Shown in pieces: positions 1 to 64,000 of a DNA stretch of 64,000 nucleotides. The translations under genes and the position numbers were made by a program. The stretch lies in NCBI GenBank assembly GCA_963723515.1, contig CAVRQT010000003.1, forward strand, positions 352,001 through 416,000. The letters are read 5' to 3'. This stretch comes from Vulcanimicrobiota bacterium. Its GTDB lineage: Bacteria; Vulcanimicrobiota; Vulcanimicrobiia; Vulcanimicrobiales; Vulcanimicrobiaceae. The notes beneath the pieces were generated by a model. The model saw nothing but the letters and a program-made list of their open reading frames with translations, was not told the DNA's origin and ran no database searches. Numbering within the stretch: position 1 is the stretch's first letter; each line of letters begins with the position of its first letter.

Positions 1-457
1 TCTTCGAAGTGGTCATGTCCAAGAGGCGTTGACCTATTTGAAAACGCTCACCCAAGCTGCGCCGGATCAGGCGTCGTTCACCCTGCTCGGTCAAGCGTAT
101 ACGTACAACCACGACTATGCGCGCGCGAAAGACGCCTGCAAGCAGTCGTACCAACTGCAGCCCAACCCGGCGGCACTCGGTTGTATCGCGGGCGCGGACT
201 TTGAATTGAAAAACTACAAAGAATCGGCGGCGATCTTCGACGTGCTCAATTCACGCGTGCACGGCTACATGGATCAAAACGGTCAGCTGCTCTTTATCGC
301 CGGCAAAGTGTACGAGCACACGAATCAAAAAGACAAGGCCGTCACCGCCTACAAGCGGCTGCTCGCGCTTGTGCGCCCCGGAACACCGGCCTACAAACAG
401 GTTCAGCAGTCGATAAAAGATCTGAGCAAGGGAAACAGCAAAAAGCAAAAAGCGTAG
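1..457 (+). CDS. TPR-repeat protein (5' partial)
   Basis: TPR-like helices (LLGQAY..YARA; IAGKVYE..KDKAVTAYKRLL); frame probably starts before the window. Confidence 0.75.
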   Translation, partial: LRSGHVQEALTYLKTLTQAAPDQASFTLLGQAYTYNHDYARAKDACKQSYQLQPNPAALGCIAGADFELKNYKESAAIFDVLNSRVHGYMDQNGQLLFIAGKVYEHTNQKDKAVTAYKRLLALVRPGTPAYKQVQQSIKDLSKGNSKKQKA

Positions 458-473
458 ACGCTGCGTATCTTCC

Positions 474-533
474 CTGTCACGCTGAGCTTGTCGAAGCGCC
501 ACGATTCCGGTTGCCCTTCGACCGGCTCAGGGT
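474..533. repeat. REP-like palindromic pair (CTGTCACGCTGAGCTTGTCGAAGCG ... CCCTTCGACCGGCTCAGGGT)
   Basis: Inverted pair of the repeat that recurs across the window. Confidence 0.85.
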
Positions 534-541
534 ATCGCTGA

Positions 542-1525
542 ATGCAATTCGTCTATGACGAGCTCTACACTCGGCATCTGCGCGGCATCCCGCATCCCGA
601 GCGGCCCGAACGCGTTGCATTCGTCGCTGCTGCGCTCGAGAAAGCCGGCCAGCTCAACAACCGCATAACGCCCACGGATGCGCTCGACGAAGATATCTTG
701 CGCGTCCATGCAGCGCCGTATCTTGAAAAGGTCAAGCGCGAGGTCGGCGCACTTGGGAGTCAGGCAGCGTACCTCTCGACCGGCGACACGGTCATTGATT
801 CGACGTCCCTTGACGTAGCGCGCCGTGCCGCGGGAGGCGCAATCGCGGCCGTCAACGCGTGCGTGCAGCGCAATGCGCCGGTATTCGCTCTCGTCCGCCC
901 GCCTGGTCATCATGCTGAGCCCGATCGCGGAATGGGTTTTTGTCTGTTCAATAATGCTGCAATTGCGGCGCGCGCATTTCTAGCACGCGATGGTGGCCGC
1001 GTGCTCATCGTCGATTTCGATTACCATCACGGCAACGGCACGCAGTGCGTCGCGGGAAACAGACTATCGTACGTTTCCACGCATGCCTATCCGGCATATC
1101 CGGGCACCGGAGGTCCTGGCGAAAACTATTTGACCGGTAACGATGTAATCGCCAACGTGCCGCTGACGACGCACGACTTCGGATCCGAGCCGTTCGTCGC
1201 GCTTTGGGAACGGCTCTTACCCGCAATCGCGCAACGCGTGCGGCCAAATCTCATGATCGTCAGCGCGGGGTTTGATTACATCGCCGGCGATACGGTCGGC
1301 GACTTAAACATCGAAACCGACGTCGCGAGCGATCTCGCGCGCTTAATCAACCGCGTCGCTGCAGAGCATTGCAGCGGCAGAGTTGCGTATGTCTTGGAGG
1401 GTGGTTACGGTCTTGAGGCGCTCGCCGAATCGATCATGCGCATCGCAGACGCAACCGATCGGCACGAAAATGACGTCAGTGGCGCAAGCGATGCGGCAAT
1501 CCCGCCTGCCCAGCGCCGCATCTGA
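542..1525 (+). CDS. Histone deacetylase family (AcuC/HdaA-like) Zn amidohydrolase
   Basis: HPERPER, RPPGHHA, GFCLFNN, DFDYHHGNGT, SAGFD and LEGGY motifs. Confidence 0.95.
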   Translation: MQFVYDELYTRHLRGIPHPERPERVAFVAAALEKAGQLNNRITPTDALDEDILRVHAAPYLEKVKREVGALGSQAAYLSTGDTVIDSTSLDVARRAAGGAIAAVNACVQRNAPVFALVRPPGHHAEPDRGMGFCLFNNAAIAARAFLARDGGRVLIVDFDYHHGNGTQCVAGNRLSYVSTHAYPAYPGTGGPGENYLTGNDVIANVPLTTHDFGSEPFVALWERLLPAIAQRVRPNLMIVSAGFDYIAGDTVGDLNIETDVASDLARLINRVAAEHCSGRVAYVLEGGYGLEALAESIMRIADATDRHENDVSGASDAAIPPAQRRI

Positions 1526-1559
1526 CGTCCTCGACCTATGGTCAGCTGCTCGAATTGAT

Positions 1560-2594
1560 CTAGGGAACGACGGATGCGGCGATTCGTGAAAGCTCTTGCC
1601 GTGAGAGATCGCCGACCAGCGCAAAGTGCAATCCCGCTTCAGCCCACGTCAGAAGTGTCGTTGGGCCGTCCTGAACGTATTGCGCGTCATGATCTTCGAA
1701 CCGAGTGGTCTGCACCTTGTATCGGCTCAAATCGACGGCGGCGCCCCGATTGTTCTCGAATAAGGAAATTGTGCGAACGCCATCAGAGTACAGGACGTGC
1801 AACGTCGGGACGCCCCTAACTTCAGAGACGTCTCCGCGGACGGGCACAAAGCCGTCGGGCAGATACTTCGGCCCCACCGCGTCAAACCCGACGGTCCGCA
1901 CTATCCCCGCAAAGTCGCGCGACAGCGCGCCGTGCCCCATGCCCTGGACGATCGCATATCCCGCCAAGTGCGGCACGTCGAAGATCGCGGTCGGGAAATC
2001 ATTTTCGTAGCGTATGTCCTCGTACCGCATGTGGCTAATCACGGAGCCGTTCGCGGCGTACCGCTCTTTTTCCAATGCAAGGTGCGTTTCGTTATCGATC
2101 CAGATTCGCATGATGATCTGGCCGGTATGCTTGTTCATCAGCGCGATCGCCGTCGTTGAACGTCCCGCGACCGTTTCCGATGGACCGGGCAGCGCGATAT
2201 AATTCGATTGCAGCAAGCCGAAGTTGTCATTCATTGCCACCTGATCATCGACTACCGCGTTTGATGCGACGATCACTTTGCGATCCTTGACGTCGACGTC
2301 ATAGGATTGCGTCCCACGCGTGATGGTCCAATCGCCATAGAGCGAGCCTGGCGCGAGATATGTGCGGCGTGTCATGTTGGGTGCGCGGTGCTCGATGCGG
2401 TAGATCGTCGCTTCTGAGCCCGTATTGCCGAAGCGCACATTATCAACTTGTCCGGCGTAAGAAATGTGCGCCGGCGCGTTGACGCTGGCGCGCAAGAGCG
2501 CGGACGCATCTTCTGCGCCCGCGTTTTTGCTCTGGACGCCCGCCGCCGCAGCGACGAGCGTCAGGACCAAAAGTGCTTTAGTGCTGCGGACCAT
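1560..2594 (-). CDS. MucB/RseB-like periplasmic sigma-E regulatory protein
   Basis: Signal peptide, LolA/RseB-like pattern (RIWIDNETHLAL; LYSDGVRTISLFE), third gene of an ECF operon. Confidence 0.75.
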   Translation of the reverse strand: MVRSTKALLVLTLVAAAAGVQSKNAGAEDASALLRASVNAPAHISYAGQVDNVRFGNTGSEATIYRIEHRAPNMTRRTYLAPGSLYGDWTITRGTQSYDVDVKDRKVIVASNAVVDDQVAMNDNFGLLQSNYIALPGPSETVAGRSTTAIALMNKHTGQIIMRIWIDNETHLALEKERYAANGSVISHMRYEDIRYENDFPTAIFDVPHLAGYAIVQGMGHGALSRDFAGIVRTVGFDAVGPKYLPDGFVPVRGDVSEVRGVPTLHVLYSDGVRTISLFENNRGAAVDLSRYKVQTTRFEDHDAQYVQDGPTTLLTWAEAGLHFALVGDLSRQELSRIAASVVP

Positions 2595-3102
2595 TCACGG
2601 CGTATGCGACCGGCACCGCAACAGCGGCCGCCTGGTCGGACGCAACATTCGACTGCAGCTCGGCCGGCGCAGCTTCGCTCCGGTCACCGAACGGGACGGC
2701 GCCGTTCATGGCGGCGTGGTCTTGCAGATAGTATGCCGCGTCAATTAAGACCGGCGCTTCACGATGACCTAGATACGTCGGGCCGAAGTAAGCGGCGACC
2801 GCAATCACGGCGGCGGCAGGAATGAGGTATGCCGGACGCAGCCACGCGCGCAAACGCGCGCCGTAGGACGGCTGCGCTTCGCGGATGAGTTGCCAAACGT
2901 TCGCCTTGATCGTTGAAGGCATTTCGCGTTCGTCGCGGGAGGCTTGCTCGCGCAGGACCTCCGAGACTCGGACTTCCGTCGCATACTCGTCGGCGCATTG
3001 CGTACACGTCTCGATATGCGAGAGTACGACGGCATCTTCCGCGGGCGCCAGAGCGCCGTGGATGTAGTCGATAAGTTGATCGTTTGTCAGATGTTGCATC
3101 AT
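2578..3102 (-). CDS. Zinc-finger (HxxxCxxC) membrane anti-sigma factor
   Basis: HIETCTQC motif plus one TM helix; follows the ECF sigma gene. Confidence 0.9.
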   Translation of the reverse strand: MMQHLTNDQLIDYIHGALAPAEDAVVLSHIETCTQCADEYATEVRVSEVLREQASRDEREMPSTIKANVWQLIREAQPSYGARLRAWLRPAYLIPAAAVIAVAAYFGPTYLGHREAPVLIDAAYYLQDHAAMNGAVPFGDRSEAAPAELQSNVASDQAAAVAVPVAYAVNGPQH

Positions 3103-3668
3103 TGTCGTTGTTTTTGCTGCTGCTGCAGCAGTCTCCTCAAAAGTGCTCGCGCGCGGTGCAATCGGGATCGTACGGTCCCGATCGAACAGCCCATGATCTC
3201 GGAAATCTCCTGATAACTGTACTCCTCGATATCCGCGAGGACGACGACGGCGCGTTGGTCCGGCGAAAGCATCTCAAGCGAGCGCGCAAGCGACTCGCTG
3301 AGCTGGCCTTCAACGTAGTCTTCGATCGGGGTGACCGCCAGGGGCCTGTCCCCGCCGAATGCCTGCGGCGCGTTGTCCTCAGGTATCTCTTCCTGGAAAC
3401 GTCCTTTTTTGCGCCGAAGTTCATCCCGGTAGAGATTCGTTACGATTCGATAGATCCATGAGAGGAACGAGGTCCCCGGCACGAAGCTTCGCCAGGCGCG
3501 ATAGACGCGGATAAAGGCCTCTTGGGTCAGGTCGCGAGCATCCGCCTCGTTGCGTGTCAGGCGGTAGGCGAAGTTGTAGGTTGCCTTGCCGTACCGCTCG
3601 ATTGCGCGCTCCAGGAAGGCCGTTTGCTCCGGAGTCGGCGGCTCCAACGGCTTACGTGCAGCTCCCAT
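3099..3668 (-). CDS. ECF RNA polymerase sigma factor (RpoE/SigW-like)
   Basis: DARDLTQEAFIRVY, SWIYRIVTN, SYQEISEIMGCSIGTVRSRLHRAR; start chosen at ATG 3668. Confidence 0.95.
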   Translation of the reverse strand: MGAARKPLEPPTPEQTAFLERAIERYGKATYNFAYRLTRNEADARDLTQEAFIRVYRAWRSFVPGTSFLSWIYRIVTNLYRDELRRKKGRFQEEIPEDNAPQAFGGDRPLAVTPIEDYVEGQLSESLARSLEMLSPDQRAVVVLADIEEYSYQEISEIMGCSIGTVRSRLHRARALLRRLLQQQQKQRQ

Positions 3669-3733
3669 CGCTCTGGAGCCCTCTTTCCCCGCGGGCCGCT
3701 CCGGCACTTGGCGCACTTTGCGGCCCTATGCTA

Positions 3734-3751
3734 AGTTAGGCATACCTAACT
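3734..3751. promoter_or_regulatory. DtxR/MntR-family operator-like palindrome AGTTAGG-CATA-CCTAACT
   Basis: Perfect 7-bp arms with a TTAGG-N4-CCTAA core, just after a TATGCT -10-like hexamer and 4 bp before the MCO-ZIP start. Confidence 0.7.
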
Positions 3752-3755
3752 GTAC

Positions 3756-5555
3756 ATGTTCACAAAGCAATTCCTGACCGGAGTGGCCTTCTTGGCAGGC
3801 CTTTTTGCGTGCCTGACGCTTTGTGTTTCGGCTGCGCCGGCTGGCACATCGCCCACCGTCCCATTGCCGCCGCCCTCCGGTGACGGCCTCATCTATTTGC
3901 ACCCGCAAGTTTTGCGTGACGGCACAAAGCGCTTCGACATTACGGCGAAAGTCGTCGATTGGGAAGTTACCAAAGGAACGACGGTCCGCGCTTGGACGTA
4001 CGACGGTGTCGTACCCGGGCCGGTCATCCGCGTGCGCGTCGGAGACCGCGTGCAACTGGTCGTTCACAATGAATTGCCGCAACCGACCGTCGTGCACTTG
4101 CACGGCTTGGTCACCGCAAACGATATGGACGGCGTGCCGGGCGTTTCGCAGATGCCGATCCAGCCGCATGGCGTCTTCACCTATCGATTCACCGCGGTTC
4201 GTCCCGGGACGTACATCTATCACACGCACTACAACGATTTGGATCAGCTCGATCGCGGCTTATACGGAGCCGTGATCATCGACGAGCGCCATCCACCCAA
4301 AGTCGACCACGATTATCTCGAAGTGATCTCGAGCTGGCGCATCCGCAGCGACGCGGAGAATTTCTTCTCGCTCAACGGTAAGTCGTATCCCGAAACGCAC
4401 GCCCTCGAAGTCAAGCGCGGCCAAACGATTCGGCTGCGGTTCATCGACATCAGCGGTACGGAATTTCATACGATGCACTTGCACGGTCACCGCATGCGGA
4501 TCATCGCGCGTGACGGTAATCCGGTGTTGACGCCCGACGTTGAAAACACGGTGATGATCGGCCCAGGGCAGACGATCGACACGCTGGTTAAAGCCGACGC
4601 CAATCCTGGAACGTGGCTGCTGCACTGCCATGTGCTCGATCACATGATGAACGGCAACGTGATGCCCGGCGGTCTGATAACGGCGCTCCACTACGAAGGA
4701 ACGCCCGATACGCTGGCGAGCCTCGATACGTCGATGGGCGGTTACTCGCACGGCTCGCGCGGTCAGCTTTCCTTTTGGACGACGATTTTGCTCGGCTGCA
4801 TCGCCGGGTTCACGATCTTCCTGGGACTGCCGGTCGCAAAATTGAGGCGCGTCGCGCCGCAGGTGATGTCTTTATTGAATTCGCTCGCGGTCGGCGTGCT
4901 GTTCTTCTTGCTCTTCGATGTCATCAAGCAGGCAACGGAGCCGATCGAGGATGCGTTGCGCACTGCGCAAACGGGCGGCGCGGATTACAACAACTTCGTA
5001 ACGCTCGTGATTGTCTTTGTGCTCGGCATCGCCATCGGCTTAGTGGGTCTTGTCTACGGCACGCGGTCTTTTATGCAGAGTGCGAAGGAAGGCGCGTCGC
5101 AGAATCCATTGATGCTTTCGCTCTTAATTGCGACCGGCATCGGGATGCACAACTTTGCCGAAGGGCTCGCGATCGGGCAATCGGCGGCAATCGGCGCAAT
5201 TCAGCTGGCGTTGATGCTGATCATTGGGTTCGGATTGCATAATGCAACCGAAGGTTTCGGAATAGCGGCGCCGCTTGTGCAGCTCCCCAGCGTGCGATGG
5301 CGATTCTTGTTGCTCGCGGGCTTCATCGGCGGCGCGCCGACGTTCATCGGAACGATCGTCGGCTATGTCCTGGTGTCGCCCACTCTGTCGGTGCTCTTCC
5401 TCACGCTCGCCGCGGGCGCGATCATCTTCGTAATCAGCGAGATGCTGCACGTGGCGCGTCGCGTGGGATTCGTGGAGGTCGGCGTCATCGGCCTCGCGCT
5501 CGGTTTCCTGTTCGCGTACGGCACGGATTTAATCATTACCGCGGCCGGCGCCTAA
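3756..5555 (+). CDS. Two-domain multicopper oxidase fused to a ZIP (ZupT-like) metal transporter
   Basis: Signal peptide; HLHG, YHTH, HTMHLHGH and HCHVLDHM copper motifs; C-terminal multi-TM domain with HNFAEG and HNATEG ZIP motifs. Confidence 0.85.
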   Translation: MFTKQFLTGVAFLAGLFACLTLCVSAAPAGTSPTVPLPPPSGDGLIYLHPQVLRDGTKRFDITAKVVDWEVTKGTTVRAWTYDGVVPGPVIRVRVGDRVQLVVHNELPQPTVVHLHGLVTANDMDGVPGVSQMPIQPHGVFTYRFTAVRPGTYIYHTHYNDLDQLDRGLYGAVIIDERHPPKVDHDYLEVISSWRIRSDAENFFSLNGKSYPETHALEVKRGQTIRLRFIDISGTEFHTMHLHGHRMRIIARDGNPVLTPDVENTVMIGPGQTIDTLVKADANPGTWLLHCHVLDHMMNGNVMPGGLITALHYEGTPDTLASLDTSMGGYSHGSRGQLSFWTTILLGCIAGFTIFLGLPVAKLRRVAPQVMSLLNSLAVGVLFFLLFDVIKQATEPIEDALRTAQTGGADYNNFVTLVIVFVLGIAIGLVGLVYGTRSFMQSAKEGASQNPLMLSLLIATGIGMHNFAEGLAIGQSAAIGAIQLALMLIIGFGLHNATEGFGIAAPLVQLPSVRWRFLLLAGFIGGAPTFIGTIVGYVLVSPTLSVLFLTLAAGAIIFVISEMLHVARRVGFVEVGVIGLALGFLFAYGTDLIITAAGA

Positions 5556-5566
5556 CAGTCACGGTT

Positions 5567-5775
5567 GACTGTCACGCTTAGCTTGTCGAAGCGCCACCGT
5601 GATCGTGACTTGAATCACTGTCACGCTGAGCTCAGCCTGCCCTGAGCGGCGTCGAAACGTGAAGTGGAAGCGCCACCGTGATCGTGACTTTGAATCACTG
5701 TCACGCTGAGCTTGTCGAAGCGCCACCACAACGTGGCTCGCAATCACTGTCACGCTGAGCTTGTCGAAGCGCCAC
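5567..5775 (+). repeat. Four tandem REP copies (one with a nested variant)
   Basis: Repeated ACTGTCACGCT(G)AGCTTGTCGAAGCGCCAC units with a CGTGATCGTGACTT linker. Confidence 0.9.
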
Positions 5776-5796
5776 GGCGAGTGAAGGCTTCCACGG

Positions 5797-6090
5797 ATGA
5801 AACCGTTCATCGTCCAATGCTGCGCTACTTCGAAGGGATTACTATTCGGAATGACCAGCCATATCGATGCGGTCGCGACATCGGAAGGCATTCACCGCAC
5901 GTATTATGAAGCTACTCCGCCGGCCAGTTAACTGCGTGTGGGCGGAGAGTTCAAATACGGTGCGGTCGACGCACTTCCGCTGTTCGCCGAGAAGCATTGA
6001 AAGGCTGTTCGCAATCGAAAGTAAGTCCCGTCGAAGTAGCGCGGCATATAGAAGCTGATTAAGTCGTTGCAACCGCAGCCGTCCCGATCG
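5797..6090 (+). pseudogene. Decayed GIY-YIG (YhbQ/UPF0213-like) endonuclease
   Basis: Across several frameshifts reads MKPFIV/MLRYFEG/DYYxGMTSHID...RRPVNCVWAE/EFKY..VDA..AEKH/LKGCSQSK...KLIKSL, collinear with the small GIY-YIG pattern (VYILRC.DGSYYTG.T...RRPV.LVW.E.F...A...E.QLKGWSR.KK). Confidence 0.7.
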
Positions 6091-6092
6091 CG

Positions 6093-6123
6093 GTGGCGCT
6101 TCGACAAGCTCAGCGTGACAGTG
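6093..6123 (-). repeat. Inverted REP copy
   Basis: Exact 31-bp reverse complement of 5745-5775. Confidence 0.95.
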
Positions 6124-6188
6124 TGGCGACGGCGCCATCTCATCGTTGCCATAGCCGCGAGCGCCTAAGACGTTTGCGCGCGCGGTGC

Positions 6189-6899
6189 TTACAGGCCCGG
6201 CGGGAAGCTGTAGTTTGGTGGCGGGACGACCGGCGTGCCGACTTCGAGCGTGATTTGTTGGTGCGCGCGCAGCGGAATCTGCGCGAGGTCACCGTCGTAC
6301 TTCGCGCCGTTAATGAAGGCTGTCACTGGGCCGTTATACGGCCCGACCTCATCGCGGCGTAAATCCTCGCCCCAGATATCGAAGAAGTTGCCGAGCGTAT
6401 ATTGACGCAGCTCCGGCGACTCAACGTGAATGACGCCGCTGGGATCGTGAGTGTGGATCCAATAGAGGCATGCGCCGTTGTTGCTCGTGGGGACGATGCC
6501 GATGTACTGCGGGACCTGGATCTGCTTCCTGTTGTTGAAGATCGACAGATGCGAGTGAATGTGCATCGTCACTTGCTCCGTCGCTTCGCATTGAATCCCG
6601 TCGACCGCGCCGCCCGCGCCGCCGCCTTTGTTGTCTCCCGGCGCGAGCGCTAGTTTGCCGATGCCTTGATCGCTGAGTTGGATCGGTTTTTCACTGGCGT
6701 TCGGGCCGGGTGTCGGTGTCGCAACGGCGTTGGCAAAATCCTGATTTTGCTTGTAGCGTAACGCAGCAAAAGCGATGATGATCACGACGATGGCAATCCC
6801 TAACCCGAGATAGACCGTCCGCATCGGATCGCGACGAGGGGGTCTTTCTCCGGGTGATCCCGCGCGCGCTTGACGCCGGCGCTCCTGGCGCGAGCTCAC
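6189..6899 (-). CDS. Membrane-anchored hypothetical protein with His motifs (possible metal binding)
   Basis: N-terminal TM; HIHSH, CLYWIHTHDPSGVIHVES, LGNFFDIWG. Confidence 0.75.
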   Translation of the reverse strand: MSSRQERRRQARAGSPGERPPRRDPMRTVYLGLGIAIVVIIIAFAALRYKQNQDFANAVATPTPGPNASEKPIQLSDQGIGKLALAPGDNKGGGAGGAVDGIQCEATEQVTMHIHSHLSIFNNRKQIQVPQYIGIVPTSNNGACLYWIHTHDPSGVIHVESPELRQYTLGNFFDIWGEDLRRDEVGPYNGPVTAFINGAKYDGDLAQIPLRAHQQITLEVGTPVVPPPNYSFPPGL

Positions 6900-7909
6900 G
6901 AAACGAGCACCTTCGCCGGATTCAAGCGGCGGTCGTCGCGCAGATAATTGCTCACGTAGTCAGCGACCGCTTCGGCTAACGGCGTCACCGCTTTCATGTA
7001 GCCGGTCGATCGGAGCTTTTCGATTTCGGCTTTCGTCAAGTACTGGTACTTGTCACGCATCGCGGGCGGCATATCGATGAACTCGATGCGTTCGGGAACG
7101 CGCAGCGCCGTGAAAATTGGGCGCACGAGTTCGAGCCACGTATGCGCCGTACCGGATCCGACATTGTAGAGGCCCATTGCGTTTGTTTCTGCCAGATGCA
7201 GCGTCATCTCGACTGCATCTTTCACATAGATGAAGTCGCGCTCTTGTTCGCCATCGGCGTAGTCCGGCCGGTAACTGCGAAAGAGCCGCACCGTTCCGCG
7301 ATCGCGGATCTGTCCGAAGGCTTTATTTGCAACGCTCCGCATGTCACCCTTATGCTGCTCGTTTGGGCCGAAGACGTTGAAATATTTGAGGCCGGTAATG
7401 CGCTCTAACCAGCCGTTTCGCTGCGCATACTGGTCGAAGAGATGCTTCGAGTAGCCGTACATATTGAGCGGTTGCAGCTGATCCAGGGGAAGACTCTCGG
7501 AGAGCCCCTCTTCGCGCGCACCGTATGTCGCGCCGGACGACGCATAAAGAAGGCGGGCGCCTTTGGAAAGCGCCCATGCCGCGATATTCTTGCTGTACTC
7601 AAAGTTGTTGCGCATCAAGTATGCGGCGTCGCTCTCCGTCGTTGAAGAGCAGGCGCCCAAATGAAAAATCGTGCGCGCGCCGGCAAAGCGCTGCGGCGAC
7701 GCGAGAAGCGCTTCTTCGAAATCATCCGCATCGACATAATCCGCGTAGTGAAGCGGCGCGAGATTCTTCCACTTCTCGTCGGCGTGCAGACGATCGACGA
7801 CGAGGATGTCGTCGATACCGCGCAGGTTGAGCGCCCAGATCAACGAGCTGCCGATGAAGCCGGCACCGCCGGTAACGATAATTCGACCGGTATCCAACGA
7901 AATTGCCAA
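6896..7909 (-). CDS. hldD: ADP-L-glycero-D-manno-heptose 6-epimerase
   Basis: GGAGFIGS, HLGACSSTTE, YGYSK, YFNVFGPNEQHKGDM, RDFIYV; start approximate. Confidence 0.92.
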   Translation of the reverse strand: MAISLDTGRIIVTGGAGFIGSSLIWALNLRGIDDILVVDRLHADEKWKNLAPLHYADYVDADDFEEALLASPQRFAGARTIFHLGACSSTTESDAAYLMRNNFEYSKNIAAWALSKGARLLYASSGATYGAREEGLSESLPLDQLQPLNMYGYSKHLFDQYAQRNGWLERITGLKYFNVFGPNEQHKGDMRSVANKAFGQIRDRGTVRLFRSYRPDYADGEQERDFIYVKDAVEMTLHLAETNAMGLYNVGSGTAHTWLELVRPIFTALRVPERIEFIDMPPAMRDKYQYLTKAEIEKLRSTGYMKAVTPLAEAVADYVSNYLRDDRRLNPAKVLVS

Positions 7910-7950
7910 GCCGCGTTTTTTGCGACCCGACGATTGCAAGTCCCTGCGCG

Positions 7951-7998
7951 AGCCTGCACTGAGCTTGTCGAACAGCCTGCACTGAGCTTGTCGAAGTG
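7951..7998 (+). repeat. Two tandem REP variants AGCCTGCACTGAGCTTGTCGAA
   Basis: Direct tandem repeat in the divergent intergenic region. Confidence 0.85.
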
Positions 7999-8037
7999 CG
8001 TGAGGAGCGCTCCGCCATCGTGAGGAAAGCCACGCCG

Positions 8038-8913
8038 ATGCAATTGCAGCGCCGCCTCATTTGCGCGCTTCTCTTCATATTATGCGCTGCGTGCGCGAAT
8101 AGCGCTGCACCCCCGGCGAATGGAAAACCAGTCGTTGTGACGACGTTTTCGACGCTCGGTTCGCTGATTGAAATGGTCGGCGGCACGCGTCTTGACGTCG
8201 TAAACCTCGTTCCGGTGGGCAGTTCGCCCGAAGACTACCAGCCGACGCCGCAAGACGTCTCTCGTTTGCGATCGGCACGCCTGTTGATCGAGAACGGCGC
8301 GGGCATAGAGACATGGATTTCGCGTTTGATCGAAGGCGCGCGCAATCCGCAGCTGCAGATCTTGGTCTGCACCGACGGCTTGCCGGTGCATAATGGAAAT
8401 CCGCATCTCTGGATGGATCCGGTTCTCGCGCGCGCTTATGTTCGCAAGATCGAATCCGCGCTGGAACGCTTTGACCCCGCGGGGCGTGCCATCTACCGCG
8501 GTAACCTTCAGCGGGCGACCGCGCAGCTCGCGACGCTCGACCGCTCGGTGCGTGGGAAGATTGCGACGATTCCCGCGGCCAACCGAACGATGATCGTTTT
8601 TCATGACGCCTGGCACTATTACAACGACCGCTACGGTATTCGCACCGTTGGCGCAATCGAGCTATCGCCGGGACAGGAGCCGACGCCGCGCTATCTGGCA
8701 CAATTGATAGCCCTGGCCAAGCAGTTTCGCGTGCGCGCGATCTTTGCAGAGCCGGAATACAGCCCCAAACTCGCGCAGATGCTGGCTGAGAATAGCGGCA
8801 TCCAAACCGTCACCGATCTCTACGACGACTCCCTCGGAAACGATTCGCGCGTTCGCGATTACGTTAGCCTGATTTCTTATGACACCGACGTAATCGTGCG
8901 CGCCCTGAAGTAG
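8038..8913 (+). CDS. Zn/Mn ABC transporter substrate-binding lipoprotein (cluster A-I)
   Basis: Lipobox-like Cys, NPHLWMDP, FHDAWHY, GQEPTP. Confidence 0.92.
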   Translation: MQLQRRLICALLFILCAACANSAAPPANGKPVVVTTFSTLGSLIEMVGGTRLDVVNLVPVGSSPEDYQPTPQDVSRLRSARLLIENGAGIETWISRLIEGARNPQLQILVCTDGLPVHNGNPHLWMDPVLARAYVRKIESALERFDPAGRAIYRGNLQRATAQLATLDRSVRGKIATIPAANRTMIVFHDAWHYYNDRYGIRTVGAIELSPGQEPTPRYLAQLIALAKQFRVRAIFAEPEYSPKLAQMLAENSGIQTVTDLYDDSLGNDSRVRDYVSLISYDTDVIVRALK

Positions 8914-9658
8914 ATGGCAGTCGCGGACGCGGTTTGGCTTCACGACGTGACGGTGGCCTATGACGGCGCCATCGGCATCGAGCGCGTCAGCCTCGTCTTG
9001 CATCCCGGTGAAGTGCTCGGCGTTATCGGACCGAATGGTTCGGGAAAATCGACGCTGCTTAAAACGATCGCCGGACTTGCTTCGGCCCGCACAGGGCACG
9101 GTTGAAGTGTTCGGTCGAGATCCGCATCATCTGAGTCCGGGAAGCATCGCCTACGTGCCGCAGGTTGAAACTGTGGACTGGAATTTTCCGGCTACCGTTT
9201 GGGACGTTGTTGCGATGTCTCGGTTTCCGCGCCTTTCGCCGCTGCAGCGGTTTTCCGTCGCCGATCGCACGTCCGTCAACGATGCACTGCGTGCCGTCGA
9301 CTTAGAAGCGCTTCGTGATCGTCATATCTCGGCGCTGAGCGGCGGACAGCAACAGCGCACGTTTTTGGCGCGCGCGCTGGCGCAAGAGCCGAAATTGTTC
9401 CTTTTGGATGAGCCCGCTACAGGCGTTGACGCCTCGACCGCCGAGATGCTGCGCATCGTCGTGCGCGATCTCGCCGGCAAAGGCATGCCGGTGCTGATTG
9501 CAACGCACGACCTCGAAAGTGCAGAGGCCTGGTTCGATTACCTGTTGCTCGTGGATAAGACGGTCGTCGCGTATGGGCGACCAAACGAAGTGCTCTGCTC
9601 CCCGGAATTCGAGCGGTTGCTCAGAGCGCACCATCACGCCGTTCGAGAGACGATCTAA
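8914..9658 (+). CDS. Zn/Mn ABC transporter ATP-binding protein (frameshift near 9080)
   Basis: GPNGSGKS in one frame; LSGGQQQR and LLDEP in the next. Confidence 0.88.
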
Positions 9659-10503
9659 TGGAGTGGCTGACGGCTCCCTTTCAGCTCGATTTCATGATCC
9701 GCGGCTTTATCGTCGCGATTCTCGTCGGCACGCTCTGCTCGTTGATCGGCGCTTTCGTCGTTTTGCGACGGCTGGCGTTCATCGGCGACGGCATCGCTCA
9801 CGCGTCGTTCGCCGGAATCGTCATTGCGTATCTCCGAGGCGCGAACTTCTATCTAGGCGCCGCCGTTGTTGCCGTTCTCACCGCGCTGGGCATCGGTTTC
9901 GTCCATCGTAAAGCGAACATTTCGCTCGACACCAGCATCGGCGTGCTGTTCACCGGCGCCTTCGCGCTCGGAATTTTTTTGATGAGCCGCCAGCGCACGT
10001 ACACCGTCGATCTCCAGGACTACCTCTTTGGAAATATCCTCGGCGTCTCGCATCAAGATCTGGTTCTGATCGTGCTGCTCTGCGCGCTAGTCGCGCTCAC
10101 GTTAACCTTTTTCTTTCGCGCGCTCGTGTACACATCGTTCGATCCCGTCGTGGCTGAGGCGAGCGGAATCCCGGCCGGCGGGCTCGATTATCTGCTGCTC
10201 GTTTTGCTTGCGTTAACGATTGTCGTGACCTTAGAGGCCGTCGGTATCATCCTGGTCGCGGCGCTGCTTGTAACGCCGGCTGCCGCCGCCTACCAACTGA
10301 CGCGCCGTTTTTCCGTCATGATTGCTCTCTCAGCGGTGCTGGGCGCGTTTTGCTCGGTCAGCGGCCTTTATCTTTCCTATTATTTGAACGCGGCAAGCGG
10401 GGCAACGATCGTCTTGATGGCGACGATCGTTTTCTTTGCGGCGATTGCGATTAAGCGGTTGTGGCTGGGCGGCTCCGCTCAGGCGCGGTCCAACCGCCCG
10501 TGA
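9658..10503 (+). CDS. Zn/Mn ABC transporter permease
   Basis: GDGIAHASF, YLFGNIL, multi-TM. Confidence 0.93.
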   Translation: MEWLTAPFQLDFMIRGFIVAILVGTLCSLIGAFVVLRRLAFIGDGIAHASFAGIVIAYLRGANFYLGAAVVAVLTALGIGFVHRKANISLDTSIGVLFTGAFALGIFLMSRQRTYTVDLQDYLFGNILGVSHQDLVLIVLLCALVALTLTFFFRALVYTSFDPVVAEASGIPAGGLDYLLLVLLALTIVVTLEAVGIILVAALLVTPAAAAYQLTRRFSVMIALSAVLGAFCSVSGLYLSYYLNAASGATIVLMATIVFFAAIAIKRLWLGGSAQARSNRP

Positions 10504-10829
10504 TTGTCGCAGTGGTCGCTGTGTCGATTATGTAGATGCCCTGCGACGACGTAGTCGACGTGATCGGCATGCGGCACCGGTTCGTGACCGCACCGCGCGT
10601 CATGCTCGTGCGACTTCTCGTGCGCATTGCAAGCATGGCCTGAAGCGCAATCCGCCGGATTCGAGCGCGACGCCGAGAGCTCGTGCTCGTCAACGTGTCC
10701 TTCATGCACGTGATGCAGATGGCCGTCATGCAGATAGTCGAGATGGCTCTCGTGTTGTACGGCGGTATGTCCACATTGCCCGGTGTGTTCGTGCTCGTGG
10801 CGGTCATGCGTTGCGTGCCGATCGCGCAT
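10479..10829 (-). CDS. His/Cys-rich small metal-binding protein
   Basis: Internal duplication CGHxxVxHxxHxDYxxxGHLH; lies between Zn and Cu genes. Confidence 0.8.
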   Translation of the reverse strand: MRDRHATHDRHEHEHTGQCGHTAVQHESHLDYLHDGHLHHVHEGHVDEHELSASRSNPADCASGHACNAHEKSHEHDARCGHEPVPHADHVDYVVAGHLHNRHSDHCDNHGRLDRA

Positions 10830-10891
10830 TGCATTAGAATTCCGCGGCCCGGCACGCTCCCCTTGAGCGTTCCGCAGCGCCGCATTTACTT

Positions 10892-12865
10892 TCAGTGGGC
10901 GTGGCCGGCGTGGTTCGCAGCTGCCACCGGGATGCTGGCAACGCGAACGGCATCGGCGAGAAGTGTGGCGGCATCGGCGACGCCATGTGTTCCGCTTGAG
11001 GTCCAGCGCGCGCGGACGTTCGCGCCTCGGTCGAGCATCAACTCCGTCTCTTCGCCATCCGTGCGCGATCGAAACAGGCCCAGCGCCGCCCGAACATCGT
11101 CCGCAACCTCAACGGTCAAAGGGGCCTTGGCTGTTGATCGGTCGAGCGCGACAGCAACGACGTGCAAGCCCGCCGCAGCGAGTCGCGGTTCCAATCTCGC
11201 CAATTGCTCGAGTCGGGCACGCGGTGCGTTCGCCGGGAACAATACGAGGAGAACCGGTCCGTTTTTGAGCGTCTGAGTCAACGTGTTCTGTCCGCCGTTT
11301 CGTTCGAAGGCGAAATCCGGAAGCGGCGGTGCGGCCGTCGTGCTAATTTGCGCGCCTACGTTTGTCCGTAAGGACGCCGGCCGCGCGTGCCAGCAGAAAA
11401 TTGATCAGATCCCAGCGCTGATCGGGATTGAGCTTGTCGGCGAAGCCCGGCATAACCCCATTGTCACGCCCATGGCTCACCCACCAGAAAATTTCTCCGA
11501 CCTTGTGCGCGAACAAGTGCGACTCGGTCAAATCAGCCGGACGAATCGGAAGTTTGCCGGCAAGTGGGCCGTCGCCGCGACCGTTCGCTCCGTGGCACAC
11601 GGCGCAATTCTCGGCGTAAAGCGGTGCGCCATGCGCTATGGATGGTGCTGCGTAAGGCCGTGTCGAGGCATAAAAGCTCGTAGGGTATGCGCGAACAATA
11701 CCGGGCTGGAGCGCAACCCAACCAACACTACCGAAGAGTACGATGCAAGCGATGGAAGCGGCCATCTCGCGGTACCGTCTTTTTTCGGCGGTGAGCGCCG
11801 CTGCGGCGAGACAAAGGACGAACGCGACAGCGGCGATGACGAACACCGCCTCTTTGCCCGTTGCAATCTGACCGAAATCCAGCCGGAACGGGAGTGGCCA
11901 GCGTGGTTCAGTGTGCAGCCCCGGCGGCAGCACACCGATGATGCCGACGACGGCGAGAACGAAGACACCGAGGCTCGCCTCAATGGACGCGTTGCGGCCG
12001 AGTTGCCGAACTGCACGCAATCTGGCGGCGGCGTTACTCGCGATGTCCGCAAGTTGCGGTATGAGGCGGCGCTGGTTGACACTCGCGACAGCGATCATCG
12101 TTGCGAACAGCGCCACTTTCACGAGCAAAAGCTGACCGTACGTCGTGCCAGCAGCGCCGGAACGCTGCCGGACAAGAACCACGTATTCACAAGACCCGTC
12201 GCAAGCAACGTTCCTACGCTCAACATGCCGAGGTTGGAGAAGCGCGACGTCGTCACTCGAGCGACCGTCACCGCTTCGGGGCTGCCGTCGCCTCGCGCTT
12301 GAGCGAGCAATAGCACGAGCGGCAGAAGTGCACCAAGCCACGCGCCTGCTGCAAGCAAATGCAAGATGTCGGCGGGTAGATGGATCGCGTCAAACGGCAC
12401 ATCTTCCGCGGCCGCTCCGTGCCCCGCCCATGCCAAAGCAGCGATGAACGCCGCCGCAGCCAGTAATCCGATCCATCCAGTAACATGCTTACGGGTCAAT
12501 CCCTGGATCGCGAGACAAATTGCTAGCAGGATGACGAGCGCGCCCCGCAGTGCCCAATCTTCACCGAAGCGCGTTTGCGTCAACACGATGCCGACGACAG
12601 GGCCGTGTAGGACGGCGCTGAGCGGCATCCCGCTCATATTTGATCCGACGATAACAAGCCAAGCGCCGCCGCTCACAAGTGCGACGAACAGACTCGTCCA
12701 AGCAAGCGCGAAGAGCCGTCGATCCAGCCGGGCTTGAAGGGCTGGCGAGGCATTTGTTCGGTGAAACGCCGGCCACGCGATCAAACACCAGAATACGAAT
12801 GTGCCTTCGAGCGACGCGGTCGACACATAGTGGAGCAGGCGCGTCGCTGTCAGGAGCGGATCGAT
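10892..12865 (-). CDS. copD: CopD-cytochrome c fusion with a C-terminal thioredoxin-like segment (two frameshifts, near 12145 and 11350)
   Basis: CopD motifs (TRFG, AGH, HLLAAGAWLG, RFS, YGQLLLVK) then CAVCHG heme motif; pieces in ORFs 12119-12826, 11343-12341 and 10892-11281; start approximate. Confidence 0.75.
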
Positions 12866-12868
12866 TCC

Positions 12869-13249
12869 TCAGCCCCTCTTTACTTGAAAGGTAAAGTCGC
12901 CCTCGGTTGTGTGCGTATCAACGGACAGCGCATGCCATTTCACCGTGTAGGTCCCGGCCCGCAACGCTTTCAGCTTGACGGTGAGCTCGGATTTATTCTT
13001 GGGGTCGATGCTGGCAGGCCCGTCATTCACCGAAGCTCCCGATCGATCGCTGATCGTCACCCAGCTAAAAGCCGGCTCGAGCTCTTGTGTGAACCACAAG
13101 CGTATTACTGTAGGCGGCGCCGGTACCGTGCTGCCGACAGCCGGATCCGCGTGGTCGAGGAATGCGTGCGCCCGAACCGCTGCGGGCGCGATAAATAGTT
13201 CGGCGAGCACGAATGCCGCCGCGATTAGACGCGTAGTCATGATTTCCAA
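12869..13249 (-). CDS. copC: Copper resistance protein CopC
   Basis: Signal peptide then HAFLDHADP; YTVKWHALSVDTH. Confidence 0.93.
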   Translation of the reverse strand: MEIMTTRLIAAAFVLAELFIAPAAVRAHAFLDHADPAVGSTVPAPPTVIRLWFTQELEPAFSWVTISDRSGASVNDGPASIDPKNKSELTVKLKALRAGTYTVKWHALSVDTHTTEGDFTFQVKRG

Positions 13250-14149
13250 AGATTCCTGTGAATGAGAGGTTTCCCAAACCAGCTTTTATAGAAAGCGTCG
13301 AGAAACAAGTGAAACTGAATGATGAAGCCGGTGCCCTGCCCTTGGCGCGTGGCCTTGTTCGCTGGGATGAGTGCCTCGGCGCCCAACTGCCAAGTATTGG
13401 CGTCGTAGAATAAGCCGGGCGCGATTGTTCCCGTTGGTGAACCGCCGTCGGGGGTGCTCATTGCAATCTCGACGAGCGGCGTCATGCGTCTCAGCAACTG
13501 CGAGATGTGCAGTGCCTTTACGTTCTGCTGCAGGTAGGGAATCGAATATTGCAACGAGACCGCGTAGTTCCACGCATTCGGGCTCACACTCGGTGCATCG
13601 GAAAACACGCGGCTCACTTCGCCGGTGATCGCAATAGGGCGCAGGTAACCGGCCGGACACGTCGCCCAGGCCTTTGCCGAAGTAGAACGTTGGCGCGGTG
13701 TTGCCGACACTGTCGATTACGCCGCCGTTGCGCAGTTGGACCGAGCCGGTTCCCGGTATCAGCCGGACCACCCCGACCGACCAGGCCAGTTCCTCATGCG
13801 CGTGGCGTTGGATGCAAGGATGTTGATCCTTGAGCGTCACCGTGATGTTGTCCCATCCGCTTAAGTTCTGCGCTGGGCCATGTTGCGTGAGATAGCCACC
13901 ATTGACGGCGAAGCCGAGATCTTCGGTGATGGTCTTATCCCATTCGTATCCGTAGCTATTGCTTTCACCGTCTGGCGTCGGCGTGAACGTGATGGTCGGC
14001 AGTGACATCTCGTCGCTCACTCCAGGATCGTCCATGGTCAGCGTGGTGGGAAACACGCGGTCTCCGCAGACGACGTGCGCCTGAGCGACCGAATGCAGCA
14101 TAAAGAGCCATAAGAACGCGGCCGCAAGGGCCGCAGCAAAAAACCGCAT
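13237..14149 (-). CDS. Secreted/outer-membrane protein upstream of copC (frameshift near 13660)
   Basis: AQA-HVVCGDRVFP mature N-terminal His; beta-strand-rich; joins ORFs 13286-14149 and 13237-13710. Confidence 0.65.
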
Positions 14150-14193
14150 GTTGCTTCCTTAACGAAAAAGTGTGTTGGAAAGATTTGAGCGCG

Positions 14194-14805
14194 TTAAGAG
14201 AAGCGGGGCGGCGGCCGGCTGTACCGGCTAAGCGCGAGTTGCGGACGCTTGAGAATCGGCGCAATCGAGGCAAAGGAATCGAACCCATCGCGCGGTGTGG
14301 CTGCAAATGGAACCGTCAAGAGGCGCAGAGCGACGGCGGCTAACAAGCGCAACGCGCCGCCCAATGCAAGTCGCAGCAGCAAAGCGACGCAGACGACCGC
14401 AAATGTGGCGATCGCGAGCGGGATCGCGTGCGGCTCTTCGGCACGTTCGATCAGAATGAACCAGCCGGTCGCAACGACGGCCAAGCTAAGCGCCGAGGGC
14501 AGCAGCCCCTCCAGACGAGCAGCAACGATAGACCCTTCCCGGGTTCCCAAAGCAAAGAAAACGGCCGCCGCGCACAATGCCAGGATGCTGGCACAGAGCA
14601 CGACTACGATGGAGTCCATGAGGAGCACGTGGGAAGCGCCGCCAACGGTGTGGCCACCCCCAAAGGTGAGAAAATGCGCCGCCACAGCGGCCGGGAGACC
14701 GAGGACAAGGGCGGCGAGAAACTTCCGGACGGGCACGCCGGTTAGATTCTTTGACCCTACAAGGTGTCCCGTTGAGTGGGCGTCCAATCTAAGGCGCCCA
14801 CCCAT
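14194..14805 (-). CDS. Hypothetical membrane protein (true start likely nearer 14730)
   Basis: About 4 hydrophobic segments, ends RPPPRFS. Confidence 0.6.
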   Translation of the reverse strand: MGGRLRLDAHSTGHLVGSKNLTGVPVRKFLAALVLGLPAAVAAHFLTFGGGHTVGGASHVLLMDSIVVVLCASILALCAAAVFFALGTREGSIVAARLEGLLPSALSLAVVATGWFILIERAEEPHAIPLAIATFAVVCVALLLRLALGGALRLLAAVALRLLTVPFAATPRDGFDSFASIAPILKRPQLALSRYSRPPPRFS

Positions 14806-14842
14806 CGCCAGGCCATTCCTGGGGAAGAGAAAGCTCTGATTT

Positions 14843-15397
14843 GTGATGACTACCCGTTCGCCTCACGAGAACGCTGACACCGTCAGTCTGGTTTGCGCGC
14901 TGTTGGTGCGCTTCCCGGAGATTGCATCGGTGCGCTGCCTGCCGAACGATGGGACGGTCCGTTTCACATTTGTGGTTTCGCATCGCCTCGACCGCGATGC
15001 TCAGGAGACGGTGCGGGCCGCCGTTGACGAGCATGTCGATGGCTTTCTGCTCCTTAGCGATGATGCCGCGGGCATCGTGCGCGTCGAGTCCGAGGCGGCT
15101 CGTGGTGTTACGTTCATCCACGTCACGCGCGATCTCGATAGCTTCAGCAAAGACGAGCTCGAGATGCTCGTTACGATCTTTGCGGACCGCTTTGGGAACG
15201 CGCTCGTACGCAACCCCGTGACGGACGAACATGGTGATGAAGATCCCGTAGCTCAGGAAGAGCTTGTCAGCTATGCGATCGACTCGCTGCGCGATCCGAA
15301 GCAGTCGAAGAGTCTCGTTGGCTTTCGCGAAGAGAAGCGCGTGCTCGTCTATTTCTTGAAATCTAAGAGGAAGGCGAAGGCTTCGAGCCGCTCATAA
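14843..15397 (+). CDS. Conserved hypothetical protein
   Basis: Co-oriented ahead of ymdB; LLVRFPEI..., LVGFREEKRVLVY. Confidence 0.7.
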   Translation: MMTTRSPHENADTVSLVCALLVRFPEIASVRCLPNDGTVRFTFVVSHRLDRDAQETVRAAVDEHVDGFLLLSDDAAGIVRVESEAARGVTFIHVTRDLDSFSKDELEMLVTIFADRFGNALVRNPVTDEHGDEDPVAQEELVSYAIDSLRDPKQSKSLVGFREEKRVLVYFLKSKRKAKASSRS

Positions 15398-15408
15398 GCG
15401 ACAGCGCA

Positions 15409-16212
15409 ATGCCCGCGACAAAGCCGGTCCGCATTTTGCTGATCGGCGACGTCGTCGGCTCCCCCGGTAGAGAAGTCGTCAAACGCTGTGTTCCCATCTT
15501 GCGGGATCAGTTTTCTATTGATGCCTGCATTGCGAACGGCGAGAACGTCGCCGGCGGATTCGGCCTGACGGTCCAGACGGCGGAAGAGCTCTTTGAAAAC
15601 GGGGTCGATTTCCTCACCAGCGGCAATCATATCTTTGACAAGCGCGAGTTTCGGCCGTACTTGGACGCATCGGACCGGATTTTGCGTCCCGCGAACTATC
15701 CCCCAACGGCGCCTGGACGGGGTAGCGGCGTGTTGAGCGTCAACGGCGTGCAGATCGGCGTCCTCAATCTCATGGGCCGCACGTTCATGCCGCCGATTGA
15801 CGATCCGTTTCGCTTCGCGAAGGAGCTGGCGCAGGAGCTTCGGCGTCACACCGCCGTGGTCGTGGTCGATATGCATGCTGAGGCGACCTCAGAGAAGATA
15901 GCAATGGCGCGCTTCCTAGATGGAGACGTATCGGCCGTGTACGGCACGCATACGCACGTGCAGACAGCGGACGAGCAGATCCTTTCCGGTGGCACGGCTT
16001 ACATCACGGACCTCGGCATGACGGGGCCGATGCAAGGCGTGATCGGCATGGATCAATCGGCGGTGCTCGAGCGCTTTCTCACGGGATTCTCGGAACGTTT
16101 CAGCGTGCAGAAGAACGGCGCCAAACAATTCTGTGCAGCGGTTGTCACTGTCGACTCACAGTCAGGTCGCGCGCTCGAGATCAAACGAATTTTCCAGCGA
16201 GGACTACCATGA
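15409..16212 (+). CDS. ymdB: YmdB/TIGR00282 metallophosphoesterase
   Basis: GDVVG, NGEN, TSGNH, DMHAEATSEK, GTHTHVQTAD. Confidence 0.95.
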   Translation: MPATKPVRILLIGDVVGSPGREVVKRCVPILRDQFSIDACIANGENVAGGFGLTVQTAEELFENGVDFLTSGNHIFDKREFRPYLDASDRILRPANYPPTAPGRGSGVLSVNGVQIGVLNLMGRTFMPPIDDPFRFAKELAQELRRHTAVVVVDMHAEATSEKIAMARFLDGDVSAVYGTHTHVQTADEQILSGGTAYITDLGMTGPMQGVIGMDQSAVLERFLTGFSERFSVQKNGAKQFCAAVVTVDSQSGRALEIKRIFQRGLP

Positions 16213-16565
16213 TGAGCGAAACAGCGGCGATTGCCCAACCAACTGCTCCCACTATAGCGGTCGAGCCCGAAAAGCTGCCCGAAAAACGGCCGGGTGTTCC
16301 CAGCGTGCTCAAGGTGTCCGCGAAGAGCAGCCCCAACGCCGTTGCCGGCGCCTTGGCAGCGGTGCTGCGCGAGCGGGAGGCGGCGGAGATGCAAGCGGTC
16401 GGAGCGGGCGCAATCAACCAAGCGATAAAGGCGGTCGCCATTGCGCGTTCGTACTTGAAACCCGGCAATATGGATCTGCAGTGCGCGCCGGCATTCATCG
16501 ACGTCGAAATCGCCGGGAAAGCGAGAACGGGTATTTCGCTGGCGATCATGCGCCGCATCGTTTGA
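16209..16565 (+). CDS. spoVS: Stage V sporulation protein S family
   Basis: VLKVSAKSSPNAVAGALA...GAGAINQAIKAVAIAR. Confidence 0.95.
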   Translation: MMSETAAIAQPTAPTIAVEPEKLPEKRPGVPSVLKVSAKSSPNAVAGALAAVLREREAAEMQAVGAGAINQAIKAVAIARSYLKPGNMDLQCAPAFIDVEIAGKARTGISLAIMRRIV

Positions 16566-17377
16566 TCGTCGACTTCCATTCGCATACGCGCGAGAGCGAC
16601 GGAACGCTCTCGCCCGCAGAACTCTGCGGCGCCATGCAAAAGCGTGGCGTCGCAGTCTTTTCAATCACCGACCACGACACGCTGGCTGCCTACGATCAAT
16701 TGGTCGTTCCCGACGGCATGCGAGTTATAGTCGGCATCGAGGTCAATACGAGCTATCGCGGCAACGAAGTGCACGTCTTGGGTTTTGGTATGCGCCGCGA
16801 CGACGAGCGCTTTAACCGAATGCTGGAAAATAATGTGCTTGCCAGGCGTGAACGGATCGAGCGGATCGTCGAGCAGTTAGGGGCTGCCGGCTACCCCATC
16901 ACATTCGAGCAGGTTCTGGCGGAAGCGGGTCCCGCGCGGCCGTTAGGCCGGCCGCACGTCGGCAAAGCGCTGATCCGCCAAGGACACATTACTGACATCG
17001 AAAGCGCGTTTCGGATACTGCTGCGCTATGGAAAACCGGGATACGTCCCCTCAACGCATATCACACCGCAGCAGGCAATCGACGAAATCACGAACGCCGG
17101 CGGCATCGCCGTTCTCGCTCACCCGGGACGCCTGCACGACTATGCGATCATCGACGAACTGTCGGAAGTTGGATTGCGCGGGCTCGAGGTGTTTTATCCG
17201 ACGCACGGTGCCTCGCAAACGGCGCATTTTCGTGAAACGGCCCAACGTCTGGGTTTGCTGATGACCGGTGGTTCAGACTTTCACGATGCACGGTACCACA
17301 CGCGCGGCGTCGGCATCGAAGTGAACGCTGATGACATTCAACCGTTCTTGGATGCGGTGGCGACGGTATCACGCTGA
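16562..17377 (+). CDS. PHP-domain phosphoesterase (TrpH/YciV-like)
   Basis: DFHSHTRESDG, ITDHDT, GRPH, AHP, GGSDFH; TTG start overlapping the spoVS stop. Confidence 0.92.
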   Translation: MIVDFHSHTRESDGTLSPAELCGAMQKRGVAVFSITDHDTLAAYDQLVVPDGMRVIVGIEVNTSYRGNEVHVLGFGMRRDDERFNRMLENNVLARRERIERIVEQLGAAGYPITFEQVLAEAGPARPLGRPHVGKALIRQGHITDIESAFRILLRYGKPGYVPSTHITPQQAIDEITNAGGIAVLAHPGRLHDYAIIDELSEVGLRGLEVFYPTHGASQTAHFRETAQRLGLLMTGGSDFHDARYHTRGVGIEVNADDIQPFLDAVATVSR

Positions 17378-17379
17378 GC

Positions 17380-17745
17380 TTAGTGGCGCGGTAATGTTGA
17401 CCGGCGCGACGGTCCCGGTGTCTCATTGAGCTGCTTCCCTGTCACTCCGACTTGTTCCTGTAACGCTGAGCTGTCTCCCTGTCATCCTGAGCTTGTCGAA
17501 GGACCGCGGTAATGTCGACCCGCGCTACCGTCCCGGTGTCACATTGAGCTTGTCGAAATGTGACTTATCTCTTGTGGTGCGTCCACGGGCGCGGCATGGC
17601 ACTCAGAACGGCTCATTTGCCACGATTACGGTTGCGCTTCGACAAGCTCAGCGTGACAGGCCGACAAGCTCAGGTGACAGGGAAACAAGGCTCAGCGTTA
17701 CAGGCAACAGTTCAGCGTGACAGGCGAAACAAGCTCAGCTCCTAG
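17380..17745. repeat. REP cluster forming a long imperfect inverted repeat between convergent genes
   Basis: Several CTGAGC(TTGTCGAA) units on the left, several (GACAA)GCTCAGCGTGACAGG units on the right. Confidence 0.85.
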
Positions 17746-17748
17746 ATG

Positions 17749-18363
17749 TCACTCTGCGCTAGCCAGGCGCAGCCGGATCTTCTGAATCAACAGCGCGCCG
17801 CGCGTCTCAAGATCTTTCAACTCCATGGTTTGCTGCGCAATTGTGCCGGAGTCGTTCATGTACTTATGGTTGATACGCACGTTATAGGCGCATGCCGCAA
17901 GCGCTGCGCCGGCAAATTCCGCCGCACAGCCGAGATCGCTGCGTAACCCCGCACCGCTCACTTCCAGCCCGCGGTCGACCATTTCCAAGAGCGTGATTGT
18001 GTCGGCGGCGGCGTTGAGCGGAACTTCCGCCGCGCGTCTCAGCGCATTTTGCAACGCACTACTGCGCGTCGCGCGCTCACGATCAGTTCCTTTCGACAAC
18101 TTCTGCGCGCTCACGACGGATTGAAAGGCCGTTTCGTCGAGCGATCTCGCAGTCACAAACGTTTCCCGCAGCGCATCTGCATCTGATGCGATGCGCTCGG
18201 CGGTGCACTTTTGTTCCTCTGATTTTGCGTTGTCTGCGGTGATGCGGCACACCATTGCAAGTAGCGCCGCGCCGGCGCTTGCTACAAACATCGCAGCGCT
18301 ACCGCCGCCCGGTACAGGACTCGATGATGCAAGCTTGGACAAATATTCGTCCAACGTTTCCAT
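17749..18363 (-). CDS. Formiminotetrahydrofolate cyclodeaminase/cyclohydrolase family
   Basis: LASSSPVPGGGSAA, AAEVP, SDLG, NVRIN. Confidence 0.9.
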   Translation of the reverse strand: METLDEYLSKLASSSPVPGGGSAAMFVASAGAALLAMVCRITADNAKSEEQKCTAERIASDADALRETFVTARSLDETAFQSVVSAQKLSKGTDRERATRSSALQNALRRAAEVPLNAAADTITLLEMVDRGLEVSGAGLRSDLGCAAEFAGAALAACAYNVRINHKYMNDSGTIAQQTMELKDLETRGALLIQKIRLRLASAE

Positions 18364-18443
18364 GGTAACGACTGTTGTCTGACGGGACCCTCAGGCCTTG
18401 CGAAGAAGAAGGTTCGCGTCGCAAAATTCCTGTTGTTATTTAG

Positions 18444-19742
<1,299 letters not shown>

Positions 19743-19746
19743 GACG

Positions 19747-20973
19747 ATGCCCTACCGCCGGTTATTCACGAGCGAATCGGTAACCGAAGGCCATCCGGAT
19801 AAGATTGCCGACCAGATTTCGGACGCCGTGCTCGACGCGATTTTGCGCGACGATCCCATGGGCCGCGTTGCCGTGGAGACCTTTGCGATTACGGGGCAGA
19901 TTCACATCGCCGGCGAGATCACGACGAAGACCTACATCGACATTCCAAAGATCGTTCGTGAAACGATTGCGGACATCGGTTACACAAAGTCATCGGTTGG
20001 ATTCGATGCTGAGACATGCGGCGTCAGCGTTTCGATCGACGAGCAATCACCGGACATTGCGATGGGCGTTGACAAGTCGCTTGAGGTAAAGAGCGGAGCG
20101 ACAGATGAATTCGAGTTGATCGGCGCCGGCGACCAAGGAATGATGTTCGGCTACGCGTGCCGTGAAACGGACGAGTTGATGCCGCTGCCGATCACGCTCG
20201 CTCACAACTTGACTCGGCATCTATCGGCGATGCGCAAGAACGGTGATATTCCGTATCTGCGGCCCGATGGCAAATCGCAAGTGACGATTGAGTATGATGG
20301 ACAGCGCCCAGTCCGTGTTGACTCGGTCGTCGTCTCAACGCAACACGATCCCGATATTCCGTTGGACGTCATCCGCAACGAAGTGACCGAGAAAGTGATC
20401 AATCATGTGATCCCGGGGTCGCTACGCGACAAAGAGACGCGCATCTATGTCAATCCAACGGGTCGCTTTGTGATCGGCGGACCGAAAGGCGATGCGGGTT
20501 TGACAGGACGCAAGATCATCGCCGACACCTACGGCGGCATGGCGCGTCACGGCGGCGGCGCCTTCTCCGGAAAAGATCCCACCAAAGTCGATCGCTCCGG
20601 CGCCTACGCCGCGCGGCATGTTGCAAAGAATATCGTCGGCGCGGGCTTAGCGGATCGCTGCGAAGTGCAAGTCGCGTACGCGATCGGCGTCGCGCACCCA
20701 ATGAGTGTTTTGGTTGAAACCTTCGGAACCGGGTTACTCGACGATGCGAAGATCGCGCAGCTCGTTGAGAAGCATTTTGATCTACGCCCGGCGGCGATCA
20801 TCCATCGCCTTGATCTGCGACGTCCGATTTACAAACAAGTCGCCGCATACGGCCACTTCGGACGCCCGGAGCTTGACCTGTCGTGGGAGCGCTTAGAGAA
20901 AGTTGAAGCGCTTCGTGTAGATTCGGGACTCAAAGCGGAGCCGCAATTCCGCGTCGCCACGCTAACGGGCTAA
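19747..20973 (+). CDS. metK: S-adenosylmethionine synthetase
   Basis: [28 protein letters not shown]. Confidence 0.98.
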
Positions 20974-20982
20974 GGAGGATCG

Positions 20983-21372
20983 GTGAAGATCAAGCTGACC
21001 AGCGTGTTTGTTGACGATCAGGAAAACGCTCTGCGTTTCTACACCGAAGTACTGGGCTTTAATAAGAAGGCGGATTTCAGTCAAGGGCCGTTCCGCTGGC
21101 TTACCGTGGTCTCGACCGAAGAGCCGGAGGGCACGGAACTACAGCTCGCGCTCAACGACAACCCTGCGGCTAAAGCCTACCAGCAGGCCATGTTTGCACA
21201 GGGCCAACCCGCCGTCATGTTCTTTACCGATGACATCAAGGCCGACTACGAGCGCATCAAAGCGCGCGGTGCCGAGTTCACCATGCCGCCAACCGATGTG
21301 ACTGCGTCGACGATCGCCAAGCTGAACGACACCTGTGGCAACCTAATTCAGATCACGCAATTGAAATGGTAG
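20983..21372 (+). CDS. VOC/glyoxalase family protein
   Basis: DQENALRFYTEVLGF, DTCGNLIQI. Confidence 0.9.
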   Translation: MKIKLTSVFVDDQENALRFYTEVLGFNKKADFSQGPFRWLTVVSTEEPEGTELQLALNDNPAAKAYQQAMFAQGQPAVMFFTDDIKADYERIKARGAEFTMPPTDVTASTIAKLNDTCGNLIQITQLKW

Positions 21373-21377
21373 CTATT

Positions 21378-22340
21378 GCGCGTTCATCGGTCTGTCACGC
21401 TGAGTTTATCGAAGCGCCACGACAACGGTTGCCCTTCGACTAGCTCAGGGTGACAGCGACGTTATCGCCACTTCGCTGGTACCGCGTTCATTGATCTGTC
21501 ACACTGAGTTTATCGAAGCGCAATCGTAATCGCTTAGGAGGCGTTCATTGATCTGTCACGCTGAGTTTATCGAAACGCAACGATAACGGTTGCCCTTCGA
21601 CAAGCTCAGGGTGACAGTGGCGTTATGATCGCGTGCTTGGTGCGCGTTCATTGATCTGTCACGCTGAGTTTATCGAAACGCAACGATAACGGTTGCCCTT
21701 CGATGCTTCGGCGCTGCTCAGCACAGGCTGAGCTCAGGTGACAGTGGCGTTATGATCGCGTGCTTAGTGCGCGTTCATCGATCTGTCACGCTGAGTTTAT
21801 CGAAGCGCCACCGTAATCTCGCTTGGTGCGCGTTCATTGATCTGTCACGCTGAGTTTATCGAAGCGCCACCGTAATCTCCATTAGTGCGCGTTCATTGAT
21901 CTGTCACGCTGAGTTTATCGAAGCGCCACGATAAGGGTCGCCCTTCGATGCTTCGGCGCTGCTCAGCACAGGCTGAGCTCAGGGTGACAGTGGCGTTATG
22001 ATCGCGTGCTTAGTGCGCGTTCATTCATCGTGTCACACTAGTTTATCGAAGCGCCACCGTAATCTCCGTTAGTGCGCGTTCACCAATCTGTCACGCTGAG
22101 TTTATCGAAGCGCCACGATAAGGGTTGCCCTTCGATGCTTCGGCGCTGCTCAGCACAGGCTGAGCTCAGGGTGACAGTGGCGTTATGATCGCGTGCTTAG
22201 TGCGCGTTCATCGATCTGTCACGCTGAGTTTATCGAAGCGCCACGATAACGGTTGCCCTTCGATGCTTCGGCGCTGCTCAGCACAGGCTGAGCTCAGGGT
22301 GACAGTGGCGTTATGATTGCGTGATTAGTGCGCGTTCATC
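21378..22340. repeat. Tandem array of 10 REP-containing units (BIME-like)
   Basis: Units start GCGCGTTCATYGATCTGTCACGCTGAGTTTATCGAA; short (~58 bp), long (~100 bp) and nested (~128 bp) classes. Confidence 0.95.
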
Positions 22341-22744
22341 TGCGCGCACCCGATCACCGTAAAGTCGCCGATCCGGCCTAACTTCTTACCGTAAGGACCC
22401 ATCAACCACACTTGCCAGCGACTATCGTTGCCGGCGTTGCAAAGCTCTCGCGGGGCAATCGCGGTTCGTGTTCGTCCACTCCCCAGCAGCGGCGTTGTCG
22501 CCGGCTCGGGCAAGATGTTGGCAACAGGCGGCGGCTCGAAGCGCAGCGCGACGAGCCGTCCCGTACGTGAGGCGAAGATCGTCACCGTCAACGTCGTTTC
22601 GACCGAACCAAAGCAGGGCCCAACGCCTGCAATTGCATGCAGCCGCGGCGAACATGGCTTTAGGAGCGGGGCGCTTTTCGCATCAGCGGCCGCGACAACA
22701 ACGAGCGCCGCGCCTGCCGCCAAGCCGATCATCCACGTTTTCAT
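22325..22744 (-). CDS. Secreted hypothetical protein
   Basis: Signal peptide (..AADA-K), 4 Cys. Confidence 0.65.
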   Translation of the reverse strand: MKTWMIGLAAGAALVVVAAADAKSAPLLKPCSPRLHAIAGVGPCFGSVETTLTVTIFASRTGRLVALRFEPPPVANILPEPATTPLLGSGRTRTAIAPRELCNAGNDSRWQVWLMGPYGKKLGRIGDFTVIGCAQMNAH

Positions 22745-22771
22745 ATCAACCTCTGATTTCGATACGGAAAA

Positions 22772-23992
22772 TTACCGGCTCTCGTTGCGCACGACCGGTA
22801 TTGACGCGCCGACCAGAGCGATCGCGAGATACCCGAACGCCGAGATCGCCATGGCGACGTGCGCGCCTATGTGGTCTGCGACATACCCTAAAGCAACCAC
22901 GCTGGGCACCATGCCGGTGAGCACCACTAATCGTACCGCTCCCATTACACGGCCGACCATCTGTTCCGGCGTAATTCGCAAGCGCCAGCCGATAATTTGC
23001 GAGATCTCAAAGTTTGCGGCCATGTTGGCGAGCGCCCAGAAGATCGCCGCAACGTAGAGATTGCGCGCGAACAGAAACGGGATAAAGATCAGCGCATCAA
23101 AGAGCATGGCGAAAACCAATGCGCGACCAAACGGCCACCGATTGGCCATCTTTCCCGCAAACAACGAGCCGGAGATTGCACCGATCGCGCTAATCCCTAA
23201 GAAGAAGCCGACCTGATGGTCCGTGGCCCCAAACTGCCGCTTCAAATAGGGAATTAAGATCGCATAGCCGCCAAAACCAAAGGCATTCATCGCTAAACTC
23301 AGCAGCGACATCGTGCGCATCGGCGCATCGCGCATGAGAAACCGAAAGCCGGCCGCGATATCATCGAGCAGTTCACGGAACGACGGCGCGCCGTTGCGCT
23401 CGTCCGGTCCGAGCGTCGGGACGCGCGAAAGCGAGATCTGTGAAATACCGTAGGTGAACGCATTCAGCGTGAGCGCAGGCAGGGGTCCGAGCAATGAGAA
23501 AAGCGCGCCGCCGATCACCGGTGTCACAAGGTTGCTTGCGCCTTCCGCTGCGACGAGCGCGGAGATGGCTTCCGTCGTGCGCTCACGTCCGAGCAGGTAT
23601 GGAATGCTCGACGCCTGGCCGCCTAAGAAGAACGACGCGCTAATCGAGATGATGACTAAGCCGCCATAGACCATGGTCAGCGTCAACGTATGCGTCGCGT
23701 AGGTGATGGCAAATGTCGCCATCACCGCAAAGCGCACGAAGTCGCAGATGATCATCAGCTTGCGGCGATCCAGGCGATCCGCGAACGAACCGGCGATCGG
23801 GCCGAAAAGCGCAAAGGGCGCCACTTCCAGTACCAAACTGATGCCGGTCGACAAAGCGGAGCGCGTGAGGTAGTAGACAAGCAGCGGAACGGCGAGCAAA
23901 CGCAAACCGTCGCCCAAATAGCTGAACGCCTGGCCGATGTAATATTGTCGAAAGCTTCGCGACGCAAAGATGCTGTCGCCGGCGGTTACCAT
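22772..23992 (-). CDS. MFS transporter (EntS/MefA-like)
   Basis: GSFADRLDRRK motif A, about 12 TM. Confidence 0.9.
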   Translation of the reverse strand: MVTAGDSIFASRSFRQYYIGQAFSYLGDGLRLLAVPLLVYYLTRSALSTGISLVLEVAPFALFGPIAGSFADRLDRRKLMIICDFVRFAVMATFAITYATHTLTLTMVYGGLVIISISASFFLGGQASSIPYLLGRERTTEAISALVAAEGASNLVTPVIGGALFSLLGPLPALTLNAFTYGISQISLSRVPTLGPDERNGAPSFRELLDDIAAGFRFLMRDAPMRTMSLLSLAMNAFGFGGYAILIPYLKRQFGATDHQVGFFLGISAIGAISGSLFAGKMANRWPFGRALVFAMLFDALIFIPFLFARNLYVAAIFWALANMAANFEISQIIGWRLRITPEQMVGRVMGAVRLVVLTGMVPSVVALGYVADHIGAHVAMAISAFGYLAIALVGASIPVVRNESR

Positions 23993-24195
23993 CACGACCT
24001 CACCTAGAAGAAGTGAAAAAAACCGTTCTCCGACCCGCCATGTCGGATGCGCGAACGGCCGTACGCGTTTATACCGTACTCTAGAGGCTTGGGTCAACCC
24101 CCGGTGCCTAAAGAAACCGTAGGCCGTAATCTGGTTTAGCTATTTCCGACAGCAGAGGAGCCAGGAATTGAGCGCAAAGAGAGCAAGAGCTCCGG

Positions 24196-25209
24196 GTGCG
24201 CCGCACCGTCATGGCTATCGTTGCGCTTGCCGTGTGTTGCGTGTTACCCGCAGTGTCTCAGCCGAAGCTGACAACAACCGCGGCGCAACTCACGTTTGAC
24301 GGTGAATTCCTGTTGCCTACCCGCGACGGCAAACCGTACGGCATTGTTGCTGCTTCAAACGGCGATGTGTGGTTTACGGAGATCAAAGCCGGCAACATCG
24401 GTCGGTTACCTCGTGGAGGCGTTATCATCGAGTATCCACTGCCGAATCCCAAAAGTGCGCCAGCGAACATTGTCGAGGGTCCTGATCATGCTCTTTGGTT
24501 TACCGAAGTTGCAGCGGATAAGATCGGTCGCATCACGGACAGCGGAACGATCAGCGAGTATGCTCTCCCTTCGGGTAGCGCCCCTTACGCAATCGCGTTT
24601 ACAAGAAGCGGTGACCTGTGGTTTTCCGAAAAGGGTGCGATCGGACGACGGTCGCGAAACGGAACGATAACGAGCTTTCCGGCACCAAACATCAATGAGC
24701 CGTACGAAGTTGGCATCGCCGCCGGTGGTGATGGCAACCTGTGGTTTACTGAAGGCTCTGCAATTGGAAGAATGACACCACACGGAGCGATCAAGGAATT
24801 TCGTTTGCGCAATGGCGGGAGCATTCCGACGAAGATTGTCTTCTCGGAAAAAGGATCGCTCTGGTTTACGAGAGATTGGATCCCTTGCCTCACGCCTCTG
24901 TTCGAGGGTAAGGATGTGCATTGCGACGTACTAGATTTCGCCTTCGGAAGCATGTCGCTCGCGGGAGAAGCGCGGGAAGACTGGACGCGGCAGATATCTT
25001 CCATTGCCCCCGCGTCTGACGGTACCGTATGGGTCAGCGCGGGCAGCGCGGTCGGCTTTGTTCATACCGACGGGAGCATCGACTTCAACGATTTCAAGGA
25101 TGCCCAGGGTCATCAATTGTTGCCGTTGATTCGTTATTTGGCGGCCGGCAAGGGGCGCACATTATGGTTCACAGGGGAAGCGCCCCTTATCGGCAAGTTC
25201 ATTTACTAG
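24196..25209 (+). CDS. Secreted Vgb-lyase-like beta-propeller protein
   Basis: Repeated GPDxxLWFTE..IGRI units, signal peptide. Confidence 0.85.
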   Translation: MRRTVMAIVALAVCCVLPAVSQPKLTTTAAQLTFDGEFLLPTRDGKPYGIVAASNGDVWFTEIKAGNIGRLPRGGVIIEYPLPNPKSAPANIVEGPDHALWFTEVAADKIGRITDSGTISEYALPSGSAPYAIAFTRSGDLWFSEKGAIGRRSRNGTITSFPAPNINEPYEVGIAAGGDGNLWFTEGSAIGRMTPHGAIKEFRLRNGGSIPTKIVFSEKGSLWFTRDWIPCLTPLFEGKDVHCDVLDFAFGSMSLAGEAREDWTRQISSIAPASDGTVWVSAGSAVGFVHTDGSIDFNDFKDAQGHQLLPLIRYLAAGKGRTLWFTGEAPLIGKFIY

Positions 25210-25255
25210 GCGTCCTACCGTGATTGCAGCGCGATCTCGATTTGTTGTGCTGCCG

Positions 25256-25806
25256 TTAATGCCGCTTAGGGCGCAGTAGCGTAAGAGAGTTCATCATACG
25301 CGCAAGCTCAGCGCGTGGCGTCAGGTTGGGCCCGCAGGATTGTATGAAAAGCGCTCCGACATACTTCGAGGGATTCCCGCGAGGATAACCGAGCCAACTC
25401 GTGCCAAAGCACGTGCTGTGGTCTGGCTCGAGCAGAACGTCAATCGACCCTTTACCGACGAGGCGTGCGTTAAACGTTACAGGTAACGCCTTTGGGTCGG
25501 GACTTGCGACGTCGCCCTTGCCACCGTTCCCGGCGCTGAACAAAATATCCGAACGTCCGTTGCTATAGGTGATTTCATAGTCAGTGCCGCCGCCAGGGCC
25601 ACAGTTACGCGTGCAAGTATTATGTACAGACAGGCTTACGACTCGATACGCGGGCGGAAGCCACGATGGCACCAATAGCGGATAGTCTTTCAAACTCGAT
25701 AGCCGACGCCATTGCGTGGCGGTAAAGCCTGGCGGGATATCTGCGCATCAACGGCAGTCGAGTTAAGGATGAATGCCATCAAAAAGAAAAGCACCGAGCG
25801 TTTCAT
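25256..25806 (-). CDS. Secreted hypothetical protein, paralog of 25926-26465 (frameshift near 25700)
   Basis: MKRSVLFFLM start and KDYPxLVPSWLP...CxRNCG...SCGPN body shared with the neighbour. Confidence 0.7.
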
Positions 25807-25925
25807 CGACGGAAAGTTCTGTGCGCGACTGGCAGTGCCTGGTGATAGTGAGCGTTCTGACGGTGCCATTAACCTGCGAAGACGCGGCGCCAATCCGCCA
25901 AGGCCGCCGGTATTGTTAGTGGCGT

Positions 25926-26465
25926 CTAATGGTGCAGAAGACTAAGAGATGTCATCATACGCGCGAGCTCAGGGCGCGGAGTGTGATTGGGACCGCAGGA
26001 TCGTATCATAACCGCTCCAAATTGTGAGGGAAGCCGCCGAGGATAAGACATCCAACCTGAGCCGGAGCAAGTGCTAAGGTCTGGAAAGATCAGATTCTTG
26101 ATCGACCCTTTACCTAGGAAGCGTGAGCTAAACGGCGCGGGTAACGTTTTGGGATCGGGGCTCTCCACCTCGCCAATGCCACCGTTGGTGCCGCTTAACA
26201 GAATTTCTGAGCGTCCGTTGCTATAGATAATATCATAGTCAATCCCGCCGAACGCGCCACAGTTACGCGCGCAACCATTGTGCGCAGACAGTTTCGCGAC
26301 TCGATAGCCCTGCGGAAGCCATGAGGGCACCAGTACAGGATAGTCTTTCACACTCAACAACCGATGCCATTGCGCGACGGTAAACCCGGGCGGGAGGGTC
26401 TGCGCATTGACGGCAGTCGAGTTAAGGGCGAATCCCATTAAAAAGAAAAGCACCGAGCGTTTCAT
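25926..26465 (-). CDS. Secreted hypothetical protein
   Basis: Signal peptide; tandem paralog conserves its Cys residues. Confidence 0.75.
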   Translation of the reverse strand: MKRSVLFFLMGFALNSTAVNAQTLPPGFTVAQWHRLLSVKDYPVLVPSWLPQGYRVAKLSAHNGCARNCGAFGGIDYDIIYSNGRSEILLSGTNGGIGEVESPDPKTLPAPFSSRFLGKGSIKNLIFPDLSTCSGSGWMSYPRRLPSQFGAVMIRSCGPNHTPRPELARMMTSLSLLHH

Positions 26466-26663
26466 CGAGGGAGCGTTCTGTGCGCGACGTCAGCTGCCCC
26501 GCGACGGCCAGCGTTTTCTGATGGCGTCTCAGTACCGTTAAGCGTGTTGTAGCGGTGCAATCGCGTGCCACAGCAACAACAGCCGCGAAATGCTTGGCGT
26601 CTTATGGACGCCGATCGGACGGTTCATGGCGCCGGCTGGCCCACTTCCGCATTTACATAAGAT

Positions 26664-26695
26664 AAAGGAGCTCCGGCAAACGCCGGAGCTCCTTT
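26664..26695. terminator. Intrinsic terminator hairpin
   Basis: AAAGGAGCTCCGGC-AAAC-GCCGGAGCTCCTTT. Confidence 0.8.
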
Positions 26696-26715
26696 TTGTA
26701 CGCGTAGGTTTGTCG

Positions 26716-26955
26716 CTAAGGCTTGGTCGTGCCGGACAGATCAGGTATGTGAACGCCGGCTACTTTCTTCGAGGTTGACTTCGGGTGCCCGGTTTTTTGC
26801 GCGATCGGCCTGGCGTGCGACATATGGTGGCCAGCCACCAATTGCCGTTTGGCGCTAATCGGCGCATTCTTGTGATGAGTGTCCGCCGCCATGGCTGGCA
26901 TTACGGCCGTGAAGATCAGACCAAAGGCCGCCGCAGAGATAGAAAGCTTTCGCAT
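26716..26955 (-). CDS. Small secreted His/Lys-rich protein
   Basis: MRKLSISAAAFG..AMA signal peptide, GGGAG RBS. Confidence 0.6.
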   Translation of the reverse strand: MRKLSISAAAFGLIFTAVMPAMAADTHHKNAPISAKRQLVAGHHMSHARPIAQKTGHPKSTSKKVAGVHIPDLSGTTKP

Positions 26956-27001
26956 GTTAATTTCTCCCATTTTTGTACTTCGGTAATGTATGAGTTCGGG
27001 G

Positions 27002-27340
27002 TCAGTACGATAAGACAAGGTTGTAGGAGCAGAGATCTTCGTTCCACACGTGCTCGATGTGCGCGTCCGTATACACGGCAATGATGTCCCAGTAGCACGT
27101 GTCAAAGCTGCCCGGCGGAAAAGTGAGGGTGTCAACGGTCCCTGGTGGGATAGTGTAGTCGCCAAGAACATCTGGGCCTACATTGGAGTCTGAATGTCGT
27201 GATACATATAGATGATAGACCGTGCCATTTCCCTGATTGTATACCTTGAATGACCCCGCCAAGGCCGTCGAGCGCCCTATGACGAGGAGTCCCACTACCA
27301 ATGCTAGTGCGATACTCATGGATGCTAGTCGATGTTTCAT
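27002..27340 (-). CDS. Small secreted beta-rich protein
   Basis: GGAGG RBS, signal peptide, LYVS..GPDVLG..CYWDI..DLC. Confidence 0.75.
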   Translation of the reverse strand: MKHRLASMSIALALVVGLLVIGRSTALAGSFKVYNQGNGTVYHLYVSRHSDSNVGPDVLGDYTIPPGTVDTLTFPPGSFDTCYWDIIAVYTDAHIEHVWNEDLCSYNLVLSY

Positions 27341-27541
27341 GTCTTCCTCCTAAAGAAAGAACGGGTCTGGATTAGCGCCGACAAGGCCTGTGAGCGGAGC
27401 CCGTTACCTTGAAGCCCCCTCTTGCGTATCGGCTACCCGGCGAAGTGTTGTCGTTGCAACGCTCGCCGAATTCGTTTGTTCACTTGATGCTTCAACTAGT
27501 CGCTAATTAGTAGCGCATGGATGTCCTAGCAGGACGATCGG

Positions 27542-30166
27542 TTAGGTACACGCGCCGGCGCCTGCGTCGTTCAAGTGCGTCGCTTCAGTTTGAAGCGAGC
27601 CTTCGCTCTTTTCGGAGGCGGCAAGCGCTGCCGCCGACGAGAGGTCTGCGGTGAGCGTCCGATCTGATGCATTAACCTTTTGTATCGCCTCAAGGAAGGC
27701 ACGCGCTGCCGCGGCAGTCGACGCCTCCCGTGGATCCCTTATCCGGCCGATCGCCGTTTCCAGCGCATGTGTCGCCGACCGTTCGTGTTTGAGGTTTAGT
27801 CGGGCGAAGAGCACCAACGCCGCTACGCTGTAGAAGCGCGGAAGCGGCGCCATAAAGGGCCGCGTCTTTGGCTGGTGATATGCCATCGCAAGGGCCGTTG
27901 ATTTCACGCGACCGTGCGCGATTTGCCAACCTGCGTAGGCTTGCTCGAGTTCTCTGAGTGCCATCGAACAGCGCCTGCTAGTGCTCGAGTTGATGACATA
28001 CAGCGCAGGGGTGGTGACCAGCTTCCCGTCCGTTCTTACGATGTGCGGCAGCGACTGATTCAAAAATGGCATCGCCCAGGCCATCGATGTCGCGACGCTG
28101 TTTTGCGTTAGTGCCGCACCCTCTTCCTGGTCGCCCGTAATGACGCTTTTTACTATGCCATATACATCGCCGTTTCGAGCGTCGAAGAGTGGTCCGCCAC
28201 TGTTCCCGAAATCTGTCTCCGAATCGTATTGTATGAAGTCGTCGCCTAGCGCAATCTTACTGACGCTTCCGAGATGCATCACCGCATGAAGCCCTCCCGC
28301 GTACCTTGCGTCGTTGATGAACTTCACCGAGTCGCCTTTTTTCCACCGCGCGCCCCAGCCAGGAACGTCGGAGTACGGAAAACCGGCGATGGCGAGGGGC
28401 TGAGACTCGTGCGGGATCGCCGGCGCAATCACAACCTTCGGCACATTCGGCACATCTGTTTCGAGCATGACGAGATCTGGATTCGACAAATACCGGATCA
28501 CTCGTGCGTTGTGCTTCACGGTGAGATCATTTGCCATTACGCGAGTGTCCTTGGCAAGAATCAGTTGTCGCCTGTCGTTGGGGTCTGGCCTCGCGACGAC
28601 GTGATCGGCGGTCACGAAATAGGAATGCTTATCATCAGACCACACGCAGAACGCGGTTCCCCATCCGACGATAGAGCCATCAGGTTTGGCCGTGGTGATA
28701 AGAGCGAGACTCTTAAAAAGGACATCTGCGATCGCGTTCGGCTTTGCCGTTCGGCTCTCACAGCCGCTGAGTGCGGCATTTAACCGGTGCGCTGCTCCGC
28801 GCACGAAACCTTCGCTTTTTCTTGAAGCGTAGAGGGCTGCGGGCGATGACAGACGAGAGGCGAGTGTCTCGTCCGTTGCGTTGACCTTTCGCACGGCCTC
28901 GATGATCGCTCGCGTCGCCTCGGCAGTCGCGATGTCTTGGCGGCCGGCTATGCGGCGCGCCGCGCCTTCCATGTTACGAGTCGCCGAACTCTCATTCTTG
29001 ACGTCGTGGGCGGCGATGATCGAAAACTTCCGCGCGCTGTAAAAGCGCCGAAGTGAGCCCATAAGCGATCGCGCATATTGCTGATGGGTCGCCGTAGCAA
29101 AGGCCATTGACTTTACGCGACCATGCGCGTTAGCCCAGTTTGCGTATGCTTTAGCGAAGGGTCTAAGCGTTGCGGAACAACGCTTGCTGGTGCTTGAAAC
29201 TTGCAGCGCCGGCGTCGTGACGAGGCTCGGGTCTGTCTTTACAACGTGATGCAGCGCCTGGTTCAACAGCGGCGAAATCCAAACCATGGAGGTCGCAAAG
29301 CTGTCTTCAGTACCGGGGCCTTCCTGAGCGTGGCCGGTGTTGACCGCTTCGACTAAGCCATAAACATCGCCGGTGCGGGCGTCGAATAGCGGTCCCCCGC
29401 TGTTGCCGTGATCGGTCGGCGCGTCGTAGTGTATGTACTCGTCGCCGATGCCAAGCCCGTTTACCTCTCCGGTGTGGATCGACGCGGACAGATCGCCCGG
29501 GTAATTTCCGTTAAGCACGTACTTTAGCGCCTCTTGTTGATCCCATAGCTTGCCCCAGCGCGCGTCGGTGTAGGGGAAGCCGGCGATGGCGATCGGCTGG
29601 GGATCGACCGGGATGCTAAGGCCGACTGTTACTGCCGGCAAGCGTGGAACGTTTATCTTCAAAAGTGCCAGGTCGGGCTCGGGAAACCAGTGCGCTATGA
29701 CCTGTGCCGGATGTCTGACGGCAAGGTCCTTCCATCTCCAGGTCTCGGTGGCGCGGATCAATTGCACTGAGAGTTGAGGATCTGGACGGCCCTTAGGGTC
29801 AAGAAAAAAATCGCCCTTCTTGTTAGTGTCCATTTTATCGATGACATGGTCGTCGGTGACAAAATACGAATCCTTATCATCGGACCACACGCAGAAGCCG
29901 GTTCCCCATCCGTAGACGTTGCCTTCATGTGTCACAGTGATGATCAGCGCGAGGCTCGGACGAATCTTATCCTGATACAAAGTGTCGGTCGTGTTGGCTG
30001 GCATCCCGGTGCGGTCGCCGCAGGCGGAGAGCGCAAAAGATAAGGCTATGGCAACCAACCCGCCTCGAAGCATCATTCGGGTATACCACGTAAGCTTTTT
30101 GATGCTCCGTGCAACCCAGGGCGAATTCGTTCTGCGCGCCGCAGCCACTCGCGGTGCTTCAGTCAT
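27542..30166 (-). CDS. Lipoprotein with two tandem trypsin-like serine protease domains
   Basis: LSAC lipobox; two copies of GWGTxF..VTxDHV..DL..GNSGGPLF, each followed by a helical domain. Confidence 0.85.
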   Translation of the reverse strand: MTEAPRVAAARRTNSPWVARSIKKLTWYTRMMLRGGLVAIALSFALSACGDRTGMPANTTDTLYQDKIRPSLALIITVTHEGNVYGWGTGFCVWSDDKDSYFVTDDHVIDKMDTNKKGDFFLDPKGRPDPQLSVQLIRATETWRWKDLAVRHPAQVIAHWFPEPDLALLKINVPRLPAVTVGLSIPVDPQPIAIAGFPYTDARWGKLWDQQEALKYVLNGNYPGDLSASIHTGEVNGLGIGDEYIHYDAPTDHGNSGGPLFDARTGDVYGLVEAVNTGHAQEGPGTEDSFATSMVWISPLLNQALHHVVKTDPSLVTTPALQVSSTSKRCSATLRPFAKAYANWANAHGRVKSMAFATATHQQYARSLMGSLRRFYSARKFSIIAAHDVKNESSATRNMEGAARRIAGRQDIATAEATRAIIEAVRKVNATDETLASRLSSPAALYASRKSEGFVRGAAHRLNAALSGCESRTAKPNAIADVLFKSLALITTAKPDGSIVGWGTAFCVWSDDKHSYFVTADHVVARPDPNDRRQLILAKDTRVMANDLTVKHNARVIRYLSNPDLVMLETDVPNVPKVVIAPAIPHESQPLAIAGFPYSDVPGWGARWKKGDSVKFINDARYAGGLHAVMHLGSVSKIALGDDFIQYDSETDFGNSGGPLFDARNGDVYGIVKSVITGDQEEGAALTQNSVATSMAWAMPFLNQSLPHIVRTDGKLVTTPALYVINSSTSRRCSMALRELEQAYAGWQIAHGRVKSTALAMAYHQPKTRPFMAPLPRFYSVAALVLFARLNLKHERSATHALETAIGRIRDPREASTAAAARAFLEAIQKVNASDRTLTADLSSAAALAASEKSEGSLQTEATHLNDAGAGACT

Positions 30167-30491
30167 TTCCTCCGGCGGGATGCTTCAGAGGCGCGTGAAG
30201 CGGCCCATTTGGGAACGCATTCGCGGCATATGCGGACGGTTGTGTAGCGCCCATGAATGCAACGGCTACCGCCGAGAATAGCAAAAAGGCTAGTGGTCTA
30301 ACCAATGAGTAATTTGCCTCGCGGATAACACATCGGAGTGCGTGGGGCTCCCTTCACATTGGACTTGAATGGTCCTGCAATTGTCCTGCAGAGGGCATCC
30401 ATTCACGCCGTCCGCGTGGCGTCAGGCTCCGCAGTCGCCAAAGTCAGCAGCGGAGCACTTTCAAGGACGGCTAAACGCGAGCAGTCATCCT

Positions 30492-31307
30492 TTACATTAA
30501 CGGCGTTGCGTGGCTTATATCGTCGTGGTAGAGACCAAATGTCTTCCGATGCCATGCGAAGTGCCGTTCGAGCGCCTTTATGCGCGCAACGTATGTCGGG
30601 TGGTCCGAGAGCCACCGAGATTCAGCGGCTGTGCGTGCGTTCGCGTTGAATTTTCTGAAAAGCCAGACGAAGCCCCAAGGGTTGAATCCCGCTGCTGCAC
30701 AGATGTCTGAGCCTCGTAGATCCGCGCGCTCCTCGTCACCCCGCGTGTAATGCGAGAGAATAAGTGCGTCACCCGTCGCGGTCGCGTTATCGATCGCAGC
30801 GTCGAGACGTCCTCGAAACGCACGCTTCAGCCGTGTCCCGGACCAGTCTTCAAAGGAACCCAAGCGGTTAACCCGCGCAACGGCTGCGATCCCGTCATGA
30901 TGGATCGCGTGCGACATTTCATGGCAGAGTACGGCCGCGAACTCGTCGGCGTTATTGGCAACGAATTTGAGCAGCCCTCGATCAACATAGACTCGTGATG
31001 CAAAAGCCACGAAGGCGTTTGGCACGTCGGAATCCACGACATAAAACGTAAACGGAGCATGGTAGATCGACGATGCCACGAGGGAGATCCGCGCGCCGAT
31101 ACGATTTACAACGCGCTGCTCGGTCGCGTTGTGAACGATCTTGTGCTGGCGCTCCATATTCGCGTAGTAATGATCGTCGAGCGCAATCTCATCGGGCGTG
31201 GGAGCAGCAAAGGCGACACGTGTCAGAAAGAGCGTGTAAAACGTAAGGCCGATCAGGGAACGAACGATCATTCTACATTGTCGTGCTGATTCCAAGAATG
31301 GATTCAA
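30492..31307 (-). CDS. M48 family Zn metalloprotease
   Basis: PNAF, HEMSH, EERAD, SDHP. Confidence 0.9.
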   Translation of the reverse strand: MNPFLESARQCRMIVRSLIGLTFYTLFLTRVAFAAPTPDEIALDDHYYANMERQHKIVHNATEQRVVNRIGARISLVASSIYHAPFTFYVVDSDVPNAFVAFASRVYVDRGLLKFVANNADEFAAVLCHEMSHAIHHDGIAAVARVNRLGSFEDWSGTRLKRAFRGRLDAAIDNATATGDALILSHYTRGDEERADLRGSDICAAAGFNPWGFVWLFRKFNANARTAAESRWLSDHPTYVARIKALERHFAWHRKTFGLYHDDISHATPLM

Positions 31308-31352
31308 AGGGGGAGCCCGGTTTCAGCCGCCCTGTCTCGATGTCGTAGCCTC

Positions 31353-31691
31353 TTAGCAATCGTAATAGATGCAGATGGTTTCACCAGTGTCATCATCCAC
31401 ATAGCACTCTGCGCAGACGTCACCATTCTTTATCGGTGCACTGAGAGCAAGTGAGCCGCTCGCCGTGAGATGGTGCACGCCGCTTCGCGGTCTAACCGCG
31501 ACGATTTTGCCGTGTCTAACTATGACTGTGTAGCTGGCGTTGGCGGCCTTCACGATGTTCGCGCCTTCATGTAGCTTCGCGTGAATTTTGACGGCGTTCT
31601 TCGATGACGTAGCGGGGACTGCCGAAAACGCTGCCGGGCTCAACGAAGCAACGAATGCGAGCCCAATAAGGACTGAAGAAATTCGTTTCAA
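31353..31691 (-). CDS. Secreted protein with a C-terminal Cys motif
   Basis: GGAGG RBS + TTG start, signal peptide, CAECYVDDDTGETICIYYDC tail. Confidence 0.6.
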   Translation of the reverse strand: MKRISSVLIGLAFVASLSPAAFSAVPATSSKNAVKIHAKLHEGANIVKAANASYTVIVRHGKIVAVRPRSGVHHLTASGSLALSAPIKNGDVCAECYVDDDTGETICIYYDC

Positions 31692-31771
31692 GAACGACCT
31701 CCAATACGGAGAGATGTGTGCTGCTGCCGTCACACTCCCTTTTCGGCCCCGGATTTCCTGCGCTGTGTTGC

Positions 31772-32404
31772 TCAAGCGCACAGCTCGAGGTGAGAAAATA
31801 ACTCGGGACGCTTTATGTACAGCTCGGCGGCAGAGCGCAGTGTCTTGACGCGGTCGGTGTGCCATTCGCGCTCCAGTTTTGGCATCGCATCTCGGTAAGG
31901 GAAGTCGCGCAGGAACTCGGGTCTAACAAGCAATGCGCGGACTTTTCGTTGCCGTACCTCGCCGACGGGCTCACAGGTCAGGAAGATCGCATAGAGAGTG
32001 GCATCATTTGGTCGGCCGACGTCTTCCCGAAAAAAACCACTGCAAAAATGCTCTGCTGTGACGTTGACGACGCAATTTAGCACAAACGTTGCATCGTTTT
32101 GTGATAGCTCAAGTAACGGCTTTTCCGGTGTCGCGCTGCGCGCTGCAGCAAGGACCTTGGTCTTGACATGGTCATTCAGCATGACTTCCCCCAACGGTCG
32201 CTCAAGTATCGTACGAATTTTGAGCTGCCCATCCGCCAGCATGTTGAGGCTTACATGAAGCCGGTCAAGGAAGTCTTTTCGATCGTACTGTCTCTTTGCC
32301 CGATATCGCACTACGAGCGCTCCGGCAGCGGCGCCTACGAAGGCTCCTAGAAAACTCAGATTCTTGAAAATATCAATTGCATGTTGCAGCAAATTCTGAT
32401 TCAT
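31772..32404 (-). CDS. Hypothetical protein with an N-terminal TM
   Basis: 210-aa ORF, hydrophobic N-terminal segment. Confidence 0.65.
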   Translation of the reverse strand: MNQNLLQHAIDIFKNLSFLGAFVGAAAGALVVRYRAKRQYDRKDFLDRLHVSLNMLADGQLKIRTILERPLGEVMLNDHVKTKVLAAARSATPEKPLLELSQNDATFVLNCVVNVTAEHFCSGFFREDVGRPNDATLYAIFLTCEPVGEVRQRKVRALLVRPEFLRDFPYRDAMPKLEREWHTDRVKTLRSAAELYIKRPELFSHLELCA

Positions 32405-32495
32405 GGAACCCGCCGTTCATCTGCCGGTAGGATTGTCCTAGGCCACTAATCGTTGAAAGGGGACGCGCCGGTCTGGCGGGGCACGTAGAGCGTTC

Positions 32496-33195
32496 GTGGA
32501 AGTCGATAGATGCACCGTGGAAGATAAATCGCTAGGCGATAGCACGGTTACATTTCTCTTTACCGACATCGAGCATTCGACGCAACGATGGGAGCGTGAT
32601 CGAAGTGCGATGATGTATGCGGTGCAACGACACGATGAGCTGATGCGGGGCGCGATCAATGCCAGCGACGGTCACGTTTTTAAGACCGTCGGTGACGCGT
32701 TCTGCGCCGTATTCAAGCGCCCTACAAACGCCGTCGTCGCCGCCATCGAGGCTCAGCGGCGAATTTTCAACGAGGACTTTTCAGCCGTTGGGGGCCTGCG
32801 CGTGCGGATGGCGCTGCACAGCGGGACGGCCGATGAGCGCGATGGCGACTACTTCGGCCCGGCCCTCAACCGAGTCGCGCGGATCGTTTCGATCATCTAT
32901 GGCGGCCAAGTCGTGCTCTCAGAGGTAACCTGCCTTCAGGTGCGCGATGAATTGCCGGGCGATACGACGCTCGTCAACCTGGGTGCGCACCGGCTCAAAG
33001 ATTTGGCTGAGCCCGAGCGTCTGCATCAACTTGTTGACTCCCGATCTGCCGCACGACTTTCCGACACTACGCTCCCTTGAAAAGCTGCCGAACAATCTTC
33101 CGCTGCAACTCACGCACTTCATCGGCCGCGATGCTGAACTAGCCGCGTTAGAAGCACTTTTAGAAGAATCGCGACTTGTGACACTCGCCGGCACC
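32496..33195 (+). pseudogene. Truncated class III adenylate/guanylate cyclase-STAND gene
   Basis: TFLFTDIEHST, FKTVGDAF, DYFGPALNR; frameshift near 33040; homology to 50078-52888 stops at LVTLAG inside the P-loop. Confidence 0.8.
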
Positions 33196-33497
33196 GCTCC
33201 GAAGCGAGCTGCGAAAGGAGCCTTTGGTTTCCGAGGTCCGGTGGGCCGTCCATGTCCTGCCATGGGCACTCACTTCTAACGGCGCAACTCGTTTATCTCT
33301 GCATGTCTCAAATCGTCACCGCATCGCTTCCAGCTGGGCGGCCTTCCGTCGCTTCTCGCACTTCCATGAGGCCAAGATGCGATGGCGACTGCGCGGATGA
33401 ATTGCACCGGTGCGGCAAAACGCTGATGAAGCGATGAACAGCATCGTGAGCAGTGCGCGACGGCGCTAAGCGCTTCGAAAAGCTCACCTCGCGCTAT

Positions 33498-36379
33498 CTA
33501 GGGCCAGCCATTTCTGAAGCAAATTCGGCGCAAGCATCCCGATAGTGCAATGATTGCCCCAAAGAGACCAGCTGGTGTACTTGCTAATCGCCTCCCCACC
33601 ATTAAGCAAAGCGATCGCTCCCAGTCGTGCGGATCAACCGAATAGATTGCTAGCGTTCCGTACTGATGCTGTTCCAGGTATCCCGCTACGAGGTACCGGC
33701 CGTCCGCGCTAAAGCTTAAGCTTCGGAAGTGGTGATAGTTGCCGTTGAAGTGGGGTGGTTGTGGCAGCGGCGGCCCTACTCGATGTGCCCGTTTGAAAAT
33801 CGGCAAGCTGAATACCACCGTTTTCCAAACTCTGGAACGCATAGAGTCGAGAATTTGGCGATAAAGCGATTGGACCGCTCGCGGAAATTTCCAACCCAGG
33901 AACGGGATTCAAAGATGGCAAGGAGTATACGCGGAGTCCGGTTCTTGTGCTCTCAGGTTGTACAAAAAGCGTAACCCTCGTCTTTAGAGAACCCGGTTCC
34001 GTCGAAAAACCTACCGAATGCGCGTACCATCTCGGAACAATGTAAATAAGTAACCGGGCCCAACGGGCGCAGTGTCTTCTGTAGGCAGCCAAAAGCAATC
34101 GCCCACGCGAGCTCAGATAATCGGCTGTATCACAATACGCTGAAAAGCTACGGACCCTTCCGCCGCCTTCTTTAAGCGATTCTATATCGTCTGGCGCGAA
34201 AAGACGGTGCCGCACGATCGTGACCCATGCGTCGATGGGTCCCCATGCCGCCTGACAGATCCTCTACGTAATTGCCATCCTTGTCTAGCGAAACCGGCGG
34301 TAGCTGGAAAGAGTGCACTACCCTGGGGCCTGCGCCGATATCCATTAGTTCGACTCTACCGCTCGTGAAATAGATCCTCACCGCATGCACGCCGTCCCCG
34401 ACGTCCTTCAGTCTTACCGAACCGTTCGCGTACGTATCTCCTTCGAGTTGTGTGCGAAAGCGATTCAGTTGATACGCGCGCAGTCGGTTCCGTCCTTGCT
34501 GGATAAGTGTATCTCCACTGAACGCGTAGCTGTCGCCCCACGGCCCACCGTCAAGCACACCAATCATGGGCGAATGAATCTCCGAAAGAGATCGAAGAGC
34601 TGAGCCCCGTGAATGGCTCGACCGTGGCCGATGGTGACTCATTAGTGACGAATTCTTTTACATGATCATCGTAGACTCGGGCGCAAAGAAAACCCGGACC
34701 TGGTAAGAGTACTCCGGTCCCACAAGGCGTCGCTTTCGTTCATCGAAGAGGCTGGGTTAACCGCCCAGCATCAATCGTTCCTCGCGGCCACGAGTAGTTT
34801 AACAAAGTCACGGCGTGCCCGCAGGAAGCGCCCGGGACAGTCTGGACGATCTTGGTTTCCCAAGCAGCAGTTCGTATTAAACCGTCGTCACACCACGAAA
34901 TTTCATTCTTGGTCGAGTTAAATGCTATTCCCTGAGAACAATCCTTGATACAGTCCGCCTTCTTTATCGGAATATCCCGAAGCTGGCGCAACGAGGGCGT
35001 CGCAAAGATGGTCAGCTCAGCAGCGCCGGTGACCTCGTCCTGTTCAAAGCCCCGAGCAACGGTTAAAATACTGAGGACAGCAACGAATCTTCCGTCTGGA
35101 GAAACCGCTAGTCCGCAGGAAGCCCCCGCACCTGTGCTGCAGCAAGTGCCTTAGCGGAGCCAACGCGATATAACGCTGTAAGTCGCCGACTACTTGATGC
35201 GACAGCAAGTAGAGACGCGCTACTGCACGCTAGAGCCCTTACGTGCGCGCCGCGAAGACTCGACATGACGACAAACCGCGATCGGTGCACGATGCTGTAG
35301 ATTGTAACGCCCGACGAATCCGAGGCTGCGAATAGAGGGTTGCGCGGAAAACCACACAGGTGCGTCGCCAGCCGATGTACGGGCGTCCGCGACATGACAC
35401 TGAGATCGTTGGAGTCCAAAGACAATGAAATCTTTCGGCTGCTTACCGTCGGGCGTGACTGTTTCTATAGCGAGCAGCCGCCCATAATCCGAAAAAGCCG
35501 CCAATTCCCAATCCGGCACGGCGACACTGCGCAGAGCGTCAAGAGTGCTCAATTGCGCAAGCATGGCGCCTTCAGTTTCTGGCGTTTCCGCCGTTTTGTA
35601 TGCCTCTGTAGCGAGGATCGCGCCGACGACGCTTCCTTTCCGCTGCATACTCATTGACGCGGTTGCATTTGCCCGTTGGACAACGAGTCAACGATAGGCC
35701 ACCGTCGTCGGCCACACAACCAACCCAATGAAGACGATAGCGAGGACTGCCCGCAATATGAGGACACGGCGACGGCGAATCCGATCTCGCACCTTGAGCT
35801 CATCGAACCGGATGCCCGCGATCGCTGCGACGATTCGTAATCGTACGTCTCTTGCAGGCTCACCATGCGGTCGCGCATCGATGACGAGTGGTTCAGGAAG
35901 CCTTGATCCAGCGTCGTCGATCAGCAACGCGGCTGGAAGCGAGTCGCCCAGTTCACCGGCGACGAGCACGGCGAAAATGCGATCGCTGCCGTTCTTGTTA
36001 CGGAATTGGCGGATCTCCTGATTGACCCAATTCGAAGCAGCTGCGTCCGGCGAACACAGAACGACGAGTGTGCGCGAATCTTCAAGAGCAGCGCGTAGAG
36101 AAGCGCCAAGGTCGGCGGAACCTGAGAGCTCATCGCGGTCGCGAAAGATCGGAATAGGCGCTTGGGGAGCGGCTCTGCTGGTTCGCCACCCAATTTTGCT
36201 GGCAGTCGAAACGTCTCGATGGCACGAGCGAGTCGTTCCGCGGTTCGTTGCTCGTGGTGACTATAACTGAGGAAAGCCCAGTAGCGGGGAGCGCGTCCTA
36301 CAGAGGTTTGCAAAAAGACACCTGACCGATGTTCCTTGGGCGCGTCGCGGCTGTTAGGCGCTTCCCCGTCCTCTATCAC
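33498..36379 (-). CDS. TIR domain + TM + WD40 beta-propeller protein (multiple frameshifts)
   Basis: AFLSYSH, (P)IFRDRDEL, VLCSPDAAASNWVNQEI, RRRR-TM, LATEAY linker, SLSFSADGRYL-type repeats, DWERSLCLMVGRRL tail. Confidence 0.75.
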
Positions 36380-36851
36380 AGCTATAAAAATCTTCGGAGC
36401 AATTAAAAGAAAATCTTGCCTAGTCTACTGACGCGCACTCCACGTCGCTCGGAAAAGTCGGTTGCGCTGTACCGCGCCGGCTCGGAAACGCCCGATATCG
36501 TGCTGAAAATGCAGACGCAGCGGCGCGGATCCGTTACTCTATGTCACGGCATGTCACGGCTTCTGTTGCACTTCAAAACCGCCGACCCAGGCTCAGTACA
36601 GGGACACACTGACCTTCACCAGCAGGTGGCGCACTACATGTCGTCACGCCCTTTTGCGAACCTGGCGAGCCAAATCGCTCCCCGTCTGAACACGTTCACA
36701 AGATTTACGTCTTAAACGGAATTTCTCTCAAACAAGTTGGCCACAATTCATCAACTAAGGCCCCACCGCCCAGCGCCGGCCTCGCAATAGCATCCACCGT
36801 AATGCCGAGGAAGCCGCCGCGCACGAGACAGTTCACCCTTTTTCGATACCA

Positions 36852-38260
36852 TTAACTCACCGCAACCGGCTGTGTTGCGGTTTTGAAGTCCTCAATGAAG
36901 CGATCCAGTTCTTGCATGTCGATATCAGCCGGTGTGGCATCCTTTATCTCCATTAAGTTGCTTAGCGTCGTTGCGCTTTCGAACGGCTCAATCTTTAACG
37001 ATTAGCTTTAGCAGGCCAGCCCCCGCGCGTTGCCAGTCGTTCGCGAGTACTGCAAGTTCAATACCTGTTGCGAGTAGCCAGTAATCGGGCGTGTCGCCGA
37101 GGCGAGCAACGGCGAAGGTAACCGCTGGCACGATCTTTTTCTTCATCGCGATGGATTCTGGAGAATTTCGAATCGCGAGTAGCGTGGCGAAATTTACGCC
37201 GGGATAGTAGTCGCGCGGATCCGCCATGAAACCGCGCTGGTACGAAGCGATGGCTTCATCGAGAAACGCCATAGCTTGAAACGGGTTCTTGCCTTTTGTT
37301 TCCTTATAACGGTCTTTCCAAATGCGTCCTAAAAGTCCGCAGGTCTCGGGGTCATCCCCGTGATCTTTTACTATCGCTTCTAGCAGTCGTTGCGCTTTGT
37401 CGCGATCACCGGGTTGATTGCGTCGGTTGAGGACAAGCGCATATTGTTGGCGCAATGTGACCGAGGTGTCCATGAGCCACTGCGGCAGGCGTTCGGCTAA
37501 CAACACAGCCGCGTCCCAAGCTTGCAGATCTCGGTAGCTGAGCAACACATCGACAAATAGTTCGGCGTTGTTTTGCTGCGGAGCCCCCAGTTCAGTTTCA
37601 ATTGCCTTGATGAGCTCGAGGGCATGGTCGCTGTCTTTGCGAGCCGCTTGCAGGCGTATGCGCACACCGTCGACGTAACGGCTTCGGTCACGAAAGTTTT
37701 CCGTAACTTCGTGCGGCAAGTGGATTCCCGGAAACTCTGGAAGAAGCTGGAACAGCGGGCTGTCGCTCGATTCGGGATTCGCCAACGCGTATTCAACTCT
37801 GTCTTGAAGTGTTTGCTGCAATTGTGCAGCGCTCTCGGCGCTTAATTTTCCGTTGTCTAATTGATAGGGGATCGAGCTGATCATGGATATGTCGAAGGGG
37901 AGTATTCCTTGATTCCCCCAGATGATGATCGTGGACCGCGGCCGCGCGGCGTGCCGAATTCCCAGCTCGTAGAAGACGTTCGGGTTTGGGACCGTGACAT
38001 CGACGATCGTAACATCAGCTAGCAGCAAGCGCTCGAACATCGGCACATGAATAATCCCGCCACCGCGCTCCTCGTCCGCGCGGATGCATTCCAGCTTAAG
38101 GCCATCGACAGCCGGCTTAATTCCACGCGTGTAAATATCGTCGAAATCGATTTCCAACGTGCGCGTTGCATCTGGCTTCTTGCCGAAGGGCATCGCCACG
38201 AAGACCAAAGGCGCGCACGGGTTCGGCGCTTGCGGCGAAATGCGTTGCTTATGGGTAGTC
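36852..38260 (-). CDS. NDT/DRHyd-like nucleotide hydrolase + TPR-S (DUF4071/MAP3K TRAF-binding-like) protein (frameshift near 36995)
   Basis: FVAMPFG, RADEE, NPNVFYELGIRHA, LSYRDLQAWD, QQYALVLNRR, LLGRIWKD, YYPGVN, DYW; C-terminus continues EPFESATTLSNL in another frame; start approximate. Confidence 0.82.
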
Positions 38261-38366
38261 ACGGGATCGACTCCGTTCAGTTGTACCGCAATGCGGTACG
38301 GTCTTAGTAGCGCTTTATCGGAAGCGGGGGATGTCCTCGTCGTTGGGCTACTAAATATACTTTCGT

Positions 38367-40024
38367 ATGGCCGCACGTGCACCGGTGATGGAAACGGGGC
38401 CGTTCCCGCTTGTGGTCGGCGTGACCGGACACCGCGACCTGCGAGAAGCGGATCTCCCTCCGCTGCGTGAGGCGGTGTGCGCGGTGCTCAATACGTACCG
38501 GACAAATCTACCGCGCACGGCAATTACGATTCTATCGTCGCTCGCTGACGGGGCGGATCGTTTGGTCGCGCGCGTAGCGCTTGAGCGGGGATGCAGCCTT
38601 GCGGCTGCGCTGCCGATGCCGCGCGAGGAATTTAAAACGACGCTTAAAGACGACGCTGCCCGCGCCGAGTTTGATTGGTTGCTCGCCCAATGTACGGCGC
38701 AGTTTGTAGCACCACCGCTGAACCGCGATATTGATTGGCGGCAGCGTCGGTCGATCTTCGCTACGCGAATTGCGCCGCGTACATAGTCATGCGATCCGCC
38801 GAACAAATCGCACTGTGGGACGGAAGGCGCACCGATGGAATCGCCGGCACAGCTGCCAGCGTGCGGTTCATGCTCGAAGGAGTTCCCGAGCCGATTGTCT
38901 CTCGGCGCAGCGACTTAGATCCCGAACCGATTGGCCCAATTATTCAAATCGTTACACCGCGAGAGGCTAATCCTTCGCCCGACGGTGTGCCTTACAGCAT
39001 CAAGCGCCTGTATCCGCCGTTCCTCATTTCGCAAGTTGATAACGAGGATGTCTTTGCGGATCTACTTCACCACCTTGATAACTATAATAACGACGCGATC
39101 GAATGCGCGCACGTGCGCAAGATGCGCCACTTTTCTCTTGAAGAGCTGCAAAACATCACCGAGGTGCTCTCGGGCTACTACCAGGGCTGGACGCAACGCG
39201 TACTGCTCTCGGCGTTGGCATTTTGTCTTGGCAACCGTCTTTTTCGACCTATATGTTACGGGGTTGCTTCAATCGGCATTGGTGTTACTGAGCTATTTCG
39301 GCTTAACGCTTGGCGCCGTTATCGTTTATGCGATTTCTCAACGGCGCGGCTATCAAGATCGCTATCAAGATTATCGTTCACTCGGAGAGGCCTTGCGCGT
39401 GGCCGCTTTTTGGCATCGAGCTGGCGTCGCCGCATCGCCCGCTGACGTGGTTGCGCACCTTCAGCGGGGAGAAGTGAGTTGGCTGCCGACTGCGATTCGG
39501 GCGCTCGTTGAACCATGGCTCCCAAATATTCCGAGGCCTTCAGTGAACGCGGCCGGGTTGCGAGATGTCTACGAGCAATCGGTCGTTGACCAAGCGGCTT
39601 GGTATGCTCGGCGAATCAAGGAAAAGCGACAGTTTAGCGCGCACGCCGCCGTTATAGCCTTCTAGCAGTCGCCGCGGCCGAAGCGATCATTCCGCTGCAG
39701 CTGCTGCCGGGGATGCATGGATGGCGCGAGGGGATATTTCTGGTAAGCGGCGTTTGCGCGATACTCGCCGCACTCATTAGCTACTATGCCGAAAAGCGGG
39801 GGTGGCTCGAGGAAATGAAGGAGTACATGCGGGTCGGCGCGCTGTTCGGTCGTGCACGCGAGCAACTGTCAACGCTCTTGTCTGAGCCTTCCTTAAGCGA
39901 AGCGACACTACTACGGATCCGCCGCATGCTCGAAGAACTCGGCCGCGAAGCTCTGCGCGAAAATATAGCGTGGCGCAATTTGCATCGCCAGCGTCCGATT
40001 AAGTTACCGCATATGCACGTATAA
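38367..40024 (+). CDS. SLOG domain + tandem SLATT-like 2TM modules (frameshifted)
   Basis: VGVTGHRD, SSLADGAD, ALWDG..GGTA-like; YQDYRSLGEALR, DQAAWY, LGREALRENIAW. Confidence 0.75.
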
Positions 40025-40774
40025 TTTGCGGTGGAATGCAGGTGATCGAGTATCTATACTCACGGAATAAAGCATGAATAAGAGAGGGGCTGGGATCGTA
40101 ATGGCGGATAAATCGGACCGCGCGATCGTAAATTCTCGGAACGTAATTCTATTCTCTTTGGCTTGGTTAATCGCTCTGCTCGCGTTCGGCGCGCAAACAT
40201 CGCTTCCGGCGACCGCTAGCGCCATACGCCTCGATGACGTGGTCGATATGACGCTCGCAGGTGGCTTGCGGCTTTCGCGCTGGGGTCTTTGCGCTCGAGG
40301 ACTTTTCGTTGGCGTCGTAGCAGCGAGCGACGAAAATTCATTCCTGGGCGTCATCTATATTAAGCGAAGCGCTGTAAGAATCATAACGGTGCGCGGGCGC
40401 GAACGGAGCAGCGATCGCTCTGATTGCGCGGCGTACCAATCCGTGTCCGACCTCGTCAGGGGCGAAACCTACCGTTGCCGTTGGAAATAGCCGACCGGAA
40501 AGGTAACGTGTATGTGGGCGCGACTCCTTTGCGCCTTAACTCCGGAACTTTTGATGTCGCCGGCGCGTGCCAATACCGCCGCGAACTTGGTGGACCAACG
40601 TGTCGGGAGAAGATTAGCGCTCATCGTCCCGTCATTTTGCGGTCCGAGGACATCATTCTCATTACGGGCTACAGGAGTAAATGAAATCCGTTATTGATAT
40701 GTGGCTTTGTATTTATGCCGAGGCACTGTTAAAGCAGCGCAAGGCTTGTGCAGCGTAGGCGGAACGCATCGCAT

Positions 40775-41331
40775 CTATTGGTTTCGTTTTAGGCTGGCTC
40801 TTTTCAACCAAAGGTAAAGCGACGACGCGATCATCACGAGTCCCGTGAGGAGCCCGTACCCGGTCAGGCCGAGCAATAGCGTCGCAGGCATCGGTAGATC
40901 GCCAGTCCAGAGGCGTACGAGTAACGTCACCATGCCCGCAAGTACGGAAACGCTGCCAACCGTCGTGATTGCCGCGGAGCCGTCAGTGTTCGCACACCGT
41001 CCAGCGATCATTTCAAGCAGCCCTTTGCATATGAACCACCACATTAATGCAACTAAGTAACTGCCTGGCAGCCAGCATCAGCGCGGCAGACGTCAGGGTG
41101 GACAAAACCGAGTAGCAGCAACACATTTCTCGCGCGACCTCGTGACACGTACGCGGTCCAAGCTGAAAAGGCAAATTCCGTAAGTGCATACGCACAGCAC
41201 AGCAGCGGAAGAACAAAAATGAGGCCAACGAGCGCTGGCAAGATTGCGGCCGAAAACGCCAGCGCGAAGATGCTGCGAGGTAGAAGGAATGCCTGCCAAG
41301 TGCTGAACCATTTAGGCTGCAGAAGGCCCAA
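40775..41331 (-). CDS. Probable multi-TM membrane protein (frameshifted)
   Basis: Three overlapping hydrophobic ORF pieces co-oriented after the TIR-MCE gene. Confidence 0.4.
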
Positions 41332-41360
41332 GAGGCTAACTGGCCTGTTGCTTTATTTGC

Positions 41361-42194
41361 TTACAGTCCCGTGCGGCTCTGCGCAAAGTACGGCAATGTG
41401 ATGTGGCAGCTGGCGGCTGATGAACTTCCGTAGAGAGGTTGTCCGATGTGAACTATCGGGGAGTTAAGCACACCATCGTGTGCAATTGTAAATCGTGCGT
41501 CTTCGGGAATGTCGATGTCAGGCTTAAGCTGCATGATCACCTCCACTCATCGTTTAACTTGTCTCGGCATGACGTATGCCGGCTCTGTGGGAGCAGAATA
41601 ACGTTACCAACTTGGCCCACCTCTACGCCATTGTATTGAACTGGCGTATCTGCGCTGACGCTTCCCGCATCTGGAAACGAGACGCCGATCGCGTACATGC
41701 CTACTCTTGCGTTGAAATCAATGAGCGAGCGAAACGCAAAGAACAAAGCGACGAGAACCAGCGGCGTGGCCCACAATGCAATGCGCCGCGTCATCCTGCG
41801 TCGCCGCGCCAGACGTTGGACGGTATCGCGAACCTCGGCGGCCACGTTCCCCTGCGGCATAAGCACTGAAAAAGGGCGTAACGAGCTAGGAAGCTCGTCA
41901 AACGGCACAGGTTGTAACATCACCGGAATAATGCGCCCTTGAGGCTTGCGCCATCGCTCTTCGGCAAAACGGAGTTCGGTTCGGGAAGCTCCCTCGTTGC
42001 ACTGACTCGGGGGTGACTAAGAAGATCATCATGTCGCTCTTATAGAGCGATTCTCTGATCCACTTGTTGAAATCGTCGCCCGCTATAATGTTGTCTTTGG
42101 CGAAGAGCACGTCATTCCCGGCGGACTTGAGCGTTGCTGCAATCGTTTCGGCATCTCGCTGATGTGCGTTCGGATAGGACAGGAAGATTCGCAT
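41361..42194 (-). CDS. TIR domain + TM + MCE/MlaD domain fusion (frameshifts near 41984 and 41548)
   Basis: IFLSY..IFLVTPESV..(P)RTELRFA..RIIPV; RRRR-TM; SFPDAGSVSADTPVQYNGVEVGQVGNV..VEVIMQL..IPEDARFTI..GVL. Confidence 0.75.
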
Positions 42195-42315
42195 CGTACC
42201 TCAATCCGCAGATTCTGGCCGCAAGGGTTTTGGAGGACTTACATGAGCAATCGCCGCGTCGCTTTCGTCGCGGTCGTCATCGGCTTCCTTGCTCTTTCAA
42301 TGTTCAATTTGCTGG

Positions 42316-44245
42316 TCACGCGCGCGGTCGTTTCGGCCCGACAACCCTTATGCAAACTCTCCTGGTTCTATCTTGGGTGCTAGTTTCCGCGACGAACCTC
42401 GAGCAGGTTAAAGCTAACGTTTTGGCGCGTGGGATACTCGCGGAAGCGGTGCTGGTTATTGTCGCACTGCTATATTGCTGCTGCTGGCCCTTCGAAGAAA
42501 TGTAAGGGACAGAAGTGAGATGGTGTGCCAGTTCAGCGTCGCTTTGCGTGTCAGCAGGCAAATTTCTGCAGACGGCGTCGCCAAAAAATGTCGCCTTTCT
42601 TAGTGCGGAACACTCAGGGGAGAATTCTCGTTGGCCGAGGAGCCAGTCCGCATGTTCGACTAACGCTTCACGGGCAAGGTTCCGAATGATGTCCGTCTCC
42701 GCTTGGCTGCGCGCCGTTACGCCATCGAGCAGGCGCGCGTATTGTGCGAACAGCAGGTACATGCGCTCGTAACGTTTGGCGTTTTTCGCAAATCCTCTCT
42801 TGGCGGCGTAGTTGGAAAGGAAGAGCGCAATTAGGCCGCCGATGGCGAGCGGTGCGGTGGCGTTGGGATCTTGCAACGAAGTCCCCGCGTGCGCCAAATG
42901 CCAACGCTGCATGTCAGCTGAAATCACGGTTGGCCATAGCCAGCCGGTCCGGGCTTCCACGTCGTGCGCATGCTGCGGCAAGATGGTGCCCAGCGTCCCC
43001 GCTAAAGCAACCAGCGCACCGACAGCGGCGCCCGCGACGTTGAGAAAACGGGCGTGCCCTGCTTGCGTTTTTGTTGCATTTTGGTAGTAGTCTCGTTGGC
43101 CAGTCACCCACTCTCGGGCTTCTCTGGAACAATCCGCTGTAGACTGAGGAGTACTTTGAGGTGCGGTTACCTCGATGCTTCGCAATGCCCTCCGGATCCA
43201 TTGCAGTTCGCTTTTCTGCATCGAGAGATAAGCTGTCTGAGCGAAATCAGACGGCAGCCCGGCGCACGCTGTTGCATACGTTGTGCGTAAGGCTTCGCTT
43301 AACGCGCGGTAATCTTGATAGCGGTTCTCGTAGTCGAACCGCCGTGCGAACGCAAATGCACCGTAGGCGAGGACGAGCGTCGCGATTTTCACGTCGTTGA
43401 CAAATGGAATATTGCTTAAGAATTGTGCCGCCGCGGCAAAGAATGCGCAAATATATACCAGCAAGACCAAAGCCAACGTGCGAGACTGGAGTTGTCCAGC
43501 GGCACGGCCCAACCGCTCTTGCATCGATCCGCTTTGCCGGGCGATGTCGAGATTGCATTTTCGCAAGTGGCGTAGCGCGCTGTTAAAGTCTCGCGCGGCG
43601 GTTTTGTCGCCTTCGAATCGCGGCGGGAATAGGCGCCTGATCGTAAAAGCGTCAGGCAGCGATTGCCCCGTTTCGGATGGCGTAAGGATTTCAAACGTCG
43701 GCGCGATATCGGGCTGTGACGGGCGGCGAGGTCGGCATCAACGCCGGTGGCCTCGCCCGTTTTTCGCATCGTAACGACGTCTCGCCGGCGCCGCCGTCCA
43801 ACGTGGCGCCGTCCCAAAAGATTGCGGCGATATGGCTAAAAGTAGCTAAGCACAGTGCGACCGCGTTGTCGCTCTGCGAAGGGTTTTCGGAGGTTCCGAC
43901 CACGATTGTTGTGCTACTTTGCTGCAACGCGGCACGAAAACGTGCCAGATGATCGGGCGAGAAGCGTTGTTCGTAGTCTGCTTGGGGCGCGGGCAAGAGT
44001 GCGATGACAGGAACGCGGGCCGCAAAGGCGCGCTCCGCGGCAATGATTTCCGCGCCCGGGCAAAGTGCACTCATGACGGCAAGCGGCAGACCTTTGTGCG
44101 CGAAAACGAGCTGATCTAAAAGAACGCCGAACGCGCTTGAAAGCTTCGGTTCGTCGGAGGGCGCGATCTGGGTGTATCCGGTTAGCCCGATGAGCAGTGG
44201 TATGCCCGGCGCGCTCCGCGCTTCGCTTGTTTCAAGCTGACCCAT
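42316..44245 (-). CDS. Second SLOG + SLATT-like protein (frameshifted; true 3' end probably near 42600)
   Basis: IGLTGYT, SALCPGAE, FWDG; YQDYRALSEALR, WVTGQRDYY, REALVEHADW. Confidence 0.72.
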
Positions 44246-44629
44246 ATGGGCCCGTTCTAGCGGGTCGCCGCAACGCCTCGACAAATGACGTTTCTGCCCA
44301 GGCCCCGCCAGCGGTCTGACCTAATGTGTCGCAGCTCTGCGGCATTGAATATAGGTATTGTTTCGCCTTTGCGAACCAGACGACGACGTCTCAAATTCAA
44401 GCGGTGCACGACCTCTTCTCGCGCTGGCATTATGTCCACAATGCGCGCGACGGTGGCGGACGGTCACAAGCGGGAACAATTCTCGCTAACACGCCATCGA
44501 CTGTTTTCGTTGTACTGCATCGTTTCGTACCGCGCAATGATCGGGTGCACGCAGAGGGTTGAGCCCTGTGGAATCCGAACAACCTAGGATGAAACTCGCA
44601 GTGCGTTCGCACCGCGGGCCATTTGGCTT

Positions 44630-46141
44630 ATGGAGCCGGTAAGAGTGCCACGGTTATTCCTTTCGTATGCCCGAAAAGATGATGCACCCTTTGAAGAGCG
44701 GCGCGGCAGTGGGTTCGTTACTGTGTTGCTTAAGCATCTCGAAGAGGCACTTGACGATCTTGGGCCGCCGATTCCGGAAATCTTCCGCGATATGCGCGAG
44801 ATCGATGAGCCAGCCAGTTTGACCCGGTGCTACGTGAGGAATTAGCCCGAGCCGACTATTTGCTGGTTGTGCTCTCAAACAACTGGTTGCATCGACCATG
44901 GTGCCGGGACGAGTTAGAGTTGTTTGCATCCAGATGGCATCAGGGCGACCGTGCGCTCAAGGAACGCATCATCGTGATCGGCCGGCGCTTCATCGATCCT
45001 GAAAAGCGACCCGCGCTTCTCCAGGGACAAAGCGGATATCTTTTTTGCGCCTTCGACCGCACGACGAACGACTATGTGGAGTTCTACAAGCGCGGAGAGG
45101 TTTGTGATAAGCGATATCACGACGAAATAGAAGCTTGCCAAAAAACTTCAAAAGCTCGCGCAGACTGAGGCGCCGCTAGAGAGCGGCGCTCGCACCAAAC
45201 CAACGCGCAAAGTTTTCGTTTCAAAGCCAGCGGGCGATATGGAAGCTGCCTATGCCCGCGTTGTAAACGAGCTCGAAGCGCAGGTTTGTCTCGGAGGTGA
45301 TTCCGCCGCGTGATGCCGAGATTCCAAAGCAGCGAGCGGAAGCGTGGATTGACAGCGCGTTGGCCAAAGCGGAAATTGCAATTCATTTAATCGGAGAGAA
45401 ACCGGGATGGACGCCGGAGAGCGGGACCCCCATTGTCTGCACTTCTTCAACTTGCCCGCTCAGCGACACATGCGCAAAAATCCGATCTCCGCCGCATCAT
45501 ATGGGCGCCGAAGAAAGTCACCGCGGACGGCAACGCAGACACGCATGGTGATTTGCGCGAGCCGGTCTCGGTGGTGTCGCGCTTTTGTGAGAAATTGGAC
45601 ACTGACACCATCGATGGCAGCGAGCTTGCCAAGTTTCTTGAGTTCGTTACGCTGTATCTTCGGGAGCACCGCCCCGCCCCGGAATCCGGTACCGATGTGG
45701 CGCTCGCTGCGAACTCACGAGTGTACCTGCGTTACTGGGATGAAGACACCGATTATGCGCTGGAACTCAAACGAGCGCTCGAGCAGCGTCAAATTGCTAC
45801 CGAGATGTCGGTACTCGACGGCAACCAACCGGCTTGAGCTTGAAGAGTTTAACCGCCGTTTGCTCGATCAATCGGATGCGGCGCTTGTTTGTTGGGCGAA
45901 TGTCGACGAGCTGCGCGTACGCAGCCAAATGATGCAATGGCGCGACACCCGCAAGGTACGTGCCTTGGTTGCCGGTCCGCCCGACCGTAACCCAAAGAAA
46001 GTGCTCGTCGCGAGCCCTCCAAAGAACGACGTCGACGTTGTGCTCGATTTGCGCAATAGCGCTAAGGTCACGCCGGACGCACTTGACCCGCTGATCAAGA
46101 AAACGCGAACGCCGCACAACGCCTCCGCAACCAAACCATGA
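44630..46141 (+). CDS. TIR-domain protein with further Rossmann-like segments (multiple frameshifts)
   Basis: LFLSYARKD, IFRD, LVVLSNNWLHRPWCRDEL, IAIHLIGE; overlaps the nSTAND1 start (ATGA). Confidence 0.7.
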
Positions 46142-48413
46142 CCGTGGCGTTCAGCCCGCAGCTTTCAGCGGAGCGTCCGTTTCCGGGGCTGCGCGCCTTC
46201 ACATTTGAGGACCGCGAATTCTTTTTCGGACGGGAACAACAGATCTTCGCGCTTTATCGGTTATTAGACTTAAGCCGTTTTATCGCTGTCGTCGGCGGGT
46301 CTGGCAGCGGCAAATCATCACTGGTGCGCGCGGGCCTTGAGCCATTAGTGGAACAAGAGAGTGAGGCCGATGGCGGAAGGCCATGGATGCTTGCGACCAT
46401 GCATCCGGGAGAAGCGCCCATTTCGTCGTTGAGTGATGCCTTGGCATCACTACATGGAAAAATAGCAGGCGCTGCCGACACGGCGGACCACGCGATCCGT
46501 CGCAGTCGGATCGAGCATGCGCTTCGGCGCTCCAGCAGGGGCTTATTGCAACTGATTCGCGATACCGCTGCTTTCGAGAAAAGCGCTTACTGCTCGTGGT
46601 CGATCAGTTTGAGGAGCTCTTCCGCTATGCGTCACCTGGATTGAGAGCCAAGAATTCGATTTCTGAGTTCTCATGGCGCGACGAAGCGACCCAGTTCGTG
46701 CATCTCTTGCTCGAGGCGTCCGCGGACCGGGAGACATGGGGCTACCGTGCTCATCACCATGCGTTCCGATTTTATTGGAGACTGCGCACTCTATTATCGG
46801 CTCCCTGAAGCCGTCAGCGAAGCTCAGTTCCTCGTCCCATCGTTGACCCGCGGCCAGCGCGAAGACGTCATTCGCCAACCCATTGCCAAGGCCGGCGCTG
46901 AGATTGAACCAAGTTTAGTCCAAACATTGCTAAACGAGGCAGGTACCGAGATCGATCAGCTTCCCGTTCTGCAGCATTGCCTTGCGCGTCTGTGGGATCG
47001 AGCGAAATCTCGTGCCACCGAGCAGCGTCCGGCGCTGAACATTTCCGATTATGAAACCGTGGGACGCCTCCAAGACGCCCTTTCGCAACATGCAAACGAG
47101 ATTATGGCGTCACTGCCGGGCCTCGAGCAGGTCGTCGAGTCAGTGTTCCGCGCGCTGAGTGAGGTCGACAAAGAGGGGCGCGCCACGCGTAGAGCCATCC
47201 CGTTTGAGCAGTTGCTCGCGGAAACAGGCGCGTCTCGCGCGGATTTGATTCGAGTGCTCGATCGCTTTCGTGCTGACGATTGTTCATTTATCGTCCCGTC
47301 AACCTCAGCCGTACCCGTGCTGCATGATGCGACGCAAATCGATGTGGGACACGAAGCATTGCTACGCCGGTGGGACCGCATGACCGGTGATGACACGGCA
47401 AGGGGATGGCTTTCGGCCGAAGATGATGATGCCGGCTGGTACCGCATGTTGCTGCGATTTGCTAAAGGCGCTTAATGGGCGAGCCGAATCGTGTAACGTT
47501 GCCCGCTCAGCAAGTAGAAGCATGGTGGGCGCGTTGGAATGCACGCCCGCGTACCAGCGCTTGGGCGGATCGCTATGGCGGCGGTTTCGAGCGCGTCCAA
47601 GAACTGTTGAAAAACAGCCGGCAAGCGGTCGAAGAGCAACGCAGACGCGCACGTACCGCTCGAGCGCGGCGTATGCTAGTTGTCGTAGCAGCGATGTTCG
47701 TCGTGATTGTGCTTGCGCTCGGCTCCTGGCGTGTTCTTTACGTAGCGGACCAGACGCACAAGGAAGCAGTCGACGTGGCGGACACTGAGAATAACGCTCA
47801 GGTTTCCATGCAGTTCAGCGGGGTTCTGCGCTCGGTCGTACGCATTCGTGCAGGTTCCCAAGTTGGGACGGGAGTCGTGGTCGGACAACGAGCTTCCTCG
47901 TCATACATTTTAACCGCCGCTCACGTGATTGGTGCTGAGAGAAGTGTGCGAGTGTTTTTGCACGCTTTGTATGGTCAGGGCGACGGGATTGCAGCGCGCG
48001 TTATAAAGGCGAGCCCCCAAACCGATTTGGCCGTGCTTTCCATCCGGCGGACGAACGTGCCGGCGATTGCGCTTGGCCGGGTGAGCGAAGGGCTGCTGGT
48101 CTACGTGGTAGGTTTTCCGCAGTCTGAACGCGCCTTTGAGATGACAGGTATGCACCGTTCAACGACTACAACGCTTGGTGTGGTTGAGATCAATCACACC
48201 ACGGGGCGACTTAACGTTGAGGAGGCCTACAGCGGGCAGGCGCCGTTTCTGTACGGGGGCAATAGCGAAGGCCTCATCCTGGACCGTTATACATTGGGCC
48301 TTGTTGGAATCATCCATCGCGCGGTCAGTCGCGCGGGTAACGGCTACTCCTTTGCTCCCGTACCCATCAACACCATAACGCAATTCTTGCTACCGATTTT
48401 ACGCTCGTCTTAG
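46138..48413 (+). CDS. nSTAND1 NTPase + TM + trypsin-like domain (breaks near 46580, 46740 and 47472)
   Basis: PFPGLRAF..FFGRE, GGSGSGKSSLVRAG, VDQFEELF, TMRSDF, QLPVLQH, HEALLRRW, WADRY; TM; GTG..LTAAHV..DLAVL..GNSEG. Confidence 0.78.
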
Positions 48414-48510
48414 TGAGGCGTATGTGGCGCATCCGTTATCTGCTCATTCCAAAAATGACACGCTGCCACCGCGGCACCGCCGGGCAATCTGCCAACGAGA
48501 GGCGATATTA

Positions 48511-49563
48511 ATGCGGCTCTGGCTTTTTGTTATAGCAGCATTCGCATGTTTATGTTGTCTGACGGTCCTGTCTGCACGAACGTCAAGCGAATCGCCGCTA
48601 CTGCGACTCACCGATGCTAACGTTGTTGCATCCGGAGATGGCACGACGTGGTTCTCGGCGGTAATCGGGAACAATCCGGGCGCCGTAGTCGTCGGTGAAC
48701 TCGGACCGGCGGGGCCCGTGAACGTATTCGCGTTGTCTTCCGCTGATCAAGGAGTGCCAACAGCCGGGAACGTCGACGCGCACGGCGTTTTCTGGTTTCA
48801 GGGCAACGGAGGCAGATACATAGGCGAAATTTCTTCAGCGGGCATTCTCAAAAAGTATGTGCTGTCGCAGGTTAGCGTTGGCGACGTTAACGCAGCGCCA
48901 AACGGGAGCGTCTGGTTCACGGATCAACAAGCCGGTGGGGTTGGACTCTTGGACGCACGTGGTGCGTCATTTCGATGGATCCTCAAGGGCACTCGGGTCC
49001 ACAAAACTGCGGTCGCAGCCGATAGTTCGTTGTGGTTCACCGGGGTTGACACGGATACGGTTAACCATCTGCTGTCCAGTGGAAACAATACGCAATACAA
49101 GGTGAGAGCTGAAGGCGATCGGCCCTTTGAACCATCGGAAATAGCAGTTGCAAAAGATGGTGCGGTATGGTTTAGCGCACAAGAATTCTTGAATAAAGTT
49201 GGGACGATCACACCTTCCGGGTCGCTGCGAACTTTCTGGATACGGCCCTCTGACTTTGGAGCGTTCGCGCTTGCGCCGTACGACGGCTCGGGAGTGTGGT
49301 TTGCACAGAGCCGTCCTAGCCGCGTCGGGACAATTGACGCCGCAGGGCACGCTCAGGCACTGGATGTACCGATCAAAGGCCGTGAGGTAGAACCCACGAG
49401 CATCGCGACTGACCGCCTCGGCGACGTGTGGTTGTGCGACTCGAGTTCGAAGGGCGTCGGCTTTTGGCGACTGGACACTCGGCGACACTTCACGGAATTC
49501 ACCAGCGTGCCGTCGGCCAAGCAACCGCAGATCATCACCATAGTGGTAAGGGAAGTGCGTTGA
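48511..49563 (+). CDS. Secreted Vgb-lyase-like beta-propeller protein
   Basis: Signal peptide; repeated DGxVWF units. Confidence 0.8.
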   Translation: MRLWLFVIAAFACLCCLTVLSARTSSESPLLRLTDANVVASGDGTTWFSAVIGNNPGAVVVGELGPAGPVNVFALSSADQGVPTAGNVDAHGVFWFQGNGGRYIGEISSAGILKKYVLSQVSVGDVNAAPNGSVWFTDQQAGGVGLLDARGASFRWILKGTRVHKTAVAADSSLWFTGVDTDTVNHLLSSGNNTQYKVRAEGDRPFEPSEIAVAKDGAVWFSAQEFLNKVGTITPSGSLRTFWIRPSDFGAFALAPYDGSGVWFAQSRPSRVGTIDAAGHAQALDVPIKGREVEPTSIATDRLGDVWLCDSSSKGVGFWRLDTRRHFTEFTSVPSAKQPQIITIVVREVR

Positions 49564-49915
49564 GGATACCATTCAACTGCCTAATCGGGATTCGCAGGCA
49601 GCGACTCAATTGCGAACCACATCACGCTCTCAGTAAGAACTAGCGCGTCGAAGGCGACCCGCGTCCGTTGAAGCTGGGCTGCCATCCAGCGAGTTCTCGC
49701 AGAAATCGCAGCGCTCTCTATACGTTGCTTGTAATGCCCGTGCTGTTCGAAAGGCTGCACGGCGCAGCTTACCAGGTGCCAACAGTTTCGAGCGCGTTTG
49801 GCCGCCAATTTGACACATCCAAGGAGACGCGTGGATTCCACGAACCCCCTCGTACTGCGGCCCCTGGACGCGACAAAACGGGGCAAGGCCGCTATACGTT
49901 TAAGTTTGCTCCTAT

Positions 49916-49991
49916 TCCGGATTAGCTCAGTTGGTAGAGCAGCTGACTGTTAATCAGCGGGTCGTTGGTTCGAGTCCAACATCCGGAGCCA
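49916..49991 (+). tRNA. tRNA-Asn(GTT)
   Basis: TCCGGAT/ATCCGGA acceptor stem, GCTGA-CTGTTAA-TCAGC anticodon arm, GTTCGA T-loop, encoded CCA. Confidence 0.97.
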
Positions 49992-49995
49992 ATGT

Positions 49996-50025
49996 AACGC
50001 CCGCCAACGTCAGTTGGCGGGCGTT
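49996..50025 (+). terminator. Hairpin downstream of the tRNA
   Basis: AACGCCCGCCAAC-GTCA-GTTGGCGGGCGTT. Confidence 0.7.
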
Positions 50026-50077
50026 GTCATTGCGCGCGCAAACCGGCGATTCAGGAGCGAGGGTATAGCTGGCTGCG

Positions 50078-52888
50078 GTGGGCGATTTTACAGTTCGGCG
50101 CGAAGGCAGGCCAGTGGAAACTCCGCTGCGGACGCGGCGTCCCTCGAAGCGTCGCGCGTCGAAACTGCCAAGCGGGACGATCACTTTTCTCTTCAGCGAC
50201 ATCGAAGGCAGCACGCACCTTTGGGAAGACGACCATGCCGTTATGCAAAGCGCCGTACGCCGCCACGACGTCGTCATGAGGTCGGCGATCACGGCGAACG
50301 AGGGGTGCGTTTTCAAGACCGTCGGCGATGCGTTCTGTGCCGCCTTCGCCCTGCCGGGTGATGCCGTTGCCGCAGCGCTCGAAGCGCAACGCGCGCTTGC
50401 GCTCGAAGGGTCCGGCGATCAGATCCGTGTTCGCATGGCCCTCCACACGGGAACTGCAGACGAACGAGACGGAGACTACTTCGGCCCAACTCTGAATCGC
50501 GTCGCCCGATTGCTCGCAATCGGTCATGGCGGGCAGGTGCTCATCTCAGCAGTGACAAGCGAACTCATGCAAGATAAGATGCCACCGAAGGTAACGCTCG
50601 AGGACCTGGGCGCGCATCGCTTGCGAGATCTCGCAAGACCCGAACACGTCTACGAACTGCGCGCTCCTGATTTGCCGAATGGTTTTCCTCCGCTTCGTTC
50701 CCTCGATGCGCTACCCAACAATCTGCCGTTGCAACTTACGTCGTTCGTGGCACGAGAAAAAGAAGTGGACGAAATCACCGCGCTGCTAAGCAAACACCGG
50801 CTGGTAACGTTGGTCGGCGCCGGCGGAATCGGCAAGACGCGTATCTCCTTGCGAGTCGCAGCCAATATGCTCGACACAAGCGCCGACGGGGTGTGGTTTG
50901 TCGAGCTCGCACCGCTCACCGATCCCACGCTGGTGCCGAGCACGATCGCAAAGGCACTCCACGTCACCTTGCCGGCTGAGGGCGATGTGCTCGAGGCGTT
51001 GGCGCGCTCGCTGAAGGTCAAGCGCTTGCTTATCGTCCTTGATAACTGCGAGCATTTGCTAGGTGCTGCCGCGGCTGCGGCCTCAATGATCCTGCGGAAC
51101 TGCCCTAAAGTAACAATCTTGGCCTCAAGCCGCCAAGGACTGGCAATCACCGGGGAAGCCGTGTATCGCATGCCGTCGTTGGCGATGCCGAACGTCAAGG
51201 AATCTGCCACGCTTCGCGCGCACGAGGCGACGACCTATGGCGCGATCGCGCTTTTCGTTGCTCGCGCCGAAGCCGCCGATGCGCGCTTTAGGTTCACGGA
51301 TGAAAACGCACCAATTGTTGCGGATATTTGCCGTCGTCTCGATGGTATCGCCTTCGCAATCGAACTGGCAGCAGCGAGGGTGGGAGTTCTTAATCCGCAT
51401 GAGCTGCGAGCGCGCCTTGACCAACGTTTTCGTGTACTGACAGGGGGCGCGCGCGACGCGTTACCGCGACGGCAAACGCTTCGTGCACTCATCGATTGGA
51501 GTTATGATCTGCTCGACGAGCGCGAGCGCGCGCTCTTTCGCCGAATCGGTATCTTTGTGGACGGCTTTACCCTTATCGGTGGGCTGGCAGTTTCCGGTGG
51601 GGAAGTCGATGAGCTTGAACTCTTCGACGTACTCGCCTCGCTGGTGGACAAGTCGCTTGTCATAGCTGAAGGGGCGCACGATTCAACGCGCTATCGACTG
51701 CTCGAGTCGACGCGCGCGTACGCTTGCGAAAAACTCGATGAATCTGGCGAGCGCGCTACTATGGCAGAAAGGCACTTTGCCTACGTGCATGCTCTTTTTT
51801 CAGGAGCGGCGGCGTCCTTTGAAGGGAGCCCACGCGAAGACACCGTGTTTGCCTTGGCAACCGAGCTTGAGGACCTGCGCGTCGCGCTCGACTGGGCCGC
51901 AACGCAAGACCCTTCCCGAGGCGCGGACCTGCTTACGAAGACCCGACTGTTCCCCTACCTTGGACTCTATCGCGAGGGCATCGAACGTGCAGAGCGGTTT
52001 GCAACGCTGCTCGAAGGAAACAATGCAAATCTGCTTGCGCGGCTTTGGACGTATGCCTCGTTTTGTGCACAACGACACGTCAATAGGAAACGCGCGTTTG
52101 CCGCGGCAGAGTCCGCGCTCTCATACGCTCGCTCATCTGGCAATGCTACCGTACTTGCCGACGCGTTAGTCATGTACGGAAGCACCGCCGCCTCGTGGGG
52201 GCGCTTTTCGGAGGCTGAAGCGGCGTTCATTAAGGCCGAGGCGGTAGAAGCGCCTACGTTACGTCGGGAGCTCGACCTTCTAAGGTTCCGCGCACTGCTC
52301 ACCTATTTCCTGAGCAGTGATCCCCCTGCTGCGCGGCAAGCATTCGAGCACCTCCGCTCGTTGCACAAGTCACTTGGGAACATGCGCGGCGAATCAGCCG
52401 CTACGATCAGCCTAGCTGAGTTGGAGCACGCGCGCGGGGAAACCAGGCGCGCAATAGCCTTGGCGTCGGAAGCGCTATCCATGGCGCAGCGTCTTCAAGA
52501 CACCGCGTCCCAAGTGCATGTCAATATGAACTTGACGGCCTACCTTCTTGCCGTCGATGATCATGCGGCTGCGCGGATCGCGGGACACAGCGCGCTTCAG
52601 CTTTTTGCAAAGAGCGACCCGTACCACACCCACGTGGTCCTAACATTGGAACACCTTGCTCTGGCTTGTGCCCTCAAGGGCGATTTCGAGCGCGCGGCGC
52701 GGTTGGAAGGCTACGCCGACAATGCTTTGCGAGCGATTGGCGCCGAGCGCGAACGCACTGAGACCATAACGCACGAGCGTCTCGCGGTGCTGCTCAAGGA
52801 GCATTTTAGCGCAGTCGAACTGCGCGCGCTTCTCGCGGCGGGCGCCGCCCTGATGCCAGGTGAAGCCATCGCCGAAGGGCTCGCCTAG
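50078..52888 (+). CDS. Class III adenylate/guanylate cyclase + STAND ATPase + TPR
   Basis: TFLFSDIEGST, GDAF, GAGGIGKT, LDNCEHL, LDGIAFAIELAAAR, TPR-like tail. Confidence 0.92.
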   Translation: MGDFTVRREGRPVETPLRTRRPSKRRASKLPSGTITFLFSDIEGSTHLWEDDHAVMQSAVRRHDVVMRSAITANEGCVFKTVGDAFCAAFALPGDAVAAALEAQRALALEGSGDQIRVRMALHTGTADERDGDYFGPTLNRVARLLAIGHGGQVLISAVTSELMQDKMPPKVTLEDLGAHRLRDLARPEHVYELRAPDLPNGFPPLRSLDALPNNLPLQLTSFVAREKEVDEITALLSKHRLVTLVGAGGIGKTRISLRVAANMLDTSADGVWFVELAPLTDPTLVPSTIAKALHVTLPAEGDVLEALARSLKVKRLLIVLDNCEHLLGAAAAAASMILRNCPKVTILASSRQGLAITGEAVYRMPSLAMPNVKESATLRAHEATTYGAIALFVARAEAADARFRFTDENAPIVADICRRLDGIAFAIELAAARVGVLNPHELRARLDQRFRVLTGGARDALPRRQTLRALIDWSYDLLDERERALFRRIGIFVDGFTLIGGLAVSGGEVDELELFDVLASLVDKSLVIAEGAHDSTRYRLLESTRAYACEKLDESGERATMAERHFAYVHALFSGAAASFEGSPREDTVFALATELEDLRVALDWAATQDPSRGADLLTKTRLFPYLGLYREGIERAERFATLLEGNNANLLARLWTYASFCAQRHVNRKRAFAAAESALSYARSSGNATVLADALVMYGSTAASWGRFSEAEAAFIKAEAVEAPTLRRELDLLRFRALLTYFLSSDPPAARQAFEHLRSLHKSLGNMRGESAATISLAELEHARGETRRAIALASEALSMAQRLQDTASQVHVNMNLTAYLLAVDDHAAARIAGHSALQLFAKSDPYHTHVVLTLEHLALACALKGDFERAARLEGYADNALRAIGAERERTETITHERLAVLLKEHFSAVELRALLAAGAALMPGEAIAEGLA

Positions 52889-53103
52889 TGTCGGAATGCG
52901 CCCATTTTAGTCTGGCCGTAGAGCTTCCCGAGGTAGGCTGAAGGCCGGCGGCTTCCGCGGCAAGCGCTGATGAGCAACTCGTACAGCAAAAGGGTTGTTC
53001 GCGGGCGTTCTTCCTCGGAAGAATCTGAAAAACCGCGCGGGCCGTTAGCCCCTAAAAAGCTTGTATTTGGTCGTTTCTGAAAGCCGTTGAAAAGACGCGC
53101 AAA

Positions 53104-53411
53104 CTGACTGTTAATCAGCGGGTCGTTGAACCGTCATCCTGAGCGGAGCGGCGAAGCCGCGATGTCGAAGGGCGAGTCCAACATCCGCAGCCAAATTAAT
53201 AGAAGAGCCACCAAAACGGTGGCTCTTTTGCGTCTGTCACCCTGAGCTTGTCGAAGGGCGTCATCCTGAGCGGAGGGGCGAAGCCGCGATGTCGAAGGGC
53301 GAGTCCAACATCCGGAGCCAAATTAATAGAAGAGCCACCAAAACGGTGGCTCTTTTTCGTTGTCACCCTGAGCTTGTCGAAGGGCGAAGGGCGAGTCGAA
53401 CATGCGGAGCC
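53104..53411 (+). repeat. Three tRNA-Asn 3' fragments interleaved with REPs and GAGCCACC-AAAAC-GGTGGCTC hairpins
   Basis: 53104-53128 = tRNA 49943-49967; 53173-53193, 53300-53320 and 53392-53411 match the tRNA 3' end. Confidence 0.9.
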
Positions 53412-53534
53412 CTCATACGAGAAAAACCGCAAACAAGGGTTTTTCTCGTTTCATTTCCCGGCCGACTTCAAGCGCTCGTCGCTCTCATGTCAAGCTATAC
53501 CCTGCGCGCCCTCCTTAAGGTTTTAGCGCCTTAC

Positions 53535-53696
53535 TCATGGACGTTTCAGGAATCTGAGGTAGAAGCCAACGAATACCAAAACGATTCCTATATTCACTGT
53601 GAGGCGTCCCCAGAAGTGTGATCGGAAGAACGAGAAATCTACAGCCACGATAACCGCTATCAACAGCAGTATGTAAAGCACGACAATCGTTCTCAT
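53535..53696 (-). CDS. 53-aa two-TM small membrane protein (absent from the ORF track)
   Basis: MRTIVVLYILLLIAVIVAVDFSFFRSHFWGRLTVNIGIVLVFVGFYLRFLKRP. Confidence 0.7.
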   Translation of the reverse strand: MRTIVVLYILLLIAVIVAVDFSFFRSHFWGRLTVNIGIVLVFVGFYLRFLKRP

Positions 53697-53841
53697 TTCA
53701 GTCCACAGTCAAAATATAAGATTAAGCCAAACACCGTAAGCTGGCGCTTTGTATACATCGCTGCAATTCCTTTGGTCGTCTGAGTTATGGAGCGAGCGGC
53801 CACGATGAGGCGCGCTAGTCAGCCAGCGAACCCTTAAAGAA

Positions 53842-53898
53842 GTTCAGTCCAACATCCGGAAGCATGTAATGAAGATCCACCAAAACGGTGGCGCTTTT
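53842..53898 (+). repeat. Fourth degenerate tRNA-Asn 3' fragment plus hairpin
   Basis: GTTC-AGTCCAACATCCGGA followed by CCACCAAAACGGTGG. Confidence 0.8.
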
Positions 53899-54087
53899 GT
53901 GCTTGGGAACCCGCAGGATGGTCCATGGCGTCTCCGTTGCGGCGAAGGACTGTTGCGGTCGCGCGATAACTAAGCGATTCCCCTAATCAGGTTGCTTCTA
54001 ATTTTAACACTGCAACAGCGCGTTTGGGGTCGGCGGCGGGCTTCGCGACCTCGTCGCACTGTTGCTTCTGCAACAGAGGTGTACGGT

Positions 54088-55902
54088 ATGAGTGAACGAT
54101 TGAGGTGCGTTCTTGCGGTTTGCTCGCTCCTCGGTTTAGCTGCCTGCCAAGGCGGCGGAGGCGGGTCGAGCATGCTGCCTACGGGATCGAGTGTAAATCC
54201 CGGTGCGGAAAGCGTAGGATACAGCGTTCCGCGAAGCAGACCAAACGGTGTCCGCATAAATGTTCGGCTTCCGCTTAGAAACAGTGACGATCTCGATAGG
54301 CTGATCGATCAGCAAAACACAAAAGGTTCGCCGTTTTACCATCACTGGTTAACCCCAGCGCAATTCCGCGCGGCATACGGACCCCGCTTCGAGGATCTGA
54401 AGACTGTTGCGGCCGCGCTTCAAGGAGCCGGTTTCAATACGACATTCACATCACAGGGTGTTATCGCTGATGCGCCACAAGCGACGGTCGAGAGAACGTT
54501 CAATGTGCACTTGCAGCGCGTTTCATCGCCCACCCATGGGAAGGTCCCAACACTCGCTGTGGACCGAGTCCCAACTATGCCAACGCCGCTACAGCGACTG
54601 GGTGCGCATCTCGCTGGTCTTGCGTCGTTCCAGATGAAACCGCAATACCTGCTGAAAAGCAAGAACCCCGTTCCGGAGAATCGCTATAGTCCCACTGGTG
54701 GCTACTGGGGCGACGATCTCAAGCAAGCGTATGAGTATCCTTCATACAACGTTTTGCGTGGATCGGGAACGAAAATCGCGATCTTGGCCGTTAGCGATTT
54801 CCTGGATAGCGACGTGGCGCTGGCCTTCGGTCACGAGAAACTAACTCCGCCCACCATCATTCGCCGACCTGTGGACGGTGGTCCGCAGCCATTCGGTGGC
54901 GTCAACGACGGTTTTTCGGATGAGATCTCGCTCGATGTTCAAGAGGCAGGCTTCTCGGCGCCTGGCTCAACGCTCATGGTTTACGGTGCGCCCGATGCAT
55001 CTTTTGAGCCGTCGTTCCTTGACATGTACACTGCGGTCGTCGAAGACAACCAAGCCGACCTCGTCAGCGCGTCCTTCGGCCTCTGCGAGCTTTTCTTCAC
55101 CGCTCCATACAACGGCGGCACGGACTTTACATCGATTCTGACTAGCGACTTCCATGACGTTTTCCGTCAAGGAAACGCACAAGGCATTACGTTTCTAGAC
55201 TCTTCGGGTGATGCGGGCGCACTTGGTTGTACCGACGTCGCTGGAGCGGTCGCGACACTTGGAGTTGAGGTGTTCGCCAATGATCCGACTAACGTAGGCG
55301 TTGGCGGCACGAATCTCGTGACGTCGTTCATCCCCGGCTCGAAACAATCGACGTATGTTCGCGAGAATGCGTTCAGCGATCCGATTGATCCCGCGTTCGG
55401 ATTCCCGGCCGGTTCAATCTGGGGCTCGGGCGGCGGAGTGAGCACGATTTGGAAGAAGCCGCTGTATCAGCATTTTGTGAATACCGGGGCGAGCATGCGT
55501 GCCGTCCCGGACATCTCGCTTCACATGGGCGGATGCCCGAGCACTGCCGTACAGCCGTGCGCTCCGGACCGCAGCTTCGATATCGTGGCGGTCGGAGGTG
55601 CATTCTACGGGTTTATCGGCACCAGTGCATCCGTCCAGGAGTTTGCCGGCTTGCAAGCGCTGCAAGACCAAAGGCTTGGAGTTCGGACCGGTAACGCCAA
55701 CTATCTGATATATGGCTTGGCAGCTGGCGGTTCACTCGGCAACGGCCCGATTTTCCATAACGACATTCCGGGAAATAATGGGTACCCGTCACACCATGGC
55801 TACAACTTCGTGGTTGGCAATGGAACGGTGCGCGGCGCGCAGTATGCGTTCGACCCGTTCGGCCCATTCGCCGGCACTCCGCAGACACCGACGAACCCGT
55901 AA
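54088..55902 (+). CDS. S53 (sedolisin/kumamolisin) serine protease lipoprotein with prodomain
   Basis: LAAC lipobox, WLTPAQF prodomain, EISLD, SSGDAG, GSGGG, VPDIS, GTSAS. Confidence 0.92.
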   Translation: MSERLRCVLAVCSLLGLAACQGGGGGSSMLPTGSSVNPGAESVGYSVPRSRPNGVRINVRLPLRNSDDLDRLIDQQNTKGSPFYHHWLTPAQFRAAYGPRFEDLKTVAAALQGAGFNTTFTSQGVIADAPQATVERTFNVHLQRVSSPTHGKVPTLAVDRVPTMPTPLQRLGAHLAGLASFQMKPQYLLKSKNPVPENRYSPTGGYWGDDLKQAYEYPSYNVLRGSGTKIAILAVSDFLDSDVALAFGHEKLTPPTIIRRPVDGGPQPFGGVNDGFSDEISLDVQEAGFSAPGSTLMVYGAPDASFEPSFLDMYTAVVEDNQADLVSASFGLCELFFTAPYNGGTDFTSILTSDFHDVFRQGNAQGITFLDSSGDAGALGCTDVAGAVATLGVEVFANDPTNVGVGGTNLVTSFIPGSKQSTYVRENAFSDPIDPAFGFPAGSIWGSGGGVSTIWKKPLYQHFVNTGASMRAVPDISLHMGGCPSTAVQPCAPDRSFDIVAVGGAFYGFIGTSASVQEFAGLQALQDQRLGVRTGNANYLIYGLAAGGSLGNGPIFHNDIPGNNGYPSHHGYNFVVGNGTVRGAQYAFDPFGPFAGTPQTPTNP

Positions 55903-55929
55903 ACTGCGTCAGAAAATCTAAGCCGAAAG

Positions 55930-55959
55930 GGGCGGCGTTTCAAATAATAAACGCCGCCC
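55930..55959 (+). terminator. Hairpin after the S53 gene
   Basis: GGGCGGCGTTT...AAACGCCGCCC. Confidence 0.65.
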
Positions 55960-55978
55960 TGAATCCTCGCCGGCTTCG

Positions 55979-56085
55979 TGTCACCCTGAGCTTGTCGAAG
56001 GGCGAAAGACGCGTCCACAGCCCGACCCATTACCGAGAAAAACATCGCAAATCAGGGGTTTTCCTCGCTTTGATTTTCAAGCGGC
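55979..56085 (+). repeat. REP + junction sequence resembling 53361-53460
   Basis: TGTCACCCTGAGCTTGTCGAAGGGCGAA ... CGAGAAAAAC..CGCAAA..AGGG.TTTT.CTCG. Confidence 0.75.
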
Positions 56086-56129
56086 AGAAGGATGCTCCGC
56101 CGCTTTACAAACTGAGGAGACTCACGCAC

Positions 56130-57063
56130 ATGAGACAAACGCGAACGTTCTTACTCTGGGCAATGCTTATCTTTGCGGCGGCCGTAGGACAGACGTTGGT
56201 CGCGCCGGCTATCGCTGCTCCGCGCGTGCCGGGCACCGTCTTCCGCGACTGCTCGAATTGTCCCGAGATGGTCGTAATTCCCGCGGGCAATTTCATCATG
56301 GGTTCGTCCGCAGCGGAGAAATCTTGGGCGGCGAGTCACGGTGGCAATCTGGCATCCGTAGCTGACGAAGCGCCGCAGCACCGTGTCGACCTGCGGTCCT
56401 TCGCATTGGGTAAGTACGATGTGACGCGAAGCGAATATGCAGCGTTCGTCCGCCAGACGGGGCATGCTGCAGGAGATGGATGTGGTCCTGACAGTTTTAA
56501 GTGGAAAAAACAAGCGGATGTGACTTGGGAGAATCCCGGCTTTCACCAAACCGAGCGCGATCCGGTCGTCTGCGTCAGCTGGCAAGATGCGCGAGATTAT
56601 GTTACGTGGCTGAACGGCAAGGTGCGGCCGCGTTGTGTCGATCACAGATAGTGCACCCTATCGACTGCCCAGCGAATCGGAATGGGAATATGCAGCGCGG
56701 GCGGGGACGACGACACGGTTCTGGTGGGGTGACGACGACAGCGCTGCACCCGGACATGCCTGGTACAAAGACAATTCCGGCGGTCGAACGCACACGGTAG
56801 GCGTGAAGAATGCGAACCCATTCGGTCTTTACGACATGCTGGGCAATGTTTGGCAATGGACGCAGGATTGTTACGCCAACAGCTACACAAACGCGCCGAC
56901 GGATGGCAGTGCGGCGGAATCGGGAAACGCCTGCCTTCGCGTCGACCGCGGCGGATCTTGGTTATATCCCGCGTGGCTGCTTCGGCCAGCAGCGCGCGAG
57001 CGGAACCCCGCCGACTACCGGGACATCATTATGGGGTTCCGCTTAGCCAGGACGCTCCCGTGA
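56130..57063 (+). CDS. Formylglycine-generating enzyme (FGE-sulfatase) family protein (frameshift near 56635)
   Basis: CPEMVVIP, DEAPQH, PVVCVSWQDA, RLPSESEWEYAAR, GLYDMLGNVWQW, RGGSW, GFR. Confidence 0.88.
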
Positions 57064-57258
57064 ATCGGAGCTTCCGTCGGGAAGTTTGGCTACTTCTCGG
57101 TGATTCTGAGGGATCGAAGTCTCTACAACCGCGTCCAACAGCGCCGCTCAAACAGTTCGTACTTTGTTTCGCATATGGGACGAGCGAAGTTTTTGAGTGC
57201 CCGAAAGATTTTGAAGCCCGCCCAAACAGTTTCGGCAGTTGACCGCTCTATAGATCGT

Positions 57259-57829
57259 ATGTACTTCGAGGAGCAACTGATGGGGCCGCAGGTTCCGACT
57301 GAGATCATAGAAGCCGCTAGGCGCGGCGGTTCAGCTGATATCGAGCGGTTGCTCGAGGCCGTATGGGTGGACGCGTACCGTCTCGCGCGAGCGATCGTTT
57401 CGCAGCCGCAGAGCGCGGAAGATGTTGCACAGGAGGCGTGCGTCATCATGTTCCGCACCATCGCTTCGTTGCGCAATCGGAACGCTTTCCGCGCGTGGTT
57501 CTATCGGATCGTCGTTCGCGAAGCCCTCAGGCAAAAGAAATTACAGCTGGTATCGACCAGCCTTTCAAAAGATGCCGCCTACTACGAAGATCCGTCGGTG
57601 TCCCTTGATCTTTGGCGTGCGCTAGCCGCGTTGCCTGATAGCCTCAGAACCGTCGTTGTTCTCCACTACTTTGAAGGACTCTCAAGCCGCGAAATCAGTG
57701 AGATCCTGCGCGTACCCGATGGCACAGTGCGCTTCAGATTGATGACTGCAAGACGGCCGAATGCAACCGCTCCTTCAACAGAATGACGATTGCGCTCCCT
57801 CGAAAGGCGACGAACTCTATGCACTATGA
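57259..57829 (+). CDS. ECF sigma factor (frameshift near 57760)
   Basis: AEDVAQEA, AWFYRIVVR, LSSREISEILRVPDGTVRFRL. Confidence 0.85.
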
Positions 57830-58456
57830 TCTCTTAGAACGCTGCAGCACGGCTGCGCGCGAACATCCAGGCCCCGCCGTTCCCCTTGGAAGCAATCCGC
57901 ACGCGCAACGAGACGCTCTTCCAAACCTACTCCTCGCCGCCGCTCAGTCGCCGCTGTGATCGTTGCATCTGTTTCAATTGTTGCGCTCGCGGCAGCCGCA
58001 GAAGTTTTGCAGCAGACCCATCTGCGCTTCACGCCATCAGGCGGAATGGTCATCTCGTCCAACGCAAAGATGGGCTCGCGCCCGATTCATACGGAGGCAG
58101 AAATTCAGGAAGCCGCCCGGCGACTAGACTTTCCGGCGATCCTTCCTATGGGTTTGCCTGCCGGCGCGAAGCCGATACGCCTCTTCACCGCCGGAACAAG
58201 TATGCTCGCCATCACCTACGAGCTTCCGGGAACGCAACGCTCGTCTCACTTGCTTTGGGTATTCCTGACGAACCGGGCGACCATGTCCGGGCCGGCGCGG
58301 CCGCCTCAGGGACGCTATACGTTGCAAACTGGGGAACGCACGTCGCTCAGAGTGTGGGATGTAGGTAAAGAGGCCGTGATCGCCACCTCGACCGGCTTGA
58401 GCGATCGGGAATTTGCAACCATCAAGCGTGCGATGGAGGAAGGAACCCCGCGATGA
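57819..58456 (+). CDS. Probable membrane anti-sigma factor (frameshifted)
   Basis: Start overlaps the sigma stop; RRR-TM then an extracytoplasmic domain. Confidence 0.6.
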
Positions 58457-58498
58457 CCTCTGCTCCTACGACGTGGCTTAACAAAGAGTCGAAAGCTT

Positions 58499-58590
58499 AG
58501 CAAGTCGTACAGCAAAAGGGCCACCAACAACGGTGGCTCTTTGCGATTGTCACTCTGAGCGCGCGCGGAGCGCGTTGTCCGAGGGCAAGC
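58499..58590 (+). repeat. Junction repeat + hairpin + degenerate REP
   Basis: AGCAAGTCGTACAGCAAAAGGG matches 52973-52994 at 21/22; GGCCACC..GGTGGCTC hairpin; TGTCACTCTGAGC...GTCCGAGGGC. Confidence 0.75.
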
Positions 58591-58593
58591 GGA

Positions 58594-59082
58594 TCATCGG
58601 CGACTGCGATCGTCGCTCTTTTCGAAGTCGAGTATACGTCGTAGGCTGGCTTTAACTTCCTTAAAGCGACGCTTACCAAGTCGCTTCGCCCACTCTGCTT
58701 CTATTTCAGCGATGATTGCGCGACCATGCTCGATCATCCGCTCGCCGCGCTCGGTCGTGAAAATCAGCTTTGCTCGGCGATCCGTTGGGTTTGGCCGGCG
58801 GACAACATATCCCGAGGCCTCCACATCGTCAATAAGTTCTTTCATCGCCGGTTTCGTCATACGCGCTTTGGCGGCAAGTTCGGTGAGCGTACTGCCTTCA
58901 TCTTCGATATAAATAAAGATGGGCGAGTGTGCGGCGCGGATTTGGCCTTGCGTTTCGACGCGAAGCCGATCAGTAATCTGGCCGACGAAGGCCGCATAGA
59001 TTGGCCCAATCAGTCGTCCAATGGACGTCGGATCCGGAGGAGGCGCTAGACGGCGGCGCGGCGCGCCATTGCGGCTTGACAA
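58594..59082 (-). CDS. MarR family transcriptional regulator
   Basis: TLTELAAK..MTKPAM..VVRRPNPTDRRAKLIFTTERG. Confidence 0.92.
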   Translation of the reverse strand: MSSRNGAPRRRLAPPPDPTSIGRLIGPIYAAFVGQITDRLRVETQGQIRAAHSPIFIYIEDEGSTLTELAAKARMTKPAMKELIDDVEASGYVVRRPNPTDRRAKLIFTTERGERMIEHGRAIIAEIEAEWAKRLGKRRFKEVKASLRRILDFEKSDDRSRR

Positions 59083-59141
59083 AAAGTTCTACGTATCCTA
59101 TTGTTAGGGAACCTTACTAAATAGTTAACTAGCCTTACTAG
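59076..59141 (+). promoter_or_regulatory. Sigma70-type promoter with two putative MarR operators
   Basis: TTGACA(59076)-N17-TATTGT(59099); two imperfect palindromes each ending CCTTACTA. Confidence 0.6.
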
Positions 59142-59195
59142 TTTCGCCGAGTGGCATTCCGGCCCTTGGATACCTGGTTGGCAAAGGAAAGCACG

Positions 59196-60170
59196 ATGAA
59201 ATATTTTAGCACAGCCGCGATTCTTGCTTTTGCGCTCGCCGCGGCGGGATGCACCGGAGCGACCACAACAAGTACGGCTGCGCCGCCTGCCGCAGGCCCG
59301 TTAACATGGACACTTCAGGCCGGCGCCTCAAGCACACAAGAGGCGTATCAGGGCTTACAATTCTATCCCACTTCGATCACGATCGACGCCGGCGACAGCG
59401 TGACGTGGACGTTCCCAGCCGGTGAGCCGCATACGGTCACGTTCTTAGGGAATCGCACATCGTTGCCGCCGCCGAACGACCCCAGCGTTCCGGCGCCTGC
59501 AGGCGGTTCAACATATGACGGTACGGTGTACACGAGTTCCGGGTTTAAATTGCTTGGCCAGGCCTACACGCTTATGTTTTCTAAGCCCGGTGCGTACAAG
59601 TACTATTGCTTACTTCACGGCGGCCTACGCGGTGGTATGGACGGAACGATCACGGTTCAGGCAGCCGGCGCTCCGTATCCAACCGCCCAAAGTCAATACA
59701 CCAGCGCTGGGCAGGCGATGATCTCGAGCGATCTTGCGAACGCTGCCGCGTCAATCAACCAGTTTCCCTATCCCATCGGCGGACCGCACCTTGCTGCGGG
59801 AATCGCTCCCGGGTTGAATGCAGCGCCGCCGGCGACGTCCACGGTGGTGCGCTTCCTCGATAGTAAGTCGGCGGCTAGCAATCAAAGTGTCACGATACCC
59901 ATCGGAGCAACAGTGAGCTGGACGAATCTTTCGAATAATTTTCCGCACACCGTAACGTTCGGCATCGTCGGTCAGCCGTTTCCGAAACTTCCGCCATTCG
60001 CGCCGCCGTCCGGCGGCACGACATACGACGGAACGGCAGTGACGAACTCCGGCGTCATGATGCCAGGCCAAAGCTACAGCCTGACGTTCACTAAGAGCGG
60101 CACGTACACGTATCACTGCCTGTTTCACGACGATACCGAGAACATGATCGGAACGGTCGTCGTTAAGTAA
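59196..60170 (+). CDS. Lipoprotein with two cupredoxin (type-1 copper) domains
   Basis: AAGC lipobox; PHTVTF..YYCLLH..M and PHTVTF..YHCLFH..M. Confidence 0.88.
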   Translation: MKYFSTAAILAFALAAAGCTGATTTSTAAPPAAGPLTWTLQAGASSTQEAYQGLQFYPTSITIDAGDSVTWTFPAGEPHTVTFLGNRTSLPPPNDPSVPAPAGGSTYDGTVYTSSGFKLLGQAYTLMFSKPGAYKYYCLLHGGLRGGMDGTITVQAAGAPYPTAQSQYTSAGQAMISSDLANAAASINQFPYPIGGPHLAAGIAPGLNAAPPATSTVVRFLDSKSAASNQSVTIPIGATVSWTNLSNNFPHTVTFGIVGQPFPKLPPFAPPSGGTTYDGTAVTNSGVMMPGQSYSLTFTKSGTYTYHCLFHDDTENMIGTVVVK

Positions 60171-60188
60171 CCGAGGCAAACGAGTAAT

Positions 60189-60220
60189 AAAAAGGGTCAC
60201 CGCAAACGGTGACCCTTTTT
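60189..60220. terminator. Bidirectional intrinsic terminator
   Basis: AAAAAGGGTCACCG-CAAA-CGGTGACCCTTTTT between convergent genes. Confidence 0.9.
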
Positions 60221-60259
60221 ACTCTCTGCGGTCCGCGCTAAGGTGAAAGCTTTTGAGTC

Positions 60260-60529
60260 TTAAACCGCCGCCGAGATTGGTAAGCCGAATGCCGCCTCTT
60301 CGTTCAGCGGTACGTATTCGTTGCGGCAGACGTTACCTACAACGGGCTCTAGAAATTCCTTCACCGCCTCAACTGAAGGTGCTTCCCACAAGCACGTTGC
60401 TGTTTTGCGGTCCGCCCCGCTTAGATACTGGTGCAACTTGAGGTGCGACGGGATCGCTTCGGTTGCGGTTTTGGCGGAAGACTCGAATTTGTCGGGATCG
60501 CTAATGCGATGGATCACTGTAATGAACAT
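60260..60529 (-). CDS. Small ferredoxin-like-fold protein
   Basis: AAGGA RBS; MFITVIHRISDP..ATCLWEAPSVEAV. Confidence 0.75.
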   Translation of the reverse strand: MFITVIHRISDPDKFESSAKTATEAIPSHLKLHQYLSGADRKTATCLWEAPSVEAVKEFLEPVVGNVCRNEYVPLNEEAAFGLPISAAV

Positions 60530-60678
60530 GGTGTCCTTTCTGGGATGCTGGAGGTTCGTGCAAAGAAGAGCACGGCCTGTGACAGTCGATTGAGCGTTCA
60601 TACCAGAGACACCGTCGCGGAAGCTCCTTATCCTGTGGACGCTCATCCTGTCAGGGGTAACCGCCGCGTTACAGCGCT

Positions 60679-61032
60679 TTACATCGCTGGCCCGATTAGG
60701 ATCCACGTCCTTCCTTTGAAGCTTTGGATCATGACGACTGCTCCGCTCCGTTCCGGTCCGACCAGGAACGCATCTTCCGAGTTTTCCATGCCCGGCTGCG
60801 CCATTTCGGGTGCGCCCTTAAGGCGCGCTTTATACCACGCTTTTACAGTGGCGAAGTTGGCGGCGGTGGAGTAAGCCTTGACTTTGTGTGGTGGCACCGC
60901 GATGCCGACGCCCTCCGGGCGAACACCCAGCACCGCGCCTGGATAAATGGGCGGAGCGCGGAGCGCGGCAGCACTCACGGGAGCGCTAACCGCAAGTATC
61001 ACGGTCAACAACGTCATGACGAGCAGGCGCAT
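60679..61032 (-). CDS. Small secreted protein
   Basis: Signal peptide; PIYPGA..VKAWYKARL. Confidence 0.65.
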   Translation of the reverse strand: MRLLVMTLLTVILAVSAPVSAAALRAPPIYPGAVLGVRPEGVGIAVPPHKVKAYSTAANFATVKAWYKARLKGAPEMAQPGMENSEDAFLVGPERSGAVVMIQSFKGRTWILIGPAM

Positions 61033-61237
61033 CACTAAAATTCTTGACGCGTTGGAGGGAACAGGACCACAAACAGCGCCGACTCGCATAATCTAGTGCG
61101 GAAGCATCGAGTTTCGGCTAAGCGCGAAAAGATCAACACGGCGACTCCTTAACGGTGCTTCGAAGTGAAGTGTGCGTTACTTAGCCACCGTCACCTTTGA
61201 GTACAGACCGTTGTTCTTAAAGCTACGGAGGAACACG

Positions 61238-61555
61238 ATGGCGTATTTTGTCGTGATTCGTGAACGGAGCGCGGGGTGGAACTGGTCGCTGCCGATGCGT
61301 CAGCAGCCGGAATGGGAAGCGCACGCCGCATTCATGGATGCGCTGGCCGATGAGCGGTTCATCGTTGCGGGCGGTCCACTCGGTAGTGAGAATGATGCGA
61401 AGCGTGTGATGCACGTGATCGACGCGCCAGGCACGGACGCAATTGAGTTGCGTCTAGCGCAAGATCCGTGGACGCCCATGCGATTGCTCACCACCGTTAG
61501 CGTCGAGCCATGGACGGTTCTACTCGGCGGGCTTGGCGACACTACAGTGGCGTAG
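61238..61555 (+). CDS. YciI family protein
   Basis: GGAGG RBS; HAAFM, GGPL, DPW. Confidence 0.85.
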   Translation: MAYFVVIRERSAGWNWSLPMRQQPEWEAHAAFMDALADERFIVAGGPLGSENDAKRVMHVIDAPGTDAIELRLAQDPWTPMRLLTTVSVEPWTVLLGGLGDTTVA

Positions 61556-62032
61556 GCCGGCCCGTCGCCGCGTTCTAAAGACCTAATCTTATAGTGCCAG
61601 ATGCACGGGGCGGCCGCGCTGTGGCCCTGGTACGATTTGGGTCTATGGCCGACGGTCCATCGAACCGCTCCGTTTCGTCGCGTCTTAACGGCCGCGAAAT
61701 TATCGGTTAAGTATGGCGCGCGTCGATTTTTGACATCTACAAGAATGGAGCGTTGCTGATTATTGCGTTGGCCGTCTTCGGCGCGGCCGCTGCGTGGCGT
61801 TCGGTCGAAGTTGGCGCAATGCTTGGGGCGGGCGTCGCTGCGTTTGTCGCACTGGTTGCGAACCCGGCCGACGTGGAACGGGTCGCTACGCTTCCGATCA
61901 CACCACTCGCCGTTATCCTCGCTTCGATAGGCCTGCAGCGCTTGGCCGATAGGCTACCGCTCACAGCAAGGCCAACGGCTCAAATGGAACCGATCGGATC
62001 GTGAGATCCATGACGCAGATGCGACTGCTCAG

Positions 62033-62389
62033 ATGTTGACGCTGCGCGCCCACGCATTGATCGCGTTCGCCTTGTTTATCGCGATATTGTTATTCGCAGG
62101 TCTCGGCAACGTGCTGGCCGCATCCGGCCTCATCAAGAACGGCGCTGCGCTTCAAACGGCGATGAAGATTTTTTTTCTTGCCTTAACCGTTGCACTTGCT
62201 TTTTCAATGATCCCGGTAATCGTCAAAGGCGTTCTTGCAGCGCAGGTCGCGTTTGGCAATGGTAACCTCGCACTGGTTAAGACGGCGATCGAGCACGAAG
62301 TCGCCATTATCTTGACGCTCTGGTCCTTTATGCTATTTGGGTTCGCTGTCGCGTTGCCGTTCGCAATTCGGCAACGCTTCTTGCAATAG
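62033..62389 (+). CDS. Hypothetical membrane protein
   Basis: Three hydrophobic helices. Confidence 0.6.
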   Translation: MLTLRAHALIAFALFIAILLFAGLGNVLAASGLIKNGAALQTAMKIFFLALTVALAFSMIPVIVKGVLAAQVAFGNGNLALVKTAIEHEVAIILTLWSFMLFGFAVALPFAIRQRFLQ

Positions 62390-62426
62390 AGCTTACTCTA
62401 TGGAATTGTGCGTTCCACGTCTTGCA

Positions 62427-64000
62427 CTAGCTTAATCGCGTAAAGCCGTCGCGGCTCCAGCCTTCGCTGCCGACACCATTGTGAACGATGAAGAGTCCCG
62501 TCGGGTCATATTTATGTTTGATTTCGTCCAAGCGCGTCATAGTTTGAACCCCAATACTGCTGCTGCCAATGCGGATCGAAATACGACGCTTCAGATACGT
62601 ACGAACCGCCGTCCGGAACGATTGCGCGCAACGCCGATGCGCAGTCATGTACTCGAGCGGCGTATGTTCGCGCTTCCTTGAGATTCGGGTTCATGATTAG
62701 TCACACCGGGGTAGACGTCTTGGTTTGAACTCGCCGTAATCGCAAGCGCAAATGCGTCAAGCATCGCTGGGTTCGTCGCCGTATCGCGTGAGCGCGCGAT
62801 CGCATCTGCCGGTGCGCCGCTAAGACCTTTATTGAAATGGAAGTTAAACCCGTAATGGCGGCTCGCAGCGAAGATTGCATCGACAAGACGAGCGCGGTTC
62901 TCCGGTGCGAGGAGCGATGCGGGCATCCACAGCGACTCGTAGGCGTAAACGAACTGACCAACCTGATCGGAATCGCCCGCCCACCAGAAGGAGCGGGGAT
63001 TCGCTCCGGGGCGCGGATCGATCACAATAGCGGATGGGGCGTAGCGCTTGATGATATCGGGATTCCACCAATACCGTGCGGGGACGGCAATGACGCCCGG
63101 CTTGTCGACGTACGAGTAATCCGCCGGGGCAGCAGAAATCCAATCGAAGAACGGCTGCCAAATCGTCTGCGCGGCAGATTGATCCAATCCTTGTAGGACG
63201 AGCGAAAGTTCGAATCTATTGCTGCGCCGAAATCCCACCTGCTCGCCCCAGTGCGGATCGTGCAAATGCTCCGCGTAGAATGTAACGAACCGCTCGATCA
63301 GTCGATGGTAGGCCACATCTGAATTGGCTTTGACCGTTCCAAACGCCGCTCCGAAGGTTTGCGGCAACTCGTGGGTCAACAGCGTCAGCCGTGTCATCAC
63401 GCCAAACGTTCCGCCACCGCCGCCCTTGAGCGCCCAAAACAAATCCGAATTCTGACAGGCATTTGCAGTGCGGATCTTGCCATCCGCCGTAACGACTTCA
63501 GCTTCCAATAAGCTCGCGGCGGCGCTGCCGAAATTTTTCGAAAAACTCCCGAAGCCCCCGCCCGAAACTAAGCCTGCGACTCCGACGGTCGTGCAGCCGC
63601 CGCCCTGAACGTAGCGTCCACCTCGCGTGGTGACCGCGTCGTAGACGTGTCCCCAAAGGCAGCCTGCGCCGAGGGAAACCGCGTGCACGGGTGCACTCGA
63701 GCAGCCCTGCGGCACGAATGCGTCATGCATTACGATTTGGTTCATCGGATGCGTCCAAATCAAAAGCGAATCCGGCGCATTCGACGTCCCTTGATAACTG
63801 TGGCCGCCGCCGCGGACAGCCACGCGAAGATCATGCTCTCCCGCAAAATTGATCGCCGCAGCGACATCGGCAGCGGAAGAAGCCGCCACCGCATACACGC
63901 TCGGATGTGAAACCCAGGCGTCGACCCAGCCCAGCGTTTGCGTGACGTTCGGCGTTTCGTTGATGTAGTACGGGTTCCGCAAGTTTTTGAAAAGCGTTGC
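62427..64000 (-). CDS. FAD-linked oxidoreductase, berberine-bridge/VAO family (5' partial; frameshift near 62690)
   Basis: RGGGHSY, GGGCTTVG, FWALKGGGGGTFGV, YWGSNY..KHKYDP. Confidence 0.9.

Follow-up and report, generated by a model that had tools for sequence, protein, structure and literature searches.

A 15-kb stretch of a 64,000-nucleotide window (the whole stretch of DNA analysed), from an Eremiobacterota genome of an uncultivated soil bacterium, carries seven genes (A to G, Table 1) with no unrelated family in between. This arrangement raises the question of whether the locus is one new immune system or a collection of known ones, and whether this copy of it is sound. The reading favoured here, which is given an even chance, is that this stretch represents a defence or conflict island of known TIR/NAD-signalling parts, made up of three pieces rather than one new integrated system, with interruptions that are mostly assembly error. 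The parts of the locus are of kinds already described.

Gene content and domain architecture

The Pfam survey covered 143 stop-to-stop ORFs of at least 60 aa in the region 33300-48500. Together with profile searches, it bore out the domain inventory of the initial annotation, namely three TIR genes, one DRHyd/TPR-S gene, two SLOG-SLATT genes and one nSTAND1 gene, and the putative catalytic-glutamate motifs WVNQE, RTE and WCRDE are present in the translations. Frame repair, on which that annotation relied, is essential, with six of the seven genes broken and only gene B intact. Upstream of the locus, the window also holds M48 and trypsin genes.

Table 1. Genes of the locus, with Pfam matches (E-values) and approximate frameshift positions
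Gene	Coordinates	Strand	Architecture	Start	Pfam matches	Frameshifts
A	33498..36313	-	TIR, Arg-rich patch, one TM helix, roughly 700-aa propeller-like outer domain	TTG at 36313 (likely)	ThsB_TIR 2.4e-8, TIR_2 2.9e-8 (35691-36260)	6: 36153, 35462, 35124, 34766, 34252, 33789
B	36988..38208	-	Rossmann-like (DRHyd/NDT-like) N-terminal head, TPR-S; intact	TTG at 38208	MAP3K_TRAF_bd 1.3e-38, TPR-S 6.7e-25 (ORF 36991-38487)	0
C	38367..40024	+	SLOG-SLATT, copy 1		YAcAr SLOG 1.8e-5 (38355-38783), under curated cut-off	3: 38779, 39200, 39664
D	41364..42196	-	TIR, Arg-rich patch, one TM helix, MlaD/MCE	ATG at 42194-42196	TIR_2 4.5e-13 (41901-42200), MlaD 7.5e-8 (41540-42016)	at least 2
E	42319..44247	-	SLOG-SLATT, copy 2	ATG at 44245-44247	DUF4231/SLATT 1.7e-3 (42319-43737), under cut-off	1-3: 43714-43782, possibly 42624
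F	44630..46141	+	TIR, then two more Rossmann-like domains		TIR_2 2.8e-6 (44809-45165)	5: 44808, 45133-45166, 45275, 45438, 45835
G	46138..48413	+	nSTAND1 NTPase, Arg-rich patch, one TM helix, HtrA/DegS-like trypsin domain outside		nSTAND1 2.7e-27 (46087-46641), 8.9e-5 (46437-46805), 9.3e-45 (46645-47472); Trypsin_2 1.5e-15 (47466-48410)	3: 46575, 46725, 47470

With regard to topology, hydropathy detected a single helix after the Arg-rich patch in A, D and G, which upholds the proposed N-in/C-out arrangement. The outer MCE and trypsin domains also stand, while the WD40 label given to the outer domain of gene A does not: Pfam found no match in its pieces or in an intact 913-aa homologue from genome G256, and only blade-like SPDGR/SADGR motifs are visible in the translation. 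A frameshift-aware alignment to this homologue, from which the six shifts were placed, covers its residues 22-904 at 37% identity. Gene D resembles MCE proteins over the TM and MlaD part alone (41848-41582); its frameshift count comes from the ORF layout alone and its true 3' end is uncertain. In gene G, which is 58-62% identical to its orthologues, a Walker A motif (GGSGSGKS) is visible. Since the TM helix (ORF residues 64-95) separates the NTPase from the C-terminal domain, the latter should lie outside the cell; its HtrA/DegS matches in NCBIfam are weak and all under the cut-off.

The weak SLOG and SLATT Pfam calls in genes C and E are firm at the family level: a profile built from 27 intact homologues matches both copies, with scores of 310.8 and 118.0 bits in E and of 81, 68, 53 and 40 bits in C. 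Among these homologues, at E<=0.01, DUF4231 and DprA (a SLOG family) are each found in 21, SLATT_3 in 17 and YAcAr in 9. Gene E, with two predicted TM helices, is matched in two frames (44212-43757 and 43722-42625) and is 43-44% identical to a G011 protein; its open frame runs about 100 aa beyond the homologues' end, at about 42603. Gene C has diverged further, sharing 35% identity with the G011 protein; the profile picks it up as four frame segments and leaves positions 409-459 of the profile unmatched. Its shifts were located by frameshift-aware alignment.

A profile of nine orthologues matches six frame segments of gene F, whose shifts were placed with two different references. The glutamate of its WCRDE motif is an invariant column of the family alignment, and the model of the L036 orthologue has three alpha/beta domains (pLDDT 79), with TIR folds among the matches. 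Homologues of gene B start at about residue 57 of its ORF. The AF2 model of gene B (pLDDT 92.5) has ASK1 structures 8qgy and 5ulm as its best fold matches, and profile searches found the ASK1 TPR (5e-34) and, weakly, DNPH1/Rcl (0.0045-0.02).

Assembly error or decay

This copy of the locus is either badly assembled or decaying. Its interruptions amount to about 20 frameshifts against a single TGA stop. Most of them are somewhat more likely to be consensus indel errors of a long-read assembly than true pseudogenisation, because core genes are frameshifted as well and the damage consists almost entirely of indels. Core genes of the same assembly carry frameshifts with conserved flanks, one of them in a gene 89% identical to its G005 counterpart, and of the 39 G005 genes that show a coding GC3 signature and have a counterpart in G000, only 28 have a G000 frame reaching at least 85% of their length. 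Functional motifs survive in the broken genes, including the TIR glutamate, the Walker A motif and the His/Asp/Ser context of the protease. Homopolymers of at least four nucleotides lie near about half of the frameshift junctions, which is roughly the chance level.

It is also possible, at somewhat less than an even chance, that the frameshifts are real and that the locus is a pseudogene graveyard, an island that lost its function and is decaying, for instance once a patatin partner was lost or as a result of the cost of the pore, with gene B alone still selected or intact by chance. The local extent of the damage speaks for this: among the genome's 421 5-kb bins, it ranks second in fragmentation, with 0.22 covered by frames of at least 200 aa against a median of 0.88. 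Flank-supported frameshifts number 5 per 9.8 kb at the locus and 8 per about 56 kb of core genes, the latter figure omitting four queries with 3-5 stops each that were taken as antisense shadow frames; for all called events the figures are 18 per 9.8 kb and at most 21 per about 56 kb. The local frameshift density exceeds that of core genes by a factor of 4-5. The damage is sharply bounded, since the flanking genes at 27545-31322 and 48379-52885 are whole, and a truncated cyclase fragment (32457-33077) adjoins the locus. Furthermore, the in-frame TGA of gene A (35688-35690) is a substitution-type break that falls within an uninterrupted stretch of alignment with the G256 homologue, gene C is diverged and lacks a profile segment, and no patatin of the family discussed below is present in the genome. 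However, neutral decay deep enough for 20 indels should also yield several nonsense codons, given bacterial mutation spectra, and only one stop was found. Conserved core genes of this assembly, which are unlikely to be dead, show indel-type breaks of the same kind, the catalytic and nucleotide-binding motifs are all kept, and gene B, which lies amid the broken genes, shows no frameshift relative to its L006 homologue.

A proposed division into three pieces

In the favoured reading, the island would resolve into three pieces. The first would comprise G as a membrane-spanning STAND NTPase that has nSTAND1 inside and, past a single TM helix, a variable outer domain, here an HtrA-like protease; F as a dedicated TIR protein, with translational coupling between its gene and G (the F stop overlaps the G start, ATGA); and the SLOG-SLATT protein E, from which F diverges across 382 bp. 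The second would centre on B, which diverges from C across 158 bp and lies upstream of the TIR gene A on the same strand, with a gap of 674 bp. The third would consist of A and D as solitary TIR-TM-outer-domain genes.

The initial annotation asked whether the neighbourhood is conserved, and for E-F-G the linkage is kept. Profile scans were made of 48 loci encoding a SLOG-SLATT relative; these come from related species, and the counts are therefore not independent events. A TIR of the F type is present in 14 of these loci, nSTAND1 in 15, RHS in 8 and TPR-S in 6; the TIR/nSTAND1 pair is missing from 33, some of which are on short contigs. Patatin is found in 31 loci and, by coordinates, directly adjacent in 27 of those. 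Pfam confirmed the cassette parts on 23 proteins from seven of the loci. One locus, L019, brings together nSTAND1, TIR, M48, SLOG-SLATT, trypsin and TPR-S, a set that closely resembles that of the window. In all 10 nSTAND1 orthologues examined, one TM helix follows Arg-rich residues at about position 540-670, and beyond it these proteins bear repeats (WD40 or TPR) or else a domain without assignment. Judged from sequence, E-F-G is a version, lacking the patatin, of a cassette that recurs in Eremiobacterota; neither a patatin of the cassette's family nor a second copy of any component was detected in the four contigs of the genome (88% complete).

The relatives of gene B present a looser picture. 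Of 38 metagenome loci with scanned flanks, 8 have a TIR gene and 3 have SLATT_2 within 2.5 kb, and 30 have unrelated neighbourhoods with no TIR nearby. A SLOG-SLATT (DUF4231) gene is near the gene B relative in two, L075, where Pfam also detects it, and L076, where it was recognised by the homologue profile in a flanking ORF without a Pfam match. For gene A, a single intact homologue was found in 120 other genomes of the family; its neighbours are Lon, aminotransferase and PheST genes, the other locus families are absent from its 12-kb contig, and no linkage of gene A to them was found elsewhere. Searches for gene D found no TIR-TM-MlaD relative and no linkage elsewhere.

The earlier view that several Toll-like receptors feed shared effectors, with three membrane receptors (A, D and F/G) sending NAD-derived signals to common SLOG-SLATT pores and a TPR-S effector, fits the unbroken run of seven genes, the similar family mix of L019 and the multi-TIR Thoeris loci and operons with SLATT plus CMP-hydrolase/TPR effectors reported in the available text of bioRxiv 10.64898/2025.12.03.692087, but it is improbable: the only intact relative of A found in the 120 other genomes sits alone among housekeeping genes, the searches for D gave no relative of its architecture, none of the 48 SLOG-SLATT loci contains a match to the TIR pieces of A or D, and the two divergent pairs (B/C and E/F-G) each recur elsewhere on their own.

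Known systems and a possible mechanism

The PADLOC check (2023 models) returned only domain-level or sub-threshold matches, as did NCBIfam. The statement that the combination is not a named system is out of date as far as its parts are concerned. According to the available text of Yirmiya et al. (bioRxiv 10.64898/2025.12.03.692087), Thoeris type VII pairs a ThsB TIR with the SLATT effector ThsH, type VIII pairs it with ThsI, a "CMP hydrolase" plus TPR effector, both types rely on canonical cADPR, and the two effectors are found together in rare operons. The same text cites Burroughs and Aravind (2020, J Bacteriol) for the prediction of the type VIII TPR as a sensor. SLATT has been predicted to be a pore gated by ADPr derivatives.

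As in type VII, a TIR gene adjoins a SLATT membrane-protein gene in the island, and the expected logic is the same, with TIR-made cyclic ADPR opening a membrane-breaching SLATT assembly. The SLATT protein of the locus, set beside ThsH by description, differs in its N-terminal SLOG domain, the TIR protein F carries a further two Rossmann-like domains and is coupled to an nSTAND1 NTPase that spans the membrane, and in relatives of the locus a patatin gene usually accompanies the TIR-SLATT pair. Gene B, with its nucleoside-hydrolase-like Rossmann head and TPR-S, is by its architecture a candidate effector of the type VIII (ThsI) kind; it is followed by TIR gene A and has the SLATT-type gene C as divergent neighbour, which resembles the rare ThsH plus ThsI operons as described. 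Conversely, the head matches DNPH1/Rcl only weakly, A lies at some distance from B, and most B relatives have no TIR nearby.

In the available text of Kaur, Iyer, Burroughs and Aravind (2021, eLife, PMC8195603), nSTAND1 is defined with TIR, DRHyd and trypsin heads. Gene G matches Pfam nSTAND1 far over the cut-off, and the clade's named partner domains include TIR and trypsin; here, however, a gene of its own, coupled to G, encodes the TIR, a TM helix splits the NTPase from the C-terminal domain, and that domain is a protease instead of a repeat sensor. With Thoeris type I (ThsB plus the SIR2-SLOG protein ThsA) and type III (several TIRs plus a SLOG effector), as presented in text citing van den Berg (2024), the locus shares the presence of several TIR genes and a SLOG domain that presumably reads a nucleotide made by a TIR, whereas it has no SIR2 domain and its output would be a 2TM SLATT pore.

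The patatin of the cassette relatives resembles CBASS phospholipases (PADLOC 7.2e-44; NCBIfam CBASS_lipase 3.6e-26, under cut-off), as in CBASS with patatin (CapV) effectors. SLATT effectors occur in CBASS too. The presumed signal maker at the locus is nevertheless a TIR, and Pfam and PADLOC detected no CD-NTase or other CBASS-type cyclase in it.

The path from a TIR through an NAD-derived signal to a SLOG/SLATT or TPR-S effector, as set out in the initial annotation, is the published reading of these families. Applied to the island, a cue at the outer domain would lead the STAND modules to assemble inside the cell, and this assembly may bring the TIR protein into an active oligomer that would convert NAD+ into a cyclic-ADPR-type signal. 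The SLOG domain would read this signal and the SLATT pore would open, while TPR-S may read the same signal and switch on the hydrolase head. The most interesting part of the locus is the STAND receptor with a predicted sensor outside the membrane.

Seven immune-type genes in a fragmented block

Between 33.5 and 48.4 kb of the window, the open frames are short and overlapping, at a GC content of 0.55-0.58 that is the same as in the flanks. A Pfam run on all 143 stop-to-stop frames of at least 60 aa in this locus returned three TIR pieces, MAP3K_TRAF_bd and TPR-S, weak YAcAr SLOG and DUF4231 matches, MlaD, Trypsin_2, and nSTAND1 split over three pieces. Every domain family named in the initial annotation was confirmed in this way except WD40, the sole label that found no Pfam support among the 143 frames. 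Seven genes, A to G, were resolved from translations and start codons. B and C form a divergent pair 158 bp apart, as do E and F at 382 bp, and the stop codon of F overlaps the start codon of G (ATGA).

Two short frames between C and D have predicted membrane helices; both look frame-broken and neither has a family match. Beside the locus lies a 207-aa frame with a guanylate/adenylate-cyclase domain only (9.6e-10), apparently a truncated paralogue of a 939-aa cyclase-AAA-TPR gene elsewhere in the window. The latter is the sole content of the 3.2 kb that separate a tRNA-Asn gene from the first of several partial direct copies of its 3' half, an arrangement that looks like repeated integration at the tRNA.

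Features of the locus, its surroundings and related loci (window coordinates unless a genome or locus handle is given; G000 is the source genome, with C for contig, and L-numbers are loci of relatives)
Feature	Position	Strand	Content	Breaks
Gene A	36313 to 33498	-	TIR, RRRR patch, TM, long outer domain	6 frameshifts; 1 in-frame TGA, 35688-35690
Gene B	38208 to 36988	-	DRHyd-like/TPR-S; intact	0 frameshifts
Gene C	38367 to 40024	+	SLOG-SLATT	3 frameshifts
Gene D	42196 to about 41364	-	TIR, RRRR patch, TM, MlaD	at least 2 frameshifts, judged from ORF layout
Gene E	44247 to 42319	-	SLOG-SLATT	1-3 frameshifts
Gene F	44630 to 46141	+	TIR and two further alpha/beta domains	5 frameshifts
Gene G	46138 to 48413	+	nSTAND1, R-rich patch, TM, trypsin domain	3 frameshifts
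Short frame between C and D	40071-40694	+		
Short frame between C and D	40778-41352	-		
Two overlapping frames	31356-32416	-	no family found	
Cyclase-domain frame	32457-33077			
Two-trypsin-domain protein and M48 peptidase	27545-31322			
tRNA-Asn gene	49916-49991			
Cyclase-AAA-TPR gene	50069-52885			
Partial copies of tRNA-Asn 3' half	53104-53128 (25/25 identical), 53173-53199, 53300-53326, 53392-53418			
FGE-sulfatase gene	55779-56648 / 56614-57060			split at 56614-56648
Conserved core genes	G000 C2:194771 and 194826; C3:645856 and 647651			frameshifts
TPR-S with other heads and TIR/LSDAT_prok neighbours of B-type genes	L077:8135-9772; L110:883-2391; L112:8326-9711; L098:2778-4830; L100:2-3272			
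RHS/DUF6531 genes (examples)	L036:17569-19314; L040:13897-15882; L007:12789-14465; L019:893-3253			
Trypsin and M48 relatives flanking a SLOG-SLATT gene	L019:9113-12822			

Origin of the frameshifts

The frameshifts were counted by frameshift-aware alignment to intact homologues, which places them to within a few tens of bases. Of the 421 5-kb bins in the genome, only one is more fragmented than this block; the flanking genes are whole. As a baseline, 20 stretches of 20 kb were sampled from G005, a complete genome of the same family. They held 177 frames of at least 300 aa, 72 of which had a coding GC3 signature, and 39 of those matched the source genome, where the frame reached at least 85% of the length of the G005 gene in 28 of the 39 only. 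When conserved flanks were required, the baseline amounted to 9 frameshifts and 18 stops in 63.3 kb; with the removal of four queries taken as antisense shadow frames, in which 15 of the 18 stops sit, it falls to 8 frameshifts and 3 stops in about 56 kb. An earlier genome-wide baseline had been dropped, many of its query frames being antisense shadows (115 stops), and was redone with the GC3 filter.

By the same conserved-flank criterion the locus contains 5 frameshifts in 9.8 kb, and when every called event is counted the figure rises to 18 frameshifts and one stop over the same length; the baseline then has at most 21 events in about 56 kb. Indel-type breaks are present even in core genes, and their density in the locus is four to five times higher. 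One baseline gene, 89% identical to its G005 orthologue, carries two shifts. An FGE-sulfatase gene elsewhere in the window is also split. Some half of the junctions in the locus are close to a homopolymer of at least 4, about the share that chance would give, so that homopolymers do not discriminate here.

The breaks in the locus are somewhat more likely than not assembly consensus errors at a locally raised density, a reading favoured because nonsense codons are nearly absent and all key motifs survive. Mutation spectra are such that a scarcity of nonsense codons speaks against decay. A strain-variable island with low read depth could be the source of such breaks. Real decay, which would make these genes pseudogenes, appears the slightly less probable explanation: it would fit the local excess of frameshifts, the in-frame TGA in A, the missing patatin and the weak copy C, but it sits poorly with the codons and motifs just mentioned and with the indel-type breaks that the assembly has in core genes too. 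Since core genes carry frameshifts as well, a broken gene in this assembly should be called a pseudogene only with support from reads.

A recurrent cassette and its neighbours

An intact 533-aa SLOG-SLATT protein is encoded in G011 ('Ca. Zemynaea palustris', of the same family), followed by a patatin gene that resembles CBASS lipases (PADLOC 7.2e-44). With 384 matches of roughly 480-600 aa, the SLOG-SLATT family is a large one of uniform length, and its domain calls are solid at family level, with DUF4231 and DprA each matched in 21 of 27 members, SLATT_3 in 17, YAcAr in 9 and SLATT_1 in 8; its profile has no match to PDB sequences at E<=5. A scan of one genome per species gave 48 SLOG-SLATT loci, nearly all in Eremiobacterota, from which profiles were built. 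Patatin was found in 31 of the 48 (27 directly adjacent, as read from coordinates), nSTAND1 in 15, an F-type TIR gene in 14, an RHS-repeat/DUF6531 gene directly after an nSTAND1-TM-WD40 gene in 8 and a B-type TPR-S gene in 6, counts that are not independent observations, as the loci come from related species.

Pfam confirmed these assignments on 23 proteins. In relatives, the orthologues of F and G lie side by side as separate genes (about 507 and about 1450 aa), and in all ten nSTAND1 orthologues examined a single TM helix follows Arg-rich residues and precedes WD40/TPR repeats or an unassigned domain. On the survey counts, the Pfam matches and the TM architecture of the orthologues, E-F-G is a local version of a recurrent Eremiobacterota cassette (SLOG-SLATT with or without patatin, F-type TIR, nSTAND1-TM), from which it differs in having a protease as outer domain and in being without patatin. 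Neither a patatin of the cassette's family nor a second copy of any component was found elsewhere in the source genome (2.11 Mb in four contigs, rated 88% complete). A fold search with the model of F returned generic Rossmann folds plus TIRs, with no specific match for its two C-terminal domains, and complex prediction for the N-terminal 470 aa of nSTAND1 with the TIR protein, using the orthologues from L036, scored 0.26 against a mark of 0.32, which counts neither way.

Just upstream of the locus are genes for an 880-aa protein with two trypsin domains and for an M48 peptidase. In L019 the SLOG-SLATT gene is flanked by relatives of both, at about 35% identity, and L029 and L045 have one of each; the upstream trypsin and M48 genes may belong to the same kind of island.

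With regard to A and D, the initial annotation had included them in one integrated envelope-sensing system, but no evidence beyond position was found that ties them to the other genes, because the one intact homologue of A stands alone and no TIR fusion of the D type was found. The TIR-TM piece of A retrieved 37 longer proteins, in which TIR is followed by WD40, TPR or unassigned regions, and all eight that were checked have one TM helix after the TIR. The intact homologue (913 aa) occurs in one of 120 other genomes of the family, G256, where it sits among genes for Lon, an aminotransferase and PheST, on a 12-kb contig that has none of the other locus families. Some cassette nSTAND1 proteins (L033, L053, L021, L052, L017) match pieces of A's outer domain in their C-terminal part. 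In D, a TM helix precedes the MlaD domain (Pfam 7.5e-8, above cut-off), as in MCE/MlaD proteins, and the two together are 31-39% identical to MCE proteins of the phylum. Searched in 301 genomes of the phylum, this piece matched ordinary MCE genes only, with no TIR fusion, and the four longest-reaching matches, when fetched, were tandem mce genes without TIR; a search of 5.8 billion proteins for longer D-like proteins gave none, which is weak evidence.

The family of gene B is very large, with 12,757 representatives at E<=1e-3. The structure model of B is confident (pLDDT 92.5) and has an alpha/beta head; fold matches are dominated by the TPR part and ASK1, whose N-terminal/central regulatory region is the best match of B in structure and sequence alike (profile match to the central regulatory region, 5e-34). 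Relatives of B were found at 80 metagenome loci. Of the 38 whose flanks were scanned with Pfam, 8 have a TIR gene and 3 have SLATT_2 no more than 2.5 kb away, 2 have a SLOG-SLATT (DUF4231) gene next to the relative (L075 and, by profile alone, L076), and in the rest the neighbouring genes are unrelated. Some B-type genes in metagenome loci also lie near TPR-S proteins that carry a different head (trypsin, alpha/beta hydrolase) or near a TIR gene paired with an LSDAT_prok SLOG gene, which suggests that the TPR-S/SLOG readers around TIRs form a wider set.

Relation to Thoeris and STAND systems

In their preprint, Yirmiya et al. (bioRxiv 10.64898/2025.12.03.692087) describe Thoeris type VII as a TIR with a SLATT effector and type VIII as a TIR with a 'CMP hydrolase'+TPR effector, report that both use canonical cADPR, note rare operons with both effectors and credit the TPR prediction to Burroughs and Aravind 2020. 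As in type VII, a TIR gene (F, here divergent) is the immediate neighbour of the candidate effector gene, E, whose family carries a SLATT domain; E itself has two predicted TM helices and reaches only 1.7e-3 against DUF4231 in Pfam. As in type VIII, B has a TPR-S sensor domain (Pfam 6.7e-25, above cut-off). The type VIII effector has a nucleoside/CMP-hydrolase-like head; the head of B matches DNPH1/Rcl only weakly (E 0.0045-0.02 over positions 31-88, profile of 73 homologues). Type VIII has its TIR gene in the same operon; here the TIR gene A comes after B on one strand with it, 674 bp away. Taken together, the window has the likeness of a locus that combines types VII and VIII.

Unlike Thoeris type I, there is no SIR2 in any locus frame or in the 27 SLOG-SLATT members, and unlike CBASS, the locus has no CD-NTase/SMODS match in PADLOC or Pfam. 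G matches the nSTAND1 STAND NTPases: two of its pieces score 96.8 and 154.3 bits against the curated cut-off of 27.1 for PF20703, and its translations show a GGSGSGKS P-loop and a DQFEE Walker B region, in a gene interrupted by frameshifts. The arrangement differs from the single-chain STAND proteins of Avs/AVAST in that the TIR has a gene of its own, both in the window and in 14 of the related loci, and in the TM helix ahead of the C-terminal domain of every nSTAND1 orthologue examined. No PADLOC Avs model matched the locus; the PADLOC scan gave weak domain-level matches only and no named system, with 2023 models that predate Thoeris V-XI, and the NCBIfam scan gave nothing above cut-offs.

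The combination had first been taken for an unrecognised one. Its parts and logic are already in print, because Yirmiya et al. and earlier computational papers describe them: the latter predict SLATT as a pore gated by ADPr derivatives and describe TIR-SLATT neighbourhoods. nSTAND1 with TIR, DRHyd and trypsin heads appears in Kaur et al. 2021 (PMC8195603). For the Eremiobacterota cassette as such, literature searches on its component combinations found no published description among the titles listed, nor did literature searches find a STAND NTPase of the nSTAND1 clade whose C-terminal domain lies across a TM helix; a periplasmic sensor is predicted for one NACHT protein in a DGR study. On the whole, the initial observation holds and its interpretation is borne out in part only. 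The most fitting description of the locus is a Thoeris-like island for TIR signalling made of known parts, membrane-spanning STAND input included, which in this assembly is broken by about twenty frameshifts.

A speculative and rather unlikely extension is that the cassette constitutes an 'outside-in' NLR pathway. Its members would be the patatin, the SLOG-SLATT protein, the three-domain TIR protein and the nSTAND1-TM-WD40/TPR/protease protein, often with an RHS gene alongside. The STAND NTPase would detect an extracellular or periplasmic cue beyond the cytoplasmic membrane, for instance an incoming toxin, damage to the envelope or the surface of a neighbour, and would then set off TIR-made nucleotide signalling to pore and lipase effectors; the variant in the window would use a DegS/HtrA-like protease as its outer module. 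As far as we know, this would set it apart from the Thoeris and Avs systems characterised to date, all of which detect phage components within the cytoplasm.

Provided that the organism carries these genes intact, the locus would give Thoeris-like TIR signalling an input stage that is STAND-coupled and spans the membrane, and would join two effector types for which a response to canonical cADPR has recently been demonstrated in other bacteria. In the nSTAND1-TM-outer-domain architecture, present in 10 of 10 orthologues, bacteria offer a concrete candidate for an arrangement of the Toll-like type, 'sensor outside, TIR inside', and one that is testable with the intact orthologues.

Follow-up and report, generated by a model that had tools for sequence, protein, structure and literature searches.

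The window analysed here is a stretch of 64,000 nucleotides from the genome of a Vulcanimicrobiota bacterium (GCA_963723515.1, CAVRQT010000003.1:352001-416000), and all positions are counted from its first letter. The minus strand from 42194 to 41361 was translated in 3 frames, and was found to contain a gene for a protein with a TIR domain, one membrane helix and an MCE domain, although this architecture is present only as a broken gene. The gene is divided into 3 pieces, here called A, B and C. Piece A (41985..42194, minus strand) consists of 70 amino acids and represents the N-terminal half of the TIR domain. It begins with an ATG codon at 42194-42192, which in our reading of the sequence is preceded at a distance of 4 nucleotides by the Shine-Dalgarno-like motif GAGG (42199..42202, minus strand). 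The Pfam family TIR_2 (PF13676) matched piece A with an E-value of 2.3e-12 and a score of 47.9 bits (cut-off 28) over positions 1 to 64 of the 122 positions in the profile, and a scan of the whole genome with TIR_2 also recovered piece A (49 bits).

Piece B was identified as an open frame of 159 codons without a stop codon (42016-41540, minus strand) in the three-frame translation. The part of piece B with homology to known proteins, as recognized with phmmer, Pfam, and the PDB, extends over 41585..41983 on the minus strand, and contains the C-terminal half of the TIR domain, the helix, and the N-terminal half of the MCE domain. Within this single frame, the sequence RTELRFAEERW is followed by the basic stretch RRRR (41806-41795, minus strand), by one membrane helix predicted from hydropathy at 41776-41720 on the minus strand (residues 81 to 99 of piece B), and by the start of the MCE domain at residue 108, so that the helix lies directly ahead of the MCE domain. 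The Pfam family MlaD (PF02470) matched piece B at 41695-41573 on the minus strand with an E-value of 7.5e-8 and 33 bits (cut-off 25.1), although only over positions 3 to 43 of the 81 in the profile; in the MlaD scan of the genome, piece B scored 34.2 bits. Piece C (41361..41546, minus strand) was assigned with an MCE profile of relatives, described below, to the second half of the MCE domain, followed by a tail of about 25 residues and a stop codon. Its 61 amino acids are encoded at 41546-41364, the stop codon is located at 41363-41361, and the frame is the same as that of piece A. In all 3 pieces, the GC content at the codon positions of the claimed frames followed the pattern of intact genes.

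An earlier note on this DNA had proposed that the N-terminal part is a TIR domain and the C-terminal part an MlaD domain, and both assignments were supported by scores above the Pfam cut-offs. It had further assigned the RRRR stretch, the helix, and the beginning of the MCE domain to one common frame, with the first break inside the TIR domain and the second inside the MCE domain. This was confirmed by the three-frame translation and the profiles, and the junction between the TIR and MCE parts is located inside the open frame of piece B and is uninterrupted. The predicted topology, with the TIR domain inside, a positively charged stretch, one helix, and the MCE domain outside, also agreed with that proposed in the note.

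The first break is located at a run of 3 C residues (GGG on the plus strand) at 41983..41985, where the frame on the minus strand advances by one base, from that of 42194 to that of 42193. The TIR domain as a whole is therefore not contained in any single open frame. The run lies 2 residues ahead of the conserved glutamate of a TEL motif (codon 41977-41975). A repair of the frame would take either the removal of one base or the addition of 2 bases. In the alignment with 149 members of the protein family described below, the break falls on a single residue of the family, for which the consensus is G.YTLTEL compared to GSF-X-RTEL in the window, and a net loss of 2 nucleotides fits best because the family has one residue more at this site. 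The position of the break was thus the one given in the earlier note, whereas the addition of one base, which it had suggested as the repair, results in SFPEP... rather than in RTEL.

The second break consists of a stretch of 38 nucleotides (41547..41584, minus strand), which corresponds to 6 nucleotides in the MCE genes of nine relatives. It extends from LLPQ, at the end of the homologous part of piece B, to VEVIM, at the start of piece C, and closes with a TGA that is in frame with piece C. At this site the frame returns, so that the 2 frame shifts cancel each other and pieces A and C share one frame. As judged from the alignment, the stretch represents either an insertion of about 32 nucleotides or a long loop combined with the loss of one nucleotide near 41547-41549. 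A second shift near 41548 had been foreseen, and piece C indeed completes the MCE domain, but the difference of 38 to 6 nucleotides does not correspond to a plain shift of one base. A palindrome of 15 nucleotides, GGCATACGTCATGCC, was observed inside the stretch at 41580-41566 on the minus strand. The possibility that the stretch is a copy of a mobile repeat was ruled out, as it is unrepeated in the genome: no second copy was found elsewhere. With its 2 frame breaks, the gene in its present form cannot encode a TIR-helix-MCE protein.

Directly after the broken gene, we observed 2 helix-rich open reading frames of 92 and 89 amino acids (window 40775-41331, minus strand). No Pfam or PADLOC family was identified in either of them (40775-41044 and 41053-41331), nor was a relative of the frame at 40775-41044, which encodes 89 amino acids, detected in the 40 genomes searched. 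The 2 frames may together represent one broken membrane protein. In a scan for promoters and terminators in the region 40600-44500, the counts were not above those obtained with shuffled sequences.

The origin of the MCE half was examined with a profile built from nine MCE proteins of about 530 amino acids in related genomes, including three from the unpublished genomes G020, G036, and G009. Piece B matched positions 13 to 71 of this profile and piece C positions 74 to 96, so that the 2 pieces are directly colinear. When G020, G036, and G009 were left out, the profile of the remaining six sequences matched piece B at positions 13 to 71 (E-value 1.8e-10) and piece C at positions 74 to 110 (E-value 7.3e-5, with 52 pieces searched). 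In the alignment, DIPEDARFTIA of piece C corresponds to DIPxxSKFLIQA in the relatives. A read-through of the MCE half, in which the break was bridged with an X, scored 49.8 bits, and 45.9 bits if only published sequences were used. Searched against the PDB, piece B lined up with residues 18 to 87 of LetB/YebT and with residues 13 to 77 of MlaD, which in both cases represent the anchor helix and the first MCE domain. Piece C alone matched no Pfam family at E-values up to 1, and PDB entries only at chance level.

The MCE half is colinear with the N-terminus of the MCE proteins in the relatives, from the MTR start through the anchor helix to the end of the MCE domain, with an identity of about 33% to 43% both to these proteins and to the genome's own MCE protein. 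It stops about 125 residues in, and the C-terminal part of about 400 amino acids that is present in the relatives is missing. The MCE half is a diverged copy of roughly the N-terminal 125 residues of the lineage's own MCE protein of about 530 amino acids. Only 2 MlaD-type matches were obtained in the genome, namely the broken gene and the housekeeping MCE gene. The only MlaE match in the genome (C3:677138) is a neighbour of the housekeeping MCE gene, at a distance of about 285 kb from the broken gene, and no genes for MlaE or MlaF were identified beside the broken gene among the open reading frames scanned at 27.5-52.9 kb.

To characterize the TIR half, piece B was searched with a full HMMER (phmmer) scan against 1.84 billion representative sequences at E-values up to 0.001. 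The scan resulted in 1129 matches, of which the best 149, the window's own protein aside, were examined (P0002-P0150). All of these best 149 of the 1129 proteins matched residues 1 to about 95 of piece B with their own residues from about 61 to 155, and nearly all contained an N-terminal TIR_2 domain (Pfam searches of 56 and 93 proteins). Exactly one helix was predicted in 105 of the best 149 by a hydropathy scan, with a median start at residue 141. A recognizable domain after the helix was identified in about one in eight of the same 149 of 1129 proteins. These outer domains included FGE-sulfatase (5 proteins), Amidase_2 (2 proteins), and PAN (2 proteins), as well as a CarboxypepD_reg-like domain in 3 proteins, with scores below the cut-off. 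Single cases within the best 149 of 1129 were Big_6-like, CHU_C/FlgD_ig, CBM_20, PG_binding_1, lectin, and a combination of CHAT and LysM. Neither Pfam nor the local MCE profile detected an MCE or MlaD domain in any of the 149 best of the 1129 matches.

In the alignment of the 149 family members, the window sequence has kept the conserved residue in 33 of the 42 columns with at least 70% conservation, including the glutamate of the TEL motif, which is present in piece B and for which the column is more than 90% conserved. We take this glutamate to be the catalytic-type residue of the TIR half. The TIR half belongs to a large family, as defined by sequence similarity, in which a TIR_2 domain precedes a basic stretch, a single helix at about residue 140, and a variable outer domain. 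The subfamily of piece B was not found in 40 relatives. The nearest match in a genome was L011, a soluble TIR protein in a metagenome-assembled genome of the Vicinamibacterales, which matched in the TIR part only, with 57% identity over residues 13 to 70, and which contains neither a helix nor an MCE domain.

Several of the outer domains in the family (Amidase_2, LysM, PG_binding_1, lectin, CBM_20, PAN, and FGE-sulfatase) are typical binders of carbohydrates or peptidoglycan, and the family may represent bacterial surface-sensing TIR receptors. The earlier note had described the broken gene as a possible receptor. A receptor-like plan is indeed suggested by the family of proteins with a TIR domain, one helix, and variable outer domains, but with 2 breaks the gene does not encode a working receptor. 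No description of the family was found in those parts of the literature that were accessible to us, and the supplements of a recent preprint on Thoeris systems (10.64898/2025.12.03.692087) may include membrane TIR proteins. We consider this large and apparently undescribed family to be a better lead than the broken gene itself.

No intact TIR-helix-MCE protein was found among the representative sequences, in the contigs of metagenomes and genomes, or with a word index. The scan of metagenomes identified no close relative of piece B, and the scan of genome contigs with piece B recovered only L011 with its TIR-only match. The word-index search at near lengths returned only the window's own protein of 107 amino acids; at longer lengths it returned nothing, which by the nature of this search method is weak evidence. 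The ESM Atlas contained no usable match to piece B, and no fusion of TIR with MlaD ("mammalian cell entry") was encountered in the accessible parts of the literature. The TIR-MCE fusion thus appears so far to be a unique combination of domains, represented by one broken gene in one genome. As these searches returned no intact counterpart, nothing indicates that the fusion was ever maintained by selection.

The gene located upstream of the broken gene is likewise divided into 2 pieces. Piece 1 (43691..44284, minus strand) aligns with the N-terminal 200 amino acids or so of the proteins in the relatives and corresponds to a SLOG-fold domain, whereas piece 2 (42316..43566, minus strand), which is located in another frame, was assigned by Pfam and by alignment to a SLATT/DUF4231 membrane part. 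The 2 pieces form one open reading frame of about 530 to 590 amino acids in all of the 11 loci examined in the relatives. DUF4231 was identified in the C-terminal part of 10 of the 12 members of the alignment, and SLATT_3 in 9 of them. The fold of the N-terminal domain was predicted for the protein of a relative with a pLDDT of 84.8, and the predicted fold matched YpsA, DprA, ShosA, LOG proteins, and the SLOG domain of ThsA. The upstream neighbour was thereby identified as a gene for a SLOG-SLATT protein. SLOG-SLATT genes were found in 90 of the 301 genomes of the phylum, a tally that includes the unpublished genomes G193 and G257.

In the window copy, invariant motifs of the SLOG-SLATT protein have been replaced (GHRD by GYTQ and GGTA by AGET), and the open reading frame overruns the stop codon of the relatives by about 100 codons. 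The distance to the start of the TIR gene is about 120 nucleotides from the end of the open reading frame and about 400 nucleotides from the end of the homology, while the same gap in the relatives ranges from a small overlap to 113 nucleotides. The longer gap makes the operon linkage weaker here than in the relatives. The gene downstream of SLOG-SLATT in the 11 loci of the relatives encodes a TIR_2 domain in 3 cases and a patatin in 2 cases; in the remaining loci no Pfam family was assigned to it. Two of the 3 TIR genes are in turn followed by a giant nSTAND1-WD40 gene. The 2 patatin-like phospholipase genes after SLOG-SLATT are located at L016:337-1467 and L014:2355-3521. Since a patatin is found there in 2 relatives, the slot downstream of SLOG-SLATT seems to be exchangeable. 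The SLOG-SLATT gene, which in this lineage is paired with varying TIR or patatin genes, provides a second lead.

Both genes are located in an island with at least 5 frame-broken genes between 38 and 48 kb. A second SLOG-SLATT copy was identified at 38394-40006 on the plus strand, in four pieces that alternate between 2 frames and are matched by the intact protein of a relative; it appears to be a heavily decayed paralogue. At 44651-46126 on the plus strand, 3 frame pieces represent a homologue of a double-TIR protein of about 506 amino acids in the relatives. The gene for this protein is located after SLOG-SLATT and before the nSTAND1-WD40 giant in the relatives, whereas here it is divergent from SLOG-SLATT. 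The gene for an nSTAND1 NTPase (46138-47475, plus strand) consists of 2 open reading frames in the same frame. For about 100 nucleotides at approximately 46640-46740, however, the motif WRDEA.QFV.LLLEA is obtained as in the relatives only in another frame, which suggests a second pair of cancelling frame shifts. All 3 TIR_2 matches in the genome are located in the island.

It was also noted that the island is framed by a number of conflict-system-type genes that are apparently intact. These include genes for a double trypsin protein of 874 amino acids (27542-30166, minus strand), a small cyclase (32496-33080, plus strand), a Trypsin_2 protein after the nSTAND1 gene (47475-48413, plus strand), and a cyclase-STAND-TPR protein of 936 amino acids (50078-52888, plus strand). 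An intact protein of 464 amino acids, which carries MAP3K_TRAF_bd/TPR-S domains and in which PADLOC indicated a TIR-like stretch at the N-terminus, is encoded at 36988-38382 on the minus strand, and a short, separate TIR_2 open reading frame at 35921-36379 on the minus strand adjoins this gene.

Open reading frames of at least 200 amino acids cover a fraction of 0.24 to 0.43 of the island compared to a median of 0.82 for the genome, and the long open reading frames that adjoin the island, of 874, 464, and 936 amino acids, are intact. The breaks could in principle be indel errors of the assembly, introduced for example by a consensus of mixed strains in a variable island, in which case the gene would be intact in the organism. 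Such an explanation would be consistent with the location of the first break within a homopolymer run, with 2 shifts that cancel so that pieces A and C share a frame, with the well-kept residues of the TIR domain, and with the preserved coding pattern of the GC content. The assembly of the genome into 4 long contigs, which suggests long reads, also fits with it. We nevertheless consider an intact gene in the organism to be unlikely. The long open reading frames are normal both beside the island and elsewhere in the genome, and a difference of 38 for 6 nucleotides at the second break is no slip in a homopolymer. Furthermore, the SLOG-SLATT neighbour has lost invariant residues by substitution. 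Substitutions at these positions cannot be indel errors, and this favours real pseudogenes. Our estimate is therefore that the breaks are rather likely to be real, and the island to show defence modules that are decaying in a small genome.

On balance, and with modest confidence, the best reading is that the broken gene is what is left of a gene for a TIR-MCE protein with a single pass through the inner membrane, and that this gene together with the SLOG-SLATT gene represents a pseudogenised Thoeris-like pair. The N-terminal TIR_2 domain is placed in the cytoplasm, followed by the basic stretch and one helix, and the MCE domain in the periplasm. This plan, both breaks, the family of each half, and the identity and decay of the neighbour were shown by the analysis above, whereas we infer the signalling link, the trigger, and the past working of the fusion. 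In the pair, the protein would have played the part of ThsB. An envelope cue, sensed through or near the outer domain, would cluster the TIR domains, and the clustered domains would turn NAD+ into a signal derived from ADP-ribose. The SLOG domain of the neighbour might then bind the signal and open a SLATT membrane pore, and the opening of the pore would stop the infected cell. If the fusion ever worked, an immune TIR domain would have been wired to the cell envelope with a piece of the cell's own lipid-transport machinery, and TIR signalling would have been extended from the cytoplasm to the periplasm.

A serious rival, although we judge it to be unlikely, is that the gene is a chimera that was never functional, and that a deletion or rearrangement in the decaying island placed a TIR gene, with or without the helix, in front of the 5' end of a stray MCE gene copy. 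None of the searches returned a second example of the fusion, and broken genes abound in its surroundings. The MCE part begins exactly at the MTR start of the MCE gene, as would be expected from an accidental read-through; it ends shortly behind the domain and is without the long C-terminal part of the relatives. However, the MCE copy has diverged to about 33% to 43% identity and yet keeps the conserved positions with a single frame break, which points to a long divergence under constraint. Moreover, the plan of the family is reproduced exactly, with RRRR after the TIR domain and then a single helix ahead of an outer domain.

The earlier note had proposed a possible lipid-sensing receptor, in which MCE assembly or the binding of lipids could switch on the cytoplasmic TIR domain. 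On this model the protein would be self-contained, and its TIR NADase would deplete NAD+ by itself. Both domain assignments and the topology were confirmed, and the TEL glutamate is kept. TIR enzymes become active upon self-association, and hexamer formation and lipid binding are established for MCE proteins. The rings of MCE proteins such as MlaD and LetB are thought to be constitutive hexamers, so that a simple switch by MCE assembly fits poorly with a TIR domain that is kept off until triggered. The gene is also broken, and support for such a receptor does not extend beyond the names of the domains. The absence of an MlaE or MlaF partner nearby, with the only MlaE of the genome about 285 kb off, speaks against it, and the adjacent SLOG-SLATT effector and the TIR genes beside the orthologues of this effector favour a signalling role. 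We therefore regard the self-contained receptor as improbable; the context points instead to a signalling TIR domain with a SLOG-SLATT effector.

Slightly less probable still, although compatible with a SLOG-SLATT effector, is an integrated decoy. According to this idea, the anchor helix and ring domain of the cell's own MCE lipid-transport subunit would have been copied and wired to the TIR domain. The copy would imitate the housekeeping MlaE/MCE machine or be built into it, so that a phage or a toxin gripping or disturbing this machine would bring the TIR domains together and thereby trigger the SLOG-SLATT pore. If true, the gene would represent a bacterial counterpart of the integrated decoys in plant NLR proteins, caught after its loss, and the wider family of proteins with a TIR domain, a helix, and an outer domain would be bacterial surface pattern receptors, given that the outer domains look as if they bind glycans or peptidoglycan. 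Programmed recoding, in which the full protein would be produced by ribosomal frameshifting, accounts for the shifts of opposite sign that restore the original frame, but is hardly credible, since no slippery heptamer was seen by eye at either break, there is no conserved counterpart, and similar damage is seen in other genes of the island.

Compared to known systems, the remnant of the TIR-MCE gene is similar to animal Toll-like receptors in that a cytoplasmic TIR domain is connected to an outer domain through one membrane helix. The order of the domains is reversed, however, with the TIR domain at the N-terminus in the window gene, which also had no match to leucine-rich repeats in Pfam and in which the TIR domain is of the bacterial TIR_2 type with an enzyme-type glutamate. 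There is no evidence for a common descent of the whole receptor with animal Toll-like receptors. With the MCE proteins MlaD, LetB/YebT, PqiB, and Mce1A-F, the gene shares an N-terminal anchor helix directly before the MCE beta-barrel domain. In contrast to these proteins, a cytoplasmic TIR domain is located ahead of the helix, the domain contains an insertion of 14 residues and a frame break, and no genes for MlaE or MlaF are located alongside. The lineage's own MCE protein differs furthermore by its C-terminal part of about 400 amino acids. The members of the TIR_2-one helix family have the same N-terminal TIR motifs, the basic stretch, and a helix near residue 141, whereas the MCE domain is found in the window gene only, as compared to the best 149 of the 1129 family matches.

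A further comparison is with the Thoeris systems. SLATT genes have been noted beside genes for TIR effectors (Kaur et al. 2020, PMC7159879), and the recent preprint on these systems (10.64898/2025.12.03.692087) describes the combination of a TIR protein with a SLATT effector as type VII Thoeris, with signalling through cADPR, whereas effectors that sense through SLOG are assigned there to types I and III. The matches of piece A to the ThsB-type models in PADLOC were weak (E-values 0.0039 and 0.0067), and PADLOC had no match for the SLOG-SLATT neighbour. The window differs from Thoeris in that the TIR protein is predicted to be anchored in the membrane with a periplasmic MCE domain, and in that SLOG and SLATT are joined in one chain in the effector. 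Both window genes are broken, and the likeness is drawn from their sequences. As in Thoeris, however, a TIR_2 gene adjoins a gene in which a SLOG fold is fused with SLATT membrane helices, and the orthologues of this putative effector gene are followed by TIR genes in 3 of the 11 loci of the relatives.
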